Assembly (NCBI GenBank): GCA_963664115.2
Contig: CAXWPJ010000002.1
Coordinates: 800,001 to 864,000, forward strand
DNA length: 64,000 nucleotides
DNA from: Terriglobia bacterium
GTDB lineage: Bacteria > Acidobacteriota > Terriglobia > 20CM-2-55-15
Direction: 5' to 3'
Numbering within the stretch: position 1 is the stretch's first letter; every line of letters begins with the position of its first letter. Under the pieces are notes generated by a model, which saw only the letters and a program-made list of their open reading frames with translations, was not told where the DNA came from and did no database searches. Positions 1-64,000 of this stretch are shown here, in pieces. The position numbers were made by a program, and so were the translations under genes.

Positions 1-10
1 GGAAGGCGCC

Positions 11-1156
11 GTGCGTGTCAACCTGTCCGGCAAGTTCGTGATCCCCGCGCTGATCGATGCGCACCAACACATCGGACTCACGAACATCAAGGACGGAACC
101 GACAGCAAAGACAACTACACCCGGGAAAACCTCGTCGAGCACCTCGAACGGACCGCGTACCACGGCGTCGCCGCCACGATGAGCCTCGGTCTCGAGTTCG
201 ACGAGGAGCTGGCATTCGGGCTGCGGGGGGCTGTGATCCCGAACGCGGCACGCTTCCTCACTTCCGGTCGCGGAATCGCGGCCACGCCCATGGCGGGCCC
301 ACAGGCCGGCTATCGCCTCGGGATTCCGCGGGGTGCGATCAACGAAGACGAGGGACGGGCGGCGGTAGAAGAGCTAGACGGTCTCGGCGTGGAACTCGTG
401 AAGATATGGGTGGATGATCGGGGTGGCTCGGTGCCCAAGGTCGAGCCCGGGGTGTATCGGGCGATCATCGACGAAGCGCACTCCCGCCAGATGCGGGTCG
501 TTTCACACCTGGGAACGACGAGCGCCCTGGCCGATGCAAAGGATCTCCTTCGGGCCGGGATTGACGGCTTCGCTCACACGGTCCGCGACCGCGACGTCGA
601 CGAGGAATACCTGGCTCTGGTCCGGGAATACCCGGAGGTCTGGACGATTCCGAACCTTCCAGGTAATACCCTGACTATCGCCGACCTGCCCTGGCTGGCC
701 CAGACGCTGCCTCCTTTCGAAATCGAAAGGATGCGCGAGCAGATTGAGAGTTCGCAGAATGCAGGACCTCCCGATCCAGACCCACTGTTTGCGCTTCAGT
801 GCCGCAATCTCGCAAAGAATCACGAGGCCGGAATGATTATCGGCATGGGAACCGACTCGGGCACAAGCGTCGCCTGGACCGCACATACTGAAATGAGAGA
901 CATGGTCAGCTGCGGGCTCAGCCCGATGGAGGCGATCATGGCGGCTACGAGCGTGAACGCCGGGATACTTGGGCTGGAGGATCTCGGGATGGTTGCGGAG
1001 GGCAAAAACGCTTCGTTCGTGGTGCTCGACGCGGATCCCCTGGATGACATCAACAACACTCGCCTTATCGATCAGGTTTATCTGCGGGGAACTGAAGTCG
1101 ACCGCGAAGCGCTCGGGGCCAGGTTCATGGAAGGCGTCGATCCAGAAGGCTTGTGA
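11..1156 (+). CDS. Amidohydrolase family protein (5' end probably outside the window)
   Basis: Motifs PALIDAHQH, VKIW, SHL, FAHT, GTDSG and the C-terminal G-x-V-x-x-GK-x-A-x-FVVLD-x-DPL are typical of metal-dependent amidohydrolases. Confidence 0.85.
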   Translation: MRVNLSGKFVIPALIDAHQHIGLTNIKDGTDSKDNYTRENLVEHLERTAYHGVAATMSLGLEFDEELAFGLRGAVIPNAARFLTSGRGIAATPMAGPQAGYRLGIPRGAINEDEGRAAVEELDGLGVELVKIWVDDRGGSVPKVEPGVYRAIIDEAHSRQMRVVSHLGTTSALADAKDLLRAGIDGFAHTVRDRDVDEEYLALVREYPEVWTIPNLPGNTLTIADLPWLAQTLPPFEIERMREQIESSQNAGPPDPDPLFALQCRNLAKNHEAGMIIGMGTDSGTSVAWTAHTEMRDMVSCGLSPMEAIMAATSVNAGILGLEDLGMVAEGKNASFVVLDADPLDDINNTRLIDQVYLRGTEVDREALGARFMEGVDPEGL

Positions 1157-1370
1157 GGTGACGACAAATCCCATTCCCGGACGTTGAAAACCCCATTTTT
1201 CAGGCTTTTCTCAATGTTCCACAAGGTCGTTTCTCGGGCCTTGACCTTCTGATTGCTTACAACCTCCACCTTTAGTATTTAGTATTGTTTATCGAGTTTT
1301 TCCCTAGAAACAGACAGTGCACCTAAATGTCGCTCTCAGCAGGCACAAGACTCACCGCTAATCCTGCATT

Positions 1371-2915
1371 CTACTTGTCGATTGCCGTCTGGAGTATCTC
1401 GGCGACCTCGTCGGAGGGCCGATTGTCGGCGCTGCCGGCGCGCCCCAAAGCCGCGTCGAGCGGCGACACGCCGAGGTCGTCCACGATGTCCACTTCCGCG
1501 CCGTGATCGATCAGATACTGGACCACGCGGGGCCAGGCCCATTGCACCGCGCCGAATAACGCGCTCTGCCCGCCCCGCTCCGGCAGCGTGGTGGAACGCC
1601 CCATGCGCGCGGTCCTGCCTTTGACGTCGGTGATCCGCGCATTCACGTCGGCGCCGACCGCCAAGAGCATTTCGAGTGTCGCGATCGCCCGATCCTCCAC
1701 ATCATCGGCGCTGGGATTGAAGCGCGGTCCGGGTTCCATGCCCAGCCCCGCGGCGCCTATCAGCGGCGTCACGCCCATCACGTTGGGCAGGTTGACACGC
1801 CCTCCGTAATCCAGCAACAGCCGCACGGCCTCGCTGTCTTGTCCCGCGGCGGCCCTCAGCAGAGGGGTGGCACCGGTGGTTATGATCTCGTCGGCGAAGC
1901 GGCCGGCGTTGCCGCCGCGCCCGGGCCGGTGCATGTTCAACTGAGGATTGGGGTTGACGCCAGTGTCCAGAAACAGTCGTGCGAGCTCGAACGCGGTGGT
2001 CTCCTCCGTCACGATGGGCGGCCCGGTGCGTTCGGCGTAGGCATCCAGACTGTAAGTATTCATATCGATCGCCGTGTGCAGCGGGGTGCGGCTCCACCAA
2101 TCCCAGACATGCGGATTGGCGCCGCGTTCGAACAGGAGCCTTGCCGTGTCGAATGCGAAATTGTCCATGGCCACGATCAGCGGCGTCACGCCGTCGGGGT
2201 TCGGTTGGTTGGGATCCGCACCGGCGTCCAGAAGCGCTTCCACGCAGCCCTTGCATCCCGAGCGCGCCGCATATAGCAACGGTGTCAGGCCGCCGGTGGG
2301 GCGATACTGGTTGCGCGGCTCGGCGGTCATCTGGCTCGGCCAGTCGTTGGCCAGCGCGCGGGTATTGACGTCCGCCCCGTGGTCGATGAGAAATTGCGTC
2401 AGCTCGACTGAGCCCGCGTCCGCCGCCCACATCAGCGCCGTCTGCCCGCGCCATGTCTCTCGTGCATTGACATCGGCACCGTGGCCGACCAGCAGCCCGG
2501 CAACGTCCAAGGAACCCGCGCGCGCGGCCAGCATCAGGGCCGTCTGGCCCTCTTGGTTAGCCACCTCCACGTCGGCGCCCGCATCAAGCAGCATTTCGAC
2601 CAGGCGGTCATCGGCAACCTTCACGGCCTCCGCTAAGGGGCTCGAGCCGTAGTTATTAATGACATCGGGCTGCGCCCCGCGCTCGAGCAGCGCGCGGGTA
2701 AGGTCCCGGTCGATCTTGTAGATTGCCCAGTGCAGCGGCGTGGTACCGTCTCCCTGGGCTGCGTTCACGTCGGCGCCCGCGGCGATCATCTCGAGCGCGG
2801 TGTCGCGATCCCCGGCCTGGATCAGACCGGCGAGGGTGTCAGCGGCGGCGGCAGTGCCGGGGGCTGCGAGCCAAAAAACGACTGCGAGTACTGCGTGCTT
2901 CATAACGATACCCAT
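1371..2915 (-). CDS. Secreted ankyrin-repeat protein
   Basis: Many ANK motifs (GTTPLHWA, GQTALMLAA, GLTPLLYAA, GADVNA) and a signal peptide. Start set at the ATG 2915, which overlaps the upstream stop as TGATG. Confidence 0.9.
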   Translation of the reverse strand: MGIVMKHAVLAVVFWLAAPGTAAAADTLAGLIQAGDRDTALEMIAAGADVNAAQGDGTTPLHWAIYKIDRDLTRALLERGAQPDVINNYGSSPLAEAVKVADDRLVEMLLDAGADVEVANQEGQTALMLAARAGSLDVAGLLVGHGADVNARETWRGQTALMWAADAGSVELTQFLIDHGADVNTRALANDWPSQMTAEPRNQYRPTGGLTPLLYAARSGCKGCVEALLDAGADPNQPNPDGVTPLIVAMDNFAFDTARLLFERGANPHVWDWWSRTPLHTAIDMNTYSLDAYAERTGPPIVTEETTAFELARLFLDTGVNPNPQLNMHRPGRGGNAGRFADEIITTGATPLLRAAAGQDSEAVRLLLDYGGRVNLPNVMGVTPLIGAAGLGMEPGPRFNPSADDVEDRAIATLEMLLAVGADVNARITDVKGRTARMGRSTTLPERGGQSALFGAVQWAWPRVVQYLIDHGAEVDIVDDLGVSPLDAALGRAGSADNRPSDEVAEILQTAIDK

Positions 2916-3838
2916 CAGAGCAGATTCGGTGCGAGGGAATTGTGATGCGCCCAATAGCCCTTATGGGCGTCATAAGCGAACCTGAACGGGTCGTCGAAGG
3001 TCCGATACAGACCCTCCATGAGTCCTGCATCGAGCATGTCTTCGGCGCTCATGCCCTTCCTGACGAGCTCTAGCATGCGATCGAAGAGCACGCGCGTCAT
3101 GTCGCACTCGGCCTGTAGCTCGGCGCGGCCCACCACCGGACCGTAGCTCGGCACGATCCGCGTCTCCTCATCGCTGACTTCCAAAAGTTTTTCCTGCGCA
3201 TCGACGCGCCCACCCAGCCAGCCGCCGCCGAACCAGTCGAGCACCGGATCCCTGAGCGGCGAGACGGCATCACCCACGGCCAGCACGTTCGCGTCACGGA
3301 AGAATACATAGATGTCGCCGTCGGTGTGGGCCTCGAGCAGGTGGCCGTACTCGACCCGCTCGTCGCCGGCGAGGGCCTCGCCACCGTCGAAAAAGGTCTC
3401 GGTCGGGTGAGCCTCCGCGGGCAGCGCTTTCTCGTACCGATCCTCGTCCCGCAGGTAATAATCCGTCGCCAGATGCGCCCGGGTCTTCTCGTGAGCGATG
3501 ATCGTCGCCCCCGACTGCCCGAGGGCAAGGTTCCCGCCCACCTGCTCCAGGTGCCAGTGCGTGTTGAACACGGTCTCGACCCGGCCTGCGCCAGCCAGCT
3601 CGCCCAGGCTCCGAAGCACCGCGTCGGTGAATGCGGCCCCACCGCTGTCCACCAGCACCTGACCGGCGCTCGAGGGCCGCACCAGGATATTGCCCCCGGC
3701 GCCGGTGAGCATGACGAAACCGCCGCTCACCGGGACGATGGCGGGGCTCTCTTGGGAGAAACCGTAGCGGGCGAAGGGCGTCAGGGTCAGACCCGCGACG
3801 CCGCCTAACGCACCTTTCAATATTACCCTGCGGTTCAT
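2915..3838 (-). CDS. Tat-exported MBL-fold metallo-hydrolase (cyclase-like), degenerate metal motif
   Basis: MNRRVILKG twin-Arg signal; NTHWHLEQVGGN, AHTDGD and VGD motifs. Confidence 0.8.
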   Translation of the reverse strand: MNRRVILKGALGGVAGLTLTPFARYGFSQESPAIVPVSGGFVMLTGAGGNILVRPSSAGQVLVDSGGAAFTDAVLRSLGELAGAGRVETVFNTHWHLEQVGGNLALGQSGATIIAHEKTRAHLATDYYLRDEDRYEKALPAEAHPTETFFDGGEALAGDERVEYGHLLEAHTDGDIYVFFRDANVLAVGDAVSPLRDPVLDWFGGGWLGGRVDAQEKLLEVSDEETRIVPSYGPVVGRAELQAECDMTRVLFDRMLELVRKGMSAEDMLDAGLMEGLYRTFDDPFRFAYDAHKGYWAHHNSLAPNLL

Positions 3839-3856
3839 GGTCGGTGAGCCGGGCGA

Positions 3857-5212
3857 TCAGACTCCGGCGATCTCGCCGGTGCTGTCCCCGAAGCTCTCCA
3901 TCTCCAGGCCCGCCTTGTTCAGCAGCGTGAGGTGCAGATTCGAAACCGTCGTGCGTTCGGGCAGCTCGATCTGCTGTCCCCCATTGAGCGCGCCGGCGCC
4001 ACCGCCGACCAGGATGTTCGGCACCGGATGATTGTTGTGCAGGTCGCTGTTGGCCATGTTGGAGCCGTAGAGCAACATGGAGTTGTCCAGCAGCGTGCCT
4101 TCGCCGTCGGGTATCCCGGCGAGCTTCGCGACGAAATCCGCGAAGCGCTCCACGTGATAGCGCTGGACCCTGACCAGCTTGTGCATCCGATCGAGATTGT
4201 TGGCGTGATGTGACAGGGGATGGAAGGAGTCCGGCACGCCGATGTGATTGTAGGTCCGGTTCGTGCCTTCGGCGACCATGATGTAGGAGGCCACGCGCGT
4301 GAGATCGGCCTGATAGGCAATCGCGATCAGATCGAACATCAACCGCACCTGCTCGTCGAACGAATCTAGCTCGCCCAGCGGCGCTTCGGGCACCTCCACG
4401 CCCGAGAGATCACGGGTCTCGGCAAGTTCGACCCTCCGTTCGATCTCTCGCACCGTGTCCAGGTAGCCGTCGAGAATCGCTTTGTCGCCCGGACCCAGGT
4501 CCCGTTGCAGCGCCCGGGTACGCTCGGCGATGAGATCGAGCATGCTCCGTTTCTGCCTGATGATGGCCACGCGCTCTTGGGGTGTAGCGCCTTCACCGAA
4601 CAACTGTGCGATAACCTTGCGCGGGTTGAACTCCATCGGCAGGGGCGAGCTTGCATTCTGGTACGACAGCGTGGAGCTGTAGAGGCAGCCGTACCCGCCG
4701 CCGCACGCGACCGGCTGCATGTTACCCTCCGAGCAGACCTCCATCGACGGTAGCGCAGTCTCCTGGCCGATGTGGCCGGCAATGATCTGGTCGATCGTCG
4801 CCGACATGCTGGGACCGGGCGCTTCGAGATCGGGCTTGATACCACTGAGCCAGGTCGCCGGGTTGTAGTTGTGCACGGAGTCGGCGCTGGCCTTGTTCTC
4901 GAGATTGGAGAACGAAGTCACGACGTGCTTGTAGTCCTCGAGCGGCTCGAGAATCGGGCTGAGCTTAAAATCCGCGCCCGCGCCGCTCGGGGTCCAGTTA
5001 TCCATGTCCGGCCCATGGGGCGTGTTCCACAGGATCGCGCCGTGGGGAATGTAGAAGAAGCCCGCCCGCAGCTTCGGTGCGGCGGCGGTCTGCGCGAGCG
5101 CGGTGGCGGCCGGGATCATCGCATCAAGCAACGGCAGCCCGATGGACACGCCCAAGCCCTTGAGCACCGTCCTGCGAGAAAGATGTTTTTTGGTCAGATA
5201 CATGGCCTTCAC
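3857..5212 (-). CDS. DUF1552 domain protein
   Basis: LSRRTVLKG Tat signal, LPLLDAMIPA, FFYIPHG, EFNPRKV, HPLSHH, GEGTLLDNS, FGDSTG; lies directly downstream of the DUF1592 gene. Confidence 0.9.
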   Translation of the reverse strand: MKAMYLTKKHLSRRTVLKGLGVSIGLPLLDAMIPAATALAQTAAAPKLRAGFFYIPHGAILWNTPHGPDMDNWTPSGAGADFKLSPILEPLEDYKHVVTSFSNLENKASADSVHNYNPATWLSGIKPDLEAPGPSMSATIDQIIAGHIGQETALPSMEVCSEGNMQPVACGGGYGCLYSSTLSYQNASSPLPMEFNPRKVIAQLFGEGATPQERVAIIRQKRSMLDLIAERTRALQRDLGPGDKAILDGYLDTVREIERRVELAETRDLSGVEVPEAPLGELDSFDEQVRLMFDLIAIAYQADLTRVASYIMVAEGTNRTYNHIGVPDSFHPLSHHANNLDRMHKLVRVQRYHVERFADFVAKLAGIPDGEGTLLDNSMLLYGSNMANSDLHNNHPVPNILVGGGAGALNGGQQIELPERTTVSNLHLTLLNKAGLEMESFGDSTGEIAGV

Positions 5213-7632
5213 TCCCCCAGCGCCTGCATGCGGAATGCATCGCTCGATACAATTCCCGCCACGATCGACGAGAACCGGTAATCATCCTCGGCCGCCGCCC
5301 TCACGATCGCCCGGATCTGCGGCATGTCATGATACTCGAGCTCCCGACCGAGCGCGTACATCATGAGCTTCTCCGTCAGCGCCTGGACGAACTGGTCGGG
5401 GCGGCCGAGCAGGGCTCGGTGCAGGTCCGCCGGACCTTCGATCGGCCTACCGCCGGGCAGGACCGTGCTCGCGTCGATAGGCGCATCGGCACGCCAATCG
5501 ACGTCCCGCCACTGGCCGGTGACGGTGAAGTTCTCTAGCGCCATCCCGTAGGGGTCGATCACACCGTGGCAAGAGTTACAGCTCGGATTGCTGCGATGCT
5601 CCTCGAGCCGGGCACGAATGGTCTTCGGCTGCTCGCCCTCCGGCGTGGTCAGATCCGTCTCCACGTTCGGCGGCGGCGGCGACGGCGGCGTGCCGACCAG
5701 CTTCTCGAGCACCCAGGCGCCGCGCAACACCGGCGAAGTCCGGTCGCCATATGACGTGCGCAACAGCACGGCGCCCTTGCCGAGGAGCCCTCGGCGGGCC
5801 TCGTCCTCGAGGATTACGCGCCGGAACTGCGCGCCGCGCACCGATGTGATGCCGTAGTGTTCGGCCAGCCTTTCATTGAGGAACGTATGCTCGGCCGCTA
5901 ACAGCTCCTGCACGTTCTCGTCTTCCAGCAGGATGCTGCGCAGGAAGAGGTCGATCTCGGTCGCGAAATCCTCGCGCAGCTCGGGGCTGAATTCGGGGAA
6001 GAGTTGCCGGTCCCACTCGAAGTCGTCGATCTCATCGAGGTTGAGCCAGCGGAGCGCGAAATTAGTCACCAGCGTCTCGGCCCGCCCAGCGGCCAGCATA
6101 CGCCGCACCTGGGTGTCCAGCACGTCGGGACGTCCGAGCTCGCCCGAGTTCGCGAGCTCGAGCAGCTCATCGTCGGGCCCCTGGCTCCACAAGAAGAAAG
6201 ACAGGCGCGAGGCCAGCTCCAGATCGCTCAGCGCATGGAATTTCGCGTCTTGGGTATCGGGCGGTGGGGCGATTCCGCGATAGAGAAAATCCGGGCTCAC
6301 CAGCACCGCGGTCACCATCTGTTCGATTCCGGCGTCGAATCCGCTGGGTCCTTCATGGCCGGCGTCGTAGAAGGCCATCAGCCGGTCGATATCCTCCGTA
6401 GTGACGGGCCGGCGGAAGGCACGCCGAGCGAGATCCGCGGTGATGCGCTCGGCGCAGGCGCGCTCGCGCTCGGGGACCTCGGGCTCACAGATGAATATCT
6501 TCTCCCGGCCCGGTGTGCGGGTGGGGCCCGTCGCCGCGTACGGCCCCACGACCTCGATGCCGCCGATCAGGCGCGGCAGACGCAGGTACCCGACGATAGC
6601 CCACCCGGGATACTGGGAACCGCCGAGAATCGGGTCGTCGGTTGCCACCCGGGAGCGCTCGATGAAAGTCACCACGACTTCGTGGACACCGGCCGTCACC
6701 TGCACGGGGATGTTGGCAAACCGCTCCATGAGCTCCGCTCCCGCCGGTGCACCGCCGCCGAGATCCACGAACGCGCGATCCGCTTCGCCGCCGATCTTTT
6801 CCCGGAAGACCTCAGCGCGATCGATCAGCACAACCACCGTTGTCTCGTTCTCGATCGCCCGTGGGTAGACCCCGACATCGAGGTCCATGATATTGATGCG
6901 GTACTCCCCGTCCGCCGGGAACGTGTACTCGAAGCTCGTGCCGCCCCGCGTGCCGAGCGGCATGCCGTCCACATAGCCTTCCTGGTCGCCGCTAGGTGGG
7001 GGGAAATTGGCGCTGGCGACCTGCGGCACCGGATCGCCTACTGCCATGCGCGAGACCGCTCGCGCGACACTGATGTACTGCTCCAGGAAGGCGGGCGACA
7101 CGGTCAACGCCGAAGCGATGTTGCTGAAGCCTTCGACCTCGATCTCGGCTGGCAGGTACTCCTCGGGATCGATCTCCACAGCCAGGAGATCCTTCACGGC
7201 ATTGGCATACTCGGTTCGGTTCAAGCGCTGGACGGGGACGTGGCCCGCCACGGGCGCCTCGCTGCTCTCGTCGATGGAGCTCTCGAGCCAGCTAACCAGC
7301 GCGTCGATTTCCTGCTGCGTGGGCTGGCGATTGCCGGGCGGCGGCATGAGGCGCCCGCGCAATTTGTGCACGGCGGTCTCGAAGATCTCGGCGTTCTCGG
7401 GCACGGACTCTGCGGTGAGCTGGTCGAACATGATGCCGCCGGCGCGAACGTCGGTGTTGTGGCAAACGACGCAGTAGCTCTCGACGACGGCCCACTGCTG
7501 TTCGGGAAGCGGCGCGCCCTGGTTCGCGCGTTGGGAAAAGACGGTGGTGGCAACCGAAACGGTGGCAACCGAAACGATACCGACGGCACAAGAAATGCCG
7601 ATAAGACGTCTAGCGAGTTTTATACGAGCCAT
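5209..7632 (-). CDS. DUF1592 (DUF1587/1595/1592/1588/1585) domain protein with two CxxCH heme-c motifs
   Basis: YCVVCH and CNSCH motifs, RLNRTEYANAVKDLL, ELASRLSFFLWS, TSPVLRGAWVLE. Start chosen at MARIKL (7632). Confidence 0.9.
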   Translation of the reverse strand: MARIKLARRLIGISCAVGIVSVATVSVATTVFSQRANQGAPLPEQQWAVVESYCVVCHNTDVRAGGIMFDQLTAESVPENAEIFETAVHKLRGRLMPPPGNRQPTQQEIDALVSWLESSIDESSEAPVAGHVPVQRLNRTEYANAVKDLLAVEIDPEEYLPAEIEVEGFSNIASALTVSPAFLEQYISVARAVSRMAVGDPVPQVASANFPPPSGDQEGYVDGMPLGTRGGTSFEYTFPADGEYRINIMDLDVGVYPRAIENETTVVVLIDRAEVFREKIGGEADRAFVDLGGGAPAGAELMERFANIPVQVTAGVHEVVVTFIERSRVATDDPILGGSQYPGWAIVGYLRLPRLIGGIEVVGPYAATGPTRTPGREKIFICEPEVPERERACAERITADLARRAFRRPVTTEDIDRLMAFYDAGHEGPSGFDAGIEQMVTAVLVSPDFLYRGIAPPPDTQDAKFHALSDLELASRLSFFLWSQGPDDELLELANSGELGRPDVLDTQVRRMLAAGRAETLVTNFALRWLNLDEIDDFEWDRQLFPEFSPELREDFATEIDLFLRSILLEDENVQELLAAEHTFLNERLAEHYGITSVRGAQFRRVILEDEARRGLLGKGAVLLRTSYGDRTSPVLRGAWVLEKLVGTPPSPPPPNVETDLTTPEGEQPKTIRARLEEHRSNPSCNSCHGVIDPYGMALENFTVTGQWRDVDWRADAPIDASTVLPGGRPIEGPADLHRALLGRPDQFVQALTEKLMMYALGRELEYHDMPQIRAIVRAAAEDDYRFSSIVAGIVSSDAFRMQALGE
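7546..7575. repeat. 15-bp perfect tandem duplication (GGTGGCAACCGAAAC x2) in the signal region of the DUF1592 gene
   Basis: Read directly; encodes VSVAT-VSVAT on the minus strand. Confidence 0.9.
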
Positions 7633-7892
7633 CACGGATTTATGGTTGTTTATGTTACAGGAAGAATAGGGGTCGAACCGCGATATTTTTTTGCTCTGTC
7701 GACATCGCTCATGGAGGTAACTTCTGTGCCTCGTCGTTAGGGAGAACACAGCGTTACTGCCCTAACCGAGATACTTCCTGCACGGCTCGGCGCAGCACAC
7801 GATCGGACAGGGGCGTCGATCGCTCGAAAACTACTGTTCGACCCCGCTTTCCTACCGAGGCAAGGATTCCCTAGGGCGCTGCGAGTGGCTAA

Positions 7893-8028
7893 GTTCCGCG
7901 AGGCGAGCCCGGCCCCGTTCTGGAGAACGTGCTGACCAAACCTAACGGCGTTGCCAACTTCAGCGTCTCACAGGATGGCACCCTCGCCTACTTGAGTGTC
8001 GGGGCAGGCGGCCTCCAGCGGACGCTAG
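7893..8028 (+). pseudogene. Relic of a beta-propeller segment (as in acidobacterial Ser/Thr kinase-propeller proteins), interrupted by the IS
   Basis: Translates VPRGEPGPVLENVLTKPNGVANFSVSQDGTLAYLSVGAGGLQRTL, continuing after the IS as V then stop; no start codon. Confidence 0.6.
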
Positions 8029-9876
8029 CCCCTGAACAAGCGTGATTGACGAGGAAATGATAGTGCAATAAGAGCGGAAGTACCCGAAATGCCCCCTCTC
8101 CGTGCGAAAAAAACCTTGAACAGATTCTTCGGAAAAGGAGGCATTTCAGATGAACGATTATACGCGCAAGAACATGAGGAACCGCAAGCGGCGAATCGAA
8201 CGTCGGCTTGGGGACCGGCATTGGACGGATCAGGTAGAGCCGATGTTTTCGGCGAGCAACATTCAGTACGAGATGGGAGAGCGGACGCGGGGCACATCGG
8301 TTGGTGGTATCGGGACGATGCAACTGGTGGCGCGGCGGACCGGGCTGATCGAAGCCATCGACAAGGGCGTGCATGTGTTGAAGCGGCACCTGCCGTATCA
8401 CGAGTCGGATCACGTGCTGAACATCGCCTACAACGCCTTGAGCGGAGGAACGTGCCTGGAAGACATCGAACTGCGGCGCAACGATGCGGTGTATCTGGAT
8501 GCGCTGGGAGCGCAACGGATTCCGGATCCGACGACGGCGGGAGACTTCTGCCGGAGATTCGAGGCCGACGACGTGGAGTGTCTGATGGAGGCAACCAATC
8601 AAGTCCGGCTCGGAGTCTGGCGACAGCAACCGGCGGCGTTTTTCGAAGAAGCGGTGTTGGACGCGGACGGGACACTGGCCGAAACCACGGGGGAATGCAA
8701 GCAAGGGATGGACGTGGCCTACGACGGGACGTGGGGATATCACCCGCTGATGATCTCGCTGGCCAACACCGCCGAACCGCTGTATCTGGTCAATCGTAGC
8801 GGCAACCGGCCGTCGCATGAAGGAGCCGCGGTCCGGTTCGACCAAGCCATCGCATTGTGCCGGCATGCGGGGTTTCGCCAGATCCTGCTGCGCGGGGACA
8901 CGGACTTCAGCCAGACCCGGCATCTGGACGGATGGGACGACCAGCAGGTGGGTTTCATATTCGGGATTGACGCGATGGCGAACCTGAAGGCCCGGGCCGA
9001 TGAACTGGAGCCGCGCCAGTGGAAGCGCCTGGAACGGCCCGCGAAATACGACGTGGCGACCGAACCGCGCCAACGTCCCGACAACGTGAAGGAAGAGATC
9101 GTTCGGCAGCGCGGTTTCGACAATATCCGCTTGCAGGGTGAGGATGTGGCCGAGTTTCGGTATCGACCCGGAGCCTGCGATCGGGACTACCGTGTCGTCG
9201 TGGTGCGGAAGAATCTGTCGGTGGCCAAAGGAGAGCAGGTGTTGTTTGACGACATCCGGTACTTCTTCTACATTACCAACCGTTCGGATCCGGCCGACCA
9301 GATTGTGATGCGTGCCAATCAACGGTGCAATCAGGAGAATCTCATTGAGCAGTTGAAGAACGGCGTTCAGGCGTTGCGGATGCCGGTCGGAGATCAGACC
9401 AGCAACTGGGCCTACATGGTGATCGCGTCACTGGCCTGGACACTGAAAGCGTGGTTTGCATTGCTGCTTCCCGAAACCGGACGTTGGGGCCAAAAATATC
9501 AGGCTGAGAAGCAAACCGTGCTGCGCATGGAGTTCAAAACCTTCTTGAACGCTTTCATGCTTGTGCCGTGCCAACTCGTGCGCACCGGGCGGCGCATTCT
9601 GTTCCGGATCCTGGCCTGGAACCGGTGGTTGCCGGTCTTGTTCCGCGGGGTGGATGTGTTGCGTCAGCCTCTGCGATGTTGACCCGATCATGACTCTGAG
9701 CCCGGGCGATCGAGGTCCCGGTTTCTGTCAACCGTCCAACACCAGCGAGGCTGAACTGAAACAGATTCAACAGAAACTCGATACCTGGAACAGGCCATCC
9801 GGAACGGGATTCTATGCCTCGAATTCTATCGGCGCGAACTGGGCCTCGGCGGACTGGTTATGCGCTTGTTTTGGGT
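8029..9876 (+). mobile_element. IS1380-family insertion sequence, 1848 bp
   Basis: Imperfect terminal IRs CCCCTGAACAAGCG (8029-8042) and CGCTTGTTTTGGGT (9863-9876), 11/14 match; CTAG direct repeats at 8025-8028 and 9877-9880; single DDE transposase. Confidence 0.9.
8150..9682 (+). CDS. IS1380-family DDE transposase
   Basis: LDADGT, YHPL, LLRGDTDF and R-C-NQENLIEQLKNG motifs; 510 aa. Confidence 0.92.
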   Translation: MNDYTRKNMRNRKRRIERRLGDRHWTDQVEPMFSASNIQYEMGERTRGTSVGGIGTMQLVARRTGLIEAIDKGVHVLKRHLPYHESDHVLNIAYNALSGGTCLEDIELRRNDAVYLDALGAQRIPDPTTAGDFCRRFEADDVECLMEATNQVRLGVWRQQPAAFFEEAVLDADGTLAETTGECKQGMDVAYDGTWGYHPLMISLANTAEPLYLVNRSGNRPSHEGAAVRFDQAIALCRHAGFRQILLRGDTDFSQTRHLDGWDDQQVGFIFGIDAMANLKARADELEPRQWKRLERPAKYDVATEPRQRPDNVKEEIVRQRGFDNIRLQGEDVAEFRYRPGACDRDYRVVVVRKNLSVAKGEQVLFDDIRYFFYITNRSDPADQIVMRANQRCNQENLIEQLKNGVQALRMPVGDQTSNWAYMVIASLAWTLKAWFALLLPETGRWGQKYQAEKQTVLRMEFKTFLNAFMLVPCQLVRTGRRILFRILAWNRWLPVLFRGVDVLRQPLRC

Positions 9877-9984
9877 CTAGTTTGAAGTCCACTCGAACCC
9901 CCACCGTGGGGTTCTGCTCGGGTTCCAGGTTCCATTTCTCCCGATCTGTCCGTTTGCCCGGCAGAGGCCGGACCTCCCTCCCCG

Positions 9985-10521
9985 TCAAGGCTTCTGGAAA
10001 TAGGTCCGGATCAGGCCGGGTCGCTCTTCCACACACCAAACGAGAAATCCTTTCTTTTTCATGATGTCTATGCCCGGCGCCGGCAGGTGGTTGGAAATCA
10101 GTTCCAGTATTTCGGACGACTTCAGTTGATGGGACTTTTCGTTGATGCGTACCAGGGGCATGCTGTCTTCGACCCGATCTTTGATTTCGTCGATCGACAC
10201 CATCACCTTTTCAGGATCGAACCACTCGGGTCGCTCCGAAAAATAAGATGGCGCGTCGACTGCATCAGCGGGATCCAGTAGTTCCTGTCCCACAGCCGAC
10301 CGGAGAGTGTTGACGAGTGCGACGAGGGGGACATGAGCGACGGCCGCAGCATGCCTTATCGAGGCTACCTTGGCGACGCTTCGTCGGAGCAGGGGGTTTT
10401 TCAGTTTGGCGAAGGCCGGCGCCACCCCGATCAATACATCTTCCAGTTCGGGATATCGCTCCAGCAATGCGGCGACTGTCGTTGACGCTTCGATAGGGAA
10501 GCTTTCCTCTTGCTCAGGCAT
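9985..10521 (-). CDS. DUF1858 domain protein (probable C-terminal DUF2249/TusA-like domain)
   Basis: TVAALLERYPELEDVLI...FAKLKNPLLRRSVAK...SIRHAA N-terminus; C-terminal PAPGIDIMKKKGF. Confidence 0.75.
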   Translation of the reverse strand: MPEQEESFPIEASTTVAALLERYPELEDVLIGVAPAFAKLKNPLLRRSVAKVASIRHAAAVAHVPLVALVNTLRSAVGQELLDPADAVDAPSYFSERPEWFDPEKVMVSIDEIKDRVEDSMPLVRINEKSHQLKSSEILELISNHLPAPGIDIMKKKGFLVWCVEERPGLIRTYFQKP

Positions 10522-10604
10522 CCAGGATAACTTTAGCCTGTGTATCTAACGATTTACAAGGTTCTCTGACTGTGGAGGGTGGATTCTTTCAGAGCTCGAA
10601 TCCC

Positions 10605-10655
10605 GGGCACATATTTATTTAATATAGGAATTATAATTATTAAGCTTGTATTCGC
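10605..10655. promoter_or_regulatory. AT-rich divergent promoter region
   Basis: ATATTTATTTAATATAGGAATTATAATTAT including TATAAT, between divergent genes; AGGAGG RBS precedes the ATG at 10704. Confidence 0.45.
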
Positions 10656-10703
10656 TGTGGCCCGGGCATAGCTTCGACTCATTCCCAAAAGGAGGATCTG
10701 GAA

Positions 10704-11954
10704 ATGAGATCACAGCGTGGAATGGCCCTGATCACGGCTCTGATGATGCTTGCTTTCCTCACGGTCGTGGGCGGCGCACTCTTATCCAGCACGACGGTCG
10801 ACCTCATGATCGCCGAGAACTATGAGACCAACGCGAAGCTCTTGTACCTCACTGAAGCCGGACTCAATGTAGGGCGAGAAACGTTGAGGGCTTCGGCGAA
10901 CGACCTGTCCACGGACATGGCGACGGCTGCCGGGGTGGACACGACGTTGGCGGTATCGATGGACCTGGCCACACTCCTGGCGACCGACGACCAGCCGCTC
11001 CTTCCATCCGAGGGCAGCCTCCGAACGACGGGCCAGACCCTTGACGATGGTTCGGGGCAAGCGATCGGCACTTACCACGTTTTCGTGCGCAACGATCCGG
11101 CGGACGGCCAGACTGCGACAAGCGATTCTAACGATGTCGTCACCTTGGTGAGTATAGGAACCATTGGCAACGCGACGCTGACGATAGCAGCCGACGTCAA
11201 GAAGGGAACTTTCCCGCCCATTCCGGCAGCGTTGACTCTCAATGGAGGCATCGGCTTGTTTGATGCGGCGAATTCGAATCTGTTCCGAGTGGATGGATTT
11301 GATTCGGCGGGTAGCGGCAACAACGAGAATGCTATTGGTGTCATCTCTTCCGCGGACGACACTACGGTGACGAACGCCATTCCGCCGGTGAATGTTGCGA
11401 ACTACACCGGTGACGGCGGTGTCACACCTGACGTTGAAGACATCAGCACCGACCTATCTGGAATGCTGGAAACAGTATCCGGTCTGGAGGACCTTGTTTC
11501 CAGCATGTCGGAATCGGCCACAGATACCTACACGCCGGGCTTTGGAAACTCGACTTCGATCGGCAACATCGGAAGTTCGAGTGACGACCGCGTTGTCGTC
11601 GTCAACGGCGACGCCACGTTCGGGCCAGGTACCGGCTACGGTGTTCTGTTGGTACGGGGTGTCCTGACATTTTCCGGCAACTTCAATTGGAATGGTCTGG
11701 TCTTGGTGATCGGCCAGGGAGAAATGCACTGGAACGGTGGTGGGCTGGGTGAGATACAGGGTGGCCTGTTTATTGCGAAGACGCGCGACACGGCAACGGC
11801 GTCCGTACCGCTGGGAGCGCTGCGGACGACGAGGGGAGATATCATTGCCGACTTCAACGGCGGTGGCGGTGCCGGAATCGTTTACAACACGAGCACGATC
11901 GCAAATGCCAACAGCACGTTTCCGTATGACCCGATTGCGGTCTGGGAATACTGA
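10704..11954 (+). CDS. PilX N-terminal domain protein (type IV minor pilin-like)
   Basis: Prepilin-like QRG|MALITALMMLAFLTVVG, YLTEAGL motif, C-terminal beta-rich VVVVNGD/GVLLVRG/WNGLVLV region ending WEY. Confidence 0.8.
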   Translation: MRSQRGMALITALMMLAFLTVVGGALLSSTTVDLMIAENYETNAKLLYLTEAGLNVGRETLRASANDLSTDMATAAGVDTTLAVSMDLATLLATDDQPLLPSEGSLRTTGQTLDDGSGQAIGTYHVFVRNDPADGQTATSDSNDVVTLVSIGTIGNATLTIAADVKKGTFPPIPAALTLNGGIGLFDAANSNLFRVDGFDSAGSGNNENAIGVISSADDTTVTNAIPPVNVANYTGDGGVTPDVEDISTDLSGMLETVSGLEDLVSSMSESATDTYTPGFGNSTSIGNIGSSSDDRVVVVNGDATFGPGTGYGVLLVRGVLTFSGNFNWNGLVLVIGQGEMHWNGGGLGEIQGGLFIAKTRDTATASVPLGALRTTRGDIIADFNGGGGAGIVYNTSTIANANSTFPYDPIAVWEY

Positions 11955-11955
11955 A

Positions 11956-12222
11956 ATGCTGGCCGACGGACGTCTGAATCGGGAGGAACTCATGTCAGTG
12001 ACCGCAACACAGACGGCCAGAGGCGGTATTTTGCGGGGAGCCGGGGACCTGCGGGAAGAGTTAAGTAAAACCAGTAGCCAACTCGCCCTCCTCATGGAGC
12101 AATATCGCGACCCCAGGCGGAGGCTTGAACAGAAGATACGATTAAACATCCGACGCAACGAGTTGGAGTCGTACGCGGCCGGTTTGCGCTACGCCCTGGG
12201 TGGTGCGCCAAGGGAAACCTAG
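11956..12222 (+). CDS. Small hypothetical helical protein
   Basis: ATG 1 nt after the pilX stop; 88 aa; followed by a hairpin. Confidence 0.45.
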   Translation: MLADGRLNREELMSVTATQTARGGILRGAGDLREELSKTSSQLALLMEQYRDPRRRLEQKIRLNIRRNELESYAAGLRYALGGAPRET

Positions 12223-12235
12223 CCTGAATCTGGAG

Positions 12236-12260
12236 TCCCGGGAACCTGTCGTTCCCGGGA
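12236..12260 (+). terminator. Stem-loop downstream of the pilX unit (possible terminator)
   Basis: TCCCGGGAAC-ctgtc-GTTCCCGGGA, a perfect 10-bp stem; lacks a clear U-tract. Confidence 0.45.
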
Positions 12261-12433
12261 TAGCTCCTTCCAACACTTCACCTTTCGAAAGAGCTGCCTC
12301 CCCTTTAATCGAGCGGGTTCTCGATTGCCTCCGGCTTTGCTGTTCTATAGACTCGTTCCGGATTTCAGATTGAATTGGATGCGGCGATTGGGATCGAATG
12401 CCTTAAACGAACTGGATAGAGGAGTGGCCCTAC

Positions 12434-13482
12434 ATGCGAGCGACCCGCGGATACGCGACCCAGGGGCCGGATGCCAAACTCGAGCCTTTCAATTTTGAGA
12501 GACGGGATCCAGGTCCAGACGACGTCCTGATTGAGATCTTGTACTGCGGTATCTGCCATACCGACATCCACCAGACTCGGAACGACTGGCAAACTGCGGC
12601 GTATCCGATGGTACCCGGTCATGAGATCGTCGGCCGCGTCGGGGGTGTCGGTAGTAATGTCCAGAGCTTCAGGGAGGGCGATCTGGCCGGTGTCGGCTGC
12701 TTCGTGGACTCCTGCCGCGAGTGTGAAAGCTGTCGGGATGGGATGGAGCAGAGTACTGCGTGGTCCCTCCCGTGTGGACCTACAATGCGATCGAAAAGGA
12801 CGGTAAGACACGGACTCTCGGAGGGTACTCTTCCGAGATTGTCGTGGATCAGAACTACGTGCTCCGTGTGCCGCCGGGTCTTGATCCGGCCGGAGCCGCT
12901 CCCCTGCTGTGTGCAGGTGTCACGACCTATTCGCCGCTCAAACACTTTGGCGTTGAAAAAGGAGATCGCGTTGGCGTTGTCGGGCTTGGCGGGCTCGGTC
13001 ACATGGCGGTCAAGCTGGCATCGTCCATGGGTGCGGAAGTCACGGTTTTCAGTACGTCGGCGTCGAAAGAAGATGACGCGCGCCGCTTGGGTGCAAGCGA
13101 ATTCCTAGTCACGAAAGACCTGGACCCTACTCCGCTGGCCAACCGCTTTCGTCTTGTCATCGACGCGGTTTCCGCATCTCACGATCTGAATCCCTATATC
13201 GGCATGTTGATCCGCGATGGAACCATGGTGCTTTTGGGCGCGCCCCCAGAGGCTGCCCACGTCAGTGCCGGCCCATTGATTTTTGCTCGCCGCAGGCTTG
13301 CGGGTTCGCTCATAGGCGGGATTCGTGAAACCCAGGAGATGCTCGACTACTGTGGGGACAACGGGATCACATCGGATGTTGAAGTGATTCCCATCACGGA
13401 TGTGAATGAGGCGTACGAACGCACTCTCAAGGGAGATGTCCGCTACCGATTTGTTATCGATCTCAAGACACTGCCGGTCTGA
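12434..13482 (+). pseudogene. Zn-dependent NAD(P)H alcohol/aldehyde dehydrogenase (YahK/CAD family), frameshifted
   Basis: CGICHTD, GHEIVG and C-x2-C-x2-C in one frame; APLLCAG, GLGGLGH and RYRFVID in another. An extra AG at about 12752-12753 (CAG AG TAC TGC) breaks EQYC. Confidence 0.85.
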
Positions 13483-13540
13483 ACCTGAAGTCAACTGTTT
13501 GGTGTTACAACTCTCATCGGCCGGTTCCCAAAATCCCTGG

Positions 13541-13858
13541 CTAACCCGGCGCCGAAACATCCACAAGGAAAGCCCAGAAGGACGCACCTTCCGGGGTTCC
13601 ATAGTCATCGACTTCGACGGCATTCATGTCTGTTAGATAGAAGTCGTAGACGGTGGATCTTTCGTGCGCTAAGGGTGTCGCGCAATAACAGGTCTCATAC
13701 CACTCGATCGTGTCCGAATTTGTGATCTTTGCCCTCTCCATGGATGCCAGGATTTCCTGACCGTCCGGTCTCTGGTTTTCAATCGTCCCATCAGTGAGTT
13801 TCTGATAGAACTCAGGGGCTTTTTCTGCCCGGTACCTGGCCCTCACTTTATAAATCAT
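13541..13858 (-). CDS. Hypothetical protein with CxC motif
   Basis: 105 aa; GGGAG RBS; WYETCYCATPLAHER motif. Confidence 0.7.
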   Translation of the reverse strand: MIYKVRARYRAEKAPEFYQKLTDGTIENQRPDGQEILASMERAKITNSDTIEWYETCYCATPLAHERSTVYDFYLTDMNAVEVDDYGTPEGASFWAFLVDVSAPG

Positions 13859-13932
13859 CGTTATCTCCCGCCCGTTTTCGGCGCATCATAGCACCATCGG
13901 CTGAAGACGTCGTTCCGTTAAAACCGTCGGGT

Positions 13933-14949
13933 TCAAACAACGTCGAGCTTCTTCCAGATTTCTTCCATGGCGCCGGTCACCGCCTCGACTTCTATCTCTT
14001 CCATCGAGTTCCCCTGTATGCATCGATCCAGCCCACCGGAGGGACGGTAGTGATGCGGTGAACCGCCGGCGAATATCCCGATCGTAGGTACGCCCAGCGC
14101 CGGCCCGATGTGCATCGGTCCCGTGTCGTTGCTCACGAGCAGATCCACGGAGTCGATCAGGGCCGCGATCTCCGGAAAACTCAAGCCATTCGCGAGATGC
14201 ACCCGGGCCGGATTCTCCGCTCCGGCTTGAACCTTCCGAGCGAGGGATTCTTCTTCTTCGGCCGCCCCGCCGATCACCAGTACCGAAGCGCCCAAGCGGC
14301 TGACTGCATGAGAAGCCACTTTCGAGAATCGGGCTGCGGGCCATCGACGGGGGGGTCTCGACGCCCCGACGTTGAGCGCAACTCTGGGACCGGGGCCCTT
14401 GAGTTGAGCGGCAAGGCCTTCTGCCCCGTGCCCCACCTGGATGTAGGGTCCGTCCTCACCGGCGGAAGCTGAGACGCCCACAACGCTTTGAGCGACGGCT
14501 CGGAAGGTATCCACCATGTGGAGCGTTTCGTTCTGCACCGCGGGTTCCAGATTGAAACAAAAGGGCAGGTACCCACGCTGGGATCGTTTCAAGCCCGCAC
14601 GATAGCGTGCACCGGAGAGCCAGGTCATGAGGTTCGTTTCCCGCAGGCTGTGAAAATCGACCACCAGGTCAAAACCCTCGTCGCGAACCTTTCGTATCAG
14701 GTTGTAGATCTCACGCATGGCCTTGAGCTTGGGTTTGTTCTTGAGGGCCTTACGGTCAATCGGAACGACCGCGTCGATGGTGGGACACAATGCGGCGATG
14801 GATGCACACTGGCTTCCCGTGATCAGCGTCAGTCGGGCGTTGGGGAAGGCGCGCTTGAGTTCGGCGAGAGCCGGCATCATCAGGATGACATCGCCGATTC
14901 CCGAAAGACGAATTGCCAGAATTTTGGAAACGCCGTGAATGGATGTCAT
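13933..14949 (-). CDS. Glycosyltransferase family 9 (heptosyltransferase-like)
   Basis: RLSGIGDVIL, FDLVVDFH, RRWP and SNDTGPMHI motifs. Confidence 0.92.
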   Translation of the reverse strand: MTSIHGVSKILAIRLSGIGDVILMMPALAELKRAFPNARLTLITGSQCASIAALCPTIDAVVPIDRKALKNKPKLKAMREIYNLIRKVRDEGFDLVVDFHSLRETNLMTWLSGARYRAGLKRSQRGYLPFCFNLEPAVQNETLHMVDTFRAVAQSVVGVSASAGEDGPYIQVGHGAEGLAAQLKGPGPRVALNVGASRPPRRWPAARFSKVASHAVSRLGASVLVIGGAAEEEESLARKVQAGAENPARVHLANGLSFPEIAALIDSVDLLVSNDTGPMHIGPALGVPTIGIFAGGSPHHYRPSGGLDRCIQGNSMEEIEVEAVTGAMEEIWKKLDVV

Positions 14950-15182
14950 TGGCAGTGAGAATCTTTGCTGGAATCAGCGCGGATTGCAACCGTCTCGAAT
15001 CCGGGCCGCCGTGCGGAGTCCGGAGCTGACTTGTGTGTGGGGTGATCGACCAGAGGAAGCGGGAGGCTAGTTCACAAGTTCTGTGTGACGAGACGGAGCA
15101 TTCAACCGGAACTGGAACGCAGGATCTTTTCTTCTGTGGGGATCACCGCGAACGAACAAAAAACATTGTTCCCGGGAGTGGC

Positions 15183-16067
15183 CTACATCAACACCTGTTC
15201 CCAGACGGTCCACTGCTGATTGTAGAGCCCGCTATTGCTGTAAACCAGTGGCAGGTGTTCCAATCTGCGCAGCGTCTGGCTGAGCCTGAAACGAGATCTC
15301 CACTGTTCGGCCCACCAGGATATCGGACGCAGTGTGATGTGTCCGGGATACCAGAATTGGTTCAGGTTAATCAGCAACACCAGCTTTTGAAGGCCCAGCA
15401 GGGTCCATTGTTCCACCATGGCGGAAATGTCCCGTTCGGGGATGTGTTCCAGGACGTCAATCGCGATCAGCGTGTCGAATCCATCGCTCGCATCGAAAGG
15501 AATATCGGTGAGTGATCCGACACGGAGGTAGTCGCGGACTTCCTCGAACGCGATGTCGCGCAGATTGGGAATAATGTCGAAACCGTGGGCGTCCATACCT
15601 TGGTTCCGGCATTGCCGGACCAGTTCACCGTTCGAGCATCCTGCGATGACGCATTTGCCAGGGTTAGCCAGCTCTTTGATAATGGTTGCCTGGATGGTCT
15701 TGATTTCAATTTCCCGAGGAGACCCTTTGGTGTAGTCGTTGTCCTGGTGATAGGACTCGTCGTAGCTCACCATTTGAGTGGGTTCGGGTGACCATCCGAA
15801 GGTCAGGGCGTTGGTAAACGCGCTCAAAATGAAGCCGAAGTACCGATCGTGAGCTCCCGGTTCGGCGAGGCTGCCTGTATAGGGGGTGTGGGTCGTGATG
15901 ATTGCGTTCGAGGTCTTGCCGTTGAAGAGGATGGTACCGGTGTTGTCGTATAGACGATCAGTGAACCCGATTTCTATCGTCGAGCCGTCCCATTCCTGCA
16001 AGTCGAGATCGAAGTTACCGGATCGCCCTTCGTGCTGGAGCTCTAGTGTGATTTGTGCGTCGACCAT
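15183..16067 (-). CDS. Class I SAM-dependent methyltransferase with extra N-terminal domain
   Basis: AGCSNG, HGFDI, FDTLIAIDVLEHIP, GHITL motifs. Confidence 0.7.
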   Translation of the reverse strand: MVDAQITLELQHEGRSGNFDLDLQEWDGSTIEIGFTDRLYDNTGTILFNGKTSNAIITTHTPYTGSLAEPGAHDRYFGFILSAFTNALTFGWSPEPTQMVSYDESYHQDNDYTKGSPREIEIKTIQATIIKELANPGKCVIAGCSNGELVRQCRNQGMDAHGFDIIPNLRDIAFEEVRDYLRVGSLTDIPFDASDGFDTLIAIDVLEHIPERDISAMVEQWTLLGLQKLVLLINLNQFWYPGHITLRPISWWAEQWRSRFRLSQTLRRLEHLPLVYSNSGLYNQQWTVWEQVLM

Positions 16068-16280
16068 TGGGCTTCTCTCGGTTGTTCGGTGGCAGACAAA
16101 CTCGAAGAAACGAGGAGCATTTGAGCCTCCAAAACTATAATAGCTATAGCCGCTATGAATATTATTTTACTTTCATGGGTTTAGGCAGAGCAGGGTTTGT
16201 CGAGCATAGAGTGATCGGAGTTATTTCTGGCGGAAAACTGACAGAATTTGAGGACAGAGACCGGATTCTGGCACCTTAAG

Positions 16281-17357
16281 TTAATCAATTCTGGCCCGAG
16301 GCGGAATCCTGTCGCCGTCCCCGACCATGAAGAACTGTTGCATTGCGCTCGCGATATCCAGTTTCTCAAAGTGTTTGAAGCCGGCTTCCGATGCCAGGGC
16401 CCGAGCTCCGGTCTCGCCGATGATCGTGCCCAGTCCGGCGCCTCCTGTTGCCAATGACACGGTCAGGCAATGATAGGGGCTGAGGTTTGCACGCATTTTT
16501 CCAACCGGATCGCGGTTTGCCATGGGTTCGTGAGATCCTGTGGGTTCAGACCAGAACAGGATTCCGTTTTCATTGAGTAACTTTCGAATGTTTTGGAGCT
16601 CGCCTGCCGGATCGGGCATGTCGTGGATGCAGTCGATGGCCAAGACGAGGTCGAAGCGGTCCCCTCGAGGCATGTCCTCGAGACGGACGACTCGAAACTC
16701 CACGTTGCTGAGCTTTCTTTCAACCGCAAGGTCCCGCGCCCTTGCGATGCTTTTCCGATGCGGATCGATTCCGACAATCTTTGAAAGGGGGTAGGCGTGG
16801 GCGAGGGCCACGGTGGAGCGTCCCAGGCCGCAGCCGACGTCGAGAACTCGGATTCCGGTCTCCAATCGCTCCTGAAGGTTCCCCGCCGCTCCCAGCCACA
16901 GGGACGTCAGCTGGTGGTCGAACCACGGACGATGCATGCGGTCGATCGCCTCAGGAATTTCTTCTCCGAGTTCTGCGTACGAAATACCGCCGCCATTTCG
17001 AAAGACCTCAATCAGAGCTTCGGTCTGGAGTAGCGATGGCAACGCGAACTGAAACGCGCCTGCCCCAAAGACGGGCGACCCTTCATCAGCCAGGACCGAG
17101 CGTTGCTCTTCCGTCATCGAATACAGGTCATCGGCACTGTCGTGTTCGACGTAGCCAGCACTGACCATGGCCTTGAGCCATTCCCTCACGTAGCGTTCGT
17201 TGAGACCCGCTTGGGTGGCGATTGCCTCACTCGAAGCCGGTCCGTTTGCGGCAACGATCTTGAACAGGCCGAGTCGATCCCCGATGTACCCCAGCCCGGC
17301 TGCAAACGCGCCTCCGACATCGGCAATGACAGCCCCGACGATCGGTTGTTCACTCAT
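16281..17357 (-). CDS. Class I SAM methyltransferase with N-terminal winged helix (Rv2258c-like)
   Basis: IGDRLGLF...ERYVREWL, VLDVGCGLG, DCIHDMPDP, YHCLTVSLA-x-GG-x-GLG. Confidence 0.88.
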   Translation of the reverse strand: MSEQPIVGAVIADVGGAFAAGLGYIGDRLGLFKIVAANGPASSEAIATQAGLNERYVREWLKAMVSAGYVEHDSADDLYSMTEEQRSVLADEGSPVFGAGAFQFALPSLLQTEALIEVFRNGGGISYAELGEEIPEAIDRMHRPWFDHQLTSLWLGAAGNLQERLETGIRVLDVGCGLGRSTVALAHAYPLSKIVGIDPHRKSIARARDLAVERKLSNVEFRVVRLEDMPRGDRFDLVLAIDCIHDMPDPAGELQNIRKLLNENGILFWSEPTGSHEPMANRDPVGKMRANLSPYHCLTVSLATGGAGLGTIIGETGARALASEAGFKHFEKLDIASAMQQFFMVGDGDRIPPRARID

Positions 17358-17534
17358 ATGTCGCTCCTGTCAAAATGTGGCGTTGCCGTTGTCAATTTTA
17401 ACGGATGTATCGTACTCCTTCTATCCGTGTGAGGCATTCCGTGCCCTCGGTGCCAGTGCGGTCTCGGGGTGCGGAAGTGATTTAATAGCGGTACAATCGT
17501 CGGACCTTATAGCACGCATTCAAGGGAGTATCTG

Positions 17535-18170
17535 ATGTCGGACAAGTGGATGATTCGAGGCAGTGAATACGGAAATTGCAATTGTAATTGGGGATGTCCG
17601 TGCCAGTTCAGTGCTCCAAGCACTCACGGCAACTGCGAAGCTGTGGTCGGTGGACAAATCGATGAAGGCTATTTCAACGATACGAAGTTGGACGGCTTGC
17701 GTTGGGCTCTGGTGGTTTACTGGCCTGGTGAAATCATTGAAGGGAATGGGAAGCAACAGGCGATCATTGATGAACGGGCTGACGAAGCTCAGCGGGAAGC
17801 TATCCGCAAGATCATCCACGGCGAATCCACGGCACCGGGAGCCACGCATTTCTTCGTGTACAACAGCACGATGTCCGAGGTCCTGGAGCCTATCGTTGCC
17901 GCGATCGAACTCTCGATTGACATCGATGCGCGGAGAGCCCAGTTGAAGGTGGAAGGGAAGATTGATTCGATTGGGACACCGATCACCAGTCCCGTTGATG
18001 GTTCGGAGTCCCGTTCCCGGATCCACCTGCCCAACGGTTTCGAATACACCTACGCAGAAATGGGCAACGGGACATCAAAGGTTCGAACCGGCATCGAACT
18101 GGATTTATCCGACAGCTACGCCCAGTTCAACGTGCTCCATATGAATCAGGATGGCGTCATTCGTTCATAG
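17535..18170 (+). CDS. DUF1326 domain protein
   Basis: GNCNC-x3-CPC...HGNC, WPG-x3-EGNG, IDERADEAQR. Confidence 0.88.
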   Translation: MSDKWMIRGSEYGNCNCNWGCPCQFSAPSTHGNCEAVVGGQIDEGYFNDTKLDGLRWALVVYWPGEIIEGNGKQQAIIDERADEAQREAIRKIIHGESTAPGATHFFVYNSTMSEVLEPIVAAIELSIDIDARRAQLKVEGKIDSIGTPITSPVDGSESRSRIHLPNGFEYTYAEMGNGTSKVRTGIELDLSDSYAQFNVLHMNQDGVIRS

Positions 18171-18959
18171 ATGACGGAGCCCGACCGCCAAAAGTTGCCG
18201 CGCCGTGACCGGTGGGCCATCCTCACCGGTCTGGCGGGCATCACCATCCTGTCCTGGATCTATCTGTTTATTCTGGCCTCAAACATGGACGGGATGCCGA
18301 TGTCAGCCATGTCCGAAATCATGGCGATACGCCCGTGGACGGGTGTGGATTTCCTGCTCATGTTCCTCATGTGGGCGGTCATGATGGTCGCCATGATGGT
18401 GCCGACGGCCGTCCCCATGACGCTTCTCTACGCGTCCGTCGCCCGGAAAGCGGCCGCCCAGCTGAGCCCTCTGGCCCCGACCTCTGTTTTCGTAGCGGGT
18501 TACATCGGCATGTGGTGCCTGTTCAGTGCCGCCGCGTCCCTCGCCCAGTGGGCCCTGGATCAAACAGCAATGCTTTCACCGATGATGGTATCTCGCAGCC
18601 CGTTCCTGGGTGCAGGCCTTCTTATCGCCGCTGGTGGCTATCAACTCACGCCGATCAAGAACAGTTGCCTTACGCATTGCCGGGCACCCGCTCATTTCTT
18701 TTCCCGGCACTGGCGGAAAGGTTGGACCGGAGCTCTCCTTATGGGTATGGTGCACGGCGCCTATTGTCTGGGTTGTTGCTGGGTTCTGATGGGGCTCTTG
18801 TTTCTGGGCGGCGTCATGAACCTGCTCTGGATCGCCCTCATCAGTGTCTTTGTTCTGTTGGAAAAGGTCCTTCCTTTGGGTGAGGCCGGGGGGCGTGTTG
18901 CCGGTTTCGCGATGATAGTTCTCGGTGTGTTGACGCTTGCAGGGTTCGGGCTGTCTTGA
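18171..18959 (+). CDS. DUF2182 predicted metal-binding integral membrane protein
   Basis: MWAVMMVAMMVP, YQLTPIK-x2-CL-x2-C and YCLGCCW motifs; adjacent to DUF1326. Confidence 0.88.
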   Translation: MTEPDRQKLPRRDRWAILTGLAGITILSWIYLFILASNMDGMPMSAMSEIMAIRPWTGVDFLLMFLMWAVMMVAMMVPTAVPMTLLYASVARKAAAQLSPLAPTSVFVAGYIGMWCLFSAAASLAQWALDQTAMLSPMMVSRSPFLGAGLLIAAGGYQLTPIKNSCLTHCRAPAHFFSRHWRKGWTGALLMGMVHGAYCLGCCWVLMGLLFLGGVMNLLWIALISVFVLLEKVLPLGEAGGRVAGFAMIVLGVLTLAGFGLS

Positions 18960-18960
18960 G

Positions 18961-19203
18961 AACCCGGACGAGTCGTTTCTCGGCGATTGCTATTCCTATT
19001 TAAAACGAAATCCATACCGGCAATGGTTTGACCAACACGAACCGATCGCAAATCGTTGCGGTGCTGCTTATTACAATGAAACCGCATTTCATCTTGGTTT
19101 GGTTCAATGGGCAACTGACACGACCTTGGCCCGGTTACTGCCCGCGAGCCTGCGGAAGCGATTGGTGGCCGGGGATGTCGGGTTTCTGACCGAATAAATT
19201 TGA
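18961..19203 (+). pseudogene. Fragment of a conserved hypothetical gene
   Basis: Lower-GC stretch reading CYSYLKRNPYRQWFDQHEPI...YYNETAFHLGLVQWATD...DVGFLTE*, with no start or RBS. Confidence 0.5.
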
Positions 19204-19249
19204 CCTACTGAGGGTGTCAGCGATGTCGGGACAGGTGGGTTGAATTTTG

Positions 19250-21073
19250 TCAGTCCGCCGGCTGCTCCGATAATCGGACGATGCCTTCGGGTGACGCCTC
19301 GAGCTCCGGAGGGGCCGCCGTCTCGGAAGGCACGAGGAAGAGCCCACGTTGGCGGGTCCATTGACCCAGCGCCCGGCTGCTGGTCCCCCGAACCAGCGGA
19401 GCGGCCAGGAGCAAGCCCGTAAAGATCGGTGTCAGCCACAGGAAGAAGGTCGGGCTGCAGTACAGCGTCAGTCCCGCCCAGCCAAGCCCGAACGCCGTGA
19501 TTCCTCGAGCGCTACGCCAGGCGCCCAGCCACGGGACCACTCGCGCTTCGCGCACTGCAGGTTCCCAACGGATGTCATGGCCACTGAGCACGCTCACGAT
19601 GAAGCGGCTGTGATACATCATCATCACAGGTGCGATCACGACCGCGAACAGCATTTCCAGCAGGGCGCTGAGCAAGAGGCGCCCGGTTCCGCCGAATGGC
19701 CGCCGATCACCGGCAAGCGTGAGAATCACCCCAAGTAGCTTGGGCACGAACAACAGGCCGATGGTCACGCCCAGCAGCGGGACGATCTGGCTCGCCGTCG
19801 GCGAGGGACTCGACCAATCCGGAAACAGTGAACCCCCGCCAAGAAATGCCGCAATGCCGAATGATGGCAGCACAATATGGGCTGTACTGGCGAGCAGCAT
19901 CAGCAGCCACAGCAACGACGCGATGTAGCCCAGCGCCCCGAGCAGAAAATGCAGTCGGCTCAACGGGTGCAGTCCACGGGTCCGCAACAGTCGCAGGTGC
20001 TGTAGGCTCCCCTGGGTCCAGCGGCGGTCGCGCTTGGCGTAGTCCAGAATGTTGGCAGGGACTTCTTCATAACTGCCACCGATGGACGGCAGCAGGTAGA
20101 CAGCCCAGCCGGCACGACGCATCAGGGCCGCCTCGACGAAGTCATGGCTCAGGACAGCGCCACCGAGCGGGGGATTGCCCGGGAGTACCGGCAGGGTGCA
20201 GTGCTCAACAAATGGCCCGACCCGGATAATGGCGTTGTGGCCCCAGTAGTTGGCCGCATCGGTTTGCCAGAAACTCTGGCCGGTCGCGAGCATCGGACCG
20301 TAGATGCAGCCGGCGAACTGCACCAATCGGCCGAACAGCGTGTCCCGGCGGACAGGCATCGGCACCGTCTGGATCAGGCCGATGCCGGGGTTGGCCTCCA
20401 TCGTACGCACCAGTTCGACCAAGGTTGGCCCGGTCATGACGCTGTCGGCATCCAGCACCACCATGAAATCGTAGTCCGCGCCCCAGCGTTCACAGAAGTC
20501 TGCAATGTTGCCGGCCTTACGACCGATGTTGGCGTGTCGGCGGCGGTAGTAAAGGCCGGTCGAACGGCCCAGTTCCTGCCGCAAGGTCGTCCATGCAGTC
20601 TCTTCTGCACGAGCGATCTGCGGATCGGTCGTATCGCTCAGCAAGTGCAGGTCGAACTGTTCACCGTGACCGGTACAAGCCAGCGAGCGCAGCACGACGG
20701 CCAGGCCGCTCATAATCCGTTCGGGGTCTTCGTTGTGGGCCGGCATGACCAGAGCGGTGCGACCGGCGATCCCTCCATCAAGCTTTCGGGCCGTCGCCGG
20801 ACCGAGTGACAGTGGATCGCGTCCGAGCACCATCAGGGCGAAGCCGATTACAGCGTTCCAGAAAGAGATGGAAATCCAACTGAAGGTCACCGCAAACAGC
20901 ACCAGAACGACGATCTCCAGGGCGTTGATGCCGGCGTACCGTACGATGTCAATCATCATGCGGATACCGATCAGGGCCGTGCCGCCTACCAGGCCGAAGA
21001 ACAGCCGGCGGCGCAGCCGCGGCAGCGGCGGACGGATGCTGCCTGCATGCTTCCCCGGGTTCAGACTCGGCAT
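19250..21073 (-). CDS. opgH: Glucans biosynthesis glucosyltransferase H
   Basis: MPAHNEDP, LSDT, RKAGNIADF, LDADS, NYWGHNAIIR, LSHDFVEAALMRRAGW, RDRRWTQG. Start at the ATG 21073, just after the opgG stop. Confidence 0.93.
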   Translation of the reverse strand: MPSLNPGKHAGSIRPPLPRLRRRLFFGLVGGTALIGIRMMIDIVRYAGINALEIVVLVLFAVTFSWISISFWNAVIGFALMVLGRDPLSLGPATARKLDGGIAGRTALVMPAHNEDPERIMSGLAVVLRSLACTGHGEQFDLHLLSDTTDPQIARAEETAWTTLRQELGRSTGLYYRRRHANIGRKAGNIADFCERWGADYDFMVVLDADSVMTGPTLVELVRTMEANPGIGLIQTVPMPVRRDTLFGRLVQFAGCIYGPMLATGQSFWQTDAANYWGHNAIIRVGPFVEHCTLPVLPGNPPLGGAVLSHDFVEAALMRRAGWAVYLLPSIGGSYEEVPANILDYAKRDRRWTQGSLQHLRLLRTRGLHPLSRLHFLLGALGYIASLLWLLMLLASTAHIVLPSFGIAAFLGGGSLFPDWSSPSPTASQIVPLLGVTIGLLFVPKLLGVILTLAGDRRPFGGTGRLLLSALLEMLFAVVIAPVMMMYHSRFIVSVLSGHDIRWEPAVREARVVPWLGAWRSARGITAFGLGWAGLTLYCSPTFFLWLTPIFTGLLLAAPLVRGTSSRALGQWTRQRGLFLVPSETAAPPELEASPEGIVRLSEQPAD

Positions 21074-21074
21074 G

Positions 21075-22697
21075 CTACTGGACACGATCGGGATACCACA
21101 CATAGCTCCAGGTTTCCGTCAGACTACGGCCATCCAGCGTCAGGTAGAGCCGCATGTCGGCGGGTCGATTGCCCTCTGGAGCAAGCCGGAAAGCGGCACG
21201 CCATCCCCTCCCGTCCGGCAATGGCTGGACTCTCAGATCGGAAGTCTGACCGGCGGAGGTCTCCAGCTGAGCTTCGACCGGCTGCGTGTTCTCGAAGGAG
21301 GACAAATCACCACCGCTGAAGTCGACGATGATCCGGCGCTGGCTCGGCGGCGATGAGGCGCTCTGACCGGGAAGAGCATCCCGGCCGATGCGCGTGCGTT
21401 CTACCGCAGCGAGCCTCTGGGCTTCGAGTCGGCTGTCGAATGTCATCAGGCGGTAGCGGTAGCGCCGTTCATCGCCGGCCATGAACGGTTGGTCGGGGAC
21501 CCAGTAGGCGGCGATGTTGTCGTTGAACTCGGAATCGGTAGGGATGGTCAGCAGTTCGACGCCGCCGCTGCCCCAATCGCCCTCTCCGAGGGTGACCCAT
21601 TCGCTGGGACGGCGATGGTAGCTGGTCTCGAGGTCGAGGTAGTTGTCGAAATCCCGGTCCCGTTGCACCAGGCCGAAGCCCTTTGGGGTGTCATCGCGCA
21701 ACGACGTTACCTGAAGTCCTGGTCCGTTGCCGAGCGGCCGCCAGATCCACTCGCCGGCAGCGGTGTGCATCAGCAAGCCATCCGAGTCGTGCACCTGGGG
21801 GCGGAAGTCATCAAATGGCGGCGTCCGGTCCGGACCGTAAAGAAACATGCTGCTCAGGGGTGCCACACCGAGCTTGGCGACATCGTGTCGCGCAAACAGG
21901 CGGGCATCGACCTCCAGTGTCGTGGGGGCGCCCGGTTCGAGATCGAAGCGATAAGCACCCGTCACCGACGGGCTGTCGAGCAGGGCGTAGAAGGTGAGTG
22001 TCGTCGCTTCCGGTCCCGGTCGGACCAACCAAAACTCGCGGAATGAGGGGAATTCCTCACCGCTTTCCAGGGCGACATCGACAGCCAGGCCTCGCGAGGA
22101 CAGCCCATAGACATGCCCCTGCCCCAGCAGGCGGAAGTAGGAGGCACCGAGGAATGCCACGACCTCGTCCTTGATGGCGGTGCTGTTAAGCGGGTAGTGT
22201 ATCCGGAATCCAGCGTAAGCTAGTTCGGGGCCGACGATGTCGGCAATCGATGCCGCACGGCCGTCGTAGCGGAACCGGTTCTTGTCGAAGCTAAGCGCCG
22301 CGATCTGCTGTTCGTGCACCAGGTGAATCCGGACCGGCTCCCGGTAGAGAGATCCCGGATGAAACAGCTGTACCTCGAAGGGCGTTTCGTTATGCCACAG
22401 GGCGGCCTCGGGACGGAAGCGGATTGACCGGTACTGCTCATAATCCATGCGCTCGAGCGCTGCCGGCAGAACGGCCTCCGGGGGCACGTATGGGATCTCG
22501 GCCAGGCTACGGGCCCGCTCGGTGACGTGCTCGAACAGCGTTGCTGGCGTCAGGGGCGCGAGCAGGGAGCTAGATGATTCGCTTGCGAACGGATCCTCGG
22601 TTGGGCCCGGGTTGGTGTCTCGGTCGGACTGGGATACTGTTGTGTTCTGCTCGAGGGCGGGGTTGCATGCCGCGGCGAGTACTAAGGACAGCGACAA
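21075..22697 (-). CDS. opgG: Glucan biosynthesis protein G/D family (start uncertain)
   Basis: DYEQYRSIRF, FLGASYFR, YGLSSRGLA, EEFPSFREFW, APLSSMF, RPQVHDSDGL, NDNIAAYW, ETWSY. The only plausible non-overlapping start is TTG 22697. Confidence 0.88.
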   Translation of the reverse strand: MSLSLVLAAACNPALEQNTTVSQSDRDTNPGPTEDPFASESSSSLLAPLTPATLFEHVTERARSLAEIPYVPPEAVLPAALERMDYEQYRSIRFRPEAALWHNETPFEVQLFHPGSLYREPVRIHLVHEQQIAALSFDKNRFRYDGRAASIADIVGPELAYAGFRIHYPLNSTAIKDEVVAFLGASYFRLLGQGHVYGLSSRGLAVDVALESGEEFPSFREFWLVRPGPEATTLTFYALLDSPSVTGAYRFDLEPGAPTTLEVDARLFARHDVAKLGVAPLSSMFLYGPDRTPPFDDFRPQVHDSDGLLMHTAAGEWIWRPLGNGPGLQVTSLRDDTPKGFGLVQRDRDFDNYLDLETSYHRRPSEWVTLGEGDWGSGGVELLTIPTDSEFNDNIAAYWVPDQPFMAGDERRYRYRLMTFDSRLEAQRLAAVERTRIGRDALPGQSASSPPSQRRIIVDFSGGDLSSFENTQPVEAQLETSAGQTSDLRVQPLPDGRGWRAAFRLAPEGNRPADMRLYLTLDGRSLTETWSYVWYPDRVQ

Positions 22698-22754
22698 GGG
22701 AGCGATGAGGAACCGGCGCGCGAGGGTATTCGCGAATTCCCGGGAGCGGTAACT

Positions 22755-24428
22755 ATGAAGATGAGTGTTCCAGCAAAGATCCTGGGCTTGCCGTTTGTCC
22801 TGTTGCTCCTCAACGGCTTGTTGCTTGCTCCGCAGTGGCTGCTGACGGGCAGTCTGGGACCGGGCTGGATCGCTATCGAGTCGTTGCTGGTGGTCGGGGT
22901 GTTCCTTTTGCTGCCGCGCCGGCGCCCGCGTGCGGCGCTGGCAGCGGGCACCGGCACCTTCCTGGTGTTGCTGAGCGTCGTGGCATTCGCGGATGCCGTG
23001 GCCCGGCAGAGCCTGGGCCGGGGGTTGAATCTCTACCTTGATGTGCATCTGGTGAGCGCGGTCTACAAGCTGCTGAACGGGGCGCTGGGCCCGGCTGTGG
23101 CGGTTCTACTCATGGTGGGCTTGGCGCTGGGTGCTGCTGTCTCGGTCCTCATCCTAGCCTACCTGTTGCAGTCCGTCGAGATCCATTCGTCGAAATCGGG
23201 CACTCGGATCGCGGGCGTGGCACTGATCGCTCTCTTCGGAGTTGGCCTGGCGGGTGAACAGATGCCCGTGCTCAGTGAACGGATCACCTTACCTGCGGTG
23301 GGGATCGCCACGGATCAGACTCGGGGTTTCTTTCGGATGTTGGAGGAAGCGGAGCGGTTCACCGCCGAACTGGCCGTCGTTCCCGACGGCTACGCCGGAG
23401 TGGGTGGGTTCCTCGGAAAGCTGGTCGGCCATGATGTAGTGCTGGCCTTCATCGAATCCTATGGGGTGTCGGCTCTCTACGATCCTCGCTTTTCGCCCGT
23501 AATCCTGCCCCGGTTGGATGTCCTGGACACTCGTATGGCGGACGCCGGTCTGCACTTGGCCACCGGCACGTTGGTAGCACCGACCCGGGGCGGCGAGTCC
23601 TGGCTGTCGCACGGGTCGTTGTTCAGCGGGTTGTGGCTGGATAATCAGTTGCGCTATGACCTGATGCTGGCCAGCGGCCGGGGGACGCTGATCGACGATT
23701 TCCGCCGTGCCGGCCATCGCACTGTTGCCCTGATGCCGGCGATCACGCTGGCGTGGCCGGAGGGGGAGCGCTTGGGCTACGACCAGATCTTTGCCCTTCG
23801 CAATATCGATTACGCGGGGCCAGCCTTGAACTGGGTCACGATGCCGGATCAGTACACCTGGTCCTTTCTGGAACGTGCGATTCTCACCACTGATGACGCC
23901 GACACCAGACCCGTGTTCGCCGAGCTTGGCTTGATCAGCAGTCACGCACCCTGGACGCCGATCCTGCCCGTACTGGATGACTGGGACAGCATCGGCGATG
24001 GATCGGTCTTCGCGCCCTGGGAAAACGCCGGGGAGCATCCGGATGAGCTGTGGCGGGACATGGATCGCGTCCGCGAGCACTATGCGCTCTCGGTGGACTA
24101 TGCGATCCACACGATGGCCAGTTACGCCGAGCGCTACGTCGACGAGGGAACCTTGCTCATCGTGCTCGGCGATCACCAGGCGGCGCCGTTGATCATCGGT
24201 GATGATGCCAGTCCAGCCGTGCCCGTCCACGTCATCAGCCGTGATCCGGGACTGGTGCAGCCCTTTCTGGACTGGGGGTTCCAGAGCGGGGCGCTTCCTG
24301 ACCCGGACCGGCCGGGGCCGGGCATGGATGCCTTTCGTGATTGGTTCGTACGGGCTTTCAGCAAATCCGCCGCGGGTGGGGAAACGTTAACCGCACCGGT
24401 GCCCGAAGAAGCCGCGGATACGGGCTGA
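22755..24428 (+). CDS. Membrane-anchored alkaline-phosphatase/sulfatase-superfamily protein (LtaS/OpgB-like architecture)
   Basis: About 5 N-terminal TM segments, then FIESYG, PTRGGESWLSH, SSHAPW and LGDHQ. Confidence 0.8.
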   Translation: MKMSVPAKILGLPFVLLLLNGLLLAPQWLLTGSLGPGWIAIESLLVVGVFLLLPRRRPRAALAAGTGTFLVLLSVVAFADAVARQSLGRGLNLYLDVHLVSAVYKLLNGALGPAVAVLLMVGLALGAAVSVLILAYLLQSVEIHSSKSGTRIAGVALIALFGVGLAGEQMPVLSERITLPAVGIATDQTRGFFRMLEEAERFTAELAVVPDGYAGVGGFLGKLVGHDVVLAFIESYGVSALYDPRFSPVILPRLDVLDTRMADAGLHLATGTLVAPTRGGESWLSHGSLFSGLWLDNQLRYDLMLASGRGTLIDDFRRAGHRTVALMPAITLAWPEGERLGYDQIFALRNIDYAGPALNWVTMPDQYTWSFLERAILTTDDADTRPVFAELGLISSHAPWTPILPVLDDWDSIGDGSVFAPWENAGEHPDELWRDMDRVREHYALSVDYAIHTMASYAERYVDEGTLLIVLGDHQAAPLIIGDDASPAVPVHVISRDPGLVQPFLDWGFQSGALPDPDRPGPGMDAFRDWFVRAFSKSAAGGETLTAPVPEEAADTG

Positions 24429-24438
24429 TCGATTCGAC

Positions 24439-25194
24439 GTGTCGTGCTCTGAATGGCTCGGGTTACTTCGATCCCTGATCGTCTACTGGCGTCCCGGTCG
24501 TCAGAAGAAGCTGCGCCGGCTCTATCGCCCGTTCGTGGGAGTGGGGGACCTGGTCTTCGATGTGGGTGCACACCTGGGCGATCGTTCGGTCGCATTCGCG
24601 GCCCTGGGTGCCCGAGTGGTGGCGCTGGAGCCCCAGCCCCAGGTCGTGCCCTGGCTCCGGCGACTCGTGGGACGGAACGACAGTATCATCGTGCGGGCTG
24701 AGGCGGTGGGGGGCGCTGCGGGAACCGCCCGCTTGGCCATCAGCAGGCGAACACCCTCCGTATCCACACTGGCCGAGACCTGGCGGCGGAAGCTTCCGGA
24801 GGCCAACCCCGGCTTCGGGCGGGTCCGTTGGGAGGACGCGGTGGAGGTCCCTGTCATTACACTGGATGCCCTCATCGAGATCCACGGCCTCCCGCGCTTC
24901 TGCAAGATTGATGTGGAGGGATACGAGGCCGAGGTCCTCGCCGGACTGAGTTACCCGATACCCGGCGTGTCGGTGGAGTTCGTCTCCGGCGGCCTGGAGG
25001 TGGCGGTGGCCTGTATTCATCGGCTCGGCCAGCTCGGGACTTATGAATTCAACGCCATTGCCGGCGAGGGCAGGGAATTCGTGTTTGACGGTTGGGTGAG
25101 GAGCGAGGGCATCGCAGATTGGCTGGACGAAGGCGCGGGCGGCGCGTTGTCTGGTGACGTCTACGCCCGACTCCGGCTCGCTCATCCGAGCTAG
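24439..25194 (+). CDS. FkbM family methyltransferase
   Basis: FDVGAHLG, ALEPQ, VITLDALI, KIDVEGYE. Confidence 0.9.
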   Translation: MSCSEWLGLLRSLIVYWRPGRQKKLRRLYRPFVGVGDLVFDVGAHLGDRSVAFAALGARVVALEPQPQVVPWLRRLVGRNDSIIVRAEAVGGAAGTARLAISRRTPSVSTLAETWRRKLPEANPGFGRVRWEDAVEVPVITLDALIEIHGLPRFCKIDVEGYEAEVLAGLSYPIPGVSVEFVSGGLEVAVACIHRLGQLGTYEFNAIAGEGREFVFDGWVRSEGIADWLDEGAGGALSGDVYARLRLAHPS

Positions 25195-25320
25195 GTGAAC
25201 CTTAGCGGAGTAAGTCGAACATAGACACCGGCCTCAGACCGAGCGGTGGTGGTGCGTCAAGCCGGTTGTTCGCCCCATCCGGCCCCCGTACTGGCCCAAT
25301 GCGAGGGCGCGGTCACCAAT

Positions 25321-26844
25321 CTAAGGCCGTTGACCGAGGCCGCGTGTTTCAACCAGCCTGCAGGCGAGTGAAGAAGAAGTTGCGGTCGAGGGCTGCTTTT
25401 CCGTGCGGTCAGTCGCCATCGAATTGGAGGCCGGCTTTTCCACATCCGCGTAGAGGACGAGGTCGCCGGCGAAAGACTCGTGGTGCACGTTTGTCAATCT
25501 GCCGTTGCCCGGAGTCATCGGCAGCGAGGGTTTGACGGCTGTCAGACTGTCGACGAACTGAGGGACAATCGTGATGATCATCCGGTCAACCAGATGGCAG
25601 GCCACGAAGTCCGTGATGACTCCCGCCCCCCCCTCGACCATCAATGAGCGGATACCCAGCTCATAAAGATGCCGCAGTAACATGTGGAGATCGACCCGGC
25701 CATTGGGGTTGGAAGACAGGCGGACGACGTCGGCTCCGCGCGCCCGCAGCCGTGTTTCTCGAAGAGCGCTCGCCTGTTCCGTTGTCGCGATAATCGGCGG
25801 CACGCATGGAGGGCTCAAGAGTCTGGCCTCGAGAGGTGAGCGCAGGTGTGAGTCGAGAACGACCGGCTGTGGGTTCTTTCCGGCAACGAGGCGAACCGTC
25901 AGGCGCGGGTCGTCCGACAACAGTGTGTTGATTCCGACCAGGATCGCATCGTGCATTGAACGCAGTCGGTGCGTCAGGGCTTGCGATTCGGGGTTGCTGA
26001 GCTGGAGCGGTTTGCCGGCCTCGGCTGCGATCGCCCCATCGAGGCTCTGGGCGTAGCTCAATGTCACCGACGGCACTGCATCCGGGTGAGGAAGCGCCTC
26101 CCCTTGCCGCAGGCTGGCGCGCAGTCGGGACACTACGCCGCCGTTGTCGGGCTCGGGCGCAGTTTCAATGGAAATGGTCCCAGCGGCATGGTTCGTGAGA
26201 ACTTCACCTGCGGGGGTGGCGATGGCGGGCAACGGGCTGAGGAGATGGCCCATTTTGGACGCTTTCGTCTGAAGGTATGCGTAATTTTCCGGTCGCGGTG
26301 GAATGTAGTGTCGCGCCCGTTCAACCACACGGATGCCAAATGCCTCCAGCGCTTTTACCTTCTCGGGGTTGTTGGTCGCAAGTCGAACGGAGTAGACTCC
26401 CTGGTCGTTCATCATCGCGGCAGCGTGCGCGTAGCTCCGCACGTCCGCGGGGAATCCCAGATGCAGGTTCGCTTCCACAGTATCCATCCCCTCGTCCTGC
26501 AAAGCATAGGCACGGATCTTGTTGGTCAGTCCGATGCCCCTCCCCTCCTGCCTCAGGTACAGGAGCAGACCGCGGCCTTCCTCGGATATGTAGTCCAGCG
26601 CGGCCTGCAACTGTTCCCCGCAATCGCAGCGTATCGAGCCGAACACGTCCCCGGTCAGGCATTCGGAATGGATGCGAACCAGTGGCGGCGAGCCGTCCAG
26701 CTCACCCATGCGGACCGCGAGGTGCTCCTTACCTTCCCCGTCCCGGTATACGGTAACGGTAAATTCACCTAAGGCCGTCGGGATACGGGCCGACCCTGAT
26801 CGGTGAATCGTGTCCCCTGTGGTTGTTCCGAGATCTACTTTCAT
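25321..26844 (-). CDS. ribA: GTP cyclohydrolase II fused to a RibD/Rib7-type pyrimidine reductase domain
   Basis: [37 protein letters not shown]; C-terminal [30 protein letters not shown]. Confidence 0.88.
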
Positions 26845-27149
26845 ATCCAATGAACAATAGCCAGTTTCAAAAAGTGCAGTTCGCGCCTTCAGCGCACACC
26901 TGCGGAGGCGTGGATGCCACCGAGGCCATGAAGACGTTTACGAAAAACCTGGGGACGGGCACCTAACCCGCGTCCGAGCTAAACACAAACACGTACATCC
27001 GTCAATTGTTCCGATCTTTAAGCCCCGTTTGCGAGTTGTCATCCGCGGGGCGAGCGGCTGTTCTCCGGAAGTATAGTGCAGTACATTGAACATCTCATGC
27101 TAGTGGTCCATATGATTCGCAGCCCTCTGGCCATGCCCGGGCTCGACGG

Positions 27150-27725
27150 GTGAGTTCAGAAAAGCAAACTTCAGCCAGGCTCTTTCTCGTCCGTCATGGC
27201 CAGGATCTGGATAATTCTCGTTCTCTGATCAACGGCAGACGAGATACTCCCCTGACTGACCTGGGGAGAACCCAGGCGCTGGCCGTGGCCGAGCAGCTTC
27301 GATCGGAGGTAATCAATTGCGTTTACACCTCACCACTCCAACGAGCGAGCGAGACGGCTTCAATAATCTCCGAGAACCTAGGTATTGCGGAAATTCATGT
27401 GGAGTCGGACCTCATCGAGAGAGATTATGGAGTGCTCACCGGAAGACCGGTCGCCGACATCCCTCTACACGCCAGCAACATAATCGTGTTGGATGATTTT
27501 CGCTACGTCATCGATTCACCTGGCGTGGAAGACTACGCGCGTCTGTGGACACGGGCGGGAGACGCTCTTCGGAGCATCCAGAATCGCCATGCCGGTCAGA
27601 GGGTTCTCGTCGTGGCCCACAACGAAGTGATCAAGATGCTGCGGGCGAATTTCTATGGGAAGTCCTGGGAAGATGAACTGCGGCTCTCCCCCGTGAATAA
27701 CTGTGAGGTGATCGCTCTGGCTTAG
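27150..27725 (+). CDS. Histidine phosphatase family protein
   Basis: LVRHGQ, TSPLQRA, LIERDYG, VVAH. Confidence 0.88.
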   Translation: MSSEKQTSARLFLVRHGQDLDNSRSLINGRRDTPLTDLGRTQALAVAEQLRSEVINCVYTSPLQRASETASIISENLGIAEIHVESDLIERDYGVLTGRPVADIPLHASNIIVLDDFRYVIDSPGVEDYARLWTRAGDALRSIQNRHAGQRVLVVAHNEVIKMLRANFYGKSWEDELRLSPVNNCEVIALA

Positions 27726-27772
27726 ACGGGTCCGCCTCTCGACGGAACCGAACAAAGAGTTCGAGTCCGATA

Positions 27773-28525
27773 TTATTTCAGCGATGGACGGCGGGCGACG
27801 CGCGCTAGCCAGGCGATATCGATGGCAAACGAACTGCTCATTAGCGCGAGTCCGGCCAACGCGACGACATCGCTGGTCGGCGGCAGGAGCGGTGGAGCGA
27901 GGCAGACGGTCAACGATAGTGCAGCCACGACGCAGATCATCTGCCGCCCTCGACGTTTCGGCAACGTGCGCTTCATCCACGGCAGCAGATAGCTCGATGC
28001 GACGAACACGTAGCGCATCAGTCCGGCCGCAAGAATCCAGGGTCCGGCTTTGCCGTACTGCCACACCAGTGCGGCCATGCCGAAGATCAGCAACGCGTCG
28101 GTTTCCATGTCGAAACGTGCCCCAAAATCGCTCGTGTCACCTCGACTACGTGCAAGCCAGCCGTCGACACCGTCCATAGTGATAACAAGCGATGCGAGGA
28201 TCACTGCAAACCAGGCTTCCGCGGAGCTTGCCCTTTCACCGATCAGCGCAAGCAACATCGCGGCCATCGCGGCGCGCGCCAGCGTCACACGGTTTGCCAT
28301 TCCGAACCTATCCGAGACCAGGTGCTTCTCGGCAAGCGCCAGGATCAGCGTGGCGCCGAAACCGAAAATCAGGATTGCTTTGAGGGGGAAGAGTCTGCCG
28401 AGATCGAGGAGCCACCCCACGGTCCAGGCAAATCCCGTTGTTGCGATCAAGCAGACCGCGACGCTCCAACGGGCATTTTGTGCCGCTGTGAACTGGCGAT
28501 GAACCCTGTTAGCCAAGATCGACAT
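27773..28525 (-). CDS. CDP-alcohol phosphatidyltransferase family protein
   Basis: ANRVTLAR and the signature DGVDGWLAR-x7-GARFDMETD; start at MSILANR. Confidence 0.9.
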   Translation of the reverse strand: MSILANRVHRQFTAAQNARWSVAVCLIATTGFAWTVGWLLDLGRLFPLKAILIFGFGATLILALAEKHLVSDRFGMANRVTLARAAMAAMLLALIGERASSAEAWFAVILASLVITMDGVDGWLARSRGDTSDFGARFDMETDALLIFGMAALVWQYGKAGPWILAAGLMRYVFVASSYLLPWMKRTLPKRRGRQMICVVAALSLTVCLAPPLLPPTSDVVALAGLALMSSSFAIDIAWLARVARRPSLK

Positions 28526-28705
28526 GACCGAGGAGAAGTCCTTTTCTGTTCTTGTACAACCCTGCCTTTCGTATAGTGTAGAAGACCTGTAAATGGACCT
28601 TTCTAGCGCGTACCTTTCAATAGTTCTTGAATTCCAGATTTCGAAGAATACTTGCATCTATTGTTTCATGCAGCAAGTATCGGCCGCCACCAAGAGAAAA
28701 ACGTG

Positions 28706-29689
28706 ATGTCCAATGCCAGCGATGATGCGCGCTCGTTCTGGGTCGTCGGACCGGGCTCGGGCGAAATCCGTGCCGAGACTTTGAGGGAACCGACCAGCCA
28801 GGAAGTTCTGGTCCGGACGCTGTACAGCGGCATCAGTCGTGGCACTGAAGCCCTTGTCTTTAACGGTGCGGTACCGGCAAGCGAGTTCGGACGGATGCGG
28901 GCGCCGTTTCAGGCCGGCGATTTTCCTTCGCCGGTCAAGTATGGATATAACAATGTCGGGCACGTGGAACAGGGACCGCCCGGACTGCGGGGCCGTGTCG
29001 TTTTCTGTCTCTTTCCACATCAGACTCGCTACGTTGTGCCGGCCGAAGCCGTGTATCCGGTGCCGGCCGACGTGCCTGCCCAACGCGCGGTGCTCGCGGC
29101 CAACCTCGAAAGTGCGGTCAACAGTTTGTGGGATGCGGTCCCGAAAATTGGTGACCGCGTTGCCATCGTCGGCGCCGGTACGCTCGGGTGTCTCGTTTCG
29201 TGGCTGGTCGCAAAGATTCCGGGCTGTAGTGTCGAACTGATCGACATCGATCCCGACAAAGCAAGCGTCGCCGCCGCTCTGGGTGTCGGTTTTCGATCGC
29301 CCCAGCACGCAACTGCTGAGGCCGATCTGGTCATTCACACCAGCGCGACCGAGGAGGGTCTTTCCACCGCTTTCGGTCTCGCGGGTTTCGAGGCGAAGGT
29401 CATCGAGTTGAGCTGGTATGGAAACTGTCGGCCCGCGGTGGCACTGGGAGAGGCTTTCCACAGTCGACGCCTGAGTTTGCGCGCATCGCAAGTCAGTGCC
29501 ATCGCCCCGGTCCAGCGGGGCCGGTGGACTCCGAGACGCCGCATGGAGTTCGTTCTCCGACTGCTCAGCGATTCCGCGCTGGACGCATTGATCACGGGTG
29601 AAAGCAATTTCGACGAGCTGCCGAAGCTCATGCAAACGCTCGCGATGGCACCCGGGCGAACATTGTGCCATCGGATCGTCTATCAGTGA
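28706..29689 (+). CDS. Medium-chain (zinc-binding-like) dehydrogenase, lacking the canonical Zn cysteines
   Basis: SGISRGTE in place of CGICxxD, KYGY, HQT, GAGTLG Rossmann motif, SWYG, FHSRRL, SQV. Confidence 0.85.
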   Translation: MSNASDDARSFWVVGPGSGEIRAETLREPTSQEVLVRTLYSGISRGTEALVFNGAVPASEFGRMRAPFQAGDFPSPVKYGYNNVGHVEQGPPGLRGRVVFCLFPHQTRYVVPAEAVYPVPADVPAQRAVLAANLESAVNSLWDAVPKIGDRVAIVGAGTLGCLVSWLVAKIPGCSVELIDIDPDKASVAAALGVGFRSPQHATAEADLVIHTSATEEGLSTAFGLAGFEAKVIELSWYGNCRPAVALGEAFHSRRLSLRASQVSAIAPVQRGRWTPRRRMEFVLRLLSDSALDALITGESNFDELPKLMQTLAMAPGRTLCHRIVYQ

Positions 29690-29952
29690 CCTGTACCACC
29701 CAAATCGGGACCAGCGCCGATGGGTCTTGCCGGCGAGATCGAGGCGCGAGACGGAAGTCGATGTCTTCACATCGACGACGGCTCGCAACAAAGATATCGA
29801 CTGCAACCCCCATCGGCCCAAAGGGTTGTGGCGAAACGGCATTGTCTTCGTTGTCGTCAGCTCCTCGCAATGTAGGAGCATTTACTCGTCGCCGACTCCT
29901 AGAATCCAACGCCGTTTGGCCCGAACGCTGGTCCCGATTTGGGTGGTACAGG
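29690..29952. mobile_element. 263-bp MITE-like structured element with 27-bp perfect terminal inverted repeats
   Basis: CCTGTACCACCCAAATCGGGACCAGCG (29690-29716) is the exact reverse complement of 29926-29952; several internal hairpins; no credible ORF. Confidence 0.75.
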
Positions 29953-29983
29953 CCACGCGCAGCCCGTCGCATAGAGGATTTTC

Positions 29984-30394
29984 ATGTATAGCATCTGCGT
30001 TCGTGACCACTTCATGATTGCGCACAGTTTCGACGGCGATGTGTTCGGTCCCGCTCAAAGTCTTCACGGCGCGACGTATGTCGTCGACGTTGAATTGCGC
30101 AGACCGAAACTCGACGAAAACGGCGTCGTCGTCGACATCGGTCTGGCAGGCCAGGCGCTCGATTCCGTGCTGTCAAAGCTCAACTACCGTAACCTCGATG
30201 AGGAGCCCGCCTTGACCGGCCGAAACACGACGACAGAGTTTCTCGCACGCATCGTTTTCGATCGCCTGGCGGAACGGATTCGGGGTGGTGAACTCGGCGA
30301 CGGTGCGCGTGGACTGATTTCGATGCGCGTAACCCTGCACGAATCACACATCGCATGGGCGGCATACGAGAACGAACTGACGGACCAGGACTAG
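29984..30394 (+). CDS. 6-pyruvoyl/6-carboxy-tetrahydropterin synthase (COG0720) homolog, atypical FGPAQ type
   Basis: HFMIAHS-x5[12 protein letters not shown], VVDIG, YRNLDE, TTEFLA, LHES; GAGG RBS. Confidence 0.88.
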
Positions 30395-31530
30395 TGTCCA
30401 ATCCCAAGAAAGCGTCTGCGACCAATCGTCCCGCCGGCGCCCTGATCCTACTGGTACCCGGTGATCCCGAGACCCAGACCGGAGGCTACATCTACGACCG
30501 GCGCATCGTCTATGGTCTGGGCCGCCTGGGCTGGCACGTCGACATGTATTCTCTGGATGCGAGTTTTCCGCAACCGACGGCTCCGGCGTTGGATCATGCC
30601 CGCGGCGTACTCGCCGGTATTCCGGACGGGCAAATCGTCGTCATCGACAGCCTGGCGCTCGGGGGCTTGTCGGGACTGTTGGAGGCGGAAGCGGAGCGCC
30701 TCTGTCTGGTCGCCTTGATTCATCATCCCGTTGCCCTGGAGACCGGCCTGGACGGGGAAACAGCGCGCGTCTTCCTGGCATCGGAACGCGCTTCGCTCAC
30801 GTTCGTACGGCGAGTGGTCGTGACGAGTCCGTGGACATCGCGCAAGCTCGGCGAGTACGGCGTCGCGGCTGATCGCATCCGTGTGGTGTCGCCGGGTGTG
30901 GATGCCATGCCGGGCGGCCCGGAAAGACAGAAAGCTCGAACGGATATTCCGAACCGCGACGCGGCCGGCGAAACATCGTTGAACCTTCTTTGCGTCGCGA
31001 CTTTGACGCCGCGCAAAGGTCACGATGTGCTGTTCGATGCCCTGGCGCAGCTTGGCGACCGGCCATGGCATCTCTACTGCGCGGGTAGCCTGACCCGTGA
31101 CCCTTCGACCGCCGATGGCTTGCGCCGGCAGATCGACCGGCTAGGACTCGGCCCGAGAATCAGCTTGCTCGGGGAAGTCGATCGAGGGGAGCTTGAACGC
31201 CAGTACGCACGCTGCGACGTGTTCGTGCTCGCCTCTCATCTGGAAGGTTACGGCATGGCGCTGGCTGAGGCCATCGCGCGTGGCATACCGGTCGTCAGCA
31301 CTCTGGCTGGCGCGATCCCCGAGACCGTGCCCGCGAATGCGGGCGTGCTCGTGCCCCCGGGAGATTACCGGGCGCTGGCACAAGCATTGGCAAAGCTCAT
31401 GGACGACCCGGATACGCGCCGGCGGCTGGCTTCGAACGCGCTGGCAGCACGCAAGCTGCTGCCGACCTGGAGCCAGGCCTCGAGGCAGTTTGGGGCCGCG
31501 CTCGAGGATCTCGTGAGCAGCGAGTCGTGA
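30394..31530 (+). CDS. Glycosyltransferase family 4
   Basis: TGGYIYDRR, RKGHDVL, EGYGMALAEA; GTG start overlaps the PTPS stop. Confidence 0.9.
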   Translation: MSNPKKASATNRPAGALILLVPGDPETQTGGYIYDRRIVYGLGRLGWHVDMYSLDASFPQPTAPALDHARGVLAGIPDGQIVVIDSLALGGLSGLLEAEAERLCLVALIHHPVALETGLDGETARVFLASERASLTFVRRVVVTSPWTSRKLGEYGVAADRIRVVSPGVDAMPGGPERQKARTDIPNRDAAGETSLNLLCVATLTPRKGHDVLFDALAQLGDRPWHLYCAGSLTRDPSTADGLRRQIDRLGLGPRISLLGEVDRGELERQYARCDVFVLASHLEGYGMALAEAIARGIPVVSTLAGAIPETVPANAGVLVPPGDYRALAQALAKLMDDPDTRRRLASNALAARKLLPTWSQASRQFGAALEDLVSSES

Positions 31531-32414
31531 ACAGTTTTTCAGACGAATGGCTCTGCCTGCGCGAACCGCTCGATGTTGCATCGCGGTCCGCTGAACTTGC
31601 GGCGATTGTTGCGCAAGCAGTTCGCCCAATCGAATCGCGGGATCTACCAATTCACGTCGTCGATCTCGGCGCCGGCACGGGCGCCAACCTGCGTTACCTG
31701 GCACCGCTGCTCGGCGGCTCCCAGGACTGGCTGTTGGCCGAGGGGGATCCGTTGCTACTCGATGCCCTGGGTGACCGGATGCGGATCTGGGCAGATTCGT
31801 CCGGCGCGCGTGTCTTCGAAAGCGAGGGCGGGCTGATCGTTCGTGCGACCCGGTTCGAGTGCCATATCCGCTGCGTGGCCATCGATCTCGCAACGGAACT
31901 GGATCGCGTGGTATTACCAAAGCGATGTCTGCTTACTGCTTCCGCCCTGCTCGACCTGGTGTCGGAAGACTGGCTGGCGCGATTGGCCCAGCGCTCGATA
32001 AATGCCGGAGCATCCGTGTGGTTCACCCTGAGCTACGACGGGCGCATAAACTGCGATCCGGCGGAACCGGAAGATGGTAACGTGCGTGAGCTGTTCAATA
32101 GACACCAGCTGGGAAACAAGGGCTTCGGTCCGGCACTCGGTCCCAGTGCATCGCGGAGGGCCGCCGAGATTTTTGAGGACTGTGGCTACCGCACCCGCAG
32201 TGAGGCGAGCGATTGGCGGGTCAAATGTGCCCACCAGGGGCTGCAGCGGGCCCTGCTCGAGGATTGGTTCGACGCCGCAAGCGAAATCGACCCCGATCGG
32301 GCATCCCAGTTGCAGAAGTGGCGTGAGCGACGCCTGGTCCACATCGAGAGCGGCCGATCCGAGTTGATCGTCGGACACGCCGACATGATCGCCTGGCCGA
32401 ACCAGAGCTCATGA
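31527..32414 (+). CDS. Class I SAM-dependent methyltransferase
   Basis: WLCLREPLD-x2-SR, VDLGAGTGANLR, TASALLDLVS, FNRHQ; GTGA overlap with the GT4 gene. Confidence 0.82.
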   Translation: MNSFSDEWLCLREPLDVASRSAELAAIVAQAVRPIESRDLPIHVVDLGAGTGANLRYLAPLLGGSQDWLLAEGDPLLLDALGDRMRIWADSSGARVFESEGGLIVRATRFECHIRCVAIDLATELDRVVLPKRCLLTASALLDLVSEDWLARLAQRSINAGASVWFTLSYDGRINCDPAEPEDGNVRELFNRHQLGNKGFGPALGPSASRRAAEIFEDCGYRTRSEASDWRVKCAHQGLQRALLEDWFDAASEIDPDRASQLQKWRERRLVHIESGRSELIVGHADMIAWPNQSS

Positions 32415-32663
32415 CAGAACTCGCAGTCAATCGGGGCGTTTGGCGAGTTCCGCGACTCTCTGCAGATGAAGGCGCAACGCGTTGTTCGGTTTCTCTTGAG
32501 AATCCTGCTTCCTCCCATGCGGTGGTCCCTATGTTTTCTGGTTTGCACCTATTGTATTGCGTGCGTCTCGCGACTTTTGTCGTTATGATCGACTACCTGC
32601 GGCCATCGTCGGCACTCGTTTCTTGCCGCTTTGCCGGCCTATCCTAATCTGTAAGGAGAAAAG

Positions 32664-33167
32664 ATGAGCATCATTACTTTGAAGGTGAACGGCGAGGAAC
32701 ACACTGTGGATGTCGATACATCGACTCCCTTGCTCTATGTCCTGCGCAATGCACTCGGTTTCGAAGGCCCACGCTTTGGTTGCGGATTGGGGCAATGCGG
32801 GTCATGCACTGTGATTGTCGATGGTGAGGCCGTTCGGTCCTGCATCACGCAGACGTCCGTCATGGCCGGAGACCGGGAGATCACCACCCTTGAAGGACTC
32901 GCAGAAAACGGAGAGCTGCATCCTGTACAGCAGGCCTGGATTGACGAGCAGGTACCTCAATGCGGCTTCTGTCAGAACGGACAGATGATGACTGCGAAGG
33001 TGCTGCTCGATCGCAATCCCAACCCGAGCGATACGGAGATCCGGGAGTGGATGAACGACACGCTGTGCCGCTGCATGACGTACTACCGGATCCAGGCTGC
33101 GATCAAGCGTGCCGCCAGAGCAATTGCGGCCAATGAATCGGGTTCGAGCAAGGAGGTGGTCGCATGA
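32664..33167 (+). CDS. (2Fe-2S)-binding small subunit of a xanthine-dehydrogenase-family oxidoreductase (IorA/CoxS-like)
   Basis: FGCGLGQCGSC...C and QCGFC...CRC; AAGGAG RBS. Confidence 0.93.
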   Translation: MSIITLKVNGEEHTVDVDTSTPLLYVLRNALGFEGPRFGCGLGQCGSCTVIVDGEAVRSCITQTSVMAGDREITTLEGLAENGELHPVQQAWIDEQVPQCGFCQNGQMMTAKVLLDRNPNPSDTEIREWMNDTLCRCMTYYRIQAAIKRAARAIAANESGSSKEVVA

Positions 33168-35563
33168 CAGCCTTCACAAATGTCCCAAAAGAAGTCGAAG
33201 AAACGTTGGAGCGGACCAAGTCAACGACGTCCCGAAGAAACTTTCTGAAGACTTCGGGCCTGTTTGTCGTGAGCATGAGCACCGTGGCCGTAACGGGTGC
33301 CGGCGGGCTCGCCACTCGGTCCGGCCAGGCTGCGGCCCCACAGGCTGCGGGTCCCTATATCGATCCTGACTTCCACCAACTCGACTCCTGGATTGTCATC
33401 CATGAAGACAGCACGGCGACTTTTTACGTCGGAAAAACGGATGGGGGACAGGGGACCGGTACTGCGCTCAGACAGATGATGTGCGATGAGTTGGATATCG
33501 CGTTTGATCAGACCGACCTCATCATGGGTCAAACCGACTCGACCGTCGATCAGGGTGGGTCGGGTGGTTCCGATGCTATCCAGACTGACGGCTGGCCGAT
33601 GCGGCGGGTGGCCGCCGAAGCCCGTCGAGTCCTGCTGGAGCTGGCCTCCGAGCGCTTTGGAGTGCCAGTGGATCAGCTCGAGGTCAGCGAGGGTGTGATC
33701 ACTGCAGGAGCCGATGCCTCCAGGAGTGTGACCTACGGGGATCTGATTGGCGGCAACCGTTTCAATGTGATGCTGACCGGCGACAGAATTAATGATACGG
33801 CCGGCGTGGCACCGCTGAAGTCGGTGCAGGATTTCAAGATTGTCGGCCAGTCAATGGCACGTTATGACGTCCCTCCCAAAGTAGACGGCACAGGCAAATG
33901 GGCCGTAGGCGTGAGTCTTCCCGGCATGGTTCATGCGCGAAACGTCAGGCCGCCCGTGGTGGGTGCCACGCTTGTCAGCATCGACGAATCATCGGTCGCA
34001 GACATCCCGGGATTCGTCCAGGTCGTGAGCCGGGGCAACTACGTTGCGGTTATCTGTGAAGAGGAACAGGAGGCGATCCTGGCGGCCCGGCGGCTGCAGG
34101 TGACCTGGGAGAACCCGGAGAGCGCGCCGCTTCCGGGGTCGGAAAACCTGTTTAATTACATACGCAACACCGAGCCCTCGTCCCTGACCCAGACCAGGAC
34201 TCCAAATGTAGAAGGGAATCCGGACGAAGCGTTAGCGGGCGCTGCCCAGGTTGTCGAGGCGGCATACGAAGTGCCGTACCAGGGACACACCGCCATCGGT
34301 CCCGCGCATGCTCTCGCCGACCCGTCAAACGGCCAGATGACGATCTATTCCAATGACATGAAAGCCTACGGTCTACGAAACGGTGTCGCTGAATTTCTCG
34401 ATATGCCGCGGGACCAGGTCCGCGTCGTCTGGATGGATGGACCCCAGCTTTACGGTCGTACGGCCGCGGATGATGCGGGTTTTGAGGCGGCTTATCTGGC
34501 CAAGGAGATCGGCCGACCGGTTCGAGTCCAGTGGATGCGGGACGAGGAAACGGCCTGGGATACCAAAGGCCCCGCGTTTACATTCCAACTGCGCGGTGGA
34601 CTGGACGGGGAAGGCAACGTGACCGCGTTGGAATACCGTGCCCGGGTCACTGACTACGCCCACGTGGGTTACAACCAGCCCGACACGGTGCTGATCGCCC
34701 AGCTCATGGGCATCCGGCCTGAGCGGATTGCACCCGGCGGCGCGAACGTGCCCACCGAAATGTACGTCATCCCCAACCGGCGACGCGAAACTCACGTTGT
34801 GCCGCTCCCCGTGTCCTTTGAGACGCCGTTGCGTACCGGAAACCTGAGGGATCCTAATGGGCCGCAGATAACCTTTGCAGGTGAATCCTTCATCGACGAG
34901 CTGGCGATGGCGGCGCAGGCCGATCCAGTCGAATTCCGATTGAAGCTTCTCGCCGATGACACCGAAGACGACGCGTACAGACGGACGCGCTCGATTACCG
35001 TCATTCAAGAGGCCGCGGCCGCTTTTGGTTGGGACACGCGTGTTTCGCCGAAGCCGCTCGGCACCGGAAGGATTCTTACTGGCCGCGGCATCGCGTACTG
35101 TTATCGCAGTTCAACTATCATTGCTGACATCGCCGAGGTCGAGGTTGATCGCGAAACCGGTCACGTTTGGGTGAAACGAATCGTTTGCGCTCATGACTGT
35201 GGACTGGTGATCAATCCCGTCGGTTTGCGTAACACGGTAGAGGGCAACCTTCTTTACGGTTTGAGCCGCGCGCTTTGTGAGGAAGTGCAGTTCGATACGC
35301 AAAAAGTGACCAGCGTGGACTGGATCACGCATCCCACGCTCAGGCACTCGGACGCTCCCGAGCAGATCGACGTCGTCCTTGTGAACGGGGATCCCAACCC
35401 GGACCGGGCTGACATGCCTCACTACGGTGCGGGAGAGGCCTCACTCAAGCCCATGATCGCCGCAGTCGCCAACGCGATTTTCGATGCGACCGGCGTCCGT
35501 GTCCGTCGGGTTCCCTTCAGGGATGCCCGGGTACGGGAAGCGCTGCGGGCGGCGGGGGTTTAA
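33164..35563 (+). CDS. Molybdopterin-binding large subunit (IorB-like), Tat-exported
   Basis: SRRNFLK, GQGTGT, KVDG, ESFIDELA, AHDCG-x-VINP, GAGE, NAIFDATGVRVR. Confidence 0.9.
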   Translation: MTAFTNVPKEVEETLERTKSTTSRRNFLKTSGLFVVSMSTVAVTGAGGLATRSGQAAAPQAAGPYIDPDFHQLDSWIVIHEDSTATFYVGKTDGGQGTGTALRQMMCDELDIAFDQTDLIMGQTDSTVDQGGSGGSDAIQTDGWPMRRVAAEARRVLLELASERFGVPVDQLEVSEGVITAGADASRSVTYGDLIGGNRFNVMLTGDRINDTAGVAPLKSVQDFKIVGQSMARYDVPPKVDGTGKWAVGVSLPGMVHARNVRPPVVGATLVSIDESSVADIPGFVQVVSRGNYVAVICEEEQEAILAARRLQVTWENPESAPLPGSENLFNYIRNTEPSSLTQTRTPNVEGNPDEALAGAAQVVEAAYEVPYQGHTAIGPAHALADPSNGQMTIYSNDMKAYGLRNGVAEFLDMPRDQVRVVWMDGPQLYGRTAADDAGFEAAYLAKEIGRPVRVQWMRDEETAWDTKGPAFTFQLRGGLDGEGNVTALEYRARVTDYAHVGYNQPDTVLIAQLMGIRPERIAPGGANVPTEMYVIPNRRRETHVVPLPVSFETPLRTGNLRDPNGPQITFAGESFIDELAMAAQADPVEFRLKLLADDTEDDAYRRTRSITVIQEAAAAFGWDTRVSPKPLGTGRILTGRGIAYCYRSSTIIADIAEVEVDRETGHVWVKRIVCAHDCGLVINPVGLRNTVEGNLLYGLSRALCEEVQFDTQKVTSVDWITHPTLRHSDAPEQIDVVLVNGDPNPDRADMPHYGAGEASLKPMIAAVANAIFDATGVRVRRVPFRDARVREALRAAGV

Positions 35564-35905
35564 GCGGGGGAACAAAGCCGCAATTACGGCAGCGCCTCAG
35601 TCTGAAATTCAGTCAGCGACCGGGCGGGGGGATTTCGCTCGGTCGTTCAAACGCCGACCACCTCTGTCGCGTCAAGCGCGTTGGGCCGAACGACAGGCGA
35701 CCCTCACCATCATCCTGATGGCGAGGCCTGTCGGGACAACCGGAACTTCAAAACTGGTCCCAAAAATAACCCGCAGCGGCTCGGCGTTGCGGGTGAACCG
35801 CTTTCAGAGTAAAGACGCGGAGCCGAGGCGTTGAGAGTAAGGAGATGATCCGATCGGATGCGAAAGAAACGGTTAAGCAGCGAACACCTGTTTTAGCACG
35901 CTACC

Positions 35906-36724
35906 TTAACGTCCGCCGACGCGCCGTTCTTCTGCAAGTTTTTCTTCTGCGTTCACCTGGAGTTGACGCATCCATTCGGTGAAGTCGTCCGGAGCTACGA
36001 AGGGATGGGGGTCGCCCGGATTCCGCTCTTCCAACTGTGCCGCTCGTTCGAAGATCCTCGCAGGTCCGGGATGGTTCGTAAGGTTGACTTCGACGCCCTC
36101 CATTGCGCGAACCCTGCCGACGCTGTCCAGATACATTTCGGTCCGGTCTACGCCGCTGAAGTTCAGTCCCATTCCGCCGAACATGAAAGCCTTGTAGCTT
36201 TGGTCTCCGTCCCGCACGTCGAACTCGATCGACACGACACCAGGTGTGTGACCTGGGGTCACATAAAACTGCAGAGTCGTGTCTCCGAGTGTGATCGAGT
36301 CACCGTCTTCGATTACGATGTCCTCCTCGACGCCCCCGACCATTGCCCAATCGCCGGCGGCCATTCCGATGCGCGCACCGGATGCCCGTTGGACCGTCCC
36401 CACACCACCGGCGTGATCGCCGTGGCCGTGCGTTGCGATGACATACTGGACGTCGGCCGGGTCGAAGCCAAGCTTGCGGACGTTCTCGATCGCCCCGTTC
36501 GCAAACGCGCCGTATAGCGAATCCAGCATGATCAGGCCATCGCTCGTGCTTACCAGATAGGCGCTGACCCAGTCCATTCCGATGTAATAGAGGTTGTCGA
36601 AGATCTTGAAGGGTTCGACCATCTGCTGGCTGCCCTGTGCGCCGGCACCTGCGGCGGTTGGGGACAGGAATGGAATCAGCGTGAGGAGCAAACAGAGGGA
36701 GATAACAAGGTTGATAGGCTTCAT
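35906..36724 (-). CDS. Subclass B3-like metallo-beta-lactamase-fold hydrolase, secreted
   Basis: EPFKIFDNLYYIG, THGHGDHAGG, TPGHTPG, NHP; signal peptide. Confidence 0.85.
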   Translation of the reverse strand: MKPINLVISLCLLLTLIPFLSPTAAGAGAQGSQQMVEPFKIFDNLYYIGMDWVSAYLVSTSDGLIMLDSLYGAFANGAIENVRKLGFDPADVQYVIATHGHGDHAGGVGTVQRASGARIGMAAGDWAMVGGVEEDIVIEDGDSITLGDTTLQFYVTPGHTPGVVSIEFDVRDGDQSYKAFMFGGMGLNFSGVDRTEMYLDSVGRVRAMEGVEVNLTNHPGPARIFERAAQLEERNPGDPHPFVAPDDFTEWMRQLQVNAEEKLAEERRVGGR

Positions 36725-36736
36725 CAGGTCGCTGGG

Positions 36737-37483
36737 TCAGTGCGTCATCGCGTAGACCACGATGTTGATACCCAGGCGCAGGGCTTCGGTCGTGGGGGCA
36801 AGGGGAAATCTCCCGTTGTCGATATGTTCCCAGAAATCCCCCACATCGTTGTTGAAGCAGATGATGACCTGGAGGTTGCCCCACTCGTCTTCGAAGCTGT
36901 AGAACACCGGAGGCGCGCCGTAGTTGTAGGGCGACTGAACATAGAGGCTGTTGATGTCGTAATAGGTGTGGAGCAGGGGGTGGTTGTCTCCCATCACTTG
37001 CATTTCCTGGTCGGGGAAGACACGCTTCATCTGTTCGTACATGATCTGGAAGTGTCGCTGGCCGTCGAAATCGTCGAGCATGACGATTCCGCCTCGGTCG
37101 ACGTACTCGCGGAAGTTATTCACTTCCAGGTCCGTAAGCCACATCGTTCCCGGTTCCGAAATGTATCCGAATGGGTAGTCGAAGATTTCATCGCTTGCGA
37201 TATCTACGATCCGGTAGGACATCGCGTCGACATTCACCCCGGTGGCTTCGCGCATGACCTGATTGATGTGCTCTTCAGCAGCGGGGTAGTCGTGCGCCCA
37301 GCCGCCGTTTCCATCTCGGGGCTGCCACCGCGCGAAGATGAACTCCGTGTCGGGAGGATCGTTCTGGTACAGCCGGAAACCACGAAAACGTCCGCCGAAC
37401 TGGGCGAGGGCGGCTCCCGCGGTGAGGAGCAGGATCAGAAGAAGAACAGACCTGTGGAGCGATCGCATGTGGAACATTCTCAT
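36737..37483 (-). CDS. DUF4159 domain protein
   Basis: FIFARW, WAHDYP, IFDYPF, EPG, GG-x3-LDDF, NNDVGDFWE, LGINIVVYAMTH. Confidence 0.85.
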   Translation of the reverse strand: MRMFHMRSLHRSVLLLILLLTAGAALAQFGGRFRGFRLYQNDPPDTEFIFARWQPRDGNGGWAHDYPAAEEHINQVMREATGVNVDAMSYRIVDIASDEIFDYPFGYISEPGTMWLTDLEVNNFREYVDRGGIVMLDDFDGQRHFQIMYEQMKRVFPDQEMQVMGDNHPLLHTYYDINSLYVQSPYNYGAPPVFYSFEDEWGNLQVIICFNNDVGDFWEHIDNGRFPLAPTTEALRLGINIVVYAMTH

Positions 37484-37675
37484 CGGAATTCAAAGTGCAG
37501 TCTAGTCAAATCGAAATGGAGTGGATTGCCCGAGCGTGCGGCTGGAGAGCCAGTCACATATTTATTTTCGAATGCTCGCTAACCTTGGCCCGGGTTCGTT
37601 CAGCGACCCGCCTTTCGGGTCCCTCGGCCACTTCCGCCAGCGTTCGAGAAACCACGCCGTTCGGTGCAATCGCGA

Positions 37676-38392
37676 TCAATGCGTCATCGCGTAGATCAGG
37701 TAGTTCACACCGAGCCGGACGGCTTTGGCTGAGGATTCGAGCGACGCGTCGCCCCTGTCGAGTCCTTCCCAGAACTCACCCAGATCGTTGTTCTGGTTGG
37801 CGACCATTATCAGGCGGCCGCTCTCGTCCCGCATGCTCCAGAACTCGGGGAATCCGCTGAAACGATTATCCGTGTACGGGGGATCCATCTGAAGGGAATC
37901 GATGTCGAAGAACGCACTGAACATCGATTCCAGGATCTCGAGCCGAAACATCTCGCGTCTGGGAAACAGCTTCTTCATCTGCCCCCTCAGGTGGTCGAGG
38001 TCGACGCCCCGGAAGTCGTCGAACATTGCAAATCCGCCCCGCTCGAAGTATTCGCGGAGGTTCGCCTCTTCGGCATCGGTCAGATCCATGAAACCCGGTT
38101 CGGAAAAGTAAAGGAAGGGATAACGAAAAATATCCTCGCTGTCGAGTTGAACGATCTGATACGCCTCAGGCGAGGTTTGAACGCCGGTGTATTCCTCGAC
38201 TAGCCCGAGATAGAGATCCTCAGCATACGGGTAGTCGTGATGCCAGGGCGCTTCGCGATCGAAGATTGCTTCGAAAGTCATGTTGAACTGGACCCGCGCG
38301 AACGTGAACTCGGCGGTCTCGTCCCCTCCGTCGGGCCTGGCCTCGGGGGCGAACACGGCCAGAAGCAGGGCAATCGCAACGAACTTCTTCAC
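37676..38392 (-). CDS. DUF4159 domain protein (paralog)
   Basis: FTFARV, WHHDYP, IFRYPF, GGFAMFDDF, NNDLGEFWE, LGVNYLIYAMTH. Confidence 0.85.
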   Translation of the reverse strand: MKKFVAIALLLAVFAPEARPDGGDETAEFTFARVQFNMTFEAIFDREAPWHHDYPYAEDLYLGLVEEYTGVQTSPEAYQIVQLDSEDIFRYPFLYFSEPGFMDLTDAEEANLREYFERGGFAMFDDFRGVDLDHLRGQMKKLFPRREMFRLEILESMFSAFFDIDSLQMDPPYTDNRFSGFPEFWSMRDESGRLIMVANQNNDLGEFWEGLDRGDASLESSAKAVRLGVNYLIYAMTH

Positions 38393-38546
38393 AATACTGA
38401 AAGTATATATGACGAGTGCCTGTATTCAGGGAAGGGTAGTCAAAATAACTGAAACGACGGCAGGTTCGTTTTTCAGAAGCGTGCCGCCTCGCACCTGGAC
38501 CGGTGGCACTCCCGGGCAGAACCCCCGAGTCTGTTGCCACGCGCAG

Positions 38547-39752
38547 CTAGTCAGGGATTTGAAAGTCCCGTGTTTCGGACTGGAACGCGCCAACGTCGGT
38601 CCCAACCAGATATAGACGGCCCTCGTAAAAGACCGCGCTGGTGGCCCAAGCGGGCAGATCGTCTGCTACGACATTCCACGCGCGCCCCTCACGATTCAAG
38701 AGGTATCCTGCGGGTTGTGCCGGCACCAACAGCATTGTCGTTTGAGCGGGCGTTCCTGAGACAGGTCGGGGGGGGTAGTCCAGAAACCGTTCGTCGGAGT
38801 CCTCCAGAACGACATCGGGCATCTGGCCCGGATCCCAGGCCGAAAGGAGCCGCTTCTGTCCGGTCGATCCGTCAAACCAGAGCGTCATGTCGTCGACGGC
38901 GATCGGTCCGGCTATGGGGCAGGCCTCGATCTGCCATATCGGCGGGCTCACCGGTGTCGGCTCTCCAAACTGTCCGTCAGGACCAGCGACTACTCTGGAG
39001 GGATCGCGGTAGCCCGTTGGGGTTGTATTTCTGAAGGCAACCGCCAGACTGCCGTCGGATGCGACGTTAATGTTGGGAAGACAGCAGCCGCATACGGAAC
39101 TTTCCTGCGATTCGGTGAGGTTCCGTTCAGTGACCACACCGTCTGTGACTCGAGCGTAATAGAGGTCCGCCGGTTCCTCCAGACCTTCTTCTGCAATCCT
39201 CGGATCCAGCCAGACCGCGTGAAGCACACCGTCGGGGCCGAACGCAATATCGGGAAACTCCTGCAGCGCATCCCCCTCATCCTGATTCAAGCGCAGGGAA
39301 GGGGCGAAGCTTTTTCCACCATCGGAAGACGTCGCGACGCGGATGTCGAAGAATTCGTCGGTCCATGCGAGGGCGACCGCTCCATCGGGTCCAAACGCAA
39401 CAGCGGGCCGCATTTCGTCGATCGGAATCGAATGGAGGGGCACGTCAGCGCCATTCACCTGGACGGGTTCGGAGAAGGTGTTGTCCTCGGTCGTGCTGAC
39501 GAAAAGGTCGAAGCCCTCGAAAAAGCCACCCTCCCTTCTCACGGTCCACGCCATGAGCAGTCCGCCATCGGGAGCAGCCGCGATCTGAGGCAACTCGAGC
39601 TCACCCAGTTCCGGAATAGTGACGGGTTCAGTCGGGACCGGTTCCACCGAACTCGCACAGCTCACAAGGGACGTGACGCAAAATGAAAGTAGAAATAATC
39701 CGCACGTGGCTCGCTTCATGAGAATGGACGCTCCTACCGTGGTTCGGTTCAA
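38547..39752 (-). CDS. BNR/sialidase-like beta-propeller lipoprotein
   Basis: Lipobox LVSC, Asp-box SSDGGKSF, VWLDPR, VCGCC and WQIEACP-x2-GP motifs. Confidence 0.7.
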   Translation of the reverse strand: MNRTTVGASILMKRATCGLFLLSFCVTSLVSCASSVEPVPTEPVTIPELGELELPQIAAAPDGGLLMAWTVRREGGFFEGFDLFVSTTEDNTFSEPVQVNGADVPLHSIPIDEMRPAVAFGPDGAVALAWTDEFFDIRVATSSDGGKSFAPSLRLNQDEGDALQEFPDIAFGPDGVLHAVWLDPRIAEEGLEEPADLYYARVTDGVVTERNLTESQESSVCGCCLPNINVASDGSLAVAFRNTTPTGYRDPSRVVAGPDGQFGEPTPVSPPIWQIEACPIAGPIAVDDMTLWFDGSTGQKRLLSAWDPGQMPDVVLEDSDERFLDYPPRPVSGTPAQTTMLLVPAQPAGYLLNREGRAWNVVADDLPAWATSAVFYEGRLYLVGTDVGAFQSETRDFQIPD

Positions 39753-39894
39753 AGGCTATTGGCTATTGTCATAACCAAGATATCTCATGCCGTCCCCCAC
39801 CGCCAGTATTCGTACCGATGGGTCTGAATCCAAGTCGGGATTTCTTTCTGATTTCGGCGCACGAGGAGACGTGGATCCTGTGCCGGTTGTGGAG

Positions 39895-41253
39895 CTATGC
39901 CACGGGAACGAACGCTCCCAGTACCCAGGATGCGATCGCAAAATAGATAGCCAGACCGGCAATGTCGGCCACCGAGGTGATCAGCGGACTGCCGGCCACT
40001 GCGGGGTCGATGCCGACCCGGTTGAGCAGAAACGGTACGATGACGCCGATCAGGTTGGACGCGAGAACGATCAGAAACATCGCCAACGCGACCACGACGG
40101 CCACTTCCCCGCCGCCCTGAAACAGGCCGAGCAGCCACGCAGCCACGCTCATGGTTGCCCCGAGTGTCGCGCCAACCGCGACTTCCTTCAGGAGTGTGGG
40201 CAACCATTGGGAGCGATCAAGGTCTCCTGTTGCCAGAGCCCTCACCACGAGCGTAGCCGACTGAGCGCCCGCGTTACCGCCGCTTCCCATCAGCAAGGGT
40301 ATGAAGAAGGCCAGTGAGATCAGTGCCGCAAGAGTGTCTTCGTACGCAGCGATCACGCCGGCCGCTCCGAGGTTGACCACGACCAGCGCCAACAGCCACG
40401 GAATCCGTTTCCTGAAAAGCGAAAGAACCCCGGCTTCCGAATAGCTGATCTTCAGGGGTTCGACCGCGGCGGATAGCTGGAAGTCTTCGGTCGCTTCCTC
40501 TTCGGCAACGTCGAGGACATCATCGGCTGTAACGATGCCGATCAGGACATCGTCCGCACCCACTACCGGCAGCACGAACAAGTCGTACTTGCTCATCTTT
40601 CGAACGGCTTCCTCACGGTCGTCGTACGGGGATAGAGAGACGGCTTCGTGTTCGAGTATCTTTTCGACCGTTTCATCGGGTTCTGCGAGGATCAGTCGCG
40701 GCAGCTCCACCGCGTCGAGAAACTTCCAATGCGTATCCGTGACGTAGATGGTTGTGACCACTTCACGGTCGCGCCCCCGCACCCGGATGTGTCCGAGAGC
40801 CTGCTCAATGGTCCAGTCGGGCCGTATGGCAACGTACTCCGGCGTCATCAGGCGGCCGACGCTTTCATCCGGATAGCTCAGGAGGAGACGCGCAGCCTTG
40901 AGGTCGGCCGGGTTCAACAGGTTGAGCAAACGCTGAACGACGCGGTCCGGTAATTCCTCGAACAGGTGTGTCCGGTCGTCCGGCTCTAGGTTGGTAATCA
41001 GACGCCGAATTTCATCGCTATTGAGTTCTCCCAGAAGGGCGTTCTGGGCTTCGGAATCGAGGTGCGAAAAAACCTCCCCCGAGAGGTTTCGTGTGAGCAA
41101 ACGAAAGAGCAACAGACGGTCAGGGCTGTCCCGTTCCAGAACCAGTTCAGCCAGCTCGGGTGCTGGCCATTCGGCTACGGCGGCCTTGAGCTCGCTCCAT
41201 TGGCGGCTATCGATCAGTTCCTCGATATCGACTCTGACATTGGGGCTCGTCAT
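39895..41253 (-). CDS. mgtE: Magnesium transporter MgtE
   Basis: N domain, CBS pair (GRLMTPEY, GIVTADD), KRIPWL, GGNAGAQS, DPAVAGSPLITSVAD. Confidence 0.95.
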   Translation of the reverse strand: MTSPNVRVDIEELIDSRQWSELKAAVAEWPAPELAELVLERDSPDRLLLFRLLTRNLSGEVFSHLDSEAQNALLGELNSDEIRRLITNLEPDDRTHLFEELPDRVVQRLLNLLNPADLKAARLLLSYPDESVGRLMTPEYVAIRPDWTIEQALGHIRVRGRDREVVTTIYVTDTHWKFLDAVELPRLILAEPDETVEKILEHEAVSLSPYDDREEAVRKMSKYDLFVLPVVGADDVLIGIVTADDVLDVAEEEATEDFQLSAAVEPLKISYSEAGVLSLFRKRIPWLLALVVVNLGAAGVIAAYEDTLAALISLAFFIPLLMGSGGNAGAQSATLVVRALATGDLDRSQWLPTLLKEVAVGATLGATMSVAAWLLGLFQGGGEVAVVVALAMFLIVLASNLIGVIVPFLLNRVGIDPAVAGSPLITSVADIAGLAIYFAIASWVLGAFVPVA

Positions 41254-41431
41254 GCTGTATCGGCCTCATCGCGGGGCACACCGGAGTGTCAGGGCCGGGT
41301 GGGCGTAAAACGGGTAAAACGAAGCTGAATTAAAACATGGAACCCACAGCTCTCCTTCCGGATACTTGCTGCCCACGCCAGCGAATTCAGGAGTGGGCCC
41401 AGCGACACCGGGGACATGCCCACAGGCCTAA

Positions 41432-41737
41432 CTACTGAAGGATGACCTCGAATCCTTCAAATTGAGGGTGACCGAGGTAGGTGCCTTCCGGCGCACGAGC
41501 CTGTCCATGAGCTTTCTTAAAAGCTTCGGAATCGGTCCAGTCCTCGAACGCCTGGTGGGAGTCCCACGTGGAGTGCGACGCATAGAGGGTGGCATTTTCG
41601 TCCGCCGGTCCTTTCAGGAGGCTGAATTCCCGGAAACCAGCAACCTGGTCCAGATACGATTCGCGGTTTTTCCAGAGGTCTTCGAAATCCTGTTCGTGTC
41701 CCGGTGCGATCCGGAAACGGTTCATTGCGATAAACAT
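41432..41737 (-). CDS. Antibiotic biosynthesis monooxygenase family protein (IsdG/HmuQ-like heme oxygenase)
   Basis: MFIAMNRF...F-x2-W-x2-SEAFKKAH, with the Asn/Trp/His triad; GAGGAG RBS. Confidence 0.8.
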   Translation of the reverse strand: MFIAMNRFRIAPGHEQDFEDLWKNRESYLDQVAGFREFSLLKGPADENATLYASHSTWDSHQAFEDWTDSEAFKKAHGQARAPEGTYLGHPQFEGFEVILQ

Positions 41738-42030
41738 AACGGCTGTCTCCTCAGAAAAGGGGACGGACACTTAAGGTTTTAATCCAAGCCCCGGTTTTCC
41801 GATCAGAGTTGATATGTGAAGCGTCCTTCCCCGGAATGGGCAAGCTATTAGAGGAACATTTTTGGGCCTATCATTCAATCTGTTATGGTAACTTTCAATA
41901 TCCTTTGTTCGTATAGGTTTAGAAAAGACGGCCAGACAAAATTCCTTTTACACTCTCTTAACAAACGAGAGGTCCTGGGAAGAGTCAAAGGCTGAGCCCG
42001 GTACCAATTTACCAAGGATTCCCCCGGACC

Positions 42031-43740
42031 ATGAAAACGAGCTTGAAAGTCACAATAAGCGTTCTCCTGGCAGGTGCCGTTCTCGGCACTGTGTTTTTCA
42101 CCCTGTTCGGCGAAGACGACACAGAGTACGAATTCTTCACTGCTGAGGTAGCGCGGGGCGTGATCCAGAACACGGTCAGCGCGACAGGCACCGTCGAGGC
42201 CGTTCTTACCGTGCAGGTGGGATCTCAGGTGTCCGGTCAGATACAGACCTTATACGCCGACTTTAATTCCGTTGTCAGCGCCGGCCAGCTATTGGCCAAG
42301 CTCGACCCGCGGAACTTCGAGGCCCAGCTGGAGAATTCCAAGGCCAGTCTGGTTTCGGCCGAGGCCCGTGTACGCACCGCCGAAGCCGATCTGACCAACG
42401 CCCGCGCCAGTCTTGAGAGTTCGTTGGCGAGTCTCGAAGCATCACGGGTTGAATCTGAAAGAGCTGCAGTCCTCTATGGGCGCTCGGAGGAACTGGCCGA
42501 AACCGACTTGCTTTCGCAGACGGATCTGGAAAATTCCCGGGCGACAGCCCAGGCTGCAGCGGCGCGTCTGGCTCAATCCGCCGCTGCCATCGAGCAGGCC
42601 GAAGCGCAAATAATCTCGCGACAGGCAGGCCTGGAACAGGCTTTCGCTCAGGTGGTCCAGGCTGAAGCCGATGTGAACCGTGCCGAAATCAATCTGGAGT
42701 ACACCGACATCATGTCGCCCGTAGACGGTGTTGTCATTTCTCGCGAAGTCGACGTGGGACAGACTGTTGCGGCGAGCATGTCGGCGCCGACGCTGTTCAT
42801 GATTGCCAACGACCTTGGCCGGATGCGGGTAAACGCCAGCATCGATGAAGCCGATATCGGGAAACTGGCCCAGAGTAACGGAGTGGAATTTACCGTCGAT
42901 GCGTTTCCAAACGAGCGATTTCGTGGGCGGATCGAGGAGATCCGTCTCAATCCGCAGACCGTTCAAAACGTGGTGGCCTACAACGTCATCGTGGGTGTTT
43001 CCAATCAGGATCTGAAATTGAAGCCGGGCATGACGGCGAATATTACTGTAACCGTTGACCGCCGCGAAAACGCCCTGGGTATTTCCAACGCGGCTTTACG
43101 TTACAACCCGCCCGACGTCGATCCCGCCGAACTGCAATTGACGCGTGGTGGTGCTGGCCGAGGCGGGGATGGGGGTCCGGGCCGTGGTTTTGATGTTGTG
43201 GCTAACGTCGTCCCCGTACCCGAGCCTGCCCCTGCTGAAACGGGTCCCTCTGCGGTGGAAGTCACGCCCGGAAGGCGACAGGGTTTCCAGGAAAACCTCG
43301 ACCGTGGTTTTGCCGGTGGCGGGGGCGCCGGTCCCCGAAGCGGCCGTGGCCGTGCGGAAGGACGTGGTAATCAAGGTGGACCGAGCGGTGGTTTTCCGGG
43401 TGGGGGCGCGTCAACTGCGCTGGGGATCGCTGCTCCGGTTGCGGCACCGGGTCAGCTCTGGGATGTGGGCGAGAAGCTTCAGTTCCAGGAAGTTACGCCG
43501 CCCCGCCCACGCCCGGGCCGTGTTTGGGTTTTGAATGCCGAGAGCATTCCCCAGATGCGCAACGTCATGTTGGGAATAACCGACGGGTCCCGGACCGAAG
43601 TTATTGCGGGCGAACTCGAAGTGGGTGACGCCCTGATCATCGGTGATTCATCGCAAGTGGCGGATACGCAAGATAGGCCTCAGACCCGGGGCAGGGGATT
43701 CGGCGGCGGATTTCCGGGCGGCGGATTTCGAATTCGTTAA
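42031..43740 (+). CDS. Efflux periplasmic adaptor subunit (MacA-like)
   Basis: ATGTVE, VGSQVSGQI, long coiled coil, SPVDGVVI, DEADIG, LKPGMTAN. Confidence 0.9.
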   Translation: MKTSLKVTISVLLAGAVLGTVFFTLFGEDDTEYEFFTAEVARGVIQNTVSATGTVEAVLTVQVGSQVSGQIQTLYADFNSVVSAGQLLAKLDPRNFEAQLENSKASLVSAEARVRTAEADLTNARASLESSLASLEASRVESERAAVLYGRSEELAETDLLSQTDLENSRATAQAAAARLAQSAAAIEQAEAQIISRQAGLEQAFAQVVQAEADVNRAEINLEYTDIMSPVDGVVISREVDVGQTVAASMSAPTLFMIANDLGRMRVNASIDEADIGKLAQSNGVEFTVDAFPNERFRGRIEEIRLNPQTVQNVVAYNVIVGVSNQDLKLKPGMTANITVTVDRRENALGISNAALRYNPPDVDPAELQLTRGGAGRGGDGGPGRGFDVVANVVPVPEPAPAETGPSAVEVTPGRRQGFQENLDRGFAGGGGAGPRSGRGRAEGRGNQGGPSGGFPGGGASTALGIAAPVAAPGQLWDVGEKLQFQEVTPPRPRPGRVWVLNAESIPQMRNVMLGITDGSRTEVIAGELEVGDALIIGDSSQVADTQDRPQTRGRGFGGGFPGGGFRIR

Positions 43741-43756
43741 AAGAGGTTTCGGTTAA

Positions 43757-44566
43757 ATGTCGTCTGTTTCAGCACCGGCAGTGGGAAAGGATTCCTTCGA
43801 CAGTAAATCGAAAAACGATGCCGTTATCCGCCTGGACCGAGTCCACAAGGTCTATACGATGGGCGACATCGAGGTCCATGCTTTGCGCGGCGTGTCTCTC
43901 GCGGTCGGGCGTGGGGAGTTCGTCGCAATCATGGGACCGTCGGGTTCCGGCAAATCCACGATGATGAACATCATCGGGTGCTTGGATCATGCGACTCGTG
44001 GATCTTACATGATCGACGGCGTGGACGTCGCCGAAGTCTCCCGGGCCAATCTGGCGGATATCAGAAACCAGAAAGTCGGGTTTGTGTTCCAGAGTTTCAA
44101 TCTGGTGTCCCGCACTTCGGCGATCGAGAACGTCGAACTGCCGTTGATCTATGCGGGGGTGGGGGCTCGCGAGCGGACTGAGCGTGCTCGAGAAGCTCTC
44201 GCGATCGTCGGACTGTCTGACAAAGAAAAGAATCTGCCCAATCAGCTCTCCGGTGGACAGCAGCAGCGTGTGGCTATTGCACGTGCTCTGGTGAATAATC
44301 CTGCGATCATCCTCGCCGACGAGCCGACCGGCGCGTTGGACTCGCGGACTTCGATTGAGTTGATGGCCGTGTTTCAGAAATTGAACGATGAGCGAAGCAT
44401 GACGATCATCCTGGTGACTCATGAGACCGATATTGCCGGTTATGGGAAGCGCGTGCTCTTGTTTCAGGATGGCCGGGTACGTAAAGATTACCCGGTAGAA
44501 AATCGCCGCAATGCGGGGACGGTGTTGCTCGAGCTTCCGGACGACGATGAGGACTTCGAAGAATGA
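43757..44566 (+). CDS. ABC transporter ATP-binding protein (MacB/LolD-like)
   Basis: [31 protein letters not shown]. Confidence 0.95.
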
Positions 44567-45789
44567 GATCGATAGCGATAATTCGAATTGCATTCAGGGC
44601 GCTGGGACGCAACAAGATGCGTTCCGCCCTCACGATGCTGGGCATTATCATCGGCGTCGGCGCAGTTATCGCTCTGGTTTCCATCGGACAGGGTGCGCAA
44701 GCCATGGTCCAGGACCAGATGCAGAGCATGGGAACCAACGTCATGTACGTGTTTCCCAGTGGAAATCGCGGCGTCGGAGGCGCTCGGCTCAGTACCGACC
44801 AGGGTGGAAGACTCACTGCTGGGGACGTTAACGCAATTTTGGAGGAGATCCCGATTGTTCAGGCGGCAACTCCGATTGTCAGTGCGAACGGCCAGTTGGT
44901 TTTCGGAAATCAGAACTGGTTTGCCCGCGTGCAGGGTACCAATGAGCAGTACCCGGGGATCCGTGATTGGGCGATCGCCGACGGGGAGTTCTTTACTGAA
45001 GTCGACATCGTTGCTGCTTCCAGGGTCATTGTCATCGGGAAGTCCGTTGCCGACGCTCTCTTTGAAGGAGTGACTCCGATCGGGCAGACTGTGCGTCTGC
45101 GAAATCTTCCGTTCCGCGTAATCGGGGTGCTTGAGGAACGAGGTCAGACCGGGATGGGGCAGGACCAGGACGATACGGTTTTGATGCCTTACACGGCAAC
45201 ACAGAAGAAACTGTTGGGTCAGTCCATCCCCCGGATCAACCAGGTCATGCTCCGGACCGTCAGTCAGAGCGCAGCGCCCGTTGCCGAAACCTTGATCACG
45301 GAACTGCTCCGACAACGCCACAACATCAGGCAGGGGCAGGAAGACGATTTCAGAATCGGCAACCTGACCGAGATCGCGGACGCTGCCGAACAGACCACTT
45401 TGATCATGACGCTGTTGCTGGGAAGTATTGCTGCGATTTCCCTCCTTGTTGGCGGCATCGGGATCATGAACATCATGCTGGTTTCGGTCACCGAGAGAAC
45501 CCGGGAGATTGGTATCCGAATGGCCGTCGGCTCCCGACCGGGATACATCCGGCTTCAGTTTCTGGCCGAGTCCATTATCCTCAGCATGGCCGGCGGCCTG
45601 ATTGGTGTGCTGCTGGGAAGTGGCTTGTCTTACGCCGTTGGCGAATTCCTGGGATGGTCGACCCTCGTGTCCCTGGCTTCGGTATCAATTTCGTTCGGAT
45701 TCGCAGCGGCAGTCGGTGTCTTCTTCGGCTACTACCCGGCACACAAAGCCGCAGGCTTGGACCCGATCGACGCTTTGCGCTACGAGTAA
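44563..45789 (+). CDS. ABC transporter permease (MacB-like)
   Basis: RSALTMLGIIIGV, GGIGIMNIMLVSVTERTREIGIR, DPIDALRYE. Confidence 0.95.
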   Translation: MRSIAIIRIAFRALGRNKMRSALTMLGIIIGVGAVIALVSIGQGAQAMVQDQMQSMGTNVMYVFPSGNRGVGGARLSTDQGGRLTAGDVNAILEEIPIVQAATPIVSANGQLVFGNQNWFARVQGTNEQYPGIRDWAIADGEFFTEVDIVAASRVIVIGKSVADALFEGVTPIGQTVRLRNLPFRVIGVLEERGQTGMGQDQDDTVLMPYTATQKKLLGQSIPRINQVMLRTVSQSAAPVAETLITELLRQRHNIRQGQEDDFRIGNLTEIADAAEQTTLIMTLLLGSIAAISLLVGGIGIMNIMLVSVTERTREIGIRMAVGSRPGYIRLQFLAESIILSMAGGLIGVLLGSGLSYAVGEFLGWSTLVSLASVSISFGFAAAVGVFFGYYPAHKAAGLDPIDALRYE

Positions 45790-45869
45790 GAAGTATTTCT
45801 TAAGCCGAATTCTCCCGTTCATTCTATTGATTCGCGTCTTCCGATGTTCGGGCGGGTTAACCTATACCC

Positions 45870-46520
45870 ATGTTTTCGGAACCCCCCTCGTCCCGCCTCG
45901 ACCTGCGCTTCGGTTTCTCGGCAATTCGCGTTCGTGTCCATCCCATGTTTTGGATCATCGTGTTTGCGTTGGGATGGACTCTGCCGCTGGTGGAACAGCT
46001 CCTGTGGGTGGGGGTGGTGTTTGTGTCCATTCTTGTGCATGAGTTGGGGCATGTTTCCAGCGCGCTGTTTTTCGGGCGGCGTTCACGCGTCGTTCTTTAC
46101 AGCATGGGGGGCCTCACGATTCCGGAGACCCACGCTGCACCTCTCACAGGCTGGCGCCACGGGGTCGTCGCTTTCAGCGGTCCCACGGCTGGTTTTCTAT
46201 TGGCTCTGTTGGCCTACTTGACGATTCCACTTATGGGTTCGACTTCGAGCGGTCTGGTTGGAGCGCTTTATTTTCACTTGGTCCAGATCAATGTCGTCTG
46301 GAGTCTGGTTAACCTGTTGCCGATATGGCCTCTCGACGGCGGACAGGTGGCGCGCGATCTTCTCAGCGGTGTTGGTCGTGACCTTGGATACTCCCTGGCG
46401 TCGGGTCTTTCACTCGTGACAGCGGGAATTATTGCGGTGGCTGCGTGGCAGATGAGTCGCCCGATCATCGCAGTGTTTGCAGTCTATTTTGCCCTCAAGG
46501 AATGGCAGCAGTCGGTCTGA
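45870..46520 (+). CDS. Site-2 protease (M50) family protein
   Basis: HELGH and NLLPIWPLDGG. Confidence 0.88.
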   Translation: MFSEPPSSRLDLRFGFSAIRVRVHPMFWIIVFALGWTLPLVEQLLWVGVVFVSILVHELGHVSSALFFGRRSRVVLYSMGGLTIPETHAAPLTGWRHGVVAFSGPTAGFLLALLAYLTIPLMGSTSSGLVGALYFHLVQINVVWSLVNLLPIWPLDGGQVARDLLSGVGRDLGYSLASGLSLVTAGIIAVAAWQMSRPIIAVFAVYFALKEWQQSV

Positions 46521-46534
46521 TACAGAGGAATGCG

Positions 46535-47293
46535 ATGAAAGAACCAGTTGATTCGACACCGAGCAAAGCAAAGTTTGCTATGGATGACCGTGTGTTTCTT
46601 GAGGGCCCGCAGACCCGAACAGGAGAACTGATGTTTGCGCTGCGGGTGCTCTGGGAGTTTATCCGGGGATTCCGCACGCTGCACTTCGTGGGTCCCTGCG
46701 TAACGGTCTTCGGCAGTGCCCGTTTCGAGCCAGACCACCCGTACTATGAAATGGGGCGTCAGGTTGGATCCGGCGTCGTGGGTTTGGGCCTTACCGTCAT
46801 GACGGGTGGAGGACCCGGCATTATGGAAGCGGCCAATCGGGGTGCGGCAGAAGCGGGCGGCCGATCGGTTGGTTGCGAAATCCGTTTACCCGTGGAACAG
46901 GGTGTCAATCCCTACATGAACCGTTCCGTTACTTTCAGATACTTCTTCGTGCGCAAGGTTTTGATGCTGAAGTATTCCTATGCGTTCGTGATCCTCCCGG
47001 GCGGCTTCGGCACGATGGACGAATGCTTCGAAACCCTTACCCTGATCCAGACGGGAAAGATTTTGAATTTTCCCGTTATCGTGATGGGCGTGTCCTATTG
47101 GAGCCGGCTGCGGGACATGCTCGATTCGATGGTCGACGAGGGCACGATCAGTTCGGGCGATTTGGACCTGTTGTGTTTTACTGATTCCGTGGACGAGGCG
47201 ATGGCACACATTCAACAACACGGCTTGGGCAAGTTCCCTCGGAGACGCCAGCTCTCGCCCATGAGGATCCTTGGAGAAAAGGCGCAGTTGTGA
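46535..47293 (+). CDS. LOG family (TIGR00730) nucleotide phosphoribohydrolase
   Basis: VFGSAR, TGGGPGIMEAANRGA, FFVRK, PGGFGTMDE. Confidence 0.9.
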   Translation: MKEPVDSTPSKAKFAMDDRVFLEGPQTRTGELMFALRVLWEFIRGFRTLHFVGPCVTVFGSARFEPDHPYYEMGRQVGSGVVGLGLTVMTGGGPGIMEAANRGAAEAGGRSVGCEIRLPVEQGVNPYMNRSVTFRYFFVRKVLMLKYSYAFVILPGGFGTMDECFETLTLIQTGKILNFPVIVMGVSYWSRLRDMLDSMVDEGTISSGDLDLLCFTDSVDEAMAHIQQHGLGKFPRRRQLSPMRILGEKAQL

Positions 47294-47598
47294 AGGTTTC
47301 ACCATGCGCTCGTCGTGGGCGGTCGCGATTGGACCTCGCCACTTGCGGGTCGCGCCATCCCCGGTGAACGAAGTGGATGGGTATTTCGGTTTACTATGAG
47401 TGTCCCCGATCGCCGATACATCCTACGTTGAGCGGTCGTCCAGGTGGCGCGGTAAAGATCAGGAAACTGCGGAGTTTTGCAGTCCCATATTCGTCGCGAT
47501 GCTGGCGGACCTCAAGAACAAATTGAAGTAAGTTTCTGCGGGTTTGTCCGCCCTGCTGCTGATCCGCATGCCTGCCGACAGCGTGTTAGAATCCGTCC

Positions 47599-48189
47599 AT
47601 GCCGAAGCTGCGTCTTGTCCTGGCGTCGGAATCCCCGCGACGCCAGGAGTTGTTGGGATTGCTGGCCGTTCCTTTCGAAATCGTTTCCTCTAATGTGGAC
47701 GAAACTCCGCGCCCGAGTGAGTCCGACCTGGACTTCGTCACTCGTACGGCTCGAGAGAAGGGTGAAGACATTGCGGGCCAGATTCCGGATGCCGTGGTGC
47801 TCTCAGCCGATACGATCGTGTCTCTGGACGGTAAAATTCTGGGCAAACCCGACGACGTGGATGACGCCCGGCGGATGCTTCGAATGCTGTCTGGTCGCGG
47901 GCATAATGTTTATACCGCTGTGTCGACAGTCCACATGGCCAGGAACACGCGGCATGAAGGGCTGGAAGAAACGCGGGTCTGGTTCAGCGATCTGGATTCG
48001 GAGATGATCGACGACTACATCCTTCGCGAAGAAGTTCTCGACAAAGCCGGAGCTTATGGCATTCAGGGATTCGCTTCCGTTTTCATCCCAAGAATCGAGG
48101 GTAATTACGCGAATGTTATGGGATTGCCCCTGCCGCTGACCTACGATTTGCTGACACGTCACGGAATCATATGCCACACATCATCGTAG
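47599..48189 (+). CDS. maf: Maf-family nucleoside triphosphate pyrophosphatase
   Basis: [31 protein letters not shown]. Confidence 0.93.
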
Positions 48190-50075
48190 GTACGGCCGGG
48201 CATATCGACCACGGTAAGACGGCGCTGGTCCAATGCCTGACAGGTATCGACGCCGACCGCCTCAAAGAAGAGAAGGAACGCGGCATCACCATCGATATCG
48301 GTTTTGCGAATCTCGACCTGGACGAAACGACGCAGGTGGGTTTTGTCGATGTGCCCGGTCACGAAAAATTCATCAAGAACATGCTCGCCGGTATCGGCGG
48401 CATCGATGTCGTGATGCTCGTGGTGGCGGCGGACGAATCCATCATGCCCCAGACCCGGGAGCATATGGACATTTGCTCGTTGCTCCACGTGCCCTGTGGA
48501 CTGACGGTGATTACCAAGGTCGATACTGTTGATAAAGAAATTGCCGATCTCGTGGAACTGGAAGTCCGGGAGTATCTGGAGCACACGTTTCTCGACGGTT
48601 CACCGGTAGTTCGGATGAGTGCGCGTACCGGGGAAGGAAAAACCGAACTGATTGAAACTCTGCGGCAAGTGGCGGCCGAGGTGGGGCCGAAAGACACCTC
48701 ACAGATCTTCCGCCTTCCGGTGGACCGTTGTTTCACGATGAAGGGCTTCGGAACCGTCGTGACCGGAACGCTGATCTCAGGATCGATCCGGAAGGAAGAT
48801 GAAGTCCAGTTGTTGCCGTCCGGTAGCATGGCGCGCATTCGAGGCTTGCAGGTTCATGGCCATGTCGTGGACGCTGCCGAGGCCGGGCAGAGAACTGCGA
48901 TCAATCTTCAGGGTGTCGACGTTCGGGACGTGAATCGTGGCATGGTTTTGACAGAACCGGGCGCGCTTCGGGCGGCCTCGATGTTCGACTGTCATCTCGA
49001 CCTGCTTTCATCGGCCGCAGGACCGATCACCCGAAGGAGACGCATTCGATTTCATGTGGGGACGGCGGAGATCATGGGTTATGTCTCGCTTCTAGAGGGC
49101 GATAGCCTCGAGCCCGGTGGCAACTGCATGGTCCAGATACGACTTGAAGAACCTGTCGCTGCCTTTCCCGGAGACCGTTTTATAGTGCGACAGTATTCGC
49201 CCATGATTACGATCGGAGGCGGTGAAATTCTGGAAGTCGATCCGAAGAAGCATCGGCTGCGAGACATTCGCATTACCGCGCGTTTGGGAACCTTTAAGGA
49301 CGGGACGCTCGAAGATCGACTCATGGTCCTCATTGACGATGCTGGGCTGGGAGCCAGTACGCTTCCGGATCTTGTCAGGAAGGGTGGAATCGCTGCGGTC
49401 ACAATCCGGGAACATCTCGATAGCCTGGCCGTTGCCGGCGCTGTGCGTTTTCTCTCCGACACCCCTCCCACGGTGGTGTCCGGGGCAGCGTTTGACGAAG
49501 TGGCGTCGCAGGTTTTGGCTTTCGTTGCTGAATTTCACAAGGCCCAGCCTCTAGCCCGAGGCGTATCGCGGGAAGAACTGAGGAATCGCCTGTTCAGACG
49601 TGGCTCCAATCTTGTTTTCCAGGCGGTCTTGGAGGACCTCAAGCGCCGCGAGAAAATTACGCTCGCGCAGGAACTCGTCCACGTGTTCGGACGTGTGGTG
49701 ACTCTGGAAGCCGAGGAAATTAAAATTCGCGAGAGTCTGGCCGCCGAATTCCGGCGAAACGGTTTCCAGGTTGCCACTGCCGAAGAGGTCATAGCCAAAC
49801 TCCGCCTGAATTCCCCGAAAGCCTGGAAGATACTGCGTTTGATGATCCAGGATGGGACCTTGGTGAAGGTCAGCGACGACCTGGTTGTCGACCGGGGCGT
49901 GATTGATGAGGTCGTGCGGAAACTGCGCGCCCTTAAGGCATCCAATCCCAGCCTGGGTGTCGGAGAATTTAAAGACCTGATCGGCGTTTCTCGCAAATAT
50001 GCGATTCCCTTATTGGAATATCTGGACAGGGTGCGCGTCACGCGACGTGTTGGAGCGAGTCGGAAGATATTGTAA
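48171..50075 (+). CDS. selB: Selenocysteine-specific elongation factor
   Basis: [28 protein letters not shown]; C-terminal winged helices ending [13 protein letters not shown]. Confidence 0.96.
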
Positions 50076-50253
50076 CGAGGATGAAACGGATTAGAACGGA
50101 TTCCGGAGAGGTCGAAGACAGATAAGTCCGTGTAATCGGTGGTTCAATTCCACGAATACGTGCAATCCGCGCAAAAAAAAGCGATGCGATTGAGCGCCCG
50201 ATTACAACATAAATCCAGTTTAAAGCCAGTGGTAAACTGCAGAGGGTCGCTGC

Positions 50254-50427
50254 CTACGCTTCTGTTTTCGACGGCGGGTCTTCAGAGTCGTCGCCCTTTA
50301 TGGACCTCTTGAAGTTCTTGATGCCTTCGCCGATACCCTTTCCCATTTCCGGCAAGCGTTTCGCGCCGAACAAGAAGAAGATGATGATCAAAAGGACCAC
50401 CAGCTCCGGTAAACCCAATCTAAACAT
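50254..50427 (-). CDS. tatA: Twin-arginine translocase subunit TatA/E (57 aa, absent from the ORF track)
   Basis: Manual translation MFRLGLPELVVLLIIIFFLFGAKRLPEMGKGIGEGIKNFKRSIKGDDSEDPPSKTEA*; GGAGG RBS upstream. Confidence 0.95.
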   Translation of the reverse strand: MFRLGLPELVVLLIIIFFLFGAKRLPEMGKGIGEGIKNFKRSIKGDDSEDPPSKTEA

Positions 50428-50520
50428 GGGGATCCTCCGGTTCTATCCTTCAGGCTCCGCAGACCTTGGGGCAGCGTGAATGGACAAGTTAGCTACACGA
50501 AAAAGTATATCGGAAAGCAT

Positions 50521-51021
50521 TCAGTTCGTCCAAACGTAATCCCACAGATAGAGTTGCCGATCGCTCATCGGGGTGTCCGGCACGACGACGTGGTAGCTAC
50601 CCTCAAACTCGGTGACGAGAAGGGCATAGACCTGGCCGTCCGGTTCCCGATAAACCAGAGAATTGTAGGTGCGGGTACTACCTTCCCGGCGCCTTTGATC
50701 AAGTATCCGGCCCCGTTCAAACCTGTCCGTCAACAAGACCTCAATCTCGACTTCTGTCGGTTCTCGCAGATCATCGGAGTCGTCGCCGACACGGATGAGG
50801 ACGTGAGATCGCAGTAGCTCACGGCTCTGGGCCTCCATTGCGTCCATAAAAATTTCGGCGGCGATCAGGGGAGGGCTGTACACATAGTAATAATAAAAAC
50901 CAAGCGCCGTCGATCCTGCGACCAGGATGCCGACAAATAACAGAACCGACAGACGAAGCGGTCGCCTTGTGACAGGAACCGCCGAATCTTCGGGTTGGGG
51001 CTGTGAGTGGTCTGTGTCCAT
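50521..51021 (-). CDS. Hypothetical membrane-anchored protein
   Basis: 166 aa with a single TM segment, in the rqcH-tatA gene run. Confidence 0.65.
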   Translation of the reverse strand: MDTDHSQPQPEDSAVPVTRRPLRLSVLLFVGILVAGSTALGFYYYYVYSPPLIAAEIFMDAMEAQSRELLRSHVLIRVGDDSDDLREPTEVEIEVLLTDRFERGRILDQRRREGSTRTYNSLVYREPDGQVYALLVTEFEGSYHVVVPDTPMSDRQLYLWDYVWTN

Positions 51022-51034
51022 CGTGTGTGGTCCC

Positions 51035-52798
51035 TTACTCTTTCACCCCCACAGCCGGGACGTCTCCGGAGTCTGGAATGACGTGAGTCCAATTGCGAGG
51101 TTCAACAGTGACGGTCTTGAATTCTCGCAGTCGCACGAGGCCCGGTTTCGCCTTCTTGGGTTTCGACACGAACTTGCGCCGCGTGTAGTGTACCTCCACT
51201 TTGTTGGAGTTCCGCGCTTGTGAGTAGTATGCCGCTAACTGCGCGGCGCGAATTAGAATCGACGATTCCAGTTCGGTGTCTTTGGCTGGGTTCCTGACGA
51301 TGACGTGGGAGCCCGTGTAGCCGGCGACATGGAACCAGAAATCATCTCCAGTCGCGACTTTGAACGTCAATTCGTCGTTCTCGCGGCTGTTGCGCCCGAC
51401 GAGAACTTCGTGGCCGTCCATCTGTATCGCGCGTCGCCTGCGGGCGCCCGGGCGAGGAGCCTTCTTTGAACCCGGGCCTGATCGAGGCGCATCCGCTCCG
51501 CCAGTCAATGCTGTCAATGCGTCCCAGGTACCCACCGACTGCAATCGGTCGGCTTCGGCTTCGAGCCGCGCTTTGGTGACTTCCAGTTTCGACAATTGCA
51601 TGCGGACCATCTCCATGCCGCGTCCGGCCTTCTTATGCCGTTTGAACAACTTGTTGACGTTCTCGCGTAGCGTTTTGGAGGGATCGAGTTCGATAGTCCG
51701 CGATTGGGGGTCGTCGCCGAAGTAGTCGGTAACTTCAACGCTTTCGTGATGGCGATCCATATCGCCGCCGCTGGCCACCAGCATCTGGGCGCGGGTCCGA
51801 AGTTCTTCGGCCTCGCTGTAGAGCCGTTGTCGATCAAGCAGTCGTTCGTGCTTTTGCCCCAGACGCCGCAGGCTATCTCGAATCCGTCTTTTCCGCGGTG
51901 ACTTCGCCTGTTCCATCAGAATCCGTGACTCCAGTTCATCCGAGACGATCCGTGTGGCCTCCAGCATGCCGGGATAGGTCTGGACCCCGTGGGTTTTTCG
52001 CGCCAGGGATTCCAGTTCGATCGGACTGAGGATTACCCTTCGCAACGCTTCGACGTCGTTGCGCTCCAGGATGACACTGAGGGGTTTCAGAGAGTAAGCC
52101 CATGCCGTCGATGCCGGTTTGAGGAGATCTTCGATCATAGCTTTCAATTCTTCGGGTAATGCGTTCTTCGAAGCAGCCTGGCGATGGAGGATTTCCGCCG
52201 CTAATAGCGGTCCGATTCCTGCAACGTTACGAATGAGCCAGTTCTTCGGATCCTTCGCAAAGTCAGTTTCGTTAAACCAGGAACACTCGTCTTCACGCGT
52301 TAAGGCGAGATCCGTCTTGTCGGTTTTCGGATAAGCGTACTCGTCATATTCACCCATTCCACGCTGGGAACGCGGAGCGAGGGCAGAACCCAGAATGTTG
52401 CGGGCCCGGTCCAGGAGGAAAAGGTTAGGGGAATTCGGCAGCAGTTCTGCGACAAGATAGACAATTTGCAGTTCCTGGGCCGGGAGGGCCGTTTTAAACT
52501 TCAATTCAACAATGCGTTCAGATAATGGCTTGTCTATTTCAAGAAGCTGAGCCGTAACCAGGTGCTTCCGAAGAATCATAAGGAAATCCGTCGTGACTGC
52601 TTCGACCGGTGGGCGTTCTCCGGAAACATAAATAATAGGATTTCGCGCATCGATTGACAGTTTCAACGCCGGTATCCTGACGGACCGGGTCTGCAGCAGG
52701 AACACGTTGCGGTGGTGTTGTACGATACGCCGTATGACCATCCCGTCCGTTACGGTTTTTAGTTCCTCGACCAGCGCTATGAGCGCGAAGTTTTCCAT
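51035..52798 (-). CDS. rqcH: NFACT/Rqc2 family ribosome quality-control protein
   Basis: FLMILRKHL, ERIV, NLFLLD, coiled coil, VGRNSRENDEL, WFHV...GSHV, AAQLAAYYS, KPKKAKPGLV. Confidence 0.88.
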   Translation of the reverse strand: MENFALIALVEELKTVTDGMVIRRIVQHHRNVFLLQTRSVRIPALKLSIDARNPIIYVSGERPPVEAVTTDFLMILRKHLVTAQLLEIDKPLSERIVELKFKTALPAQELQIVYLVAELLPNSPNLFLLDRARNILGSALAPRSQRGMGEYDEYAYPKTDKTDLALTREDECSWFNETDFAKDPKNWLIRNVAGIGPLLAAEILHRQAASKNALPEELKAMIEDLLKPASTAWAYSLKPLSVILERNDVEALRRVILSPIELESLARKTHGVQTYPGMLEATRIVSDELESRILMEQAKSPRKRRIRDSLRRLGQKHERLLDRQRLYSEAEELRTRAQMLVASGGDMDRHHESVEVTDYFGDDPQSRTIELDPSKTLRENVNKLFKRHKKAGRGMEMVRMQLSKLEVTKARLEAEADRLQSVGTWDALTALTGGADAPRSGPGSKKAPRPGARRRRAIQMDGHEVLVGRNSRENDELTFKVATGDDFWFHVAGYTGSHVIVRNPAKDTELESSILIRAAQLAAYYSQARNSNKVEVHYTRRKFVSKPKKAKPGLVRLREFKTVTVEPRNWTHVIPDSGDVPAVGVKE

Positions 52799-52820
52799 CT
52801 GCTTATTTTAACCGAGGCAG

Positions 52821-53333
52821 TCAGATGCGTTTGACGAAGGTGGTAGAGACCTTGTCGGCCCACGTCAGGTGTTCGGGGTCGATGAACGCCCACAGAAATC
52901 CGAAAAGGAGCGGAACGACTGAAATCAGGTAACCGAAGCTTCTAAGAAATGCTTCGGTGGGGTCCAAGCGGTCCCCGTTACGGTTGACCGCGACCAGACC
53001 GTGGATGCGCATGCCAGTCGTCTGGCTCATACTCAACATGAACAGGAAGAAGTAGACAACCAGAAAGATCAAGTAGGCGGTACAAAAGATTCCCAGGATT
53101 CGGCGGTTCAGGGGAGTCGACGCCGGCATTTCAGAGGCAGTCGAGATCAGGAAGATCAGGTAGAGCCCGAAAACAATCACCAGATCGATCAGCATCGCGT
53201 AAGTTCGGGAGAGGAGCAGACCGCGTTGGTATTCGGGGAGGGTGAATTCGGCGGCGTAGTTTTTGTCATCGAAGTCCAGTCCAGGCTGGATCTTAGATAG
53301 GTCGATGACCGTCCTGCCACCTTTCCGTTGCAT
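52821..53333 (-). CDS. RDD family protein
   Basis: R-x2-AMLID, QTTG, FLR, WADKVSTTFV. Confidence 0.85.
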   Translation of the reverse strand: MQRKGGRTVIDLSKIQPGLDFDDKNYAAEFTLPEYQRGLLLSRTYAMLIDLVIVFGLYLIFLISTASEMPASTPLNRRILGIFCTAYLIFLVVYFFLFMLSMSQTTGMRIHGLVAVNRNGDRLDPTEAFLRSFGYLISVVPLLFGFLWAFIDPEHLTWADKVSTTFVKRI

Positions 53334-53390
53334 TCGGCTGAATTTTATCACGGTTCTTGCGACAGGCAGTCGAATGTGATTTAACTGAGA

Positions 53391-53437
53391 GGGACGTACA
53401 CTTCAGAATCGGGAAGCAATTCTGAAGTGTACGTCCC
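53391..53437. repeat. 19-bp perfect inverted repeat (REP-like) immediately upstream of lptD
   Basis: GGGACGTACACTTCAGAAT-cgggaagca-ATTCTGAAGTGTACGTCCC. Confidence 0.9.
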
Positions 53438-53446
53438 CTTTAAGCA

Positions 53447-55519
53447 ATGCATGTATGGATATTAGCCGTTCTTCTGATCGCACCTCAGCAGGACGAACTC
53501 GTCGTTAGTGCCGATAGACTCGATCGCACAGGCAGCGTCGTGACCTATGCCGGTGATGTCGTCGTCACGTTCCGGGATATGCGGGTAGAGGCGGATACGA
53601 TCGTTTACGACGAGTCCACTCAGATGCTGGAAGCCTCAGACGGCGTGACATTCGTGCGTGGCGAGGAAAGACTGGCCGGTCGGCATCTTGAAATCAATAT
53701 GGACACGATGGCGGGTGTCTTGACTGAAGCTACGGGTGAACTGGGTCCCAGTTACCTGATTCAGGCGGCTGAGGCTCACCGCTTGGAAGACGGCCGGTAT
53801 GAGCTTTTCGATGCGACCGTTACCACATGCGACGACGAAGGGAATCCTGGATGGGAGTTCCACACACCGCGGACGACGATCGACCCGGATTCAAACGTGA
53901 AGGCCGTCAATTCGGTGTTGAGAATTAAGGGTGTTCCGGTCTTTTATATGCCTTACCTTAGCGCGCCTGTGGCAAGCCAGCCGCGTTCCTCCGGTTTCCT
54001 CACACCTCAGACTTCCACCTCGACAACGAAAGGACGGAGCGTCAGTGAGTCATTTTATTATGTCATCAACCGCAGTGCCGACCTCACTGTGACCGGCGAG
54101 TATTTCACCTTGCGTGGTCTGGCCGGCGCAGCTCGGTTTCGCGCGGTTCCCAACGAGCGATCCCGGATTGAGATCGACGGCTTTTTTGCCGATGACCGCA
54201 AAGACCAGGGTGGGAAGAGTGCCCGGATTCTGGCCTATACCGAACGTAACGACTTGCGCGTCGTCGCTGATCTGAACCTCGTCAGTTCCTTCGTGTTCCG
54301 CCAGGTATTTGAGGAAGGATTTGATGTGATCTCCTCTCCAACGGAGCGCTCGCGTGCGTTCGCTACCTACAACACCTCCGGCGTAACTTACAACTTTCTT
54401 TATGCGCGGCAGGGAACCTTCTTTGTTGACCAGCCCACGGCGATTATTCGCAAGCTCCCCTCGCTGGAGATGGCCGTGCATGCCCGTCCGGTAGGGAATC
54501 TACCGTTGTACTTCAGCTTTGACGGCAGCGTGTCGGGTTTGCATCGTCGCGATGCAGCGGTCACGAGCTCGGCGTTAGTCGGACGTGTGGACATCCACCC
54601 GAGAGTTGAAGTGCCGATCTTGCGTGGTGCGGCGTTTAGTTGGAGCCACCAACTTGGCATTCGAGAAACGTTCTATTCAGACAAGCGGAACGTTGGGGAT
54701 CAACGCGACGCCCTGAATCGCCTTGCTGTCGACTACGGTTTCGTGTTTAGTGGGCCGCAATTGGAAAAGCGATACGGCAATTGGATGCATGTGATCGAGC
54801 CTCATGTCGAGTATCGCTACGTCAGCGGTGTCGACGATTTTGGCAATACGCTGTTGATTGACGACACGGATTTGTTTGTCGATACGAACGAAGTTCGCTA
54901 TGGAATTTCCAATCGGTTTTTCACGAACCGAGAGGTTCTCAGCTGGACTTTGACGCAGAAATATTATGCCAACCCGACCTTTGGGGGCGCGCTGGTGCCG
55001 GGGCGTGACACCGCTCTGGAACCGCTTCTGGATTTGACGGGTTTTGGTTTTGCAGACGAAGCACGGCGATTTTCTCCTCTGGTATCCCTGCTCCGTTTTT
55101 CGCCGCGCGCCGGAACCAGTACGGATCTGCAAATCGACTACGACACTGTTCGGAGGCAGTTTCGAAGTGCCGGTGTTATCGGGCGCTACCAGGCGGGTCC
55201 CTCGTTCTACAACGTCGCTTATTTTTTTACTCGAAGAAGTCTGGTTCAGTTGCCGAATAATCAGATCCGAGCGACCGTGGGATTCGGTGATTCGAATCGT
55301 TTGGGGTTAAACGGCGCTGTCAGCTTCGCTTACAATGTCGACCAATCAATTTTGCAGGCCTCGACTGCACAGCTTAGCTATAATACCGACTGCTACGGAT
55401 TGCACCTTGCGTTCATGCAGTTCGACCTGGGTCCTCGCCGGGAAAGTCGTTTCCGGTTTTCTTTTTCCCTGAAAGATCTTGGAGCAATAGGCAATCTTGG
55501 ACAGGACAGCCTGTTCTAA
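53447..55519 (+). CDS. lptD: LPS-assembly protein LptD
   Basis: OstA-like N-terminus, TTCD...PGW, GVPVFYMPY, RSSGFLTP, HVIEP, YGISNRF, YNTDCYG; beta-barrel. Confidence 0.85.
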   Translation: MHVWILAVLLIAPQQDELVVSADRLDRTGSVVTYAGDVVVTFRDMRVEADTIVYDESTQMLEASDGVTFVRGEERLAGRHLEINMDTMAGVLTEATGELGPSYLIQAAEAHRLEDGRYELFDATVTTCDDEGNPGWEFHTPRTTIDPDSNVKAVNSVLRIKGVPVFYMPYLSAPVASQPRSSGFLTPQTSTSTTKGRSVSESFYYVINRSADLTVTGEYFTLRGLAGAARFRAVPNERSRIEIDGFFADDRKDQGGKSARILAYTERNDLRVVADLNLVSSFVFRQVFEEGFDVISSPTERSRAFATYNTSGVTYNFLYARQGTFFVDQPTAIIRKLPSLEMAVHARPVGNLPLYFSFDGSVSGLHRRDAAVTSSALVGRVDIHPRVEVPILRGAAFSWSHQLGIRETFYSDKRNVGDQRDALNRLAVDYGFVFSGPQLEKRYGNWMHVIEPHVEYRYVSGVDDFGNTLLIDDTDLFVDTNEVRYGISNRFFTNREVLSWTLTQKYYANPTFGGALVPGRDTALEPLLDLTGFGFADEARRFSPLVSLLRFSPRAGTSTDLQIDYDTVRRQFRSAGVIGRYQAGPSFYNVAYFFTRRSLVQLPNNQIRATVGFGDSNRLGLNGAVSFAYNVDQSILQASTAQLSYNTDCYGLHLAFMQFDLGPRRESRFRFSFSLKDLGAIGNLGQDSLF

Positions 55520-55534
55520 GAGCCACGATCAACC

Positions 55535-56512
55535 ATGCCGTTTCCCCTTCATCGCATGCGCCGGTTGAGGCGCAAGGATCGCCTGCGGTCTCTGGTTCAG
55601 GAAACACGACTGAGCCCGGAGGAACTCATCTATCCCATTTTTGTTTGTCCGGGTACAGGTGTGCGGAACGAAATTCCGTCGATGCCGGGTCAGTACAACG
55701 TGTCGGTTGATCAAGCGGTGGAAATTGCACGCGAGGTGGAGCAGTCAGGAATTGGCGGCCTCATGCTCTTCGGGATTCCGGAGTCCAAGGACGCTGTCGG
55801 GGGCGGGGCCTACGACGAGAACGGGATCGTACAGCAGGCGCTCAGAGAGATCAGAAAAAGCGTCGAAGAACTCATTCTTGTCGGGGATGTGTGCTTGTGT
55901 GAGTACACGGACCACGGCCACTGCGGTGTTATTCGTGACGGGGTTGTGGAAAACGACGCCTCCCTCGAACTGCTGGCGAAAACGGCGCTGAGCCAAGTCC
56001 GTGCTGGGGCCGACATGGTCGCGCCTTCCGACATGATGGACGGCAGGGTGGGGGCGATTCGGTCTAAATTGGATGGGGCCCAACTCGATCACATCCCGAT
56101 CATGTCCTACGCGGCCAAGTACTGTTCGGCCTTCTATGGCCCCTTCCGTGAAGCCGCGGGTTCCACGCCGCAGTTCGGTGACCGGCGCGGTTACCAGATG
56201 GACCCTCCGAACGTCCGGGAGGCACTTCGGGAAATTGAGATGGATCTCGAAGAGGGCGCGGACATCGTCATGGTCAAACCGGCTATGGCTTACCTCGATG
56301 TCATCCACCGTGCGCGGAATGCTTTCAACGCGCCCATCGCAGCGTTTCAAGTGAGCGGTGAATATTCGATGATTGAAGCGGCTGCTGCAAACGGCTGGAT
56401 CGATCGCGAAAAAATCATCCTGGAATCCATCACCGCAATCAAACGCGCGGGGGCAGACGTCATCATCACGTATTACGCGGCGGAACTTGCCGGAATGTTG
56501 GGAGGGAAGTGA
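55535..56512 (+). CDS. hemB: Porphobilinogen synthase
   Basis: [41 protein letters not shown]. Confidence 0.97.
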
Positions 56513-56621
56513 TGTGTGACGCCGAGGTGCCAGGAAATTCTTAACTCTCAACTTCTGCACGCTGCCTCCAAGCCTCTGTGCTTAGAATTCTCTGTCGAAA
56601 CTATCGAAGATAATTAATGAA

Positions 56622-57893
56622 ATGAGCAAATCCGAAACACTGTTCAAACGGGCGGAACGCGTGATACCCGGAGGCGTCAATTCACCGGTTCGGGCGTTCA
56701 AGGCCGTTGGCGGCAATCCTGTTTTTATTCAGAAAGGGGAAGGCTCCCGTATTTGGGATGTCGACGGTCGATCCTATATCGACTACATCGGGTCCTGGGG
56801 CCCGCTGATCGACGGGCACCGGTCCAAGGCGGTTACTGAACGTCTCCGACGGGTCATCGATGAGATGGGCACGTCATTCGGTGCGCCCACGGAGCTGGAG
56901 GTGGAGCTGGCCGAGCTGATCTGCGGCATGTTTCCGTCGATCGAAAAGGTGCGGCTCGTCAATTCAGGAACCGAAGCAACGATGAGTGCGATCCGCCTCG
57001 CGCGGGGATTTACCGGGAGAGACAAGATTCTGAAGTTCGAAGGGTGCTACCACGGACATGGCGACAGCCTGCTGGTGAAAGCCGGCTCCGGTGTCCTGAC
57101 CCTGGGGTTGCCGGACAGTCCCGGCGTTCCTGCCGCATTGGCTGAATTGACACTGGTTGGGGCATACAACGACCCCAGCGGTATCAAGGACCTGTTTGGA
57201 CGTGTGGGCGACGAGATCGCGTGCGTGATCGTAGAACCGGTTGCGGGCAATATGGGCTGTGTGCCACCGGCGAATGGTTTTCTTGAGCTGCTTCGGGAAC
57301 TCACGACAGCCTCGGGCACAATCCTTATTTTTGATGAGGTCATGACGGGTTTCCGCTTGTCGCCAGGTGGTGCGCAGAACCTTTACGGCATCCGGCCGGA
57401 TCTGACGACGCTCGGGAAGATCATCGGTGGGGGCTTGCCCGTCGGAGCCTACGGTGGCCGTGAGGACATCATGAATCGGGTGGCGCCGGTGGGACCCGTC
57501 TACCAGGCTGGAACGCTGTCGGGTAACCCCCTGGCGGTTGCCGCCGGACTGGAGACCTTGCGCGGTCTGGGATCCGGAGACTCCTATGAGAAATTGGAAT
57601 CGCTGGGTTCTCGCCTGGAACGCGGCATTAACGCAACCTCGGTCGAACGGGGCGCGCGCGTCCAGGTGAATCGCGTGGGTTCCATGCTGACGCTCTTCTT
57701 CGCAGACCAGGCGGTAAGCGATTTCCCCTCGGCCAGTGCCGCCGACACGAGCCGCTTCGAGGTATTCTTCCGCAAGATGCTGGTCGAAGGCATCTATTGG
57801 CCCCCCTCACAATTTGAAGCGGCATTCATCTCGACCGTCCACACCGAGGCCGACATCGACGAAACGATCGCCGCCATCACCCGCTCTATCTGA
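56622..57893 (+). CDS. hemL: Glutamate-1-semialdehyde 2,1-aminomutase
   Basis: [53 protein letters not shown]. Confidence 0.97.
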
Positions 57894-57924
57894 ATAGGGG
57901 TCAGAGCCCTATATTCCCATTTAT

Positions 57925-58008
57925 GACGTTGACGGCTCCACAAGTGACATCGACGGCTCCACAAGCGACATCGACGGCTCCACAAGTGTCATCTACGGCT
58001 CCACAAGT
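57925..58008. repeat. 21-bp tandem repeat (VNTR) x4
   Basis: Consensus GACATCGACGGCTCCACAAGT at 57925, 57946, 57967 and 57988, with no spacers. Confidence 0.92.
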
Positions 58009-58262
58009 GTCGCCGTTCTCCTTTGGCTTTCCCTTGCCGAAATCCGGTTTGGGGACTTAGATTTCACCCGAAATCGAAGAAATGAATGGCTCCTTACGGC
58101 ACGGGCACCCATTTTCCTTGTCACAGTCCATCTGGCGGGATTATCCTGCCTGAGATTCACGGTCCCGTACCTTTGCCGTATTATCTGGCGCTCAGGCGAA
58201 CCCGGTGGACCGGGAGAGACAACGGCGCGTCGCTGATCTTCCCGAATTTCGGAGGGGTGCTG

Positions 58263-58652
58263 ATGAAAATGAAAGTTGTGGGAATCATACTGTTTGGAAT
58301 ATTTGCCGGAGGTGTCCCCGTTAACGGACACCACTCTTTTGCTGCGGTATTTGATGCCAACGACCCGATTAATCTGACTGGGACCGTGACCAAGGTCGAG
58401 TGGATGAACCCCCACATCTGGTTCTACATTGACGTTGAGAACGAGCGTGGCGAGATCGAAAACTGGGGTTTGGAGATGGGTGGCCCCAACGGTTTGATGC
58501 GTCAAGGTTGGAACCGCAACACACTGCAGGTAGGCGACGTGGTTACCGTAGTCGGCTCCCGAGCAAGGAATGGCAGCTTCAACGGGGCTGGCCAGACCGT
58601 CACGCTTTCGACGGGTCAAACTCTATTTGCCGGCCAAAACCCAAACAACTAG
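58263..58652 (+). CDS. DUF6152 family secreted protein
   Basis: Signal peptide then HHSFAAVFD, GTVTKVEWMNPH, W-x-LE-x-GGPN, GW; GGAGG RBS. Confidence 0.85.
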   Translation: MKMKVVGIILFGIFAGGVPVNGHHSFAAVFDANDPINLTGTVTKVEWMNPHIWFYIDVENERGEIENWGLEMGGPNGLMRQGWNRNTLQVGDVVTVVGSRARNGSFNGAGQTVTLSTGQTLFAGQNPNN

Positions 58653-58826
58653 CGGGTTCGGCACTGGCCGCATTCTAAGAACGCTCTCCACAAGACGTAC
58701 ACTGAAGAGAAACAACTCCGCTTGGTCAAGTGCCGGGAACTCCTGTCGAGAATTTTCACGCACCTGACGAATTTGTAGTTCAGCATGATTTCGAATTGAG
58801 CCGCTCGTTGCGGCCAAGGAGTGACG

Positions 58827-59645
58827 ATGATGCGACTATCTCCAAGTGCTCGTAGACGTTTGAGAGCGCAGACGATGGTGGCAGTGATCCTGGTCATGGC
58901 GTGGCCGATCGGCCTTTCTGCTCAGTGGATCAGTCTCCCCCTGCCGGACACGCCCCGCACCTCTGACGGGGCACCAGATCTGACGGCCCCGGCGCCGACC
59001 ACCGATGGCGGCCGACCTGATCTGACCGGCATTTGGAGGAGAGTCCGGGGTATCAACACGCCGCTCGAAAACCCGGCGCGCCTTCCTGGTCGAATGGAGT
59101 ATTTCCTGCCGCAGGACGAGGAGATCCCCTTGCGACCTGAAGGGGCCGCCCTTTATCAGGAACGCACGGATAACCTGGGAGGTGGAAGGCCATCCGAGCG
59201 GTGCCTGCCCCATGGGATCCCGGATGCGATGTTGTACGGCGGACCTATGAAGATCGTGCAAACTGAGAACCTCGCTATCATTCTCTTCGAGGCATTCACC
59301 AACTACAGACAGATTCATACGGACGGCCGATCCTTTCCTCAGAACGATCCGCAGCCGACCTGGTTCGGCTATTCCCTGGGGCGCTGGGACGGTGACACTT
59401 TTGTTGTCGAGACGATGGGCTTCAACGACAGGACATGGATGGACGATAGCGGCTTGCCTCACAGTGAGTCGTTGAAGACGACGGAGCGGTTTCGGCGTCG
59501 GGACTTCGGGCACATGGATCTCGAAATCACGTTCGACGATCCCGAATTGTACACAAGACCGTGGTTGGTCAATTTGGCCTTTGACCTTTGGCCTGATACA
59601 GAGTTGATTGAAAATATTTGTGAAAACGAGAAAGACGCAGGGTGA
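58827..59645 (+). CDS. Conserved secreted hypothetical protein (partner of DUF6152)
   Basis: AAGGAG RBS; PDLTGIW, RCLPHGIP, RQIHTDGR, GYSLGRWDGDTFVVET, ERFRR, DDP, ENICEN. Confidence 0.8.
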   Translation: MMRLSPSARRRLRAQTMVAVILVMAWPIGLSAQWISLPLPDTPRTSDGAPDLTAPAPTTDGGRPDLTGIWRRVRGINTPLENPARLPGRMEYFLPQDEEIPLRPEGAALYQERTDNLGGGRPSERCLPHGIPDAMLYGGPMKIVQTENLAIILFEAFTNYRQIHTDGRSFPQNDPQPTWFGYSLGRWDGDTFVVETMGFNDRTWMDDSGLPHSESLKTTERFRRRDFGHMDLEITFDDPELYTRPWLVNLAFDLWPDTELIENICENEKDAG

Positions 59646-59678
59646 CCGCCCGATGGCCAGCTGCGACAGGTCTCGTCT

Positions 59679-60431
59679 TTATGGTTCGGGTTCCGCGCCA
59701 GCGGCCATCAATATGTCTACGATATCGTCGTAGTATCTCTCGTCGGCGAAACCCAAAGCGGTCCGGCCATTGTTGAGTCGTGCGTTCACATCAGCCCCTG
59801 CATCGAGCAAAGCTTGCAGGGTTTCGGTATAACCGCCACCTGCCGCATTCATCAAGGCTGTCGCGCCACTATTGCCTGTTGCATTCACGTCGACCCCGGC
59901 ATCGAGCAGAGCTTGAACGGTTTCGGTGTGACCGCCACCTACCGCATCCATCAAGGCTGTCGCCCCCGTGTTGCCTGTTGCATTCACGTCGGCTCCCGCA
60001 CCGAGCAGGGCTTGGAGGGTTTCAGTGTGACCGCCAGCTGCCGCGTTCATCAAGACGGTCATTTCCAGGCCGACTCTCGCATTCACATCGGCCCCGGAAT
60101 CGAGCAGGGCTTGGAGGGTTTCGGTGTGACCGCCACCTGCCGCATTCGTCAAGGCTGTCACGCCATTGTCGCTTCTCGCATTCGCGTCGGCCCCGGCATC
60201 GAGCAAGGTCTGGAGGGTTTCGGTGTGACCGCCAAGCGCAGCAAACATTAATGTTGTCACGCCATTTTCGCTTCTCGCATTCACGTCGGCCCCGGCATCG
60301 AGCAGGGCCTGGACAGCGTTCGTGTCGCCATTTTCAGCAGCTCTGAACAACCCAATACCGGGATCATCCGCACAGGCTGTAAGCGAAAGCAGGAGGGACG
60401 TTATCAATACAGTTTTGGGCAGTCGTAGCAT
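59679..60431 (-). CDS. Ankyrin-repeat lipoprotein
   Basis: Lipobox LTAC then about 6-7 ANK repeats (GATALMNAAGGGHTETLQALLDAGADVNA); AGAGG RBS before MLRLPK. Confidence 0.9.
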   Translation of the reverse strand: MLRLPKTVLITSLLLSLTACADDPGIGLFRAAENGDTNAVQALLDAGADVNARSENGVTTLMFAALGGHTETLQTLLDAGADANARSDNGVTALTNAAGGGHTETLQALLDSGADVNARVGLEMTVLMNAAAGGHTETLQALLGAGADVNATGNTGATALMDAVGGGHTETVQALLDAGVDVNATGNSGATALMNAAGGGYTETLQALLDAGADVNARLNNGRTALGFADERYYDDIVDILMAAGAEPEP

Positions 60432-61122
60432 GAGGCCTCTCCTTAGCAGCCGGGGATATGAAATTCGCGCAAATTCTAAAGATCCAATACCTGGCCAACC
60501 GATCCCATCACGTCCATTAACTTCAAAGAACGCGCGGGTGGCCGGTGGTTCAGTCAGCTCACAGCCTGGGTCCCACGCTCTATCCGGCCCCGACGCTGAG
60601 GGTCTGCGCCCGGACGCTTGGAGAGTTCCCGATAGAGACTTCACGACCGGGTTTCGTGTCCTTTGCCGTTCGCCTTTCTCCCATGCCACTCTTTCCGCGG
60701 TTAGGACTGCGTCTCGTCATGTCCGAGTCTGGTACCGGATTCCGGTCGTTATAGTGCGTGTCGAAAGCAACTGTGAAAATCAGGCTAAATCTAACTACAG
60801 ATGGGATTTATACGCAAGAAAAGTCTCAATAATTGTATTTGATCCATGGTTATCCCAGCCCTTGCTTCGGTGCTTCAAATCAGACCTGCACGATGTTGAC
60901 TTTGTGCGAGCGCAAAGTGTCTCCAGTTTGAATCCATGCCGCCGGCCCAAAGGCCGGCATTTGTCGACCGCCGAGTGTTGGGCCTTAGTTGCGCCATTGG
61001 TTGGGATGTTCGCTTCCCCCTGCACACGAGGCGCCGAACGCCATGCCAGGTTCCTACGCTGCAATTTTTTGAACGTGTTAGATTCGCTTAAAGAACAACT
61101 CCAGTCCCGAGGGAAATGGATC

Positions 61123-62115
61123 ATGAGATTGATATTGCCGCTTATCGCCGTGAACATTCTGTGCGCCTTTTCTGCATCTGCGCATCACAGCCCTGCAAGT
61201 TTTAATATGGCATCAGTCGTGGCCATCCAGGGCAGGGTGAGTCGAGTCGACTGGGGAAACCCGCACGTCTATTTCGGCGTCGAGATCACGAACGATGCGG
61301 GTGAAGCACTGGAGTGGCTCGTTGAAACAGATCCAACGTCAATCTTGATCCGGAATGGTTGGACTGCGGAATCGTTGACGCCTGGGGACCGGATCACCTT
61401 GCGTGCCCATCCCGACAGGAATGCTCAACGGAACCATGCCTTACTCATATCCGTGGCAACTGAAAATGGTGTCGTCTTGACACCACGATCAAGCGGCGTA
61501 GAAACTGCGTCACCTGCCTCCAGTCTCTCGGGCGTGTGGGACGCCATGCGGGGATTCAGCCGAAGGCCGGCCATTGATGGCGTGTTGACCGAAAAGGGCA
61601 GGGTCGCGGATGCAGCCTTTAGCGAATTGGACAGCCCGGCAGCAAACTGTGTCCCGCACCCAGCGCCGTTTCTTCATGTCTTACCTTATTTGAACGAAAT
61701 CGAAGTGGGCGACGATACCGTGACAATTCGGAGTGAGTTCTTCAGGGTCGACCGGGTCGTGTATATGGACGGACGCGGACATCCCGCCAACGGCGTGCGT
61801 AGCAACCAGGGCCATTCGATCGGCTGGTGGGAGGACGACGTACTCGTCGTTGACACGACGCTTTTTGAGGACCATCGGACAGGCAATCGGACAGCCAATC
61901 TTCCGGGTGCACCCTCCGGAGCGCAGAAGCATGTCATTGAAAGATATGAGCTGAGCCCAGACGCGACTCGGCTTACCCTCACCTTCTCTGTTGAGGATCC
62001 TGAGTACCTGGCGGAACCGATGACCGGTAGTGTGGAATGGGACTATGCGCCGGGGTTCGAGTTATTGCGGTTCGACTGCGATCCTGAGATAGCGAGCCGC
62101 TATAGGTTTCAGTGA
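61123..62115 (+). CDS. DUF6152 fused to a domain homologous to the 58827-59645 protein
   Basis: Signal peptide + HHSPASF...WGNPH; C-terminal SGVWD, NCVPHP, RVVYMDGR, GHSIGWWEDDVLVVDT, ERY, EDPEY, FDCD. Confidence 0.82.
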   Translation: MRLILPLIAVNILCAFSASAHHSPASFNMASVVAIQGRVSRVDWGNPHVYFGVEITNDAGEALEWLVETDPTSILIRNGWTAESLTPGDRITLRAHPDRNAQRNHALLISVATENGVVLTPRSSGVETASPASSLSGVWDAMRGFSRRPAIDGVLTEKGRVADAAFSELDSPAANCVPHPAPFLHVLPYLNEIEVGDDTVTIRSEFFRVDRVVYMDGRGHPANGVRSNQGHSIGWWEDDVLVVDTTLFEDHRTGNRTANLPGAPSGAQKHVIERYELSPDATRLTLTFSVEDPEYLAEPMTGSVEWDYAPGFELLRFDCDPEIASRYRFQ

Positions 62116-62300
62116 TACTCGCCAGGCAACTTCAATACGTATTGGCACTTTTTAAGTCTTTCATTCCCGCCGGATGTTACCCCGCCCTACCCCAGAGGCA
62201 TTCAGCCAACACAAAGGCCACATCTCAAAAACATTTAGATCATTTTTTGATGAATGAAATAAGCGCTGAAATGGCTAAGCCGTATGTCACTGTTGCGCAC

Positions 62301-62540
62301 TCAGTTCACCCGATAATCGAGTTGTGGCGGCCGATCGCCGAGTAACGGACTATAGATAAAATCCGGGCTGACCCTCTGCCGATATTCGGATGTGGCACGT
62401 TCCAGAAGTGTCGAGTCCTCGAACAGATCGATGGCCGTCAGCGTCAGCGTCTTCGCTGCTACGAGCATGCCCTTGACTCCGATGCTGGTTCCTCCGGCAG
62501 CGATTGCTTGTCAGGAATGGGCAGCCGTGCCGGGGACCCA
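62301..62540 (-). pseudogene. C-terminal relic of an M20/AbgB-like amidohydrolase
   Basis: WVPGTAAHS*QAIAAGGTSIGVKGMLVAAKTLTLTAIDLFED...PLLGDRPPQLDYRVN*; in-frame TGA at 62511-62513 and no N-terminal part. Confidence 0.75.
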
Positions 62541-62692
62541 TAAACCTTGTCTGAACTTGAGAATCAGTCGCCCAACCCAGGCCCACTCAAGCTGTAATCG
62601 ACGTTCTCCAAATTGAACGACGTTCGTATGCAGCTAAATCGCCGGACAAAGCCTTGAGCGCGAATTTCCGGTCTCGACTGTGACAACCCGCC

Positions 62693-64000
62693 TTATTTGG
62701 CGAGTGGGTCGGGACGAAGCTGGAAGTGCATCACTTTGCTCGTCGTCCCTTTGCCGCCCTCCATGTGGAAGGGTGTCCGGGTGCTCACGGTCGACCAGAG
62801 TCCCTTGCCTTTCCAGCCGATGTTCGGATCGTCGATACGCCCATCCATCCATTTTGTATAGAACCCTAAGGGATAAGGGACGCGAAGAATGACCCATTCG
62901 CCGTCCTTGAGCGCCAGTAGTCCTCCGGACGCATTGCCCGTGTTGATCGGCACGTTTGCGCCCAGCCCGAGCGTATCGAACTGATCGACCCAGGTGTAAT
63001 AGCTGGACTCGGCGCTCCCGGAATCCGTGACCCCCTTCATTTGCGGTAGAGGCTCCGTATAGAAGGTCCACCCTTCCGGACAGTGTTGCCCGGTCGCCGC
63101 CGGCCCGTTTAGCGGTCCCTCGCATTTGCGACGATCAAAACTGGCAAGATGTCCGCTGGCCAGAGCGGCCCAATAGACACCGTTGCGGTCCACGTCTCCT
63201 CCACGGGGTGAAAATCCCTGAACGGGGACTTCCGGGCTGTCCAGGGGCAGCTCGTACACTTCCGCGAGCGCGGTCTCCGGCGGGTTCGTCCCCGGATCCA
63301 GCCGTACGACAGCGCCTGGAAAGTCGAGGGCCGTTCCCCAGACCGAGCCGTCGGGTGCCGGGGAAACGGCGTAGAAGGCCCGGCCGAATCGCGTGTCCTT
63401 GGCGGGATCGGGCGCTTCGTCGGGTTCTACATACGCGTCTCTCCGGCCGTTGCCGTTCGTGTCCATGATCAGGGCGGTCCAGCCCTGCGACCTCTGCTCA
63501 TCGCCGGTCTCCTCGAACATCCGGGTGTTCAACCAACCGACGACCTGGCCGCCACCGCTGGTCCAGAGCGTGTTGTCGGCGTCCTCGGCGAACATCAGGT
63601 GGTGTGTGCCGAAACAAGTACTGATATGGGTGAGCTGTTCAGTTTCCTGGTTGTACATGGCGAGGTGCCGTCGGGCGCCCTCGAGCGGGAACAACTCGGC
63701 CGACGGATGATCCGATCCTTCCCTGCAAAAGTCCGGATTATCGGAGGGGCGCACCGACGAGGTGATCCAGACCTGGCCTTTCTCGTCGATCATCGGATTG
63801 TGGACGTTGTTCTTGCTGTCCCAGAGAACCTCATCGCCCCAGTACGGCGAAGGCTCAGGCATCCTTGGCGATGTCGCCGGTGTCTCCGGGTCGCGGACTG
63901 TCAAGGCCGCCCGGCTTGCAGTGTGGGTCACCGGATCCAGAATGGGGAGATAGTCCGCGCTGAGTTCAAGCGCTCCGTATATGGGTCCGTAGGCATTGAC
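62693..64000 (-). CDS. Large conserved protein with a probable beta-propeller C-terminus (5' end outside the window)
   Basis: Open frame to the window edge; HNPMIDEKGQVW, TCFGTHHL, DTNGNG, YTWVDQF, GRIDDP-x2-GWKG, FQLRPDPLA. Confidence 0.8.
   Translation of the reverse strand, partial: VNAYGPIYGALELSADYLPILDPVTHTASRAALTVRDPETPATSPRMPEPSPYWGDEVLWDSKNNVHNPMIDEKGQVWITSSVRPSDNPDFCREGSDHPSAELFPLEGARRHLAMYNQETEQLTHISTCFGTHHLMFAEDADNTLWTSGGGQVVGWLNTRMFEETGDEQRSQGWTALIMDTNGNGRRDAYVEPDEAPDPAKDTRFGRAFYAVSPAPDGSVWGTALDFPGAVVRLDPGTNPPETALAEVYELPLDSPEVPVQGFSPRGGDVDRNGVYWAALASGHLASFDRRKCEGPLNGPAATGQHCPEGWTFYTEPLPQMKGVTDSGSAESSYYTWVDQFDTLGLGANVPINTGNASGGLLALKDGEWVILRVPYPLGFYTKWMDGRIDDPNIGWKGKGLWSTVSTRTPFHMEGGKGTTSKVMHFQLRPDPLAK

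Follow-up and report, generated by a model that had tools for sequence, protein, structure and literature searches.

OpgB and OpgE transfer lipid head groups onto osmoregulated periplasmic glucans (OPG), as stated in the accessible part of PMC3818809. BcsG, which according to the available portion of its report (bioRxiv 10.64898/2026.09.23.753746) has five transmembrane helices and Ser278 as nucleophile, acts on a glucan as well. For OpgG/OpgD (GH186) a catalytic Asp pair and an Arg have been described (PMC10514313). PTPS-IV proteins carry the signature FGPAQ, as given in the accessible text of PMC5445326; a structure entry exists (3D7J), and the literature searched names no product. The PF00925 neighbour of PTPS-IV is labelled FolE2/GCH I in that text of PMC5445326, whereas its Pfam name is GTP cyclohydrolase II (GCH II).

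The window, a 64,000-nucleotide stretch of DNA from a Terriglobia bacterium, contains eleven open reading frames between positions 19250 and 32414, all of which were found open in a check of the window. There is an even chance, in our estimate, that this locus makes a GTP-derived aminopyrimidine or pteridine (X), glycosylates it, incorporates it into a phospholipid as the head group and moves it onto the OpgH/OpgG glucan. The eleven contiguous genes of the first-pass annotation are all real and placed as described; they do not form one operon but six units on alternating strands, namely opgG-opgH (−), sulf-fkbM (+), the ribA-ribD fusion (−), hisP (+), cdp (−) and mdr-ptps-gt4-mt (+). The last unit is interrupted between mdr and ptps by a MITE-like element of about 270 bp (29686..29956) with 31-nt terminal inverted repeats, which has five other full-length copies in the genome (82-91% identity) and is missing at this site in three of the genomes compared (G001, G004, G017). 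A promoter and terminator scan of the locus gave signals at chance level. Since the identical 11-gene order is found in three of four same-genus genomes and the core genes recur across phyla in the genome comparison, the arrangement is not a product of chance.

The opgH/mdoH gene (19250..21103, − strand), encoding a glucosyltransferase of the beta-1,2-glucan backbone type, is the sole copy in the genome and scores above both equivalog cut-offs (NF003958, 780 bits versus 419; NF003962, 617 versus 328). Its product is the likely maker of the acceptor glucan. The adjacent opgG-family gene (MdoG/GH186; 21075..22748, − strand, start codon provisional) encodes a periplasmic protein with an MdoG domain (PF04349, 608 bits, E 1.3e-182) and a lipobox-like LAAAC motif. 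Its 5' end abuts the start of sulf (22755..24428, + strand), a junction seen in five relatives. Searches with the Sulf sequence against Pfam, NCBIfam and the PDB gave no match, and comparison with E. coli OpgB revealed no sequence kinship (hhalign probability 1.4%). Sulf was identified by its fold as a membrane-anchored LtaS/EptA/BcsG-like protein, predicted to transfer head groups: a transmembrane scan indicates about five helices in addition to an alkaline-phosphatase-fold domain, and the AF2 model (pLDDT 82) is matched by Foldseek to LtaP (E 1e-9), MCR-1, LtaS and EptA, with TM-scores of only 0.33-0.39 by query length. Glu234, Ser282 and His397 are conserved in 148 of 148 homologues, Asp473 and His474 in 147; these five residues may occupy the nucleophile and metal-ligand positions of LtaS, with Ser282 as the candidate nucleophile. 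The following FkbM-family methyltransferase gene (fkbM, 24439..25194, + strand, TIGR01444) stays beside the opgH-opgG-sulf block in G007 and G017 and is also present in three importer loci (L279, L285, L308). FkbM is thus likely a late-acting enzyme that travels with opgGH-sulf.

Entry from GTP is represented by a GCH II fused to a RibD_C-type reductase (25321..26850, − strand; PF00925 and PF01872). The fusion exceeds the RibA equivalog cut-off (TIGR00505, 241 versus 206) and retains the Tyr of NKIRAY in 82 of 82 homologues; its RibD_C domain reaches 123 bits on TIGR01508 (cut-off 186), and a profile search for a deaminase domain gave no match. The histidine phosphatase gene hisP (27150..27725, + strand, PF00300 His_Phos_1), is lineage-specific, being present in 5 of 7 family loci and, among the 78 nearest-PTPS loci drawn from the best 80 of at least 485 matches, in 1; its product likely removes the 5'-phosphate. 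Four other loci (L252, L284, L301, L302) hold an IMPase-like gene inside the cluster. The CDP-alcohol phosphotransferase gene cdp (27773..28522, − strand, PF01066) is open to 28657, its start near 28522 being taken from the G017 homologue. It conserves DGxDGxxAR..G...DxxxD, which we take to match the family motif DGxxAR...GxxxDxxxD, and adjoins sulf in all 20 loci of one series (L272-L291). The MDR dehydrogenase (mdr, 28706..29689, + strand) is BchC/polyol dehydrogenase-like: its nearest profile is BchC (TIGR01202, E 8.7e-12, below cut-off), followed by iditol dehydrogenase (E 2e-5), and SRGTE stands at the place of the Zn-binding Cys motif.

The T-fold protein encoded by ptps (29984..30394, + strand, PF01242) displays the FGPAQ signature at Phe21-Gly22-Pro23-Ala24-Gln25, is close to SCO6650 (PDB 3D7J, E 5.6e-55) and has GCH II as neighbour, as is typical of PTPS-IV (COG0720). 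The earlier assignment to a known COG0720 cluster without assigned product was thereby borne out, the cluster being the PTPS-IV core. His14 and His28 are retained, Ala24 and Ala30 replace the Cys and the third His in 116 of 116 homologues, and His9, Glu85, Glu120 and His122 are near-invariant. Assignment to QueD/PTPS-I, PTPS-II or PTPS-III was rejected, the motif being AQSLHGA and not CxxxHGH, CxxxxxHGH or ExxHGH. Downstream lie gt4 (30355..31530, + strand, PF00534), predicted to glycosylate the ring compound, and the class I SAM methyltransferase gene mt (31527..32414, + strand). Like Sulf, Mt is blank in Pfam and NCBIfam and was identified by fold (AF2 pLDDT 96.7; Foldseek matches to SAM methyltransferases, E 7e-12), which gave no hint of its substrate. 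In a survey anchored on PTPS-IV (best 80 of at least 485 matches, about 10 kb on each side), 78 loci were counted, of which 77 hold gt4, 76 mdr and 71 mt. No mt was seen in importer loci, and a role in an early, synthesis-side step is likely.

The same survey finds opgH in 4 and opgG in 1 of the 78 nearest-PTPS loci (best 80 of at least 485 matches), so that the physical link is rare there; taken alone, it made the opg link look negligible. Among 102 loci holding both sulf and opgG, the two genes are divergent and within 1.5 kb in 88. Metagenome loci with at least 2.5 kb upstream have opgG beside sulf in 44 of 45 cases, and 19 full-length metagenome sulf loci contain opgG (19), opgH (16) and PTPS-IV (16). 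In E. coli, the glucan-substituting gene opgC occupies the same divergent position next to opgG. The opgGH link proposed in the first-pass annotation therefore recurs in other genomes, and opgH co-occurs genome-wide, but the link is not universal. Within about 10 kb, 17 of 38 fetched sulf loci of the Chromohalobacter family lack both opgG and the cluster, and in G007 and G017 the opgH-opgG-sulf-fkbM block is 670-820 kb away from the core. No MdoG was found in five of five core-bearing genomes tested (G013, G403, G404, G405, G042); cyclic-glucan-synthase-type ORFs are present in G404 and G504, and none were found in G013, G021, G042, G403, G043, G405 and G616. In G013 and G021 the core is present and sulf was not found. 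Micromonospora possesses sulf (L087) while a search for opgH found none, hence OPG is not the acceptor in every case. OpgH is combined with the core, without cdp and sulf, in nine loci (L292-L300) and in Methylosinus. A Gemmatimonadota-wide link was considered and discarded: sulf matched in only 3 of 201 genomes, and the cluster at L235 has no opgGH in 20 kb. Genes for a flippase-like LPG_synthase_TM protein, cytochrome b561 and creatininase, common in other versions of the cluster, were not found in the window's genome (tblastn, 1e-6).

At the genome level three families were compared, those of Chromohalobacter G246 (151 genomes), Variovorax G401 (201) and Rhodovulum G616 (201), the genomes inside one family not being independent. 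In the Chromohalobacter family sulf and PTPS-IV are both present in 86 genomes, both absent in 62 and discordant in 3, and opgH occurs in 88 of 88 PTPS-positive versus 19 of 63 PTPS-negative genomes (background 30%). The corresponding values are 7 of 8 versus 54 of 193 for Variovorax (background 28%). In the Rhodovulum family opgH accompanies PTPS-IV in 16 of 16 genomes (background 46%) and sulf in 27 of 28; it is found in 42 of 43 genomes with any module versus 60 of 158 without. Loss is seen in the PTPS-less G363, which has kept opgGH while the adjacent sulf is a remnant of about 57 codons; for nine other PTPS-less genomes with window-type opgGH, the 12 kb fetched contained no sulf. Midpoint-drawn trees had hinted at two to three separate linked OpgH clades, but a 24-row tree, which had neither an outgroup nor unlinked Rhodobacteraceae rows, failed to support independent recruitment: all 16 linked rows lie to the same side of a single branch (support 95), and the claim was dropped.

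Only 6 of the 28 sulf-positive Rhodovulum-family genomes also carry PTPS-IV, and importers take the place of the synthesis genes: PTPS-IV alone is present in 5 genomes and an NMT1/THI5-type importer alone in 15, while 1 has both, 6 have a sugar-type importer within the locus and 1 has a decayed locus. The NMT1-type importer comprises a PF09084 binding protein, an ATPase and a permease. Its nearest structures are binders of thiamine-pathway pyrimidines (4NMY, ThiY 3IX1, THI5), with weak matches (E 1e-10) that leave the ligand tentative. GT4 is present in 8 of 11 NMT1-importer loci versus 0 of 6 sugar-importer loci. Where a ThiY/NMT1-type importer stands in for the synthesis genes GT4 is kept, whereas no GT4 lies near a sugar-type importer in that position, a pattern that suggests the order ring compound, glycoside, lipid, glucan. 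The exchange also provides independent support for a small-molecule head group.

Gene identities and folds, conserved residues, linkage and co-occurrence, and the exchange of synthesis genes for importers are observed; from these we infer the chemistry of every step, the make-up of X and the glucan as acceptor. RibA would open GTP to a ribosylamino-pyrimidinone phosphate. Its reduction by the fused RibD_C-type domain, with no deamination, could give the ribityl form, from which the histidine phosphatase might then take off the phosphate. Oxidation of a ribityl hydroxyl by the MDR enzyme could allow the ring to close to a dihydroneopterin-like pteridine, which PTPS-IV and the class I methyltransferase may tailor to X. 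GT4 would convert X to the X-glycoside, and the CDP-alcohol phosphotransferase would join this to CDP-diacylglycerol. The LtaS-fold enzyme is predicted to move phospho-X-glycoside to the glucan with release of diacylglycerol, in the way that OpgB, OpgE and BcsG handle ordinary head groups, and FkbM would methylate late. This broadly retains the series of ring opening, reduction, dephosphorylation, tailoring, lipid loading and transfer in the first-pass annotation, favoured by linkage, co-occurrence and the importer swap, and two of the refuting conditions named there did not hold, since opgGH linkage is present in other genomes and the RibA fusion is accompanied by another riboflavin entry enzyme; the series is weakened by the link not being universal, by hisP being lineage-specific and by the variant with OpgH and core that lacks the CDP-alcohol phosphotransferase and LtaS-fold genes.

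That the cluster is a side branch of F420, riboflavin or folate synthesis is very improbable. The accessible part of PMC5041015 says, citing unpublished work, that PTPS-IV takes part in F420 synthesis, and G000 has two cofD-like genes; yet cofD was found in only 2 of 5 cluster-bearing genomes tested and not in the PTPS-IV carriers G246, G262 and G401, and all five genomes tested have folE. The earlier statement that rib and fol genes are missing holds for the cluster, which lacks a deaminase, ribB, ribE and ribH, but not for the genome: ORFs read by eye comprise a tandem ribD-like/ribE-like/ribBA set on contig C12, and a stand-alone ribA and folE are located on C1 and C6. The RibA fusion is thus not the only riboflavin entry enzyme, and cofactor synthesis leaves GT4, the CDP-alcohol phosphotransferase, the LtaS fold and OpgH unexplained. 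Somewhat more plausible, though still unlikely, are two co-located modules under shared osmotic control, one using the CDP-alcohol phosphotransferase and LtaS-fold protein to decorate OPG with a head group of ordinary or sugar type, the other (RibA/RibD, MDR, PTPS-IV, methyltransferase, GT4) making a soluble pterin- or pyrimidine-glycoside as antioxidant, pigment or solute. GT4-made pterin glycosides occur in cyanobacteria, and the separation of block and core in G007 and G017, the small overlap of sulf and PTPS-IV in the Rhodovulum family and the cores without sulf in G013 and G021 would fit such a division. It is contradicted by the PTPS-lacking sulf-positive genomes, which nearly always hold an importer inside the cdp-sulf locus, and by Chromohalobacter-family sulf, which follows PTPS-IV (86 of 87) and not opgH, and decays on PTPS loss.

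X might also reach the glucan without a lipid carrier, if an X-glucoside from GT4 primes OpgH to give X-(Glc)n, the lipid branch then being secondary or a side route. OpgH requires a glucoside primer in vitro, and 15 of the 16 members of a distinct OpgH clade stand beside GT4 and either the PTPS core or the NMT1 importer, at loci that lack cdp, sulf and opgG. The window's OpgH falls instead in the sulf/opgG-linked clade, cdp and sulf are intact here, and GT4 enzymes usually form alpha-linkages, which makes such priming quite unlikely at this locus. A low probability likewise attaches to an X-bearing membrane lipid as end product, or another envelope polymer as acceptor, with opgGH as neighbours by co-regulation. 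Acceptors of LtaS-fold enzymes vary, and Actinobacteria as well as G013 and G021 carry core and cdp where glucan genes were not found; against this, the pathway nests near-completely in opgH-positive genomes in three families and the head-to-head opgG placement is conserved. An X-bearing lipid may be the valid answer for Actinobacteria while failing at this locus.

If a lipid-borne X-glycoside is indeed transferred to OPG, both the phospholipid head group and the substituent on OPG would be new, a pterin-like ring would be reached independently of GCH I, and the compound would be a metabolite shared in the environment. Tentatively, and with some doubt, a GTP-derived pterin-like heterocycle may be tethered to periplasmic beta-1,2-glucan via a new phospholipid carrier in many bacteria, some of which would trade X or its glycoside via dedicated ABC importers; cytochrome b561, encoded in many cluster versions, might keep the ring in its reduced state, and OPG would then be a scaffold for a redox-active cofactor in the periplasm and not only an osmolyte. 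No description of the cluster product or of such an envelope modification was found in the literature, although earlier PTPS-IV work may mention some neighbours. The comparisons propose a likely acceptor, the periplasmic glucan, and an order of steps for the PTPS-IV pathway, and the ligands of the two importer binding proteins should be pathway intermediates. Together these make the question of the product directly testable in bacteria that are culturable and harmless.

Comparison with known systems places the locus closest to the neighbourhood of PTPS-IV/SCO6650 of S. coelicolor, with which it shares FGPAQ and the PF00925 neighbour; the Streptomyces record also has the mdr-ptps-gt4-mt-cdp core. 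The window adds the LtaS-fold gene and opgGH, and its RibA has Tyr and a fused reductase where the Streptomyces RibA has Met and a creatininase. Archaeal and fungal riboflavin entry, in which GCH II is followed by a Rib7/ArfC-like reductase before deamination, resembles the RibA equivalog with RibD_C, but differs in feeding a pathway that is encoded separately here. Cyanobacterial and green-bacterial pterin glycosides follow a similar logic of pterin-type enzyme, GT4 and methyltransferase; they start from GCH I and are soluble, whereas the window enters by GCH II and has lipid and glucan enzymes. ThiXYZ-type aminopyrimidine salvage importers (ThiY, NMT1/THI5) share the PF09084 binding protein with ATPase and permease found in relatives' clusters, where, unlike the salvage systems, they are embedded in cdp-sulf-GT4 or opgH-GT4 loci missing the synthesis genes; the window has none. 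With OpgB (phosphoglycerol), OpgE (phosphoethanolamine), BcsG (cellulose), LtaS/LtaP, EptA/MCR and GacH, Sulf has in common a transmembrane anchor, the alkaline-phosphatase fold and a glucan synthase neighbour, and its conserved Ser and metal-ligand-type residues are candidate counterparts of their nucleophile and metal ligands. In contrast to OpgB-type OPG substitution, Sulf has no sequence kinship to OpgB or PDB chains and is accompanied by its own CDP-alcohol phosphotransferase and by genes for head-group synthesis or import.

The cluster in the window is real, and its core is already known as an orphan. All eleven open reading frames claimed by the first-pass annotation at 19250..32414 are present; however, they do not form one operon but fall into six strand units, namely opgG-opgH on the minus strand, sulf-fkbM on the plus strand, the ribA-ribD fusion (minus), the histidine phosphatase (plus), the CDP-alcohol phosphotransferase cdp (minus) and mdr-ptps-gt4-mt (plus). 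Family matches were obtained for nine of the eleven genes, and the remaining two were assigned with AlphaFold and Foldseek: sulf (22755-24428; pLDDT 82) matches LtaP, LtaS, MCR-1, EptA and GacH (best E 1.4e-9; TM 0.37 by query length), and mt (31527-32414; pLDDT 96.7) matches class I SAM methyltransferases (E 7e-12). opgG and sulf are arranged head-to-head with almost no gap (22700-22760). Since no ATG lies between the lipobox-like signal of opgG and the opposite-strand start codon of sulf, in the window and in four relatives, opgG either has a non-ATG start or overlaps sulf. Situated inside the mdr-ptps operon, between both genes, is a MITE-like element (29686-29956) whose terminal inverted repeats are 31 nt long. 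Elsewhere in the genome it recurs as five full copies of 82-91% identity and as several partial copies, most of them TA-flanked; the equivalent site in genome G002 has similar ends and a different interior. To the left of opgH (13933-18959) are a GT9 glycosyltransferase, two methyltransferases, a DUF1326 protein and a PpoB2-type membrane protein, and a zinc-type alcohol dehydrogenase-like gene (12434-13482) is split across two frames near 12750-12770 by a frameshift or an assembly error. Outside the cluster, the genome contains a ribD/ribE/ribBA-like set, a stand-alone ribA and folE; flippase-like, cytochrome b561 and creatininase genes are absent from it by tblastn.

The assignment of ptps to a COG0720 subfamily without known product was borne out. 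The protein is a PTPS-IV close to SCO6650 (PDB 3D7J, 'uncharacterized protein'; E 5.6e-55) and carries the FGPAQ motif, described as the signature of this type (PMC5445326). It keeps H14 and H28, Ala replaces the Cys and the third His of QueD, and H9, E85, E120 and H122 are near-invariant among 116 homologues, so that a rebuilt metal site is possible. PTPS-IV has been tied to F420 on unpublished data (PMC5041015). cofD was not found in three of five cluster-bearing genomes searched; two cofD-like genes far from the cluster (C9:666398 and C2:970432) suggest F420 synthesis in the window organism. Among 78 GTDB loci of the nearest PTPS relatives (the best 80 of at least 485 matches, minus two duplicates of same-genus loci), the common partners are gt4 (77), mdr (76), mt (71), RibD_C (64), cdp (52) and sulf (38), and the rarer ones ribA (23), fkbM (20), creatininase (18), LPG_synthase_TM (10) and the histidine phosphatase (one). 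opgH and opgG were found in only four and one, respectively, of these 78 best-matching loci. Upstream of the PTPS-IV cluster on a Thiodictyon plasmid (L249, NZ_CP020371.1) are two SLC23 nucleobase-type transporter genes.

Moving the anchor from PTPS to sulf gave a different picture of the opg link. In a metagenome survey of 80 sulf loci, the best of at least 491, opgG was present in 44 of the 45 whose upstream sequence reached 2.5 kb or more, and the 19 full-length loci of this set contained opgG in 19, opgH in 16 and PTPS-IV in 16 cases. sulf and opgG are divergent and at most 1.5 kb apart in 88 of 102 collected loci having both, and PTPS-IV occurs together with opgG or opgH in 47 loci showing 19 order patterns, several of which are merely truncations. 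Gene order is identical to the window in three of four same-genus genomes. In G007 and G017 the opgH-opgG-sulf-fkbM block is intact and lies 670-820 kb away from the core, and in two core-bearing genomes (G013, G021) sulf and opgG were not found.

Co-occurrence was followed in three genome families; the figures are descriptive because kin are not independent. Among 151 genomes of the Chromohalobacter family (G246), 87 have sulf, 88 PTPS-IV, 86 both and 62 neither, and opgH is found in 88/88 PTPS+ versus 19/63 PTPS- genomes. The sole sulf+/PTPS- genome (G363) carries a sulf remnant of ~57 codons beside intact opgGH, and no sulf is seen in 12 kb at the window-type opgGH of nine other PTPS- genomes. 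opgG adjoins sulf in 21 of 38 fetched loci of this family; in the other 17, both opgG and the cluster are missing from the vicinity. In four PTPS-less genomes of the family (G313, G302, G324, G285; loci L243-L246), a cluster-type GT4 (41-42%) adjoins opgG with no other cluster genes in 20 kb, being either a remnant or a gene of different role. In the Variovorax family (G401, 201 genomes), opgH is present in 7/8 PTPS+ versus 54/193 genomes; the exception, G504, has a cyclic-glucan-synthase-type ORF, and its PTPS locus has neither cdp nor sulf. In the Rhodovulum family (G616, 201 genomes), opgH occurs in 27/28 sulf+ genomes versus a background of 75/173, in 16/16 PTPS+ genomes versus 86/185, and inside the locus in 14 of 20 fetched sulf loci.

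Only six genomes of the Rhodovulum family have sulf and PTPS-IV together. This apparent refutation is explained by the loci themselves, most of which bear an importer. In all 20 sulf loci cdp adjoins sulf, with LPG_synthase_TM and cytochrome b561 as usual companions. The three loci from PTPS+ genomes lack an importer. Of the others, eleven encode an NMT1/THI5-type ABC importer (PF09084), with GT4 in view in eight, and six, in which GT4 is missing, encode a sugar-type importer (SBP_bac_1). Close NMT1-protein orthologues (at least 69% identity; five genomes with weaker matches alone excluded) occur in 21/201 genomes of the family, of which one is also PTPS+ and 20 have opgH. Among known structures, the NMT1-type binding protein (L288:11835-12830) matches 4NMY, ThiY (3IX1) and THI5/13 best (E 6e-11 to 2e-4), and the sugar-type one (L279:12570-13877) 5CI5, maltose- and trehalose-binding proteins and SmoF. 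The simplest reading of these swaps is an order in which an aglycone X is made, then its glycoside, which is then used by cdp, a flippase-like protein and sulf. On this reading the NMT1-type protein would bind X and the sugar-type protein its glycoside, larger by one hexose. FkbM is kept in importer loci L279, L285 and L308 and therefore likely acts late, which agrees with fkbM lying next to sulf in the window. In a decaying locus (L315, G725:C15), fragments of sulf, of an NMT1 binding protein and of the permease lie between opgG and GT4. In L310 (G764), which lacks cdp, sulf and GT4, an NMT1-type importer adjoins a creatininase-like gene, possibly for uptake of X for catabolism or salvage.

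In a further set of loci, namely L292-L300 (nine), Methylosinus and the gammaproteobacterial L037 and L077, opgH adjoins mdr-ptps-gt4-mt, and cdp and sulf are absent from the locus; three more (L306-L308) have an opgH-NMT1 importer-GT4 arrangement. By FastTree, the OpgH proteins of such loci form one clade, 15 of whose 16 members are linked in one or other of these arrangements; the window OpgH falls in the sulf-linked clade. These loci strengthen the tie between X-glycoside and the OpgH product, and show that the lipid step is optional. opgG is absent from the loci of this clade (L292-L300, L253, L306-L308, L037, L077), and a second opgH copy is seen in G719, G675, G789 and G044. Independent recruitment of OpgH is not shown by the trees; they agree equally well with an ancient association that has persisted across about 35-50% identity. 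Cytochrome b561 (PF01292) is frequent in clusters with and without the lipid genes (L272-L291, L292-L300, L249, L251), which hints at a redox-active product.

The Tyr of the RibA motif NKIRAY, presumably the mark of full GCH II activity, is kept in 82/82 homologues and is Met in a Streptomyces copy; a non-flavin function is reported for the third S. coelicolor RibA (PMC13151069). RibA, RibD_C, MDR, PTPS-IV and mt would yield X, to which GT4 would add a sugar, and the X-glycoside would be used by cdp, a flippase-like protein and sulf. Reduction and subsequent oxidation of the ribityl chain would amount to an Amadori shift, giving a dihydroneopterin-like ring tailored by the T-fold protein. This ring is our inference; X could equally be a ribityl-pyrimidine. 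The full chain, from GTP-derived X through glycoside and lipid head group to transfer onto glucan, has in our view an even chance of being correct. Glucan had been proposed as acceptor from the opgGH link, and opgH is present in nearly all PTPS+ genomes of three families. However, MdoG was not found in G013, G403, G404, G405 and G042, nor a cyclic-glucan synthase domain in G013, G021, G042, G403, G043, G405 and G616, several of all these genomes being MAGs of unknown completeness, and opgH was not found in Micromonospora, which has sulf. The glucan acceptor is therefore not universal.

Neither the glucan link nor the importer substitution is reported in the literature or records searched. Known glucan systems offer parallels. 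OpgG and OpgD are described as beta-1,2-glucanases (PMC10514313), and the E. coli OPG succinyltransferase gene opgC is divergent to opgG, in a position like that of sulf. OpgB and OpgE are described as moving phospholipid head groups onto OPG (PMC3818809), and BcsG, which has five TM helices and uses Ser278 as nucleophile, as modifying a glucan (bioRxiv 10.64898/2026.09.23.753746). In sulf, E234, S282, H397, D473 and H474 are near-invariant among 148 homologues. By sequence sulf is not an OpgB member. It has about five TM segments, and the cluster can be likened in its working to the substitution carried out by OpgB, OpgE and BcsG.
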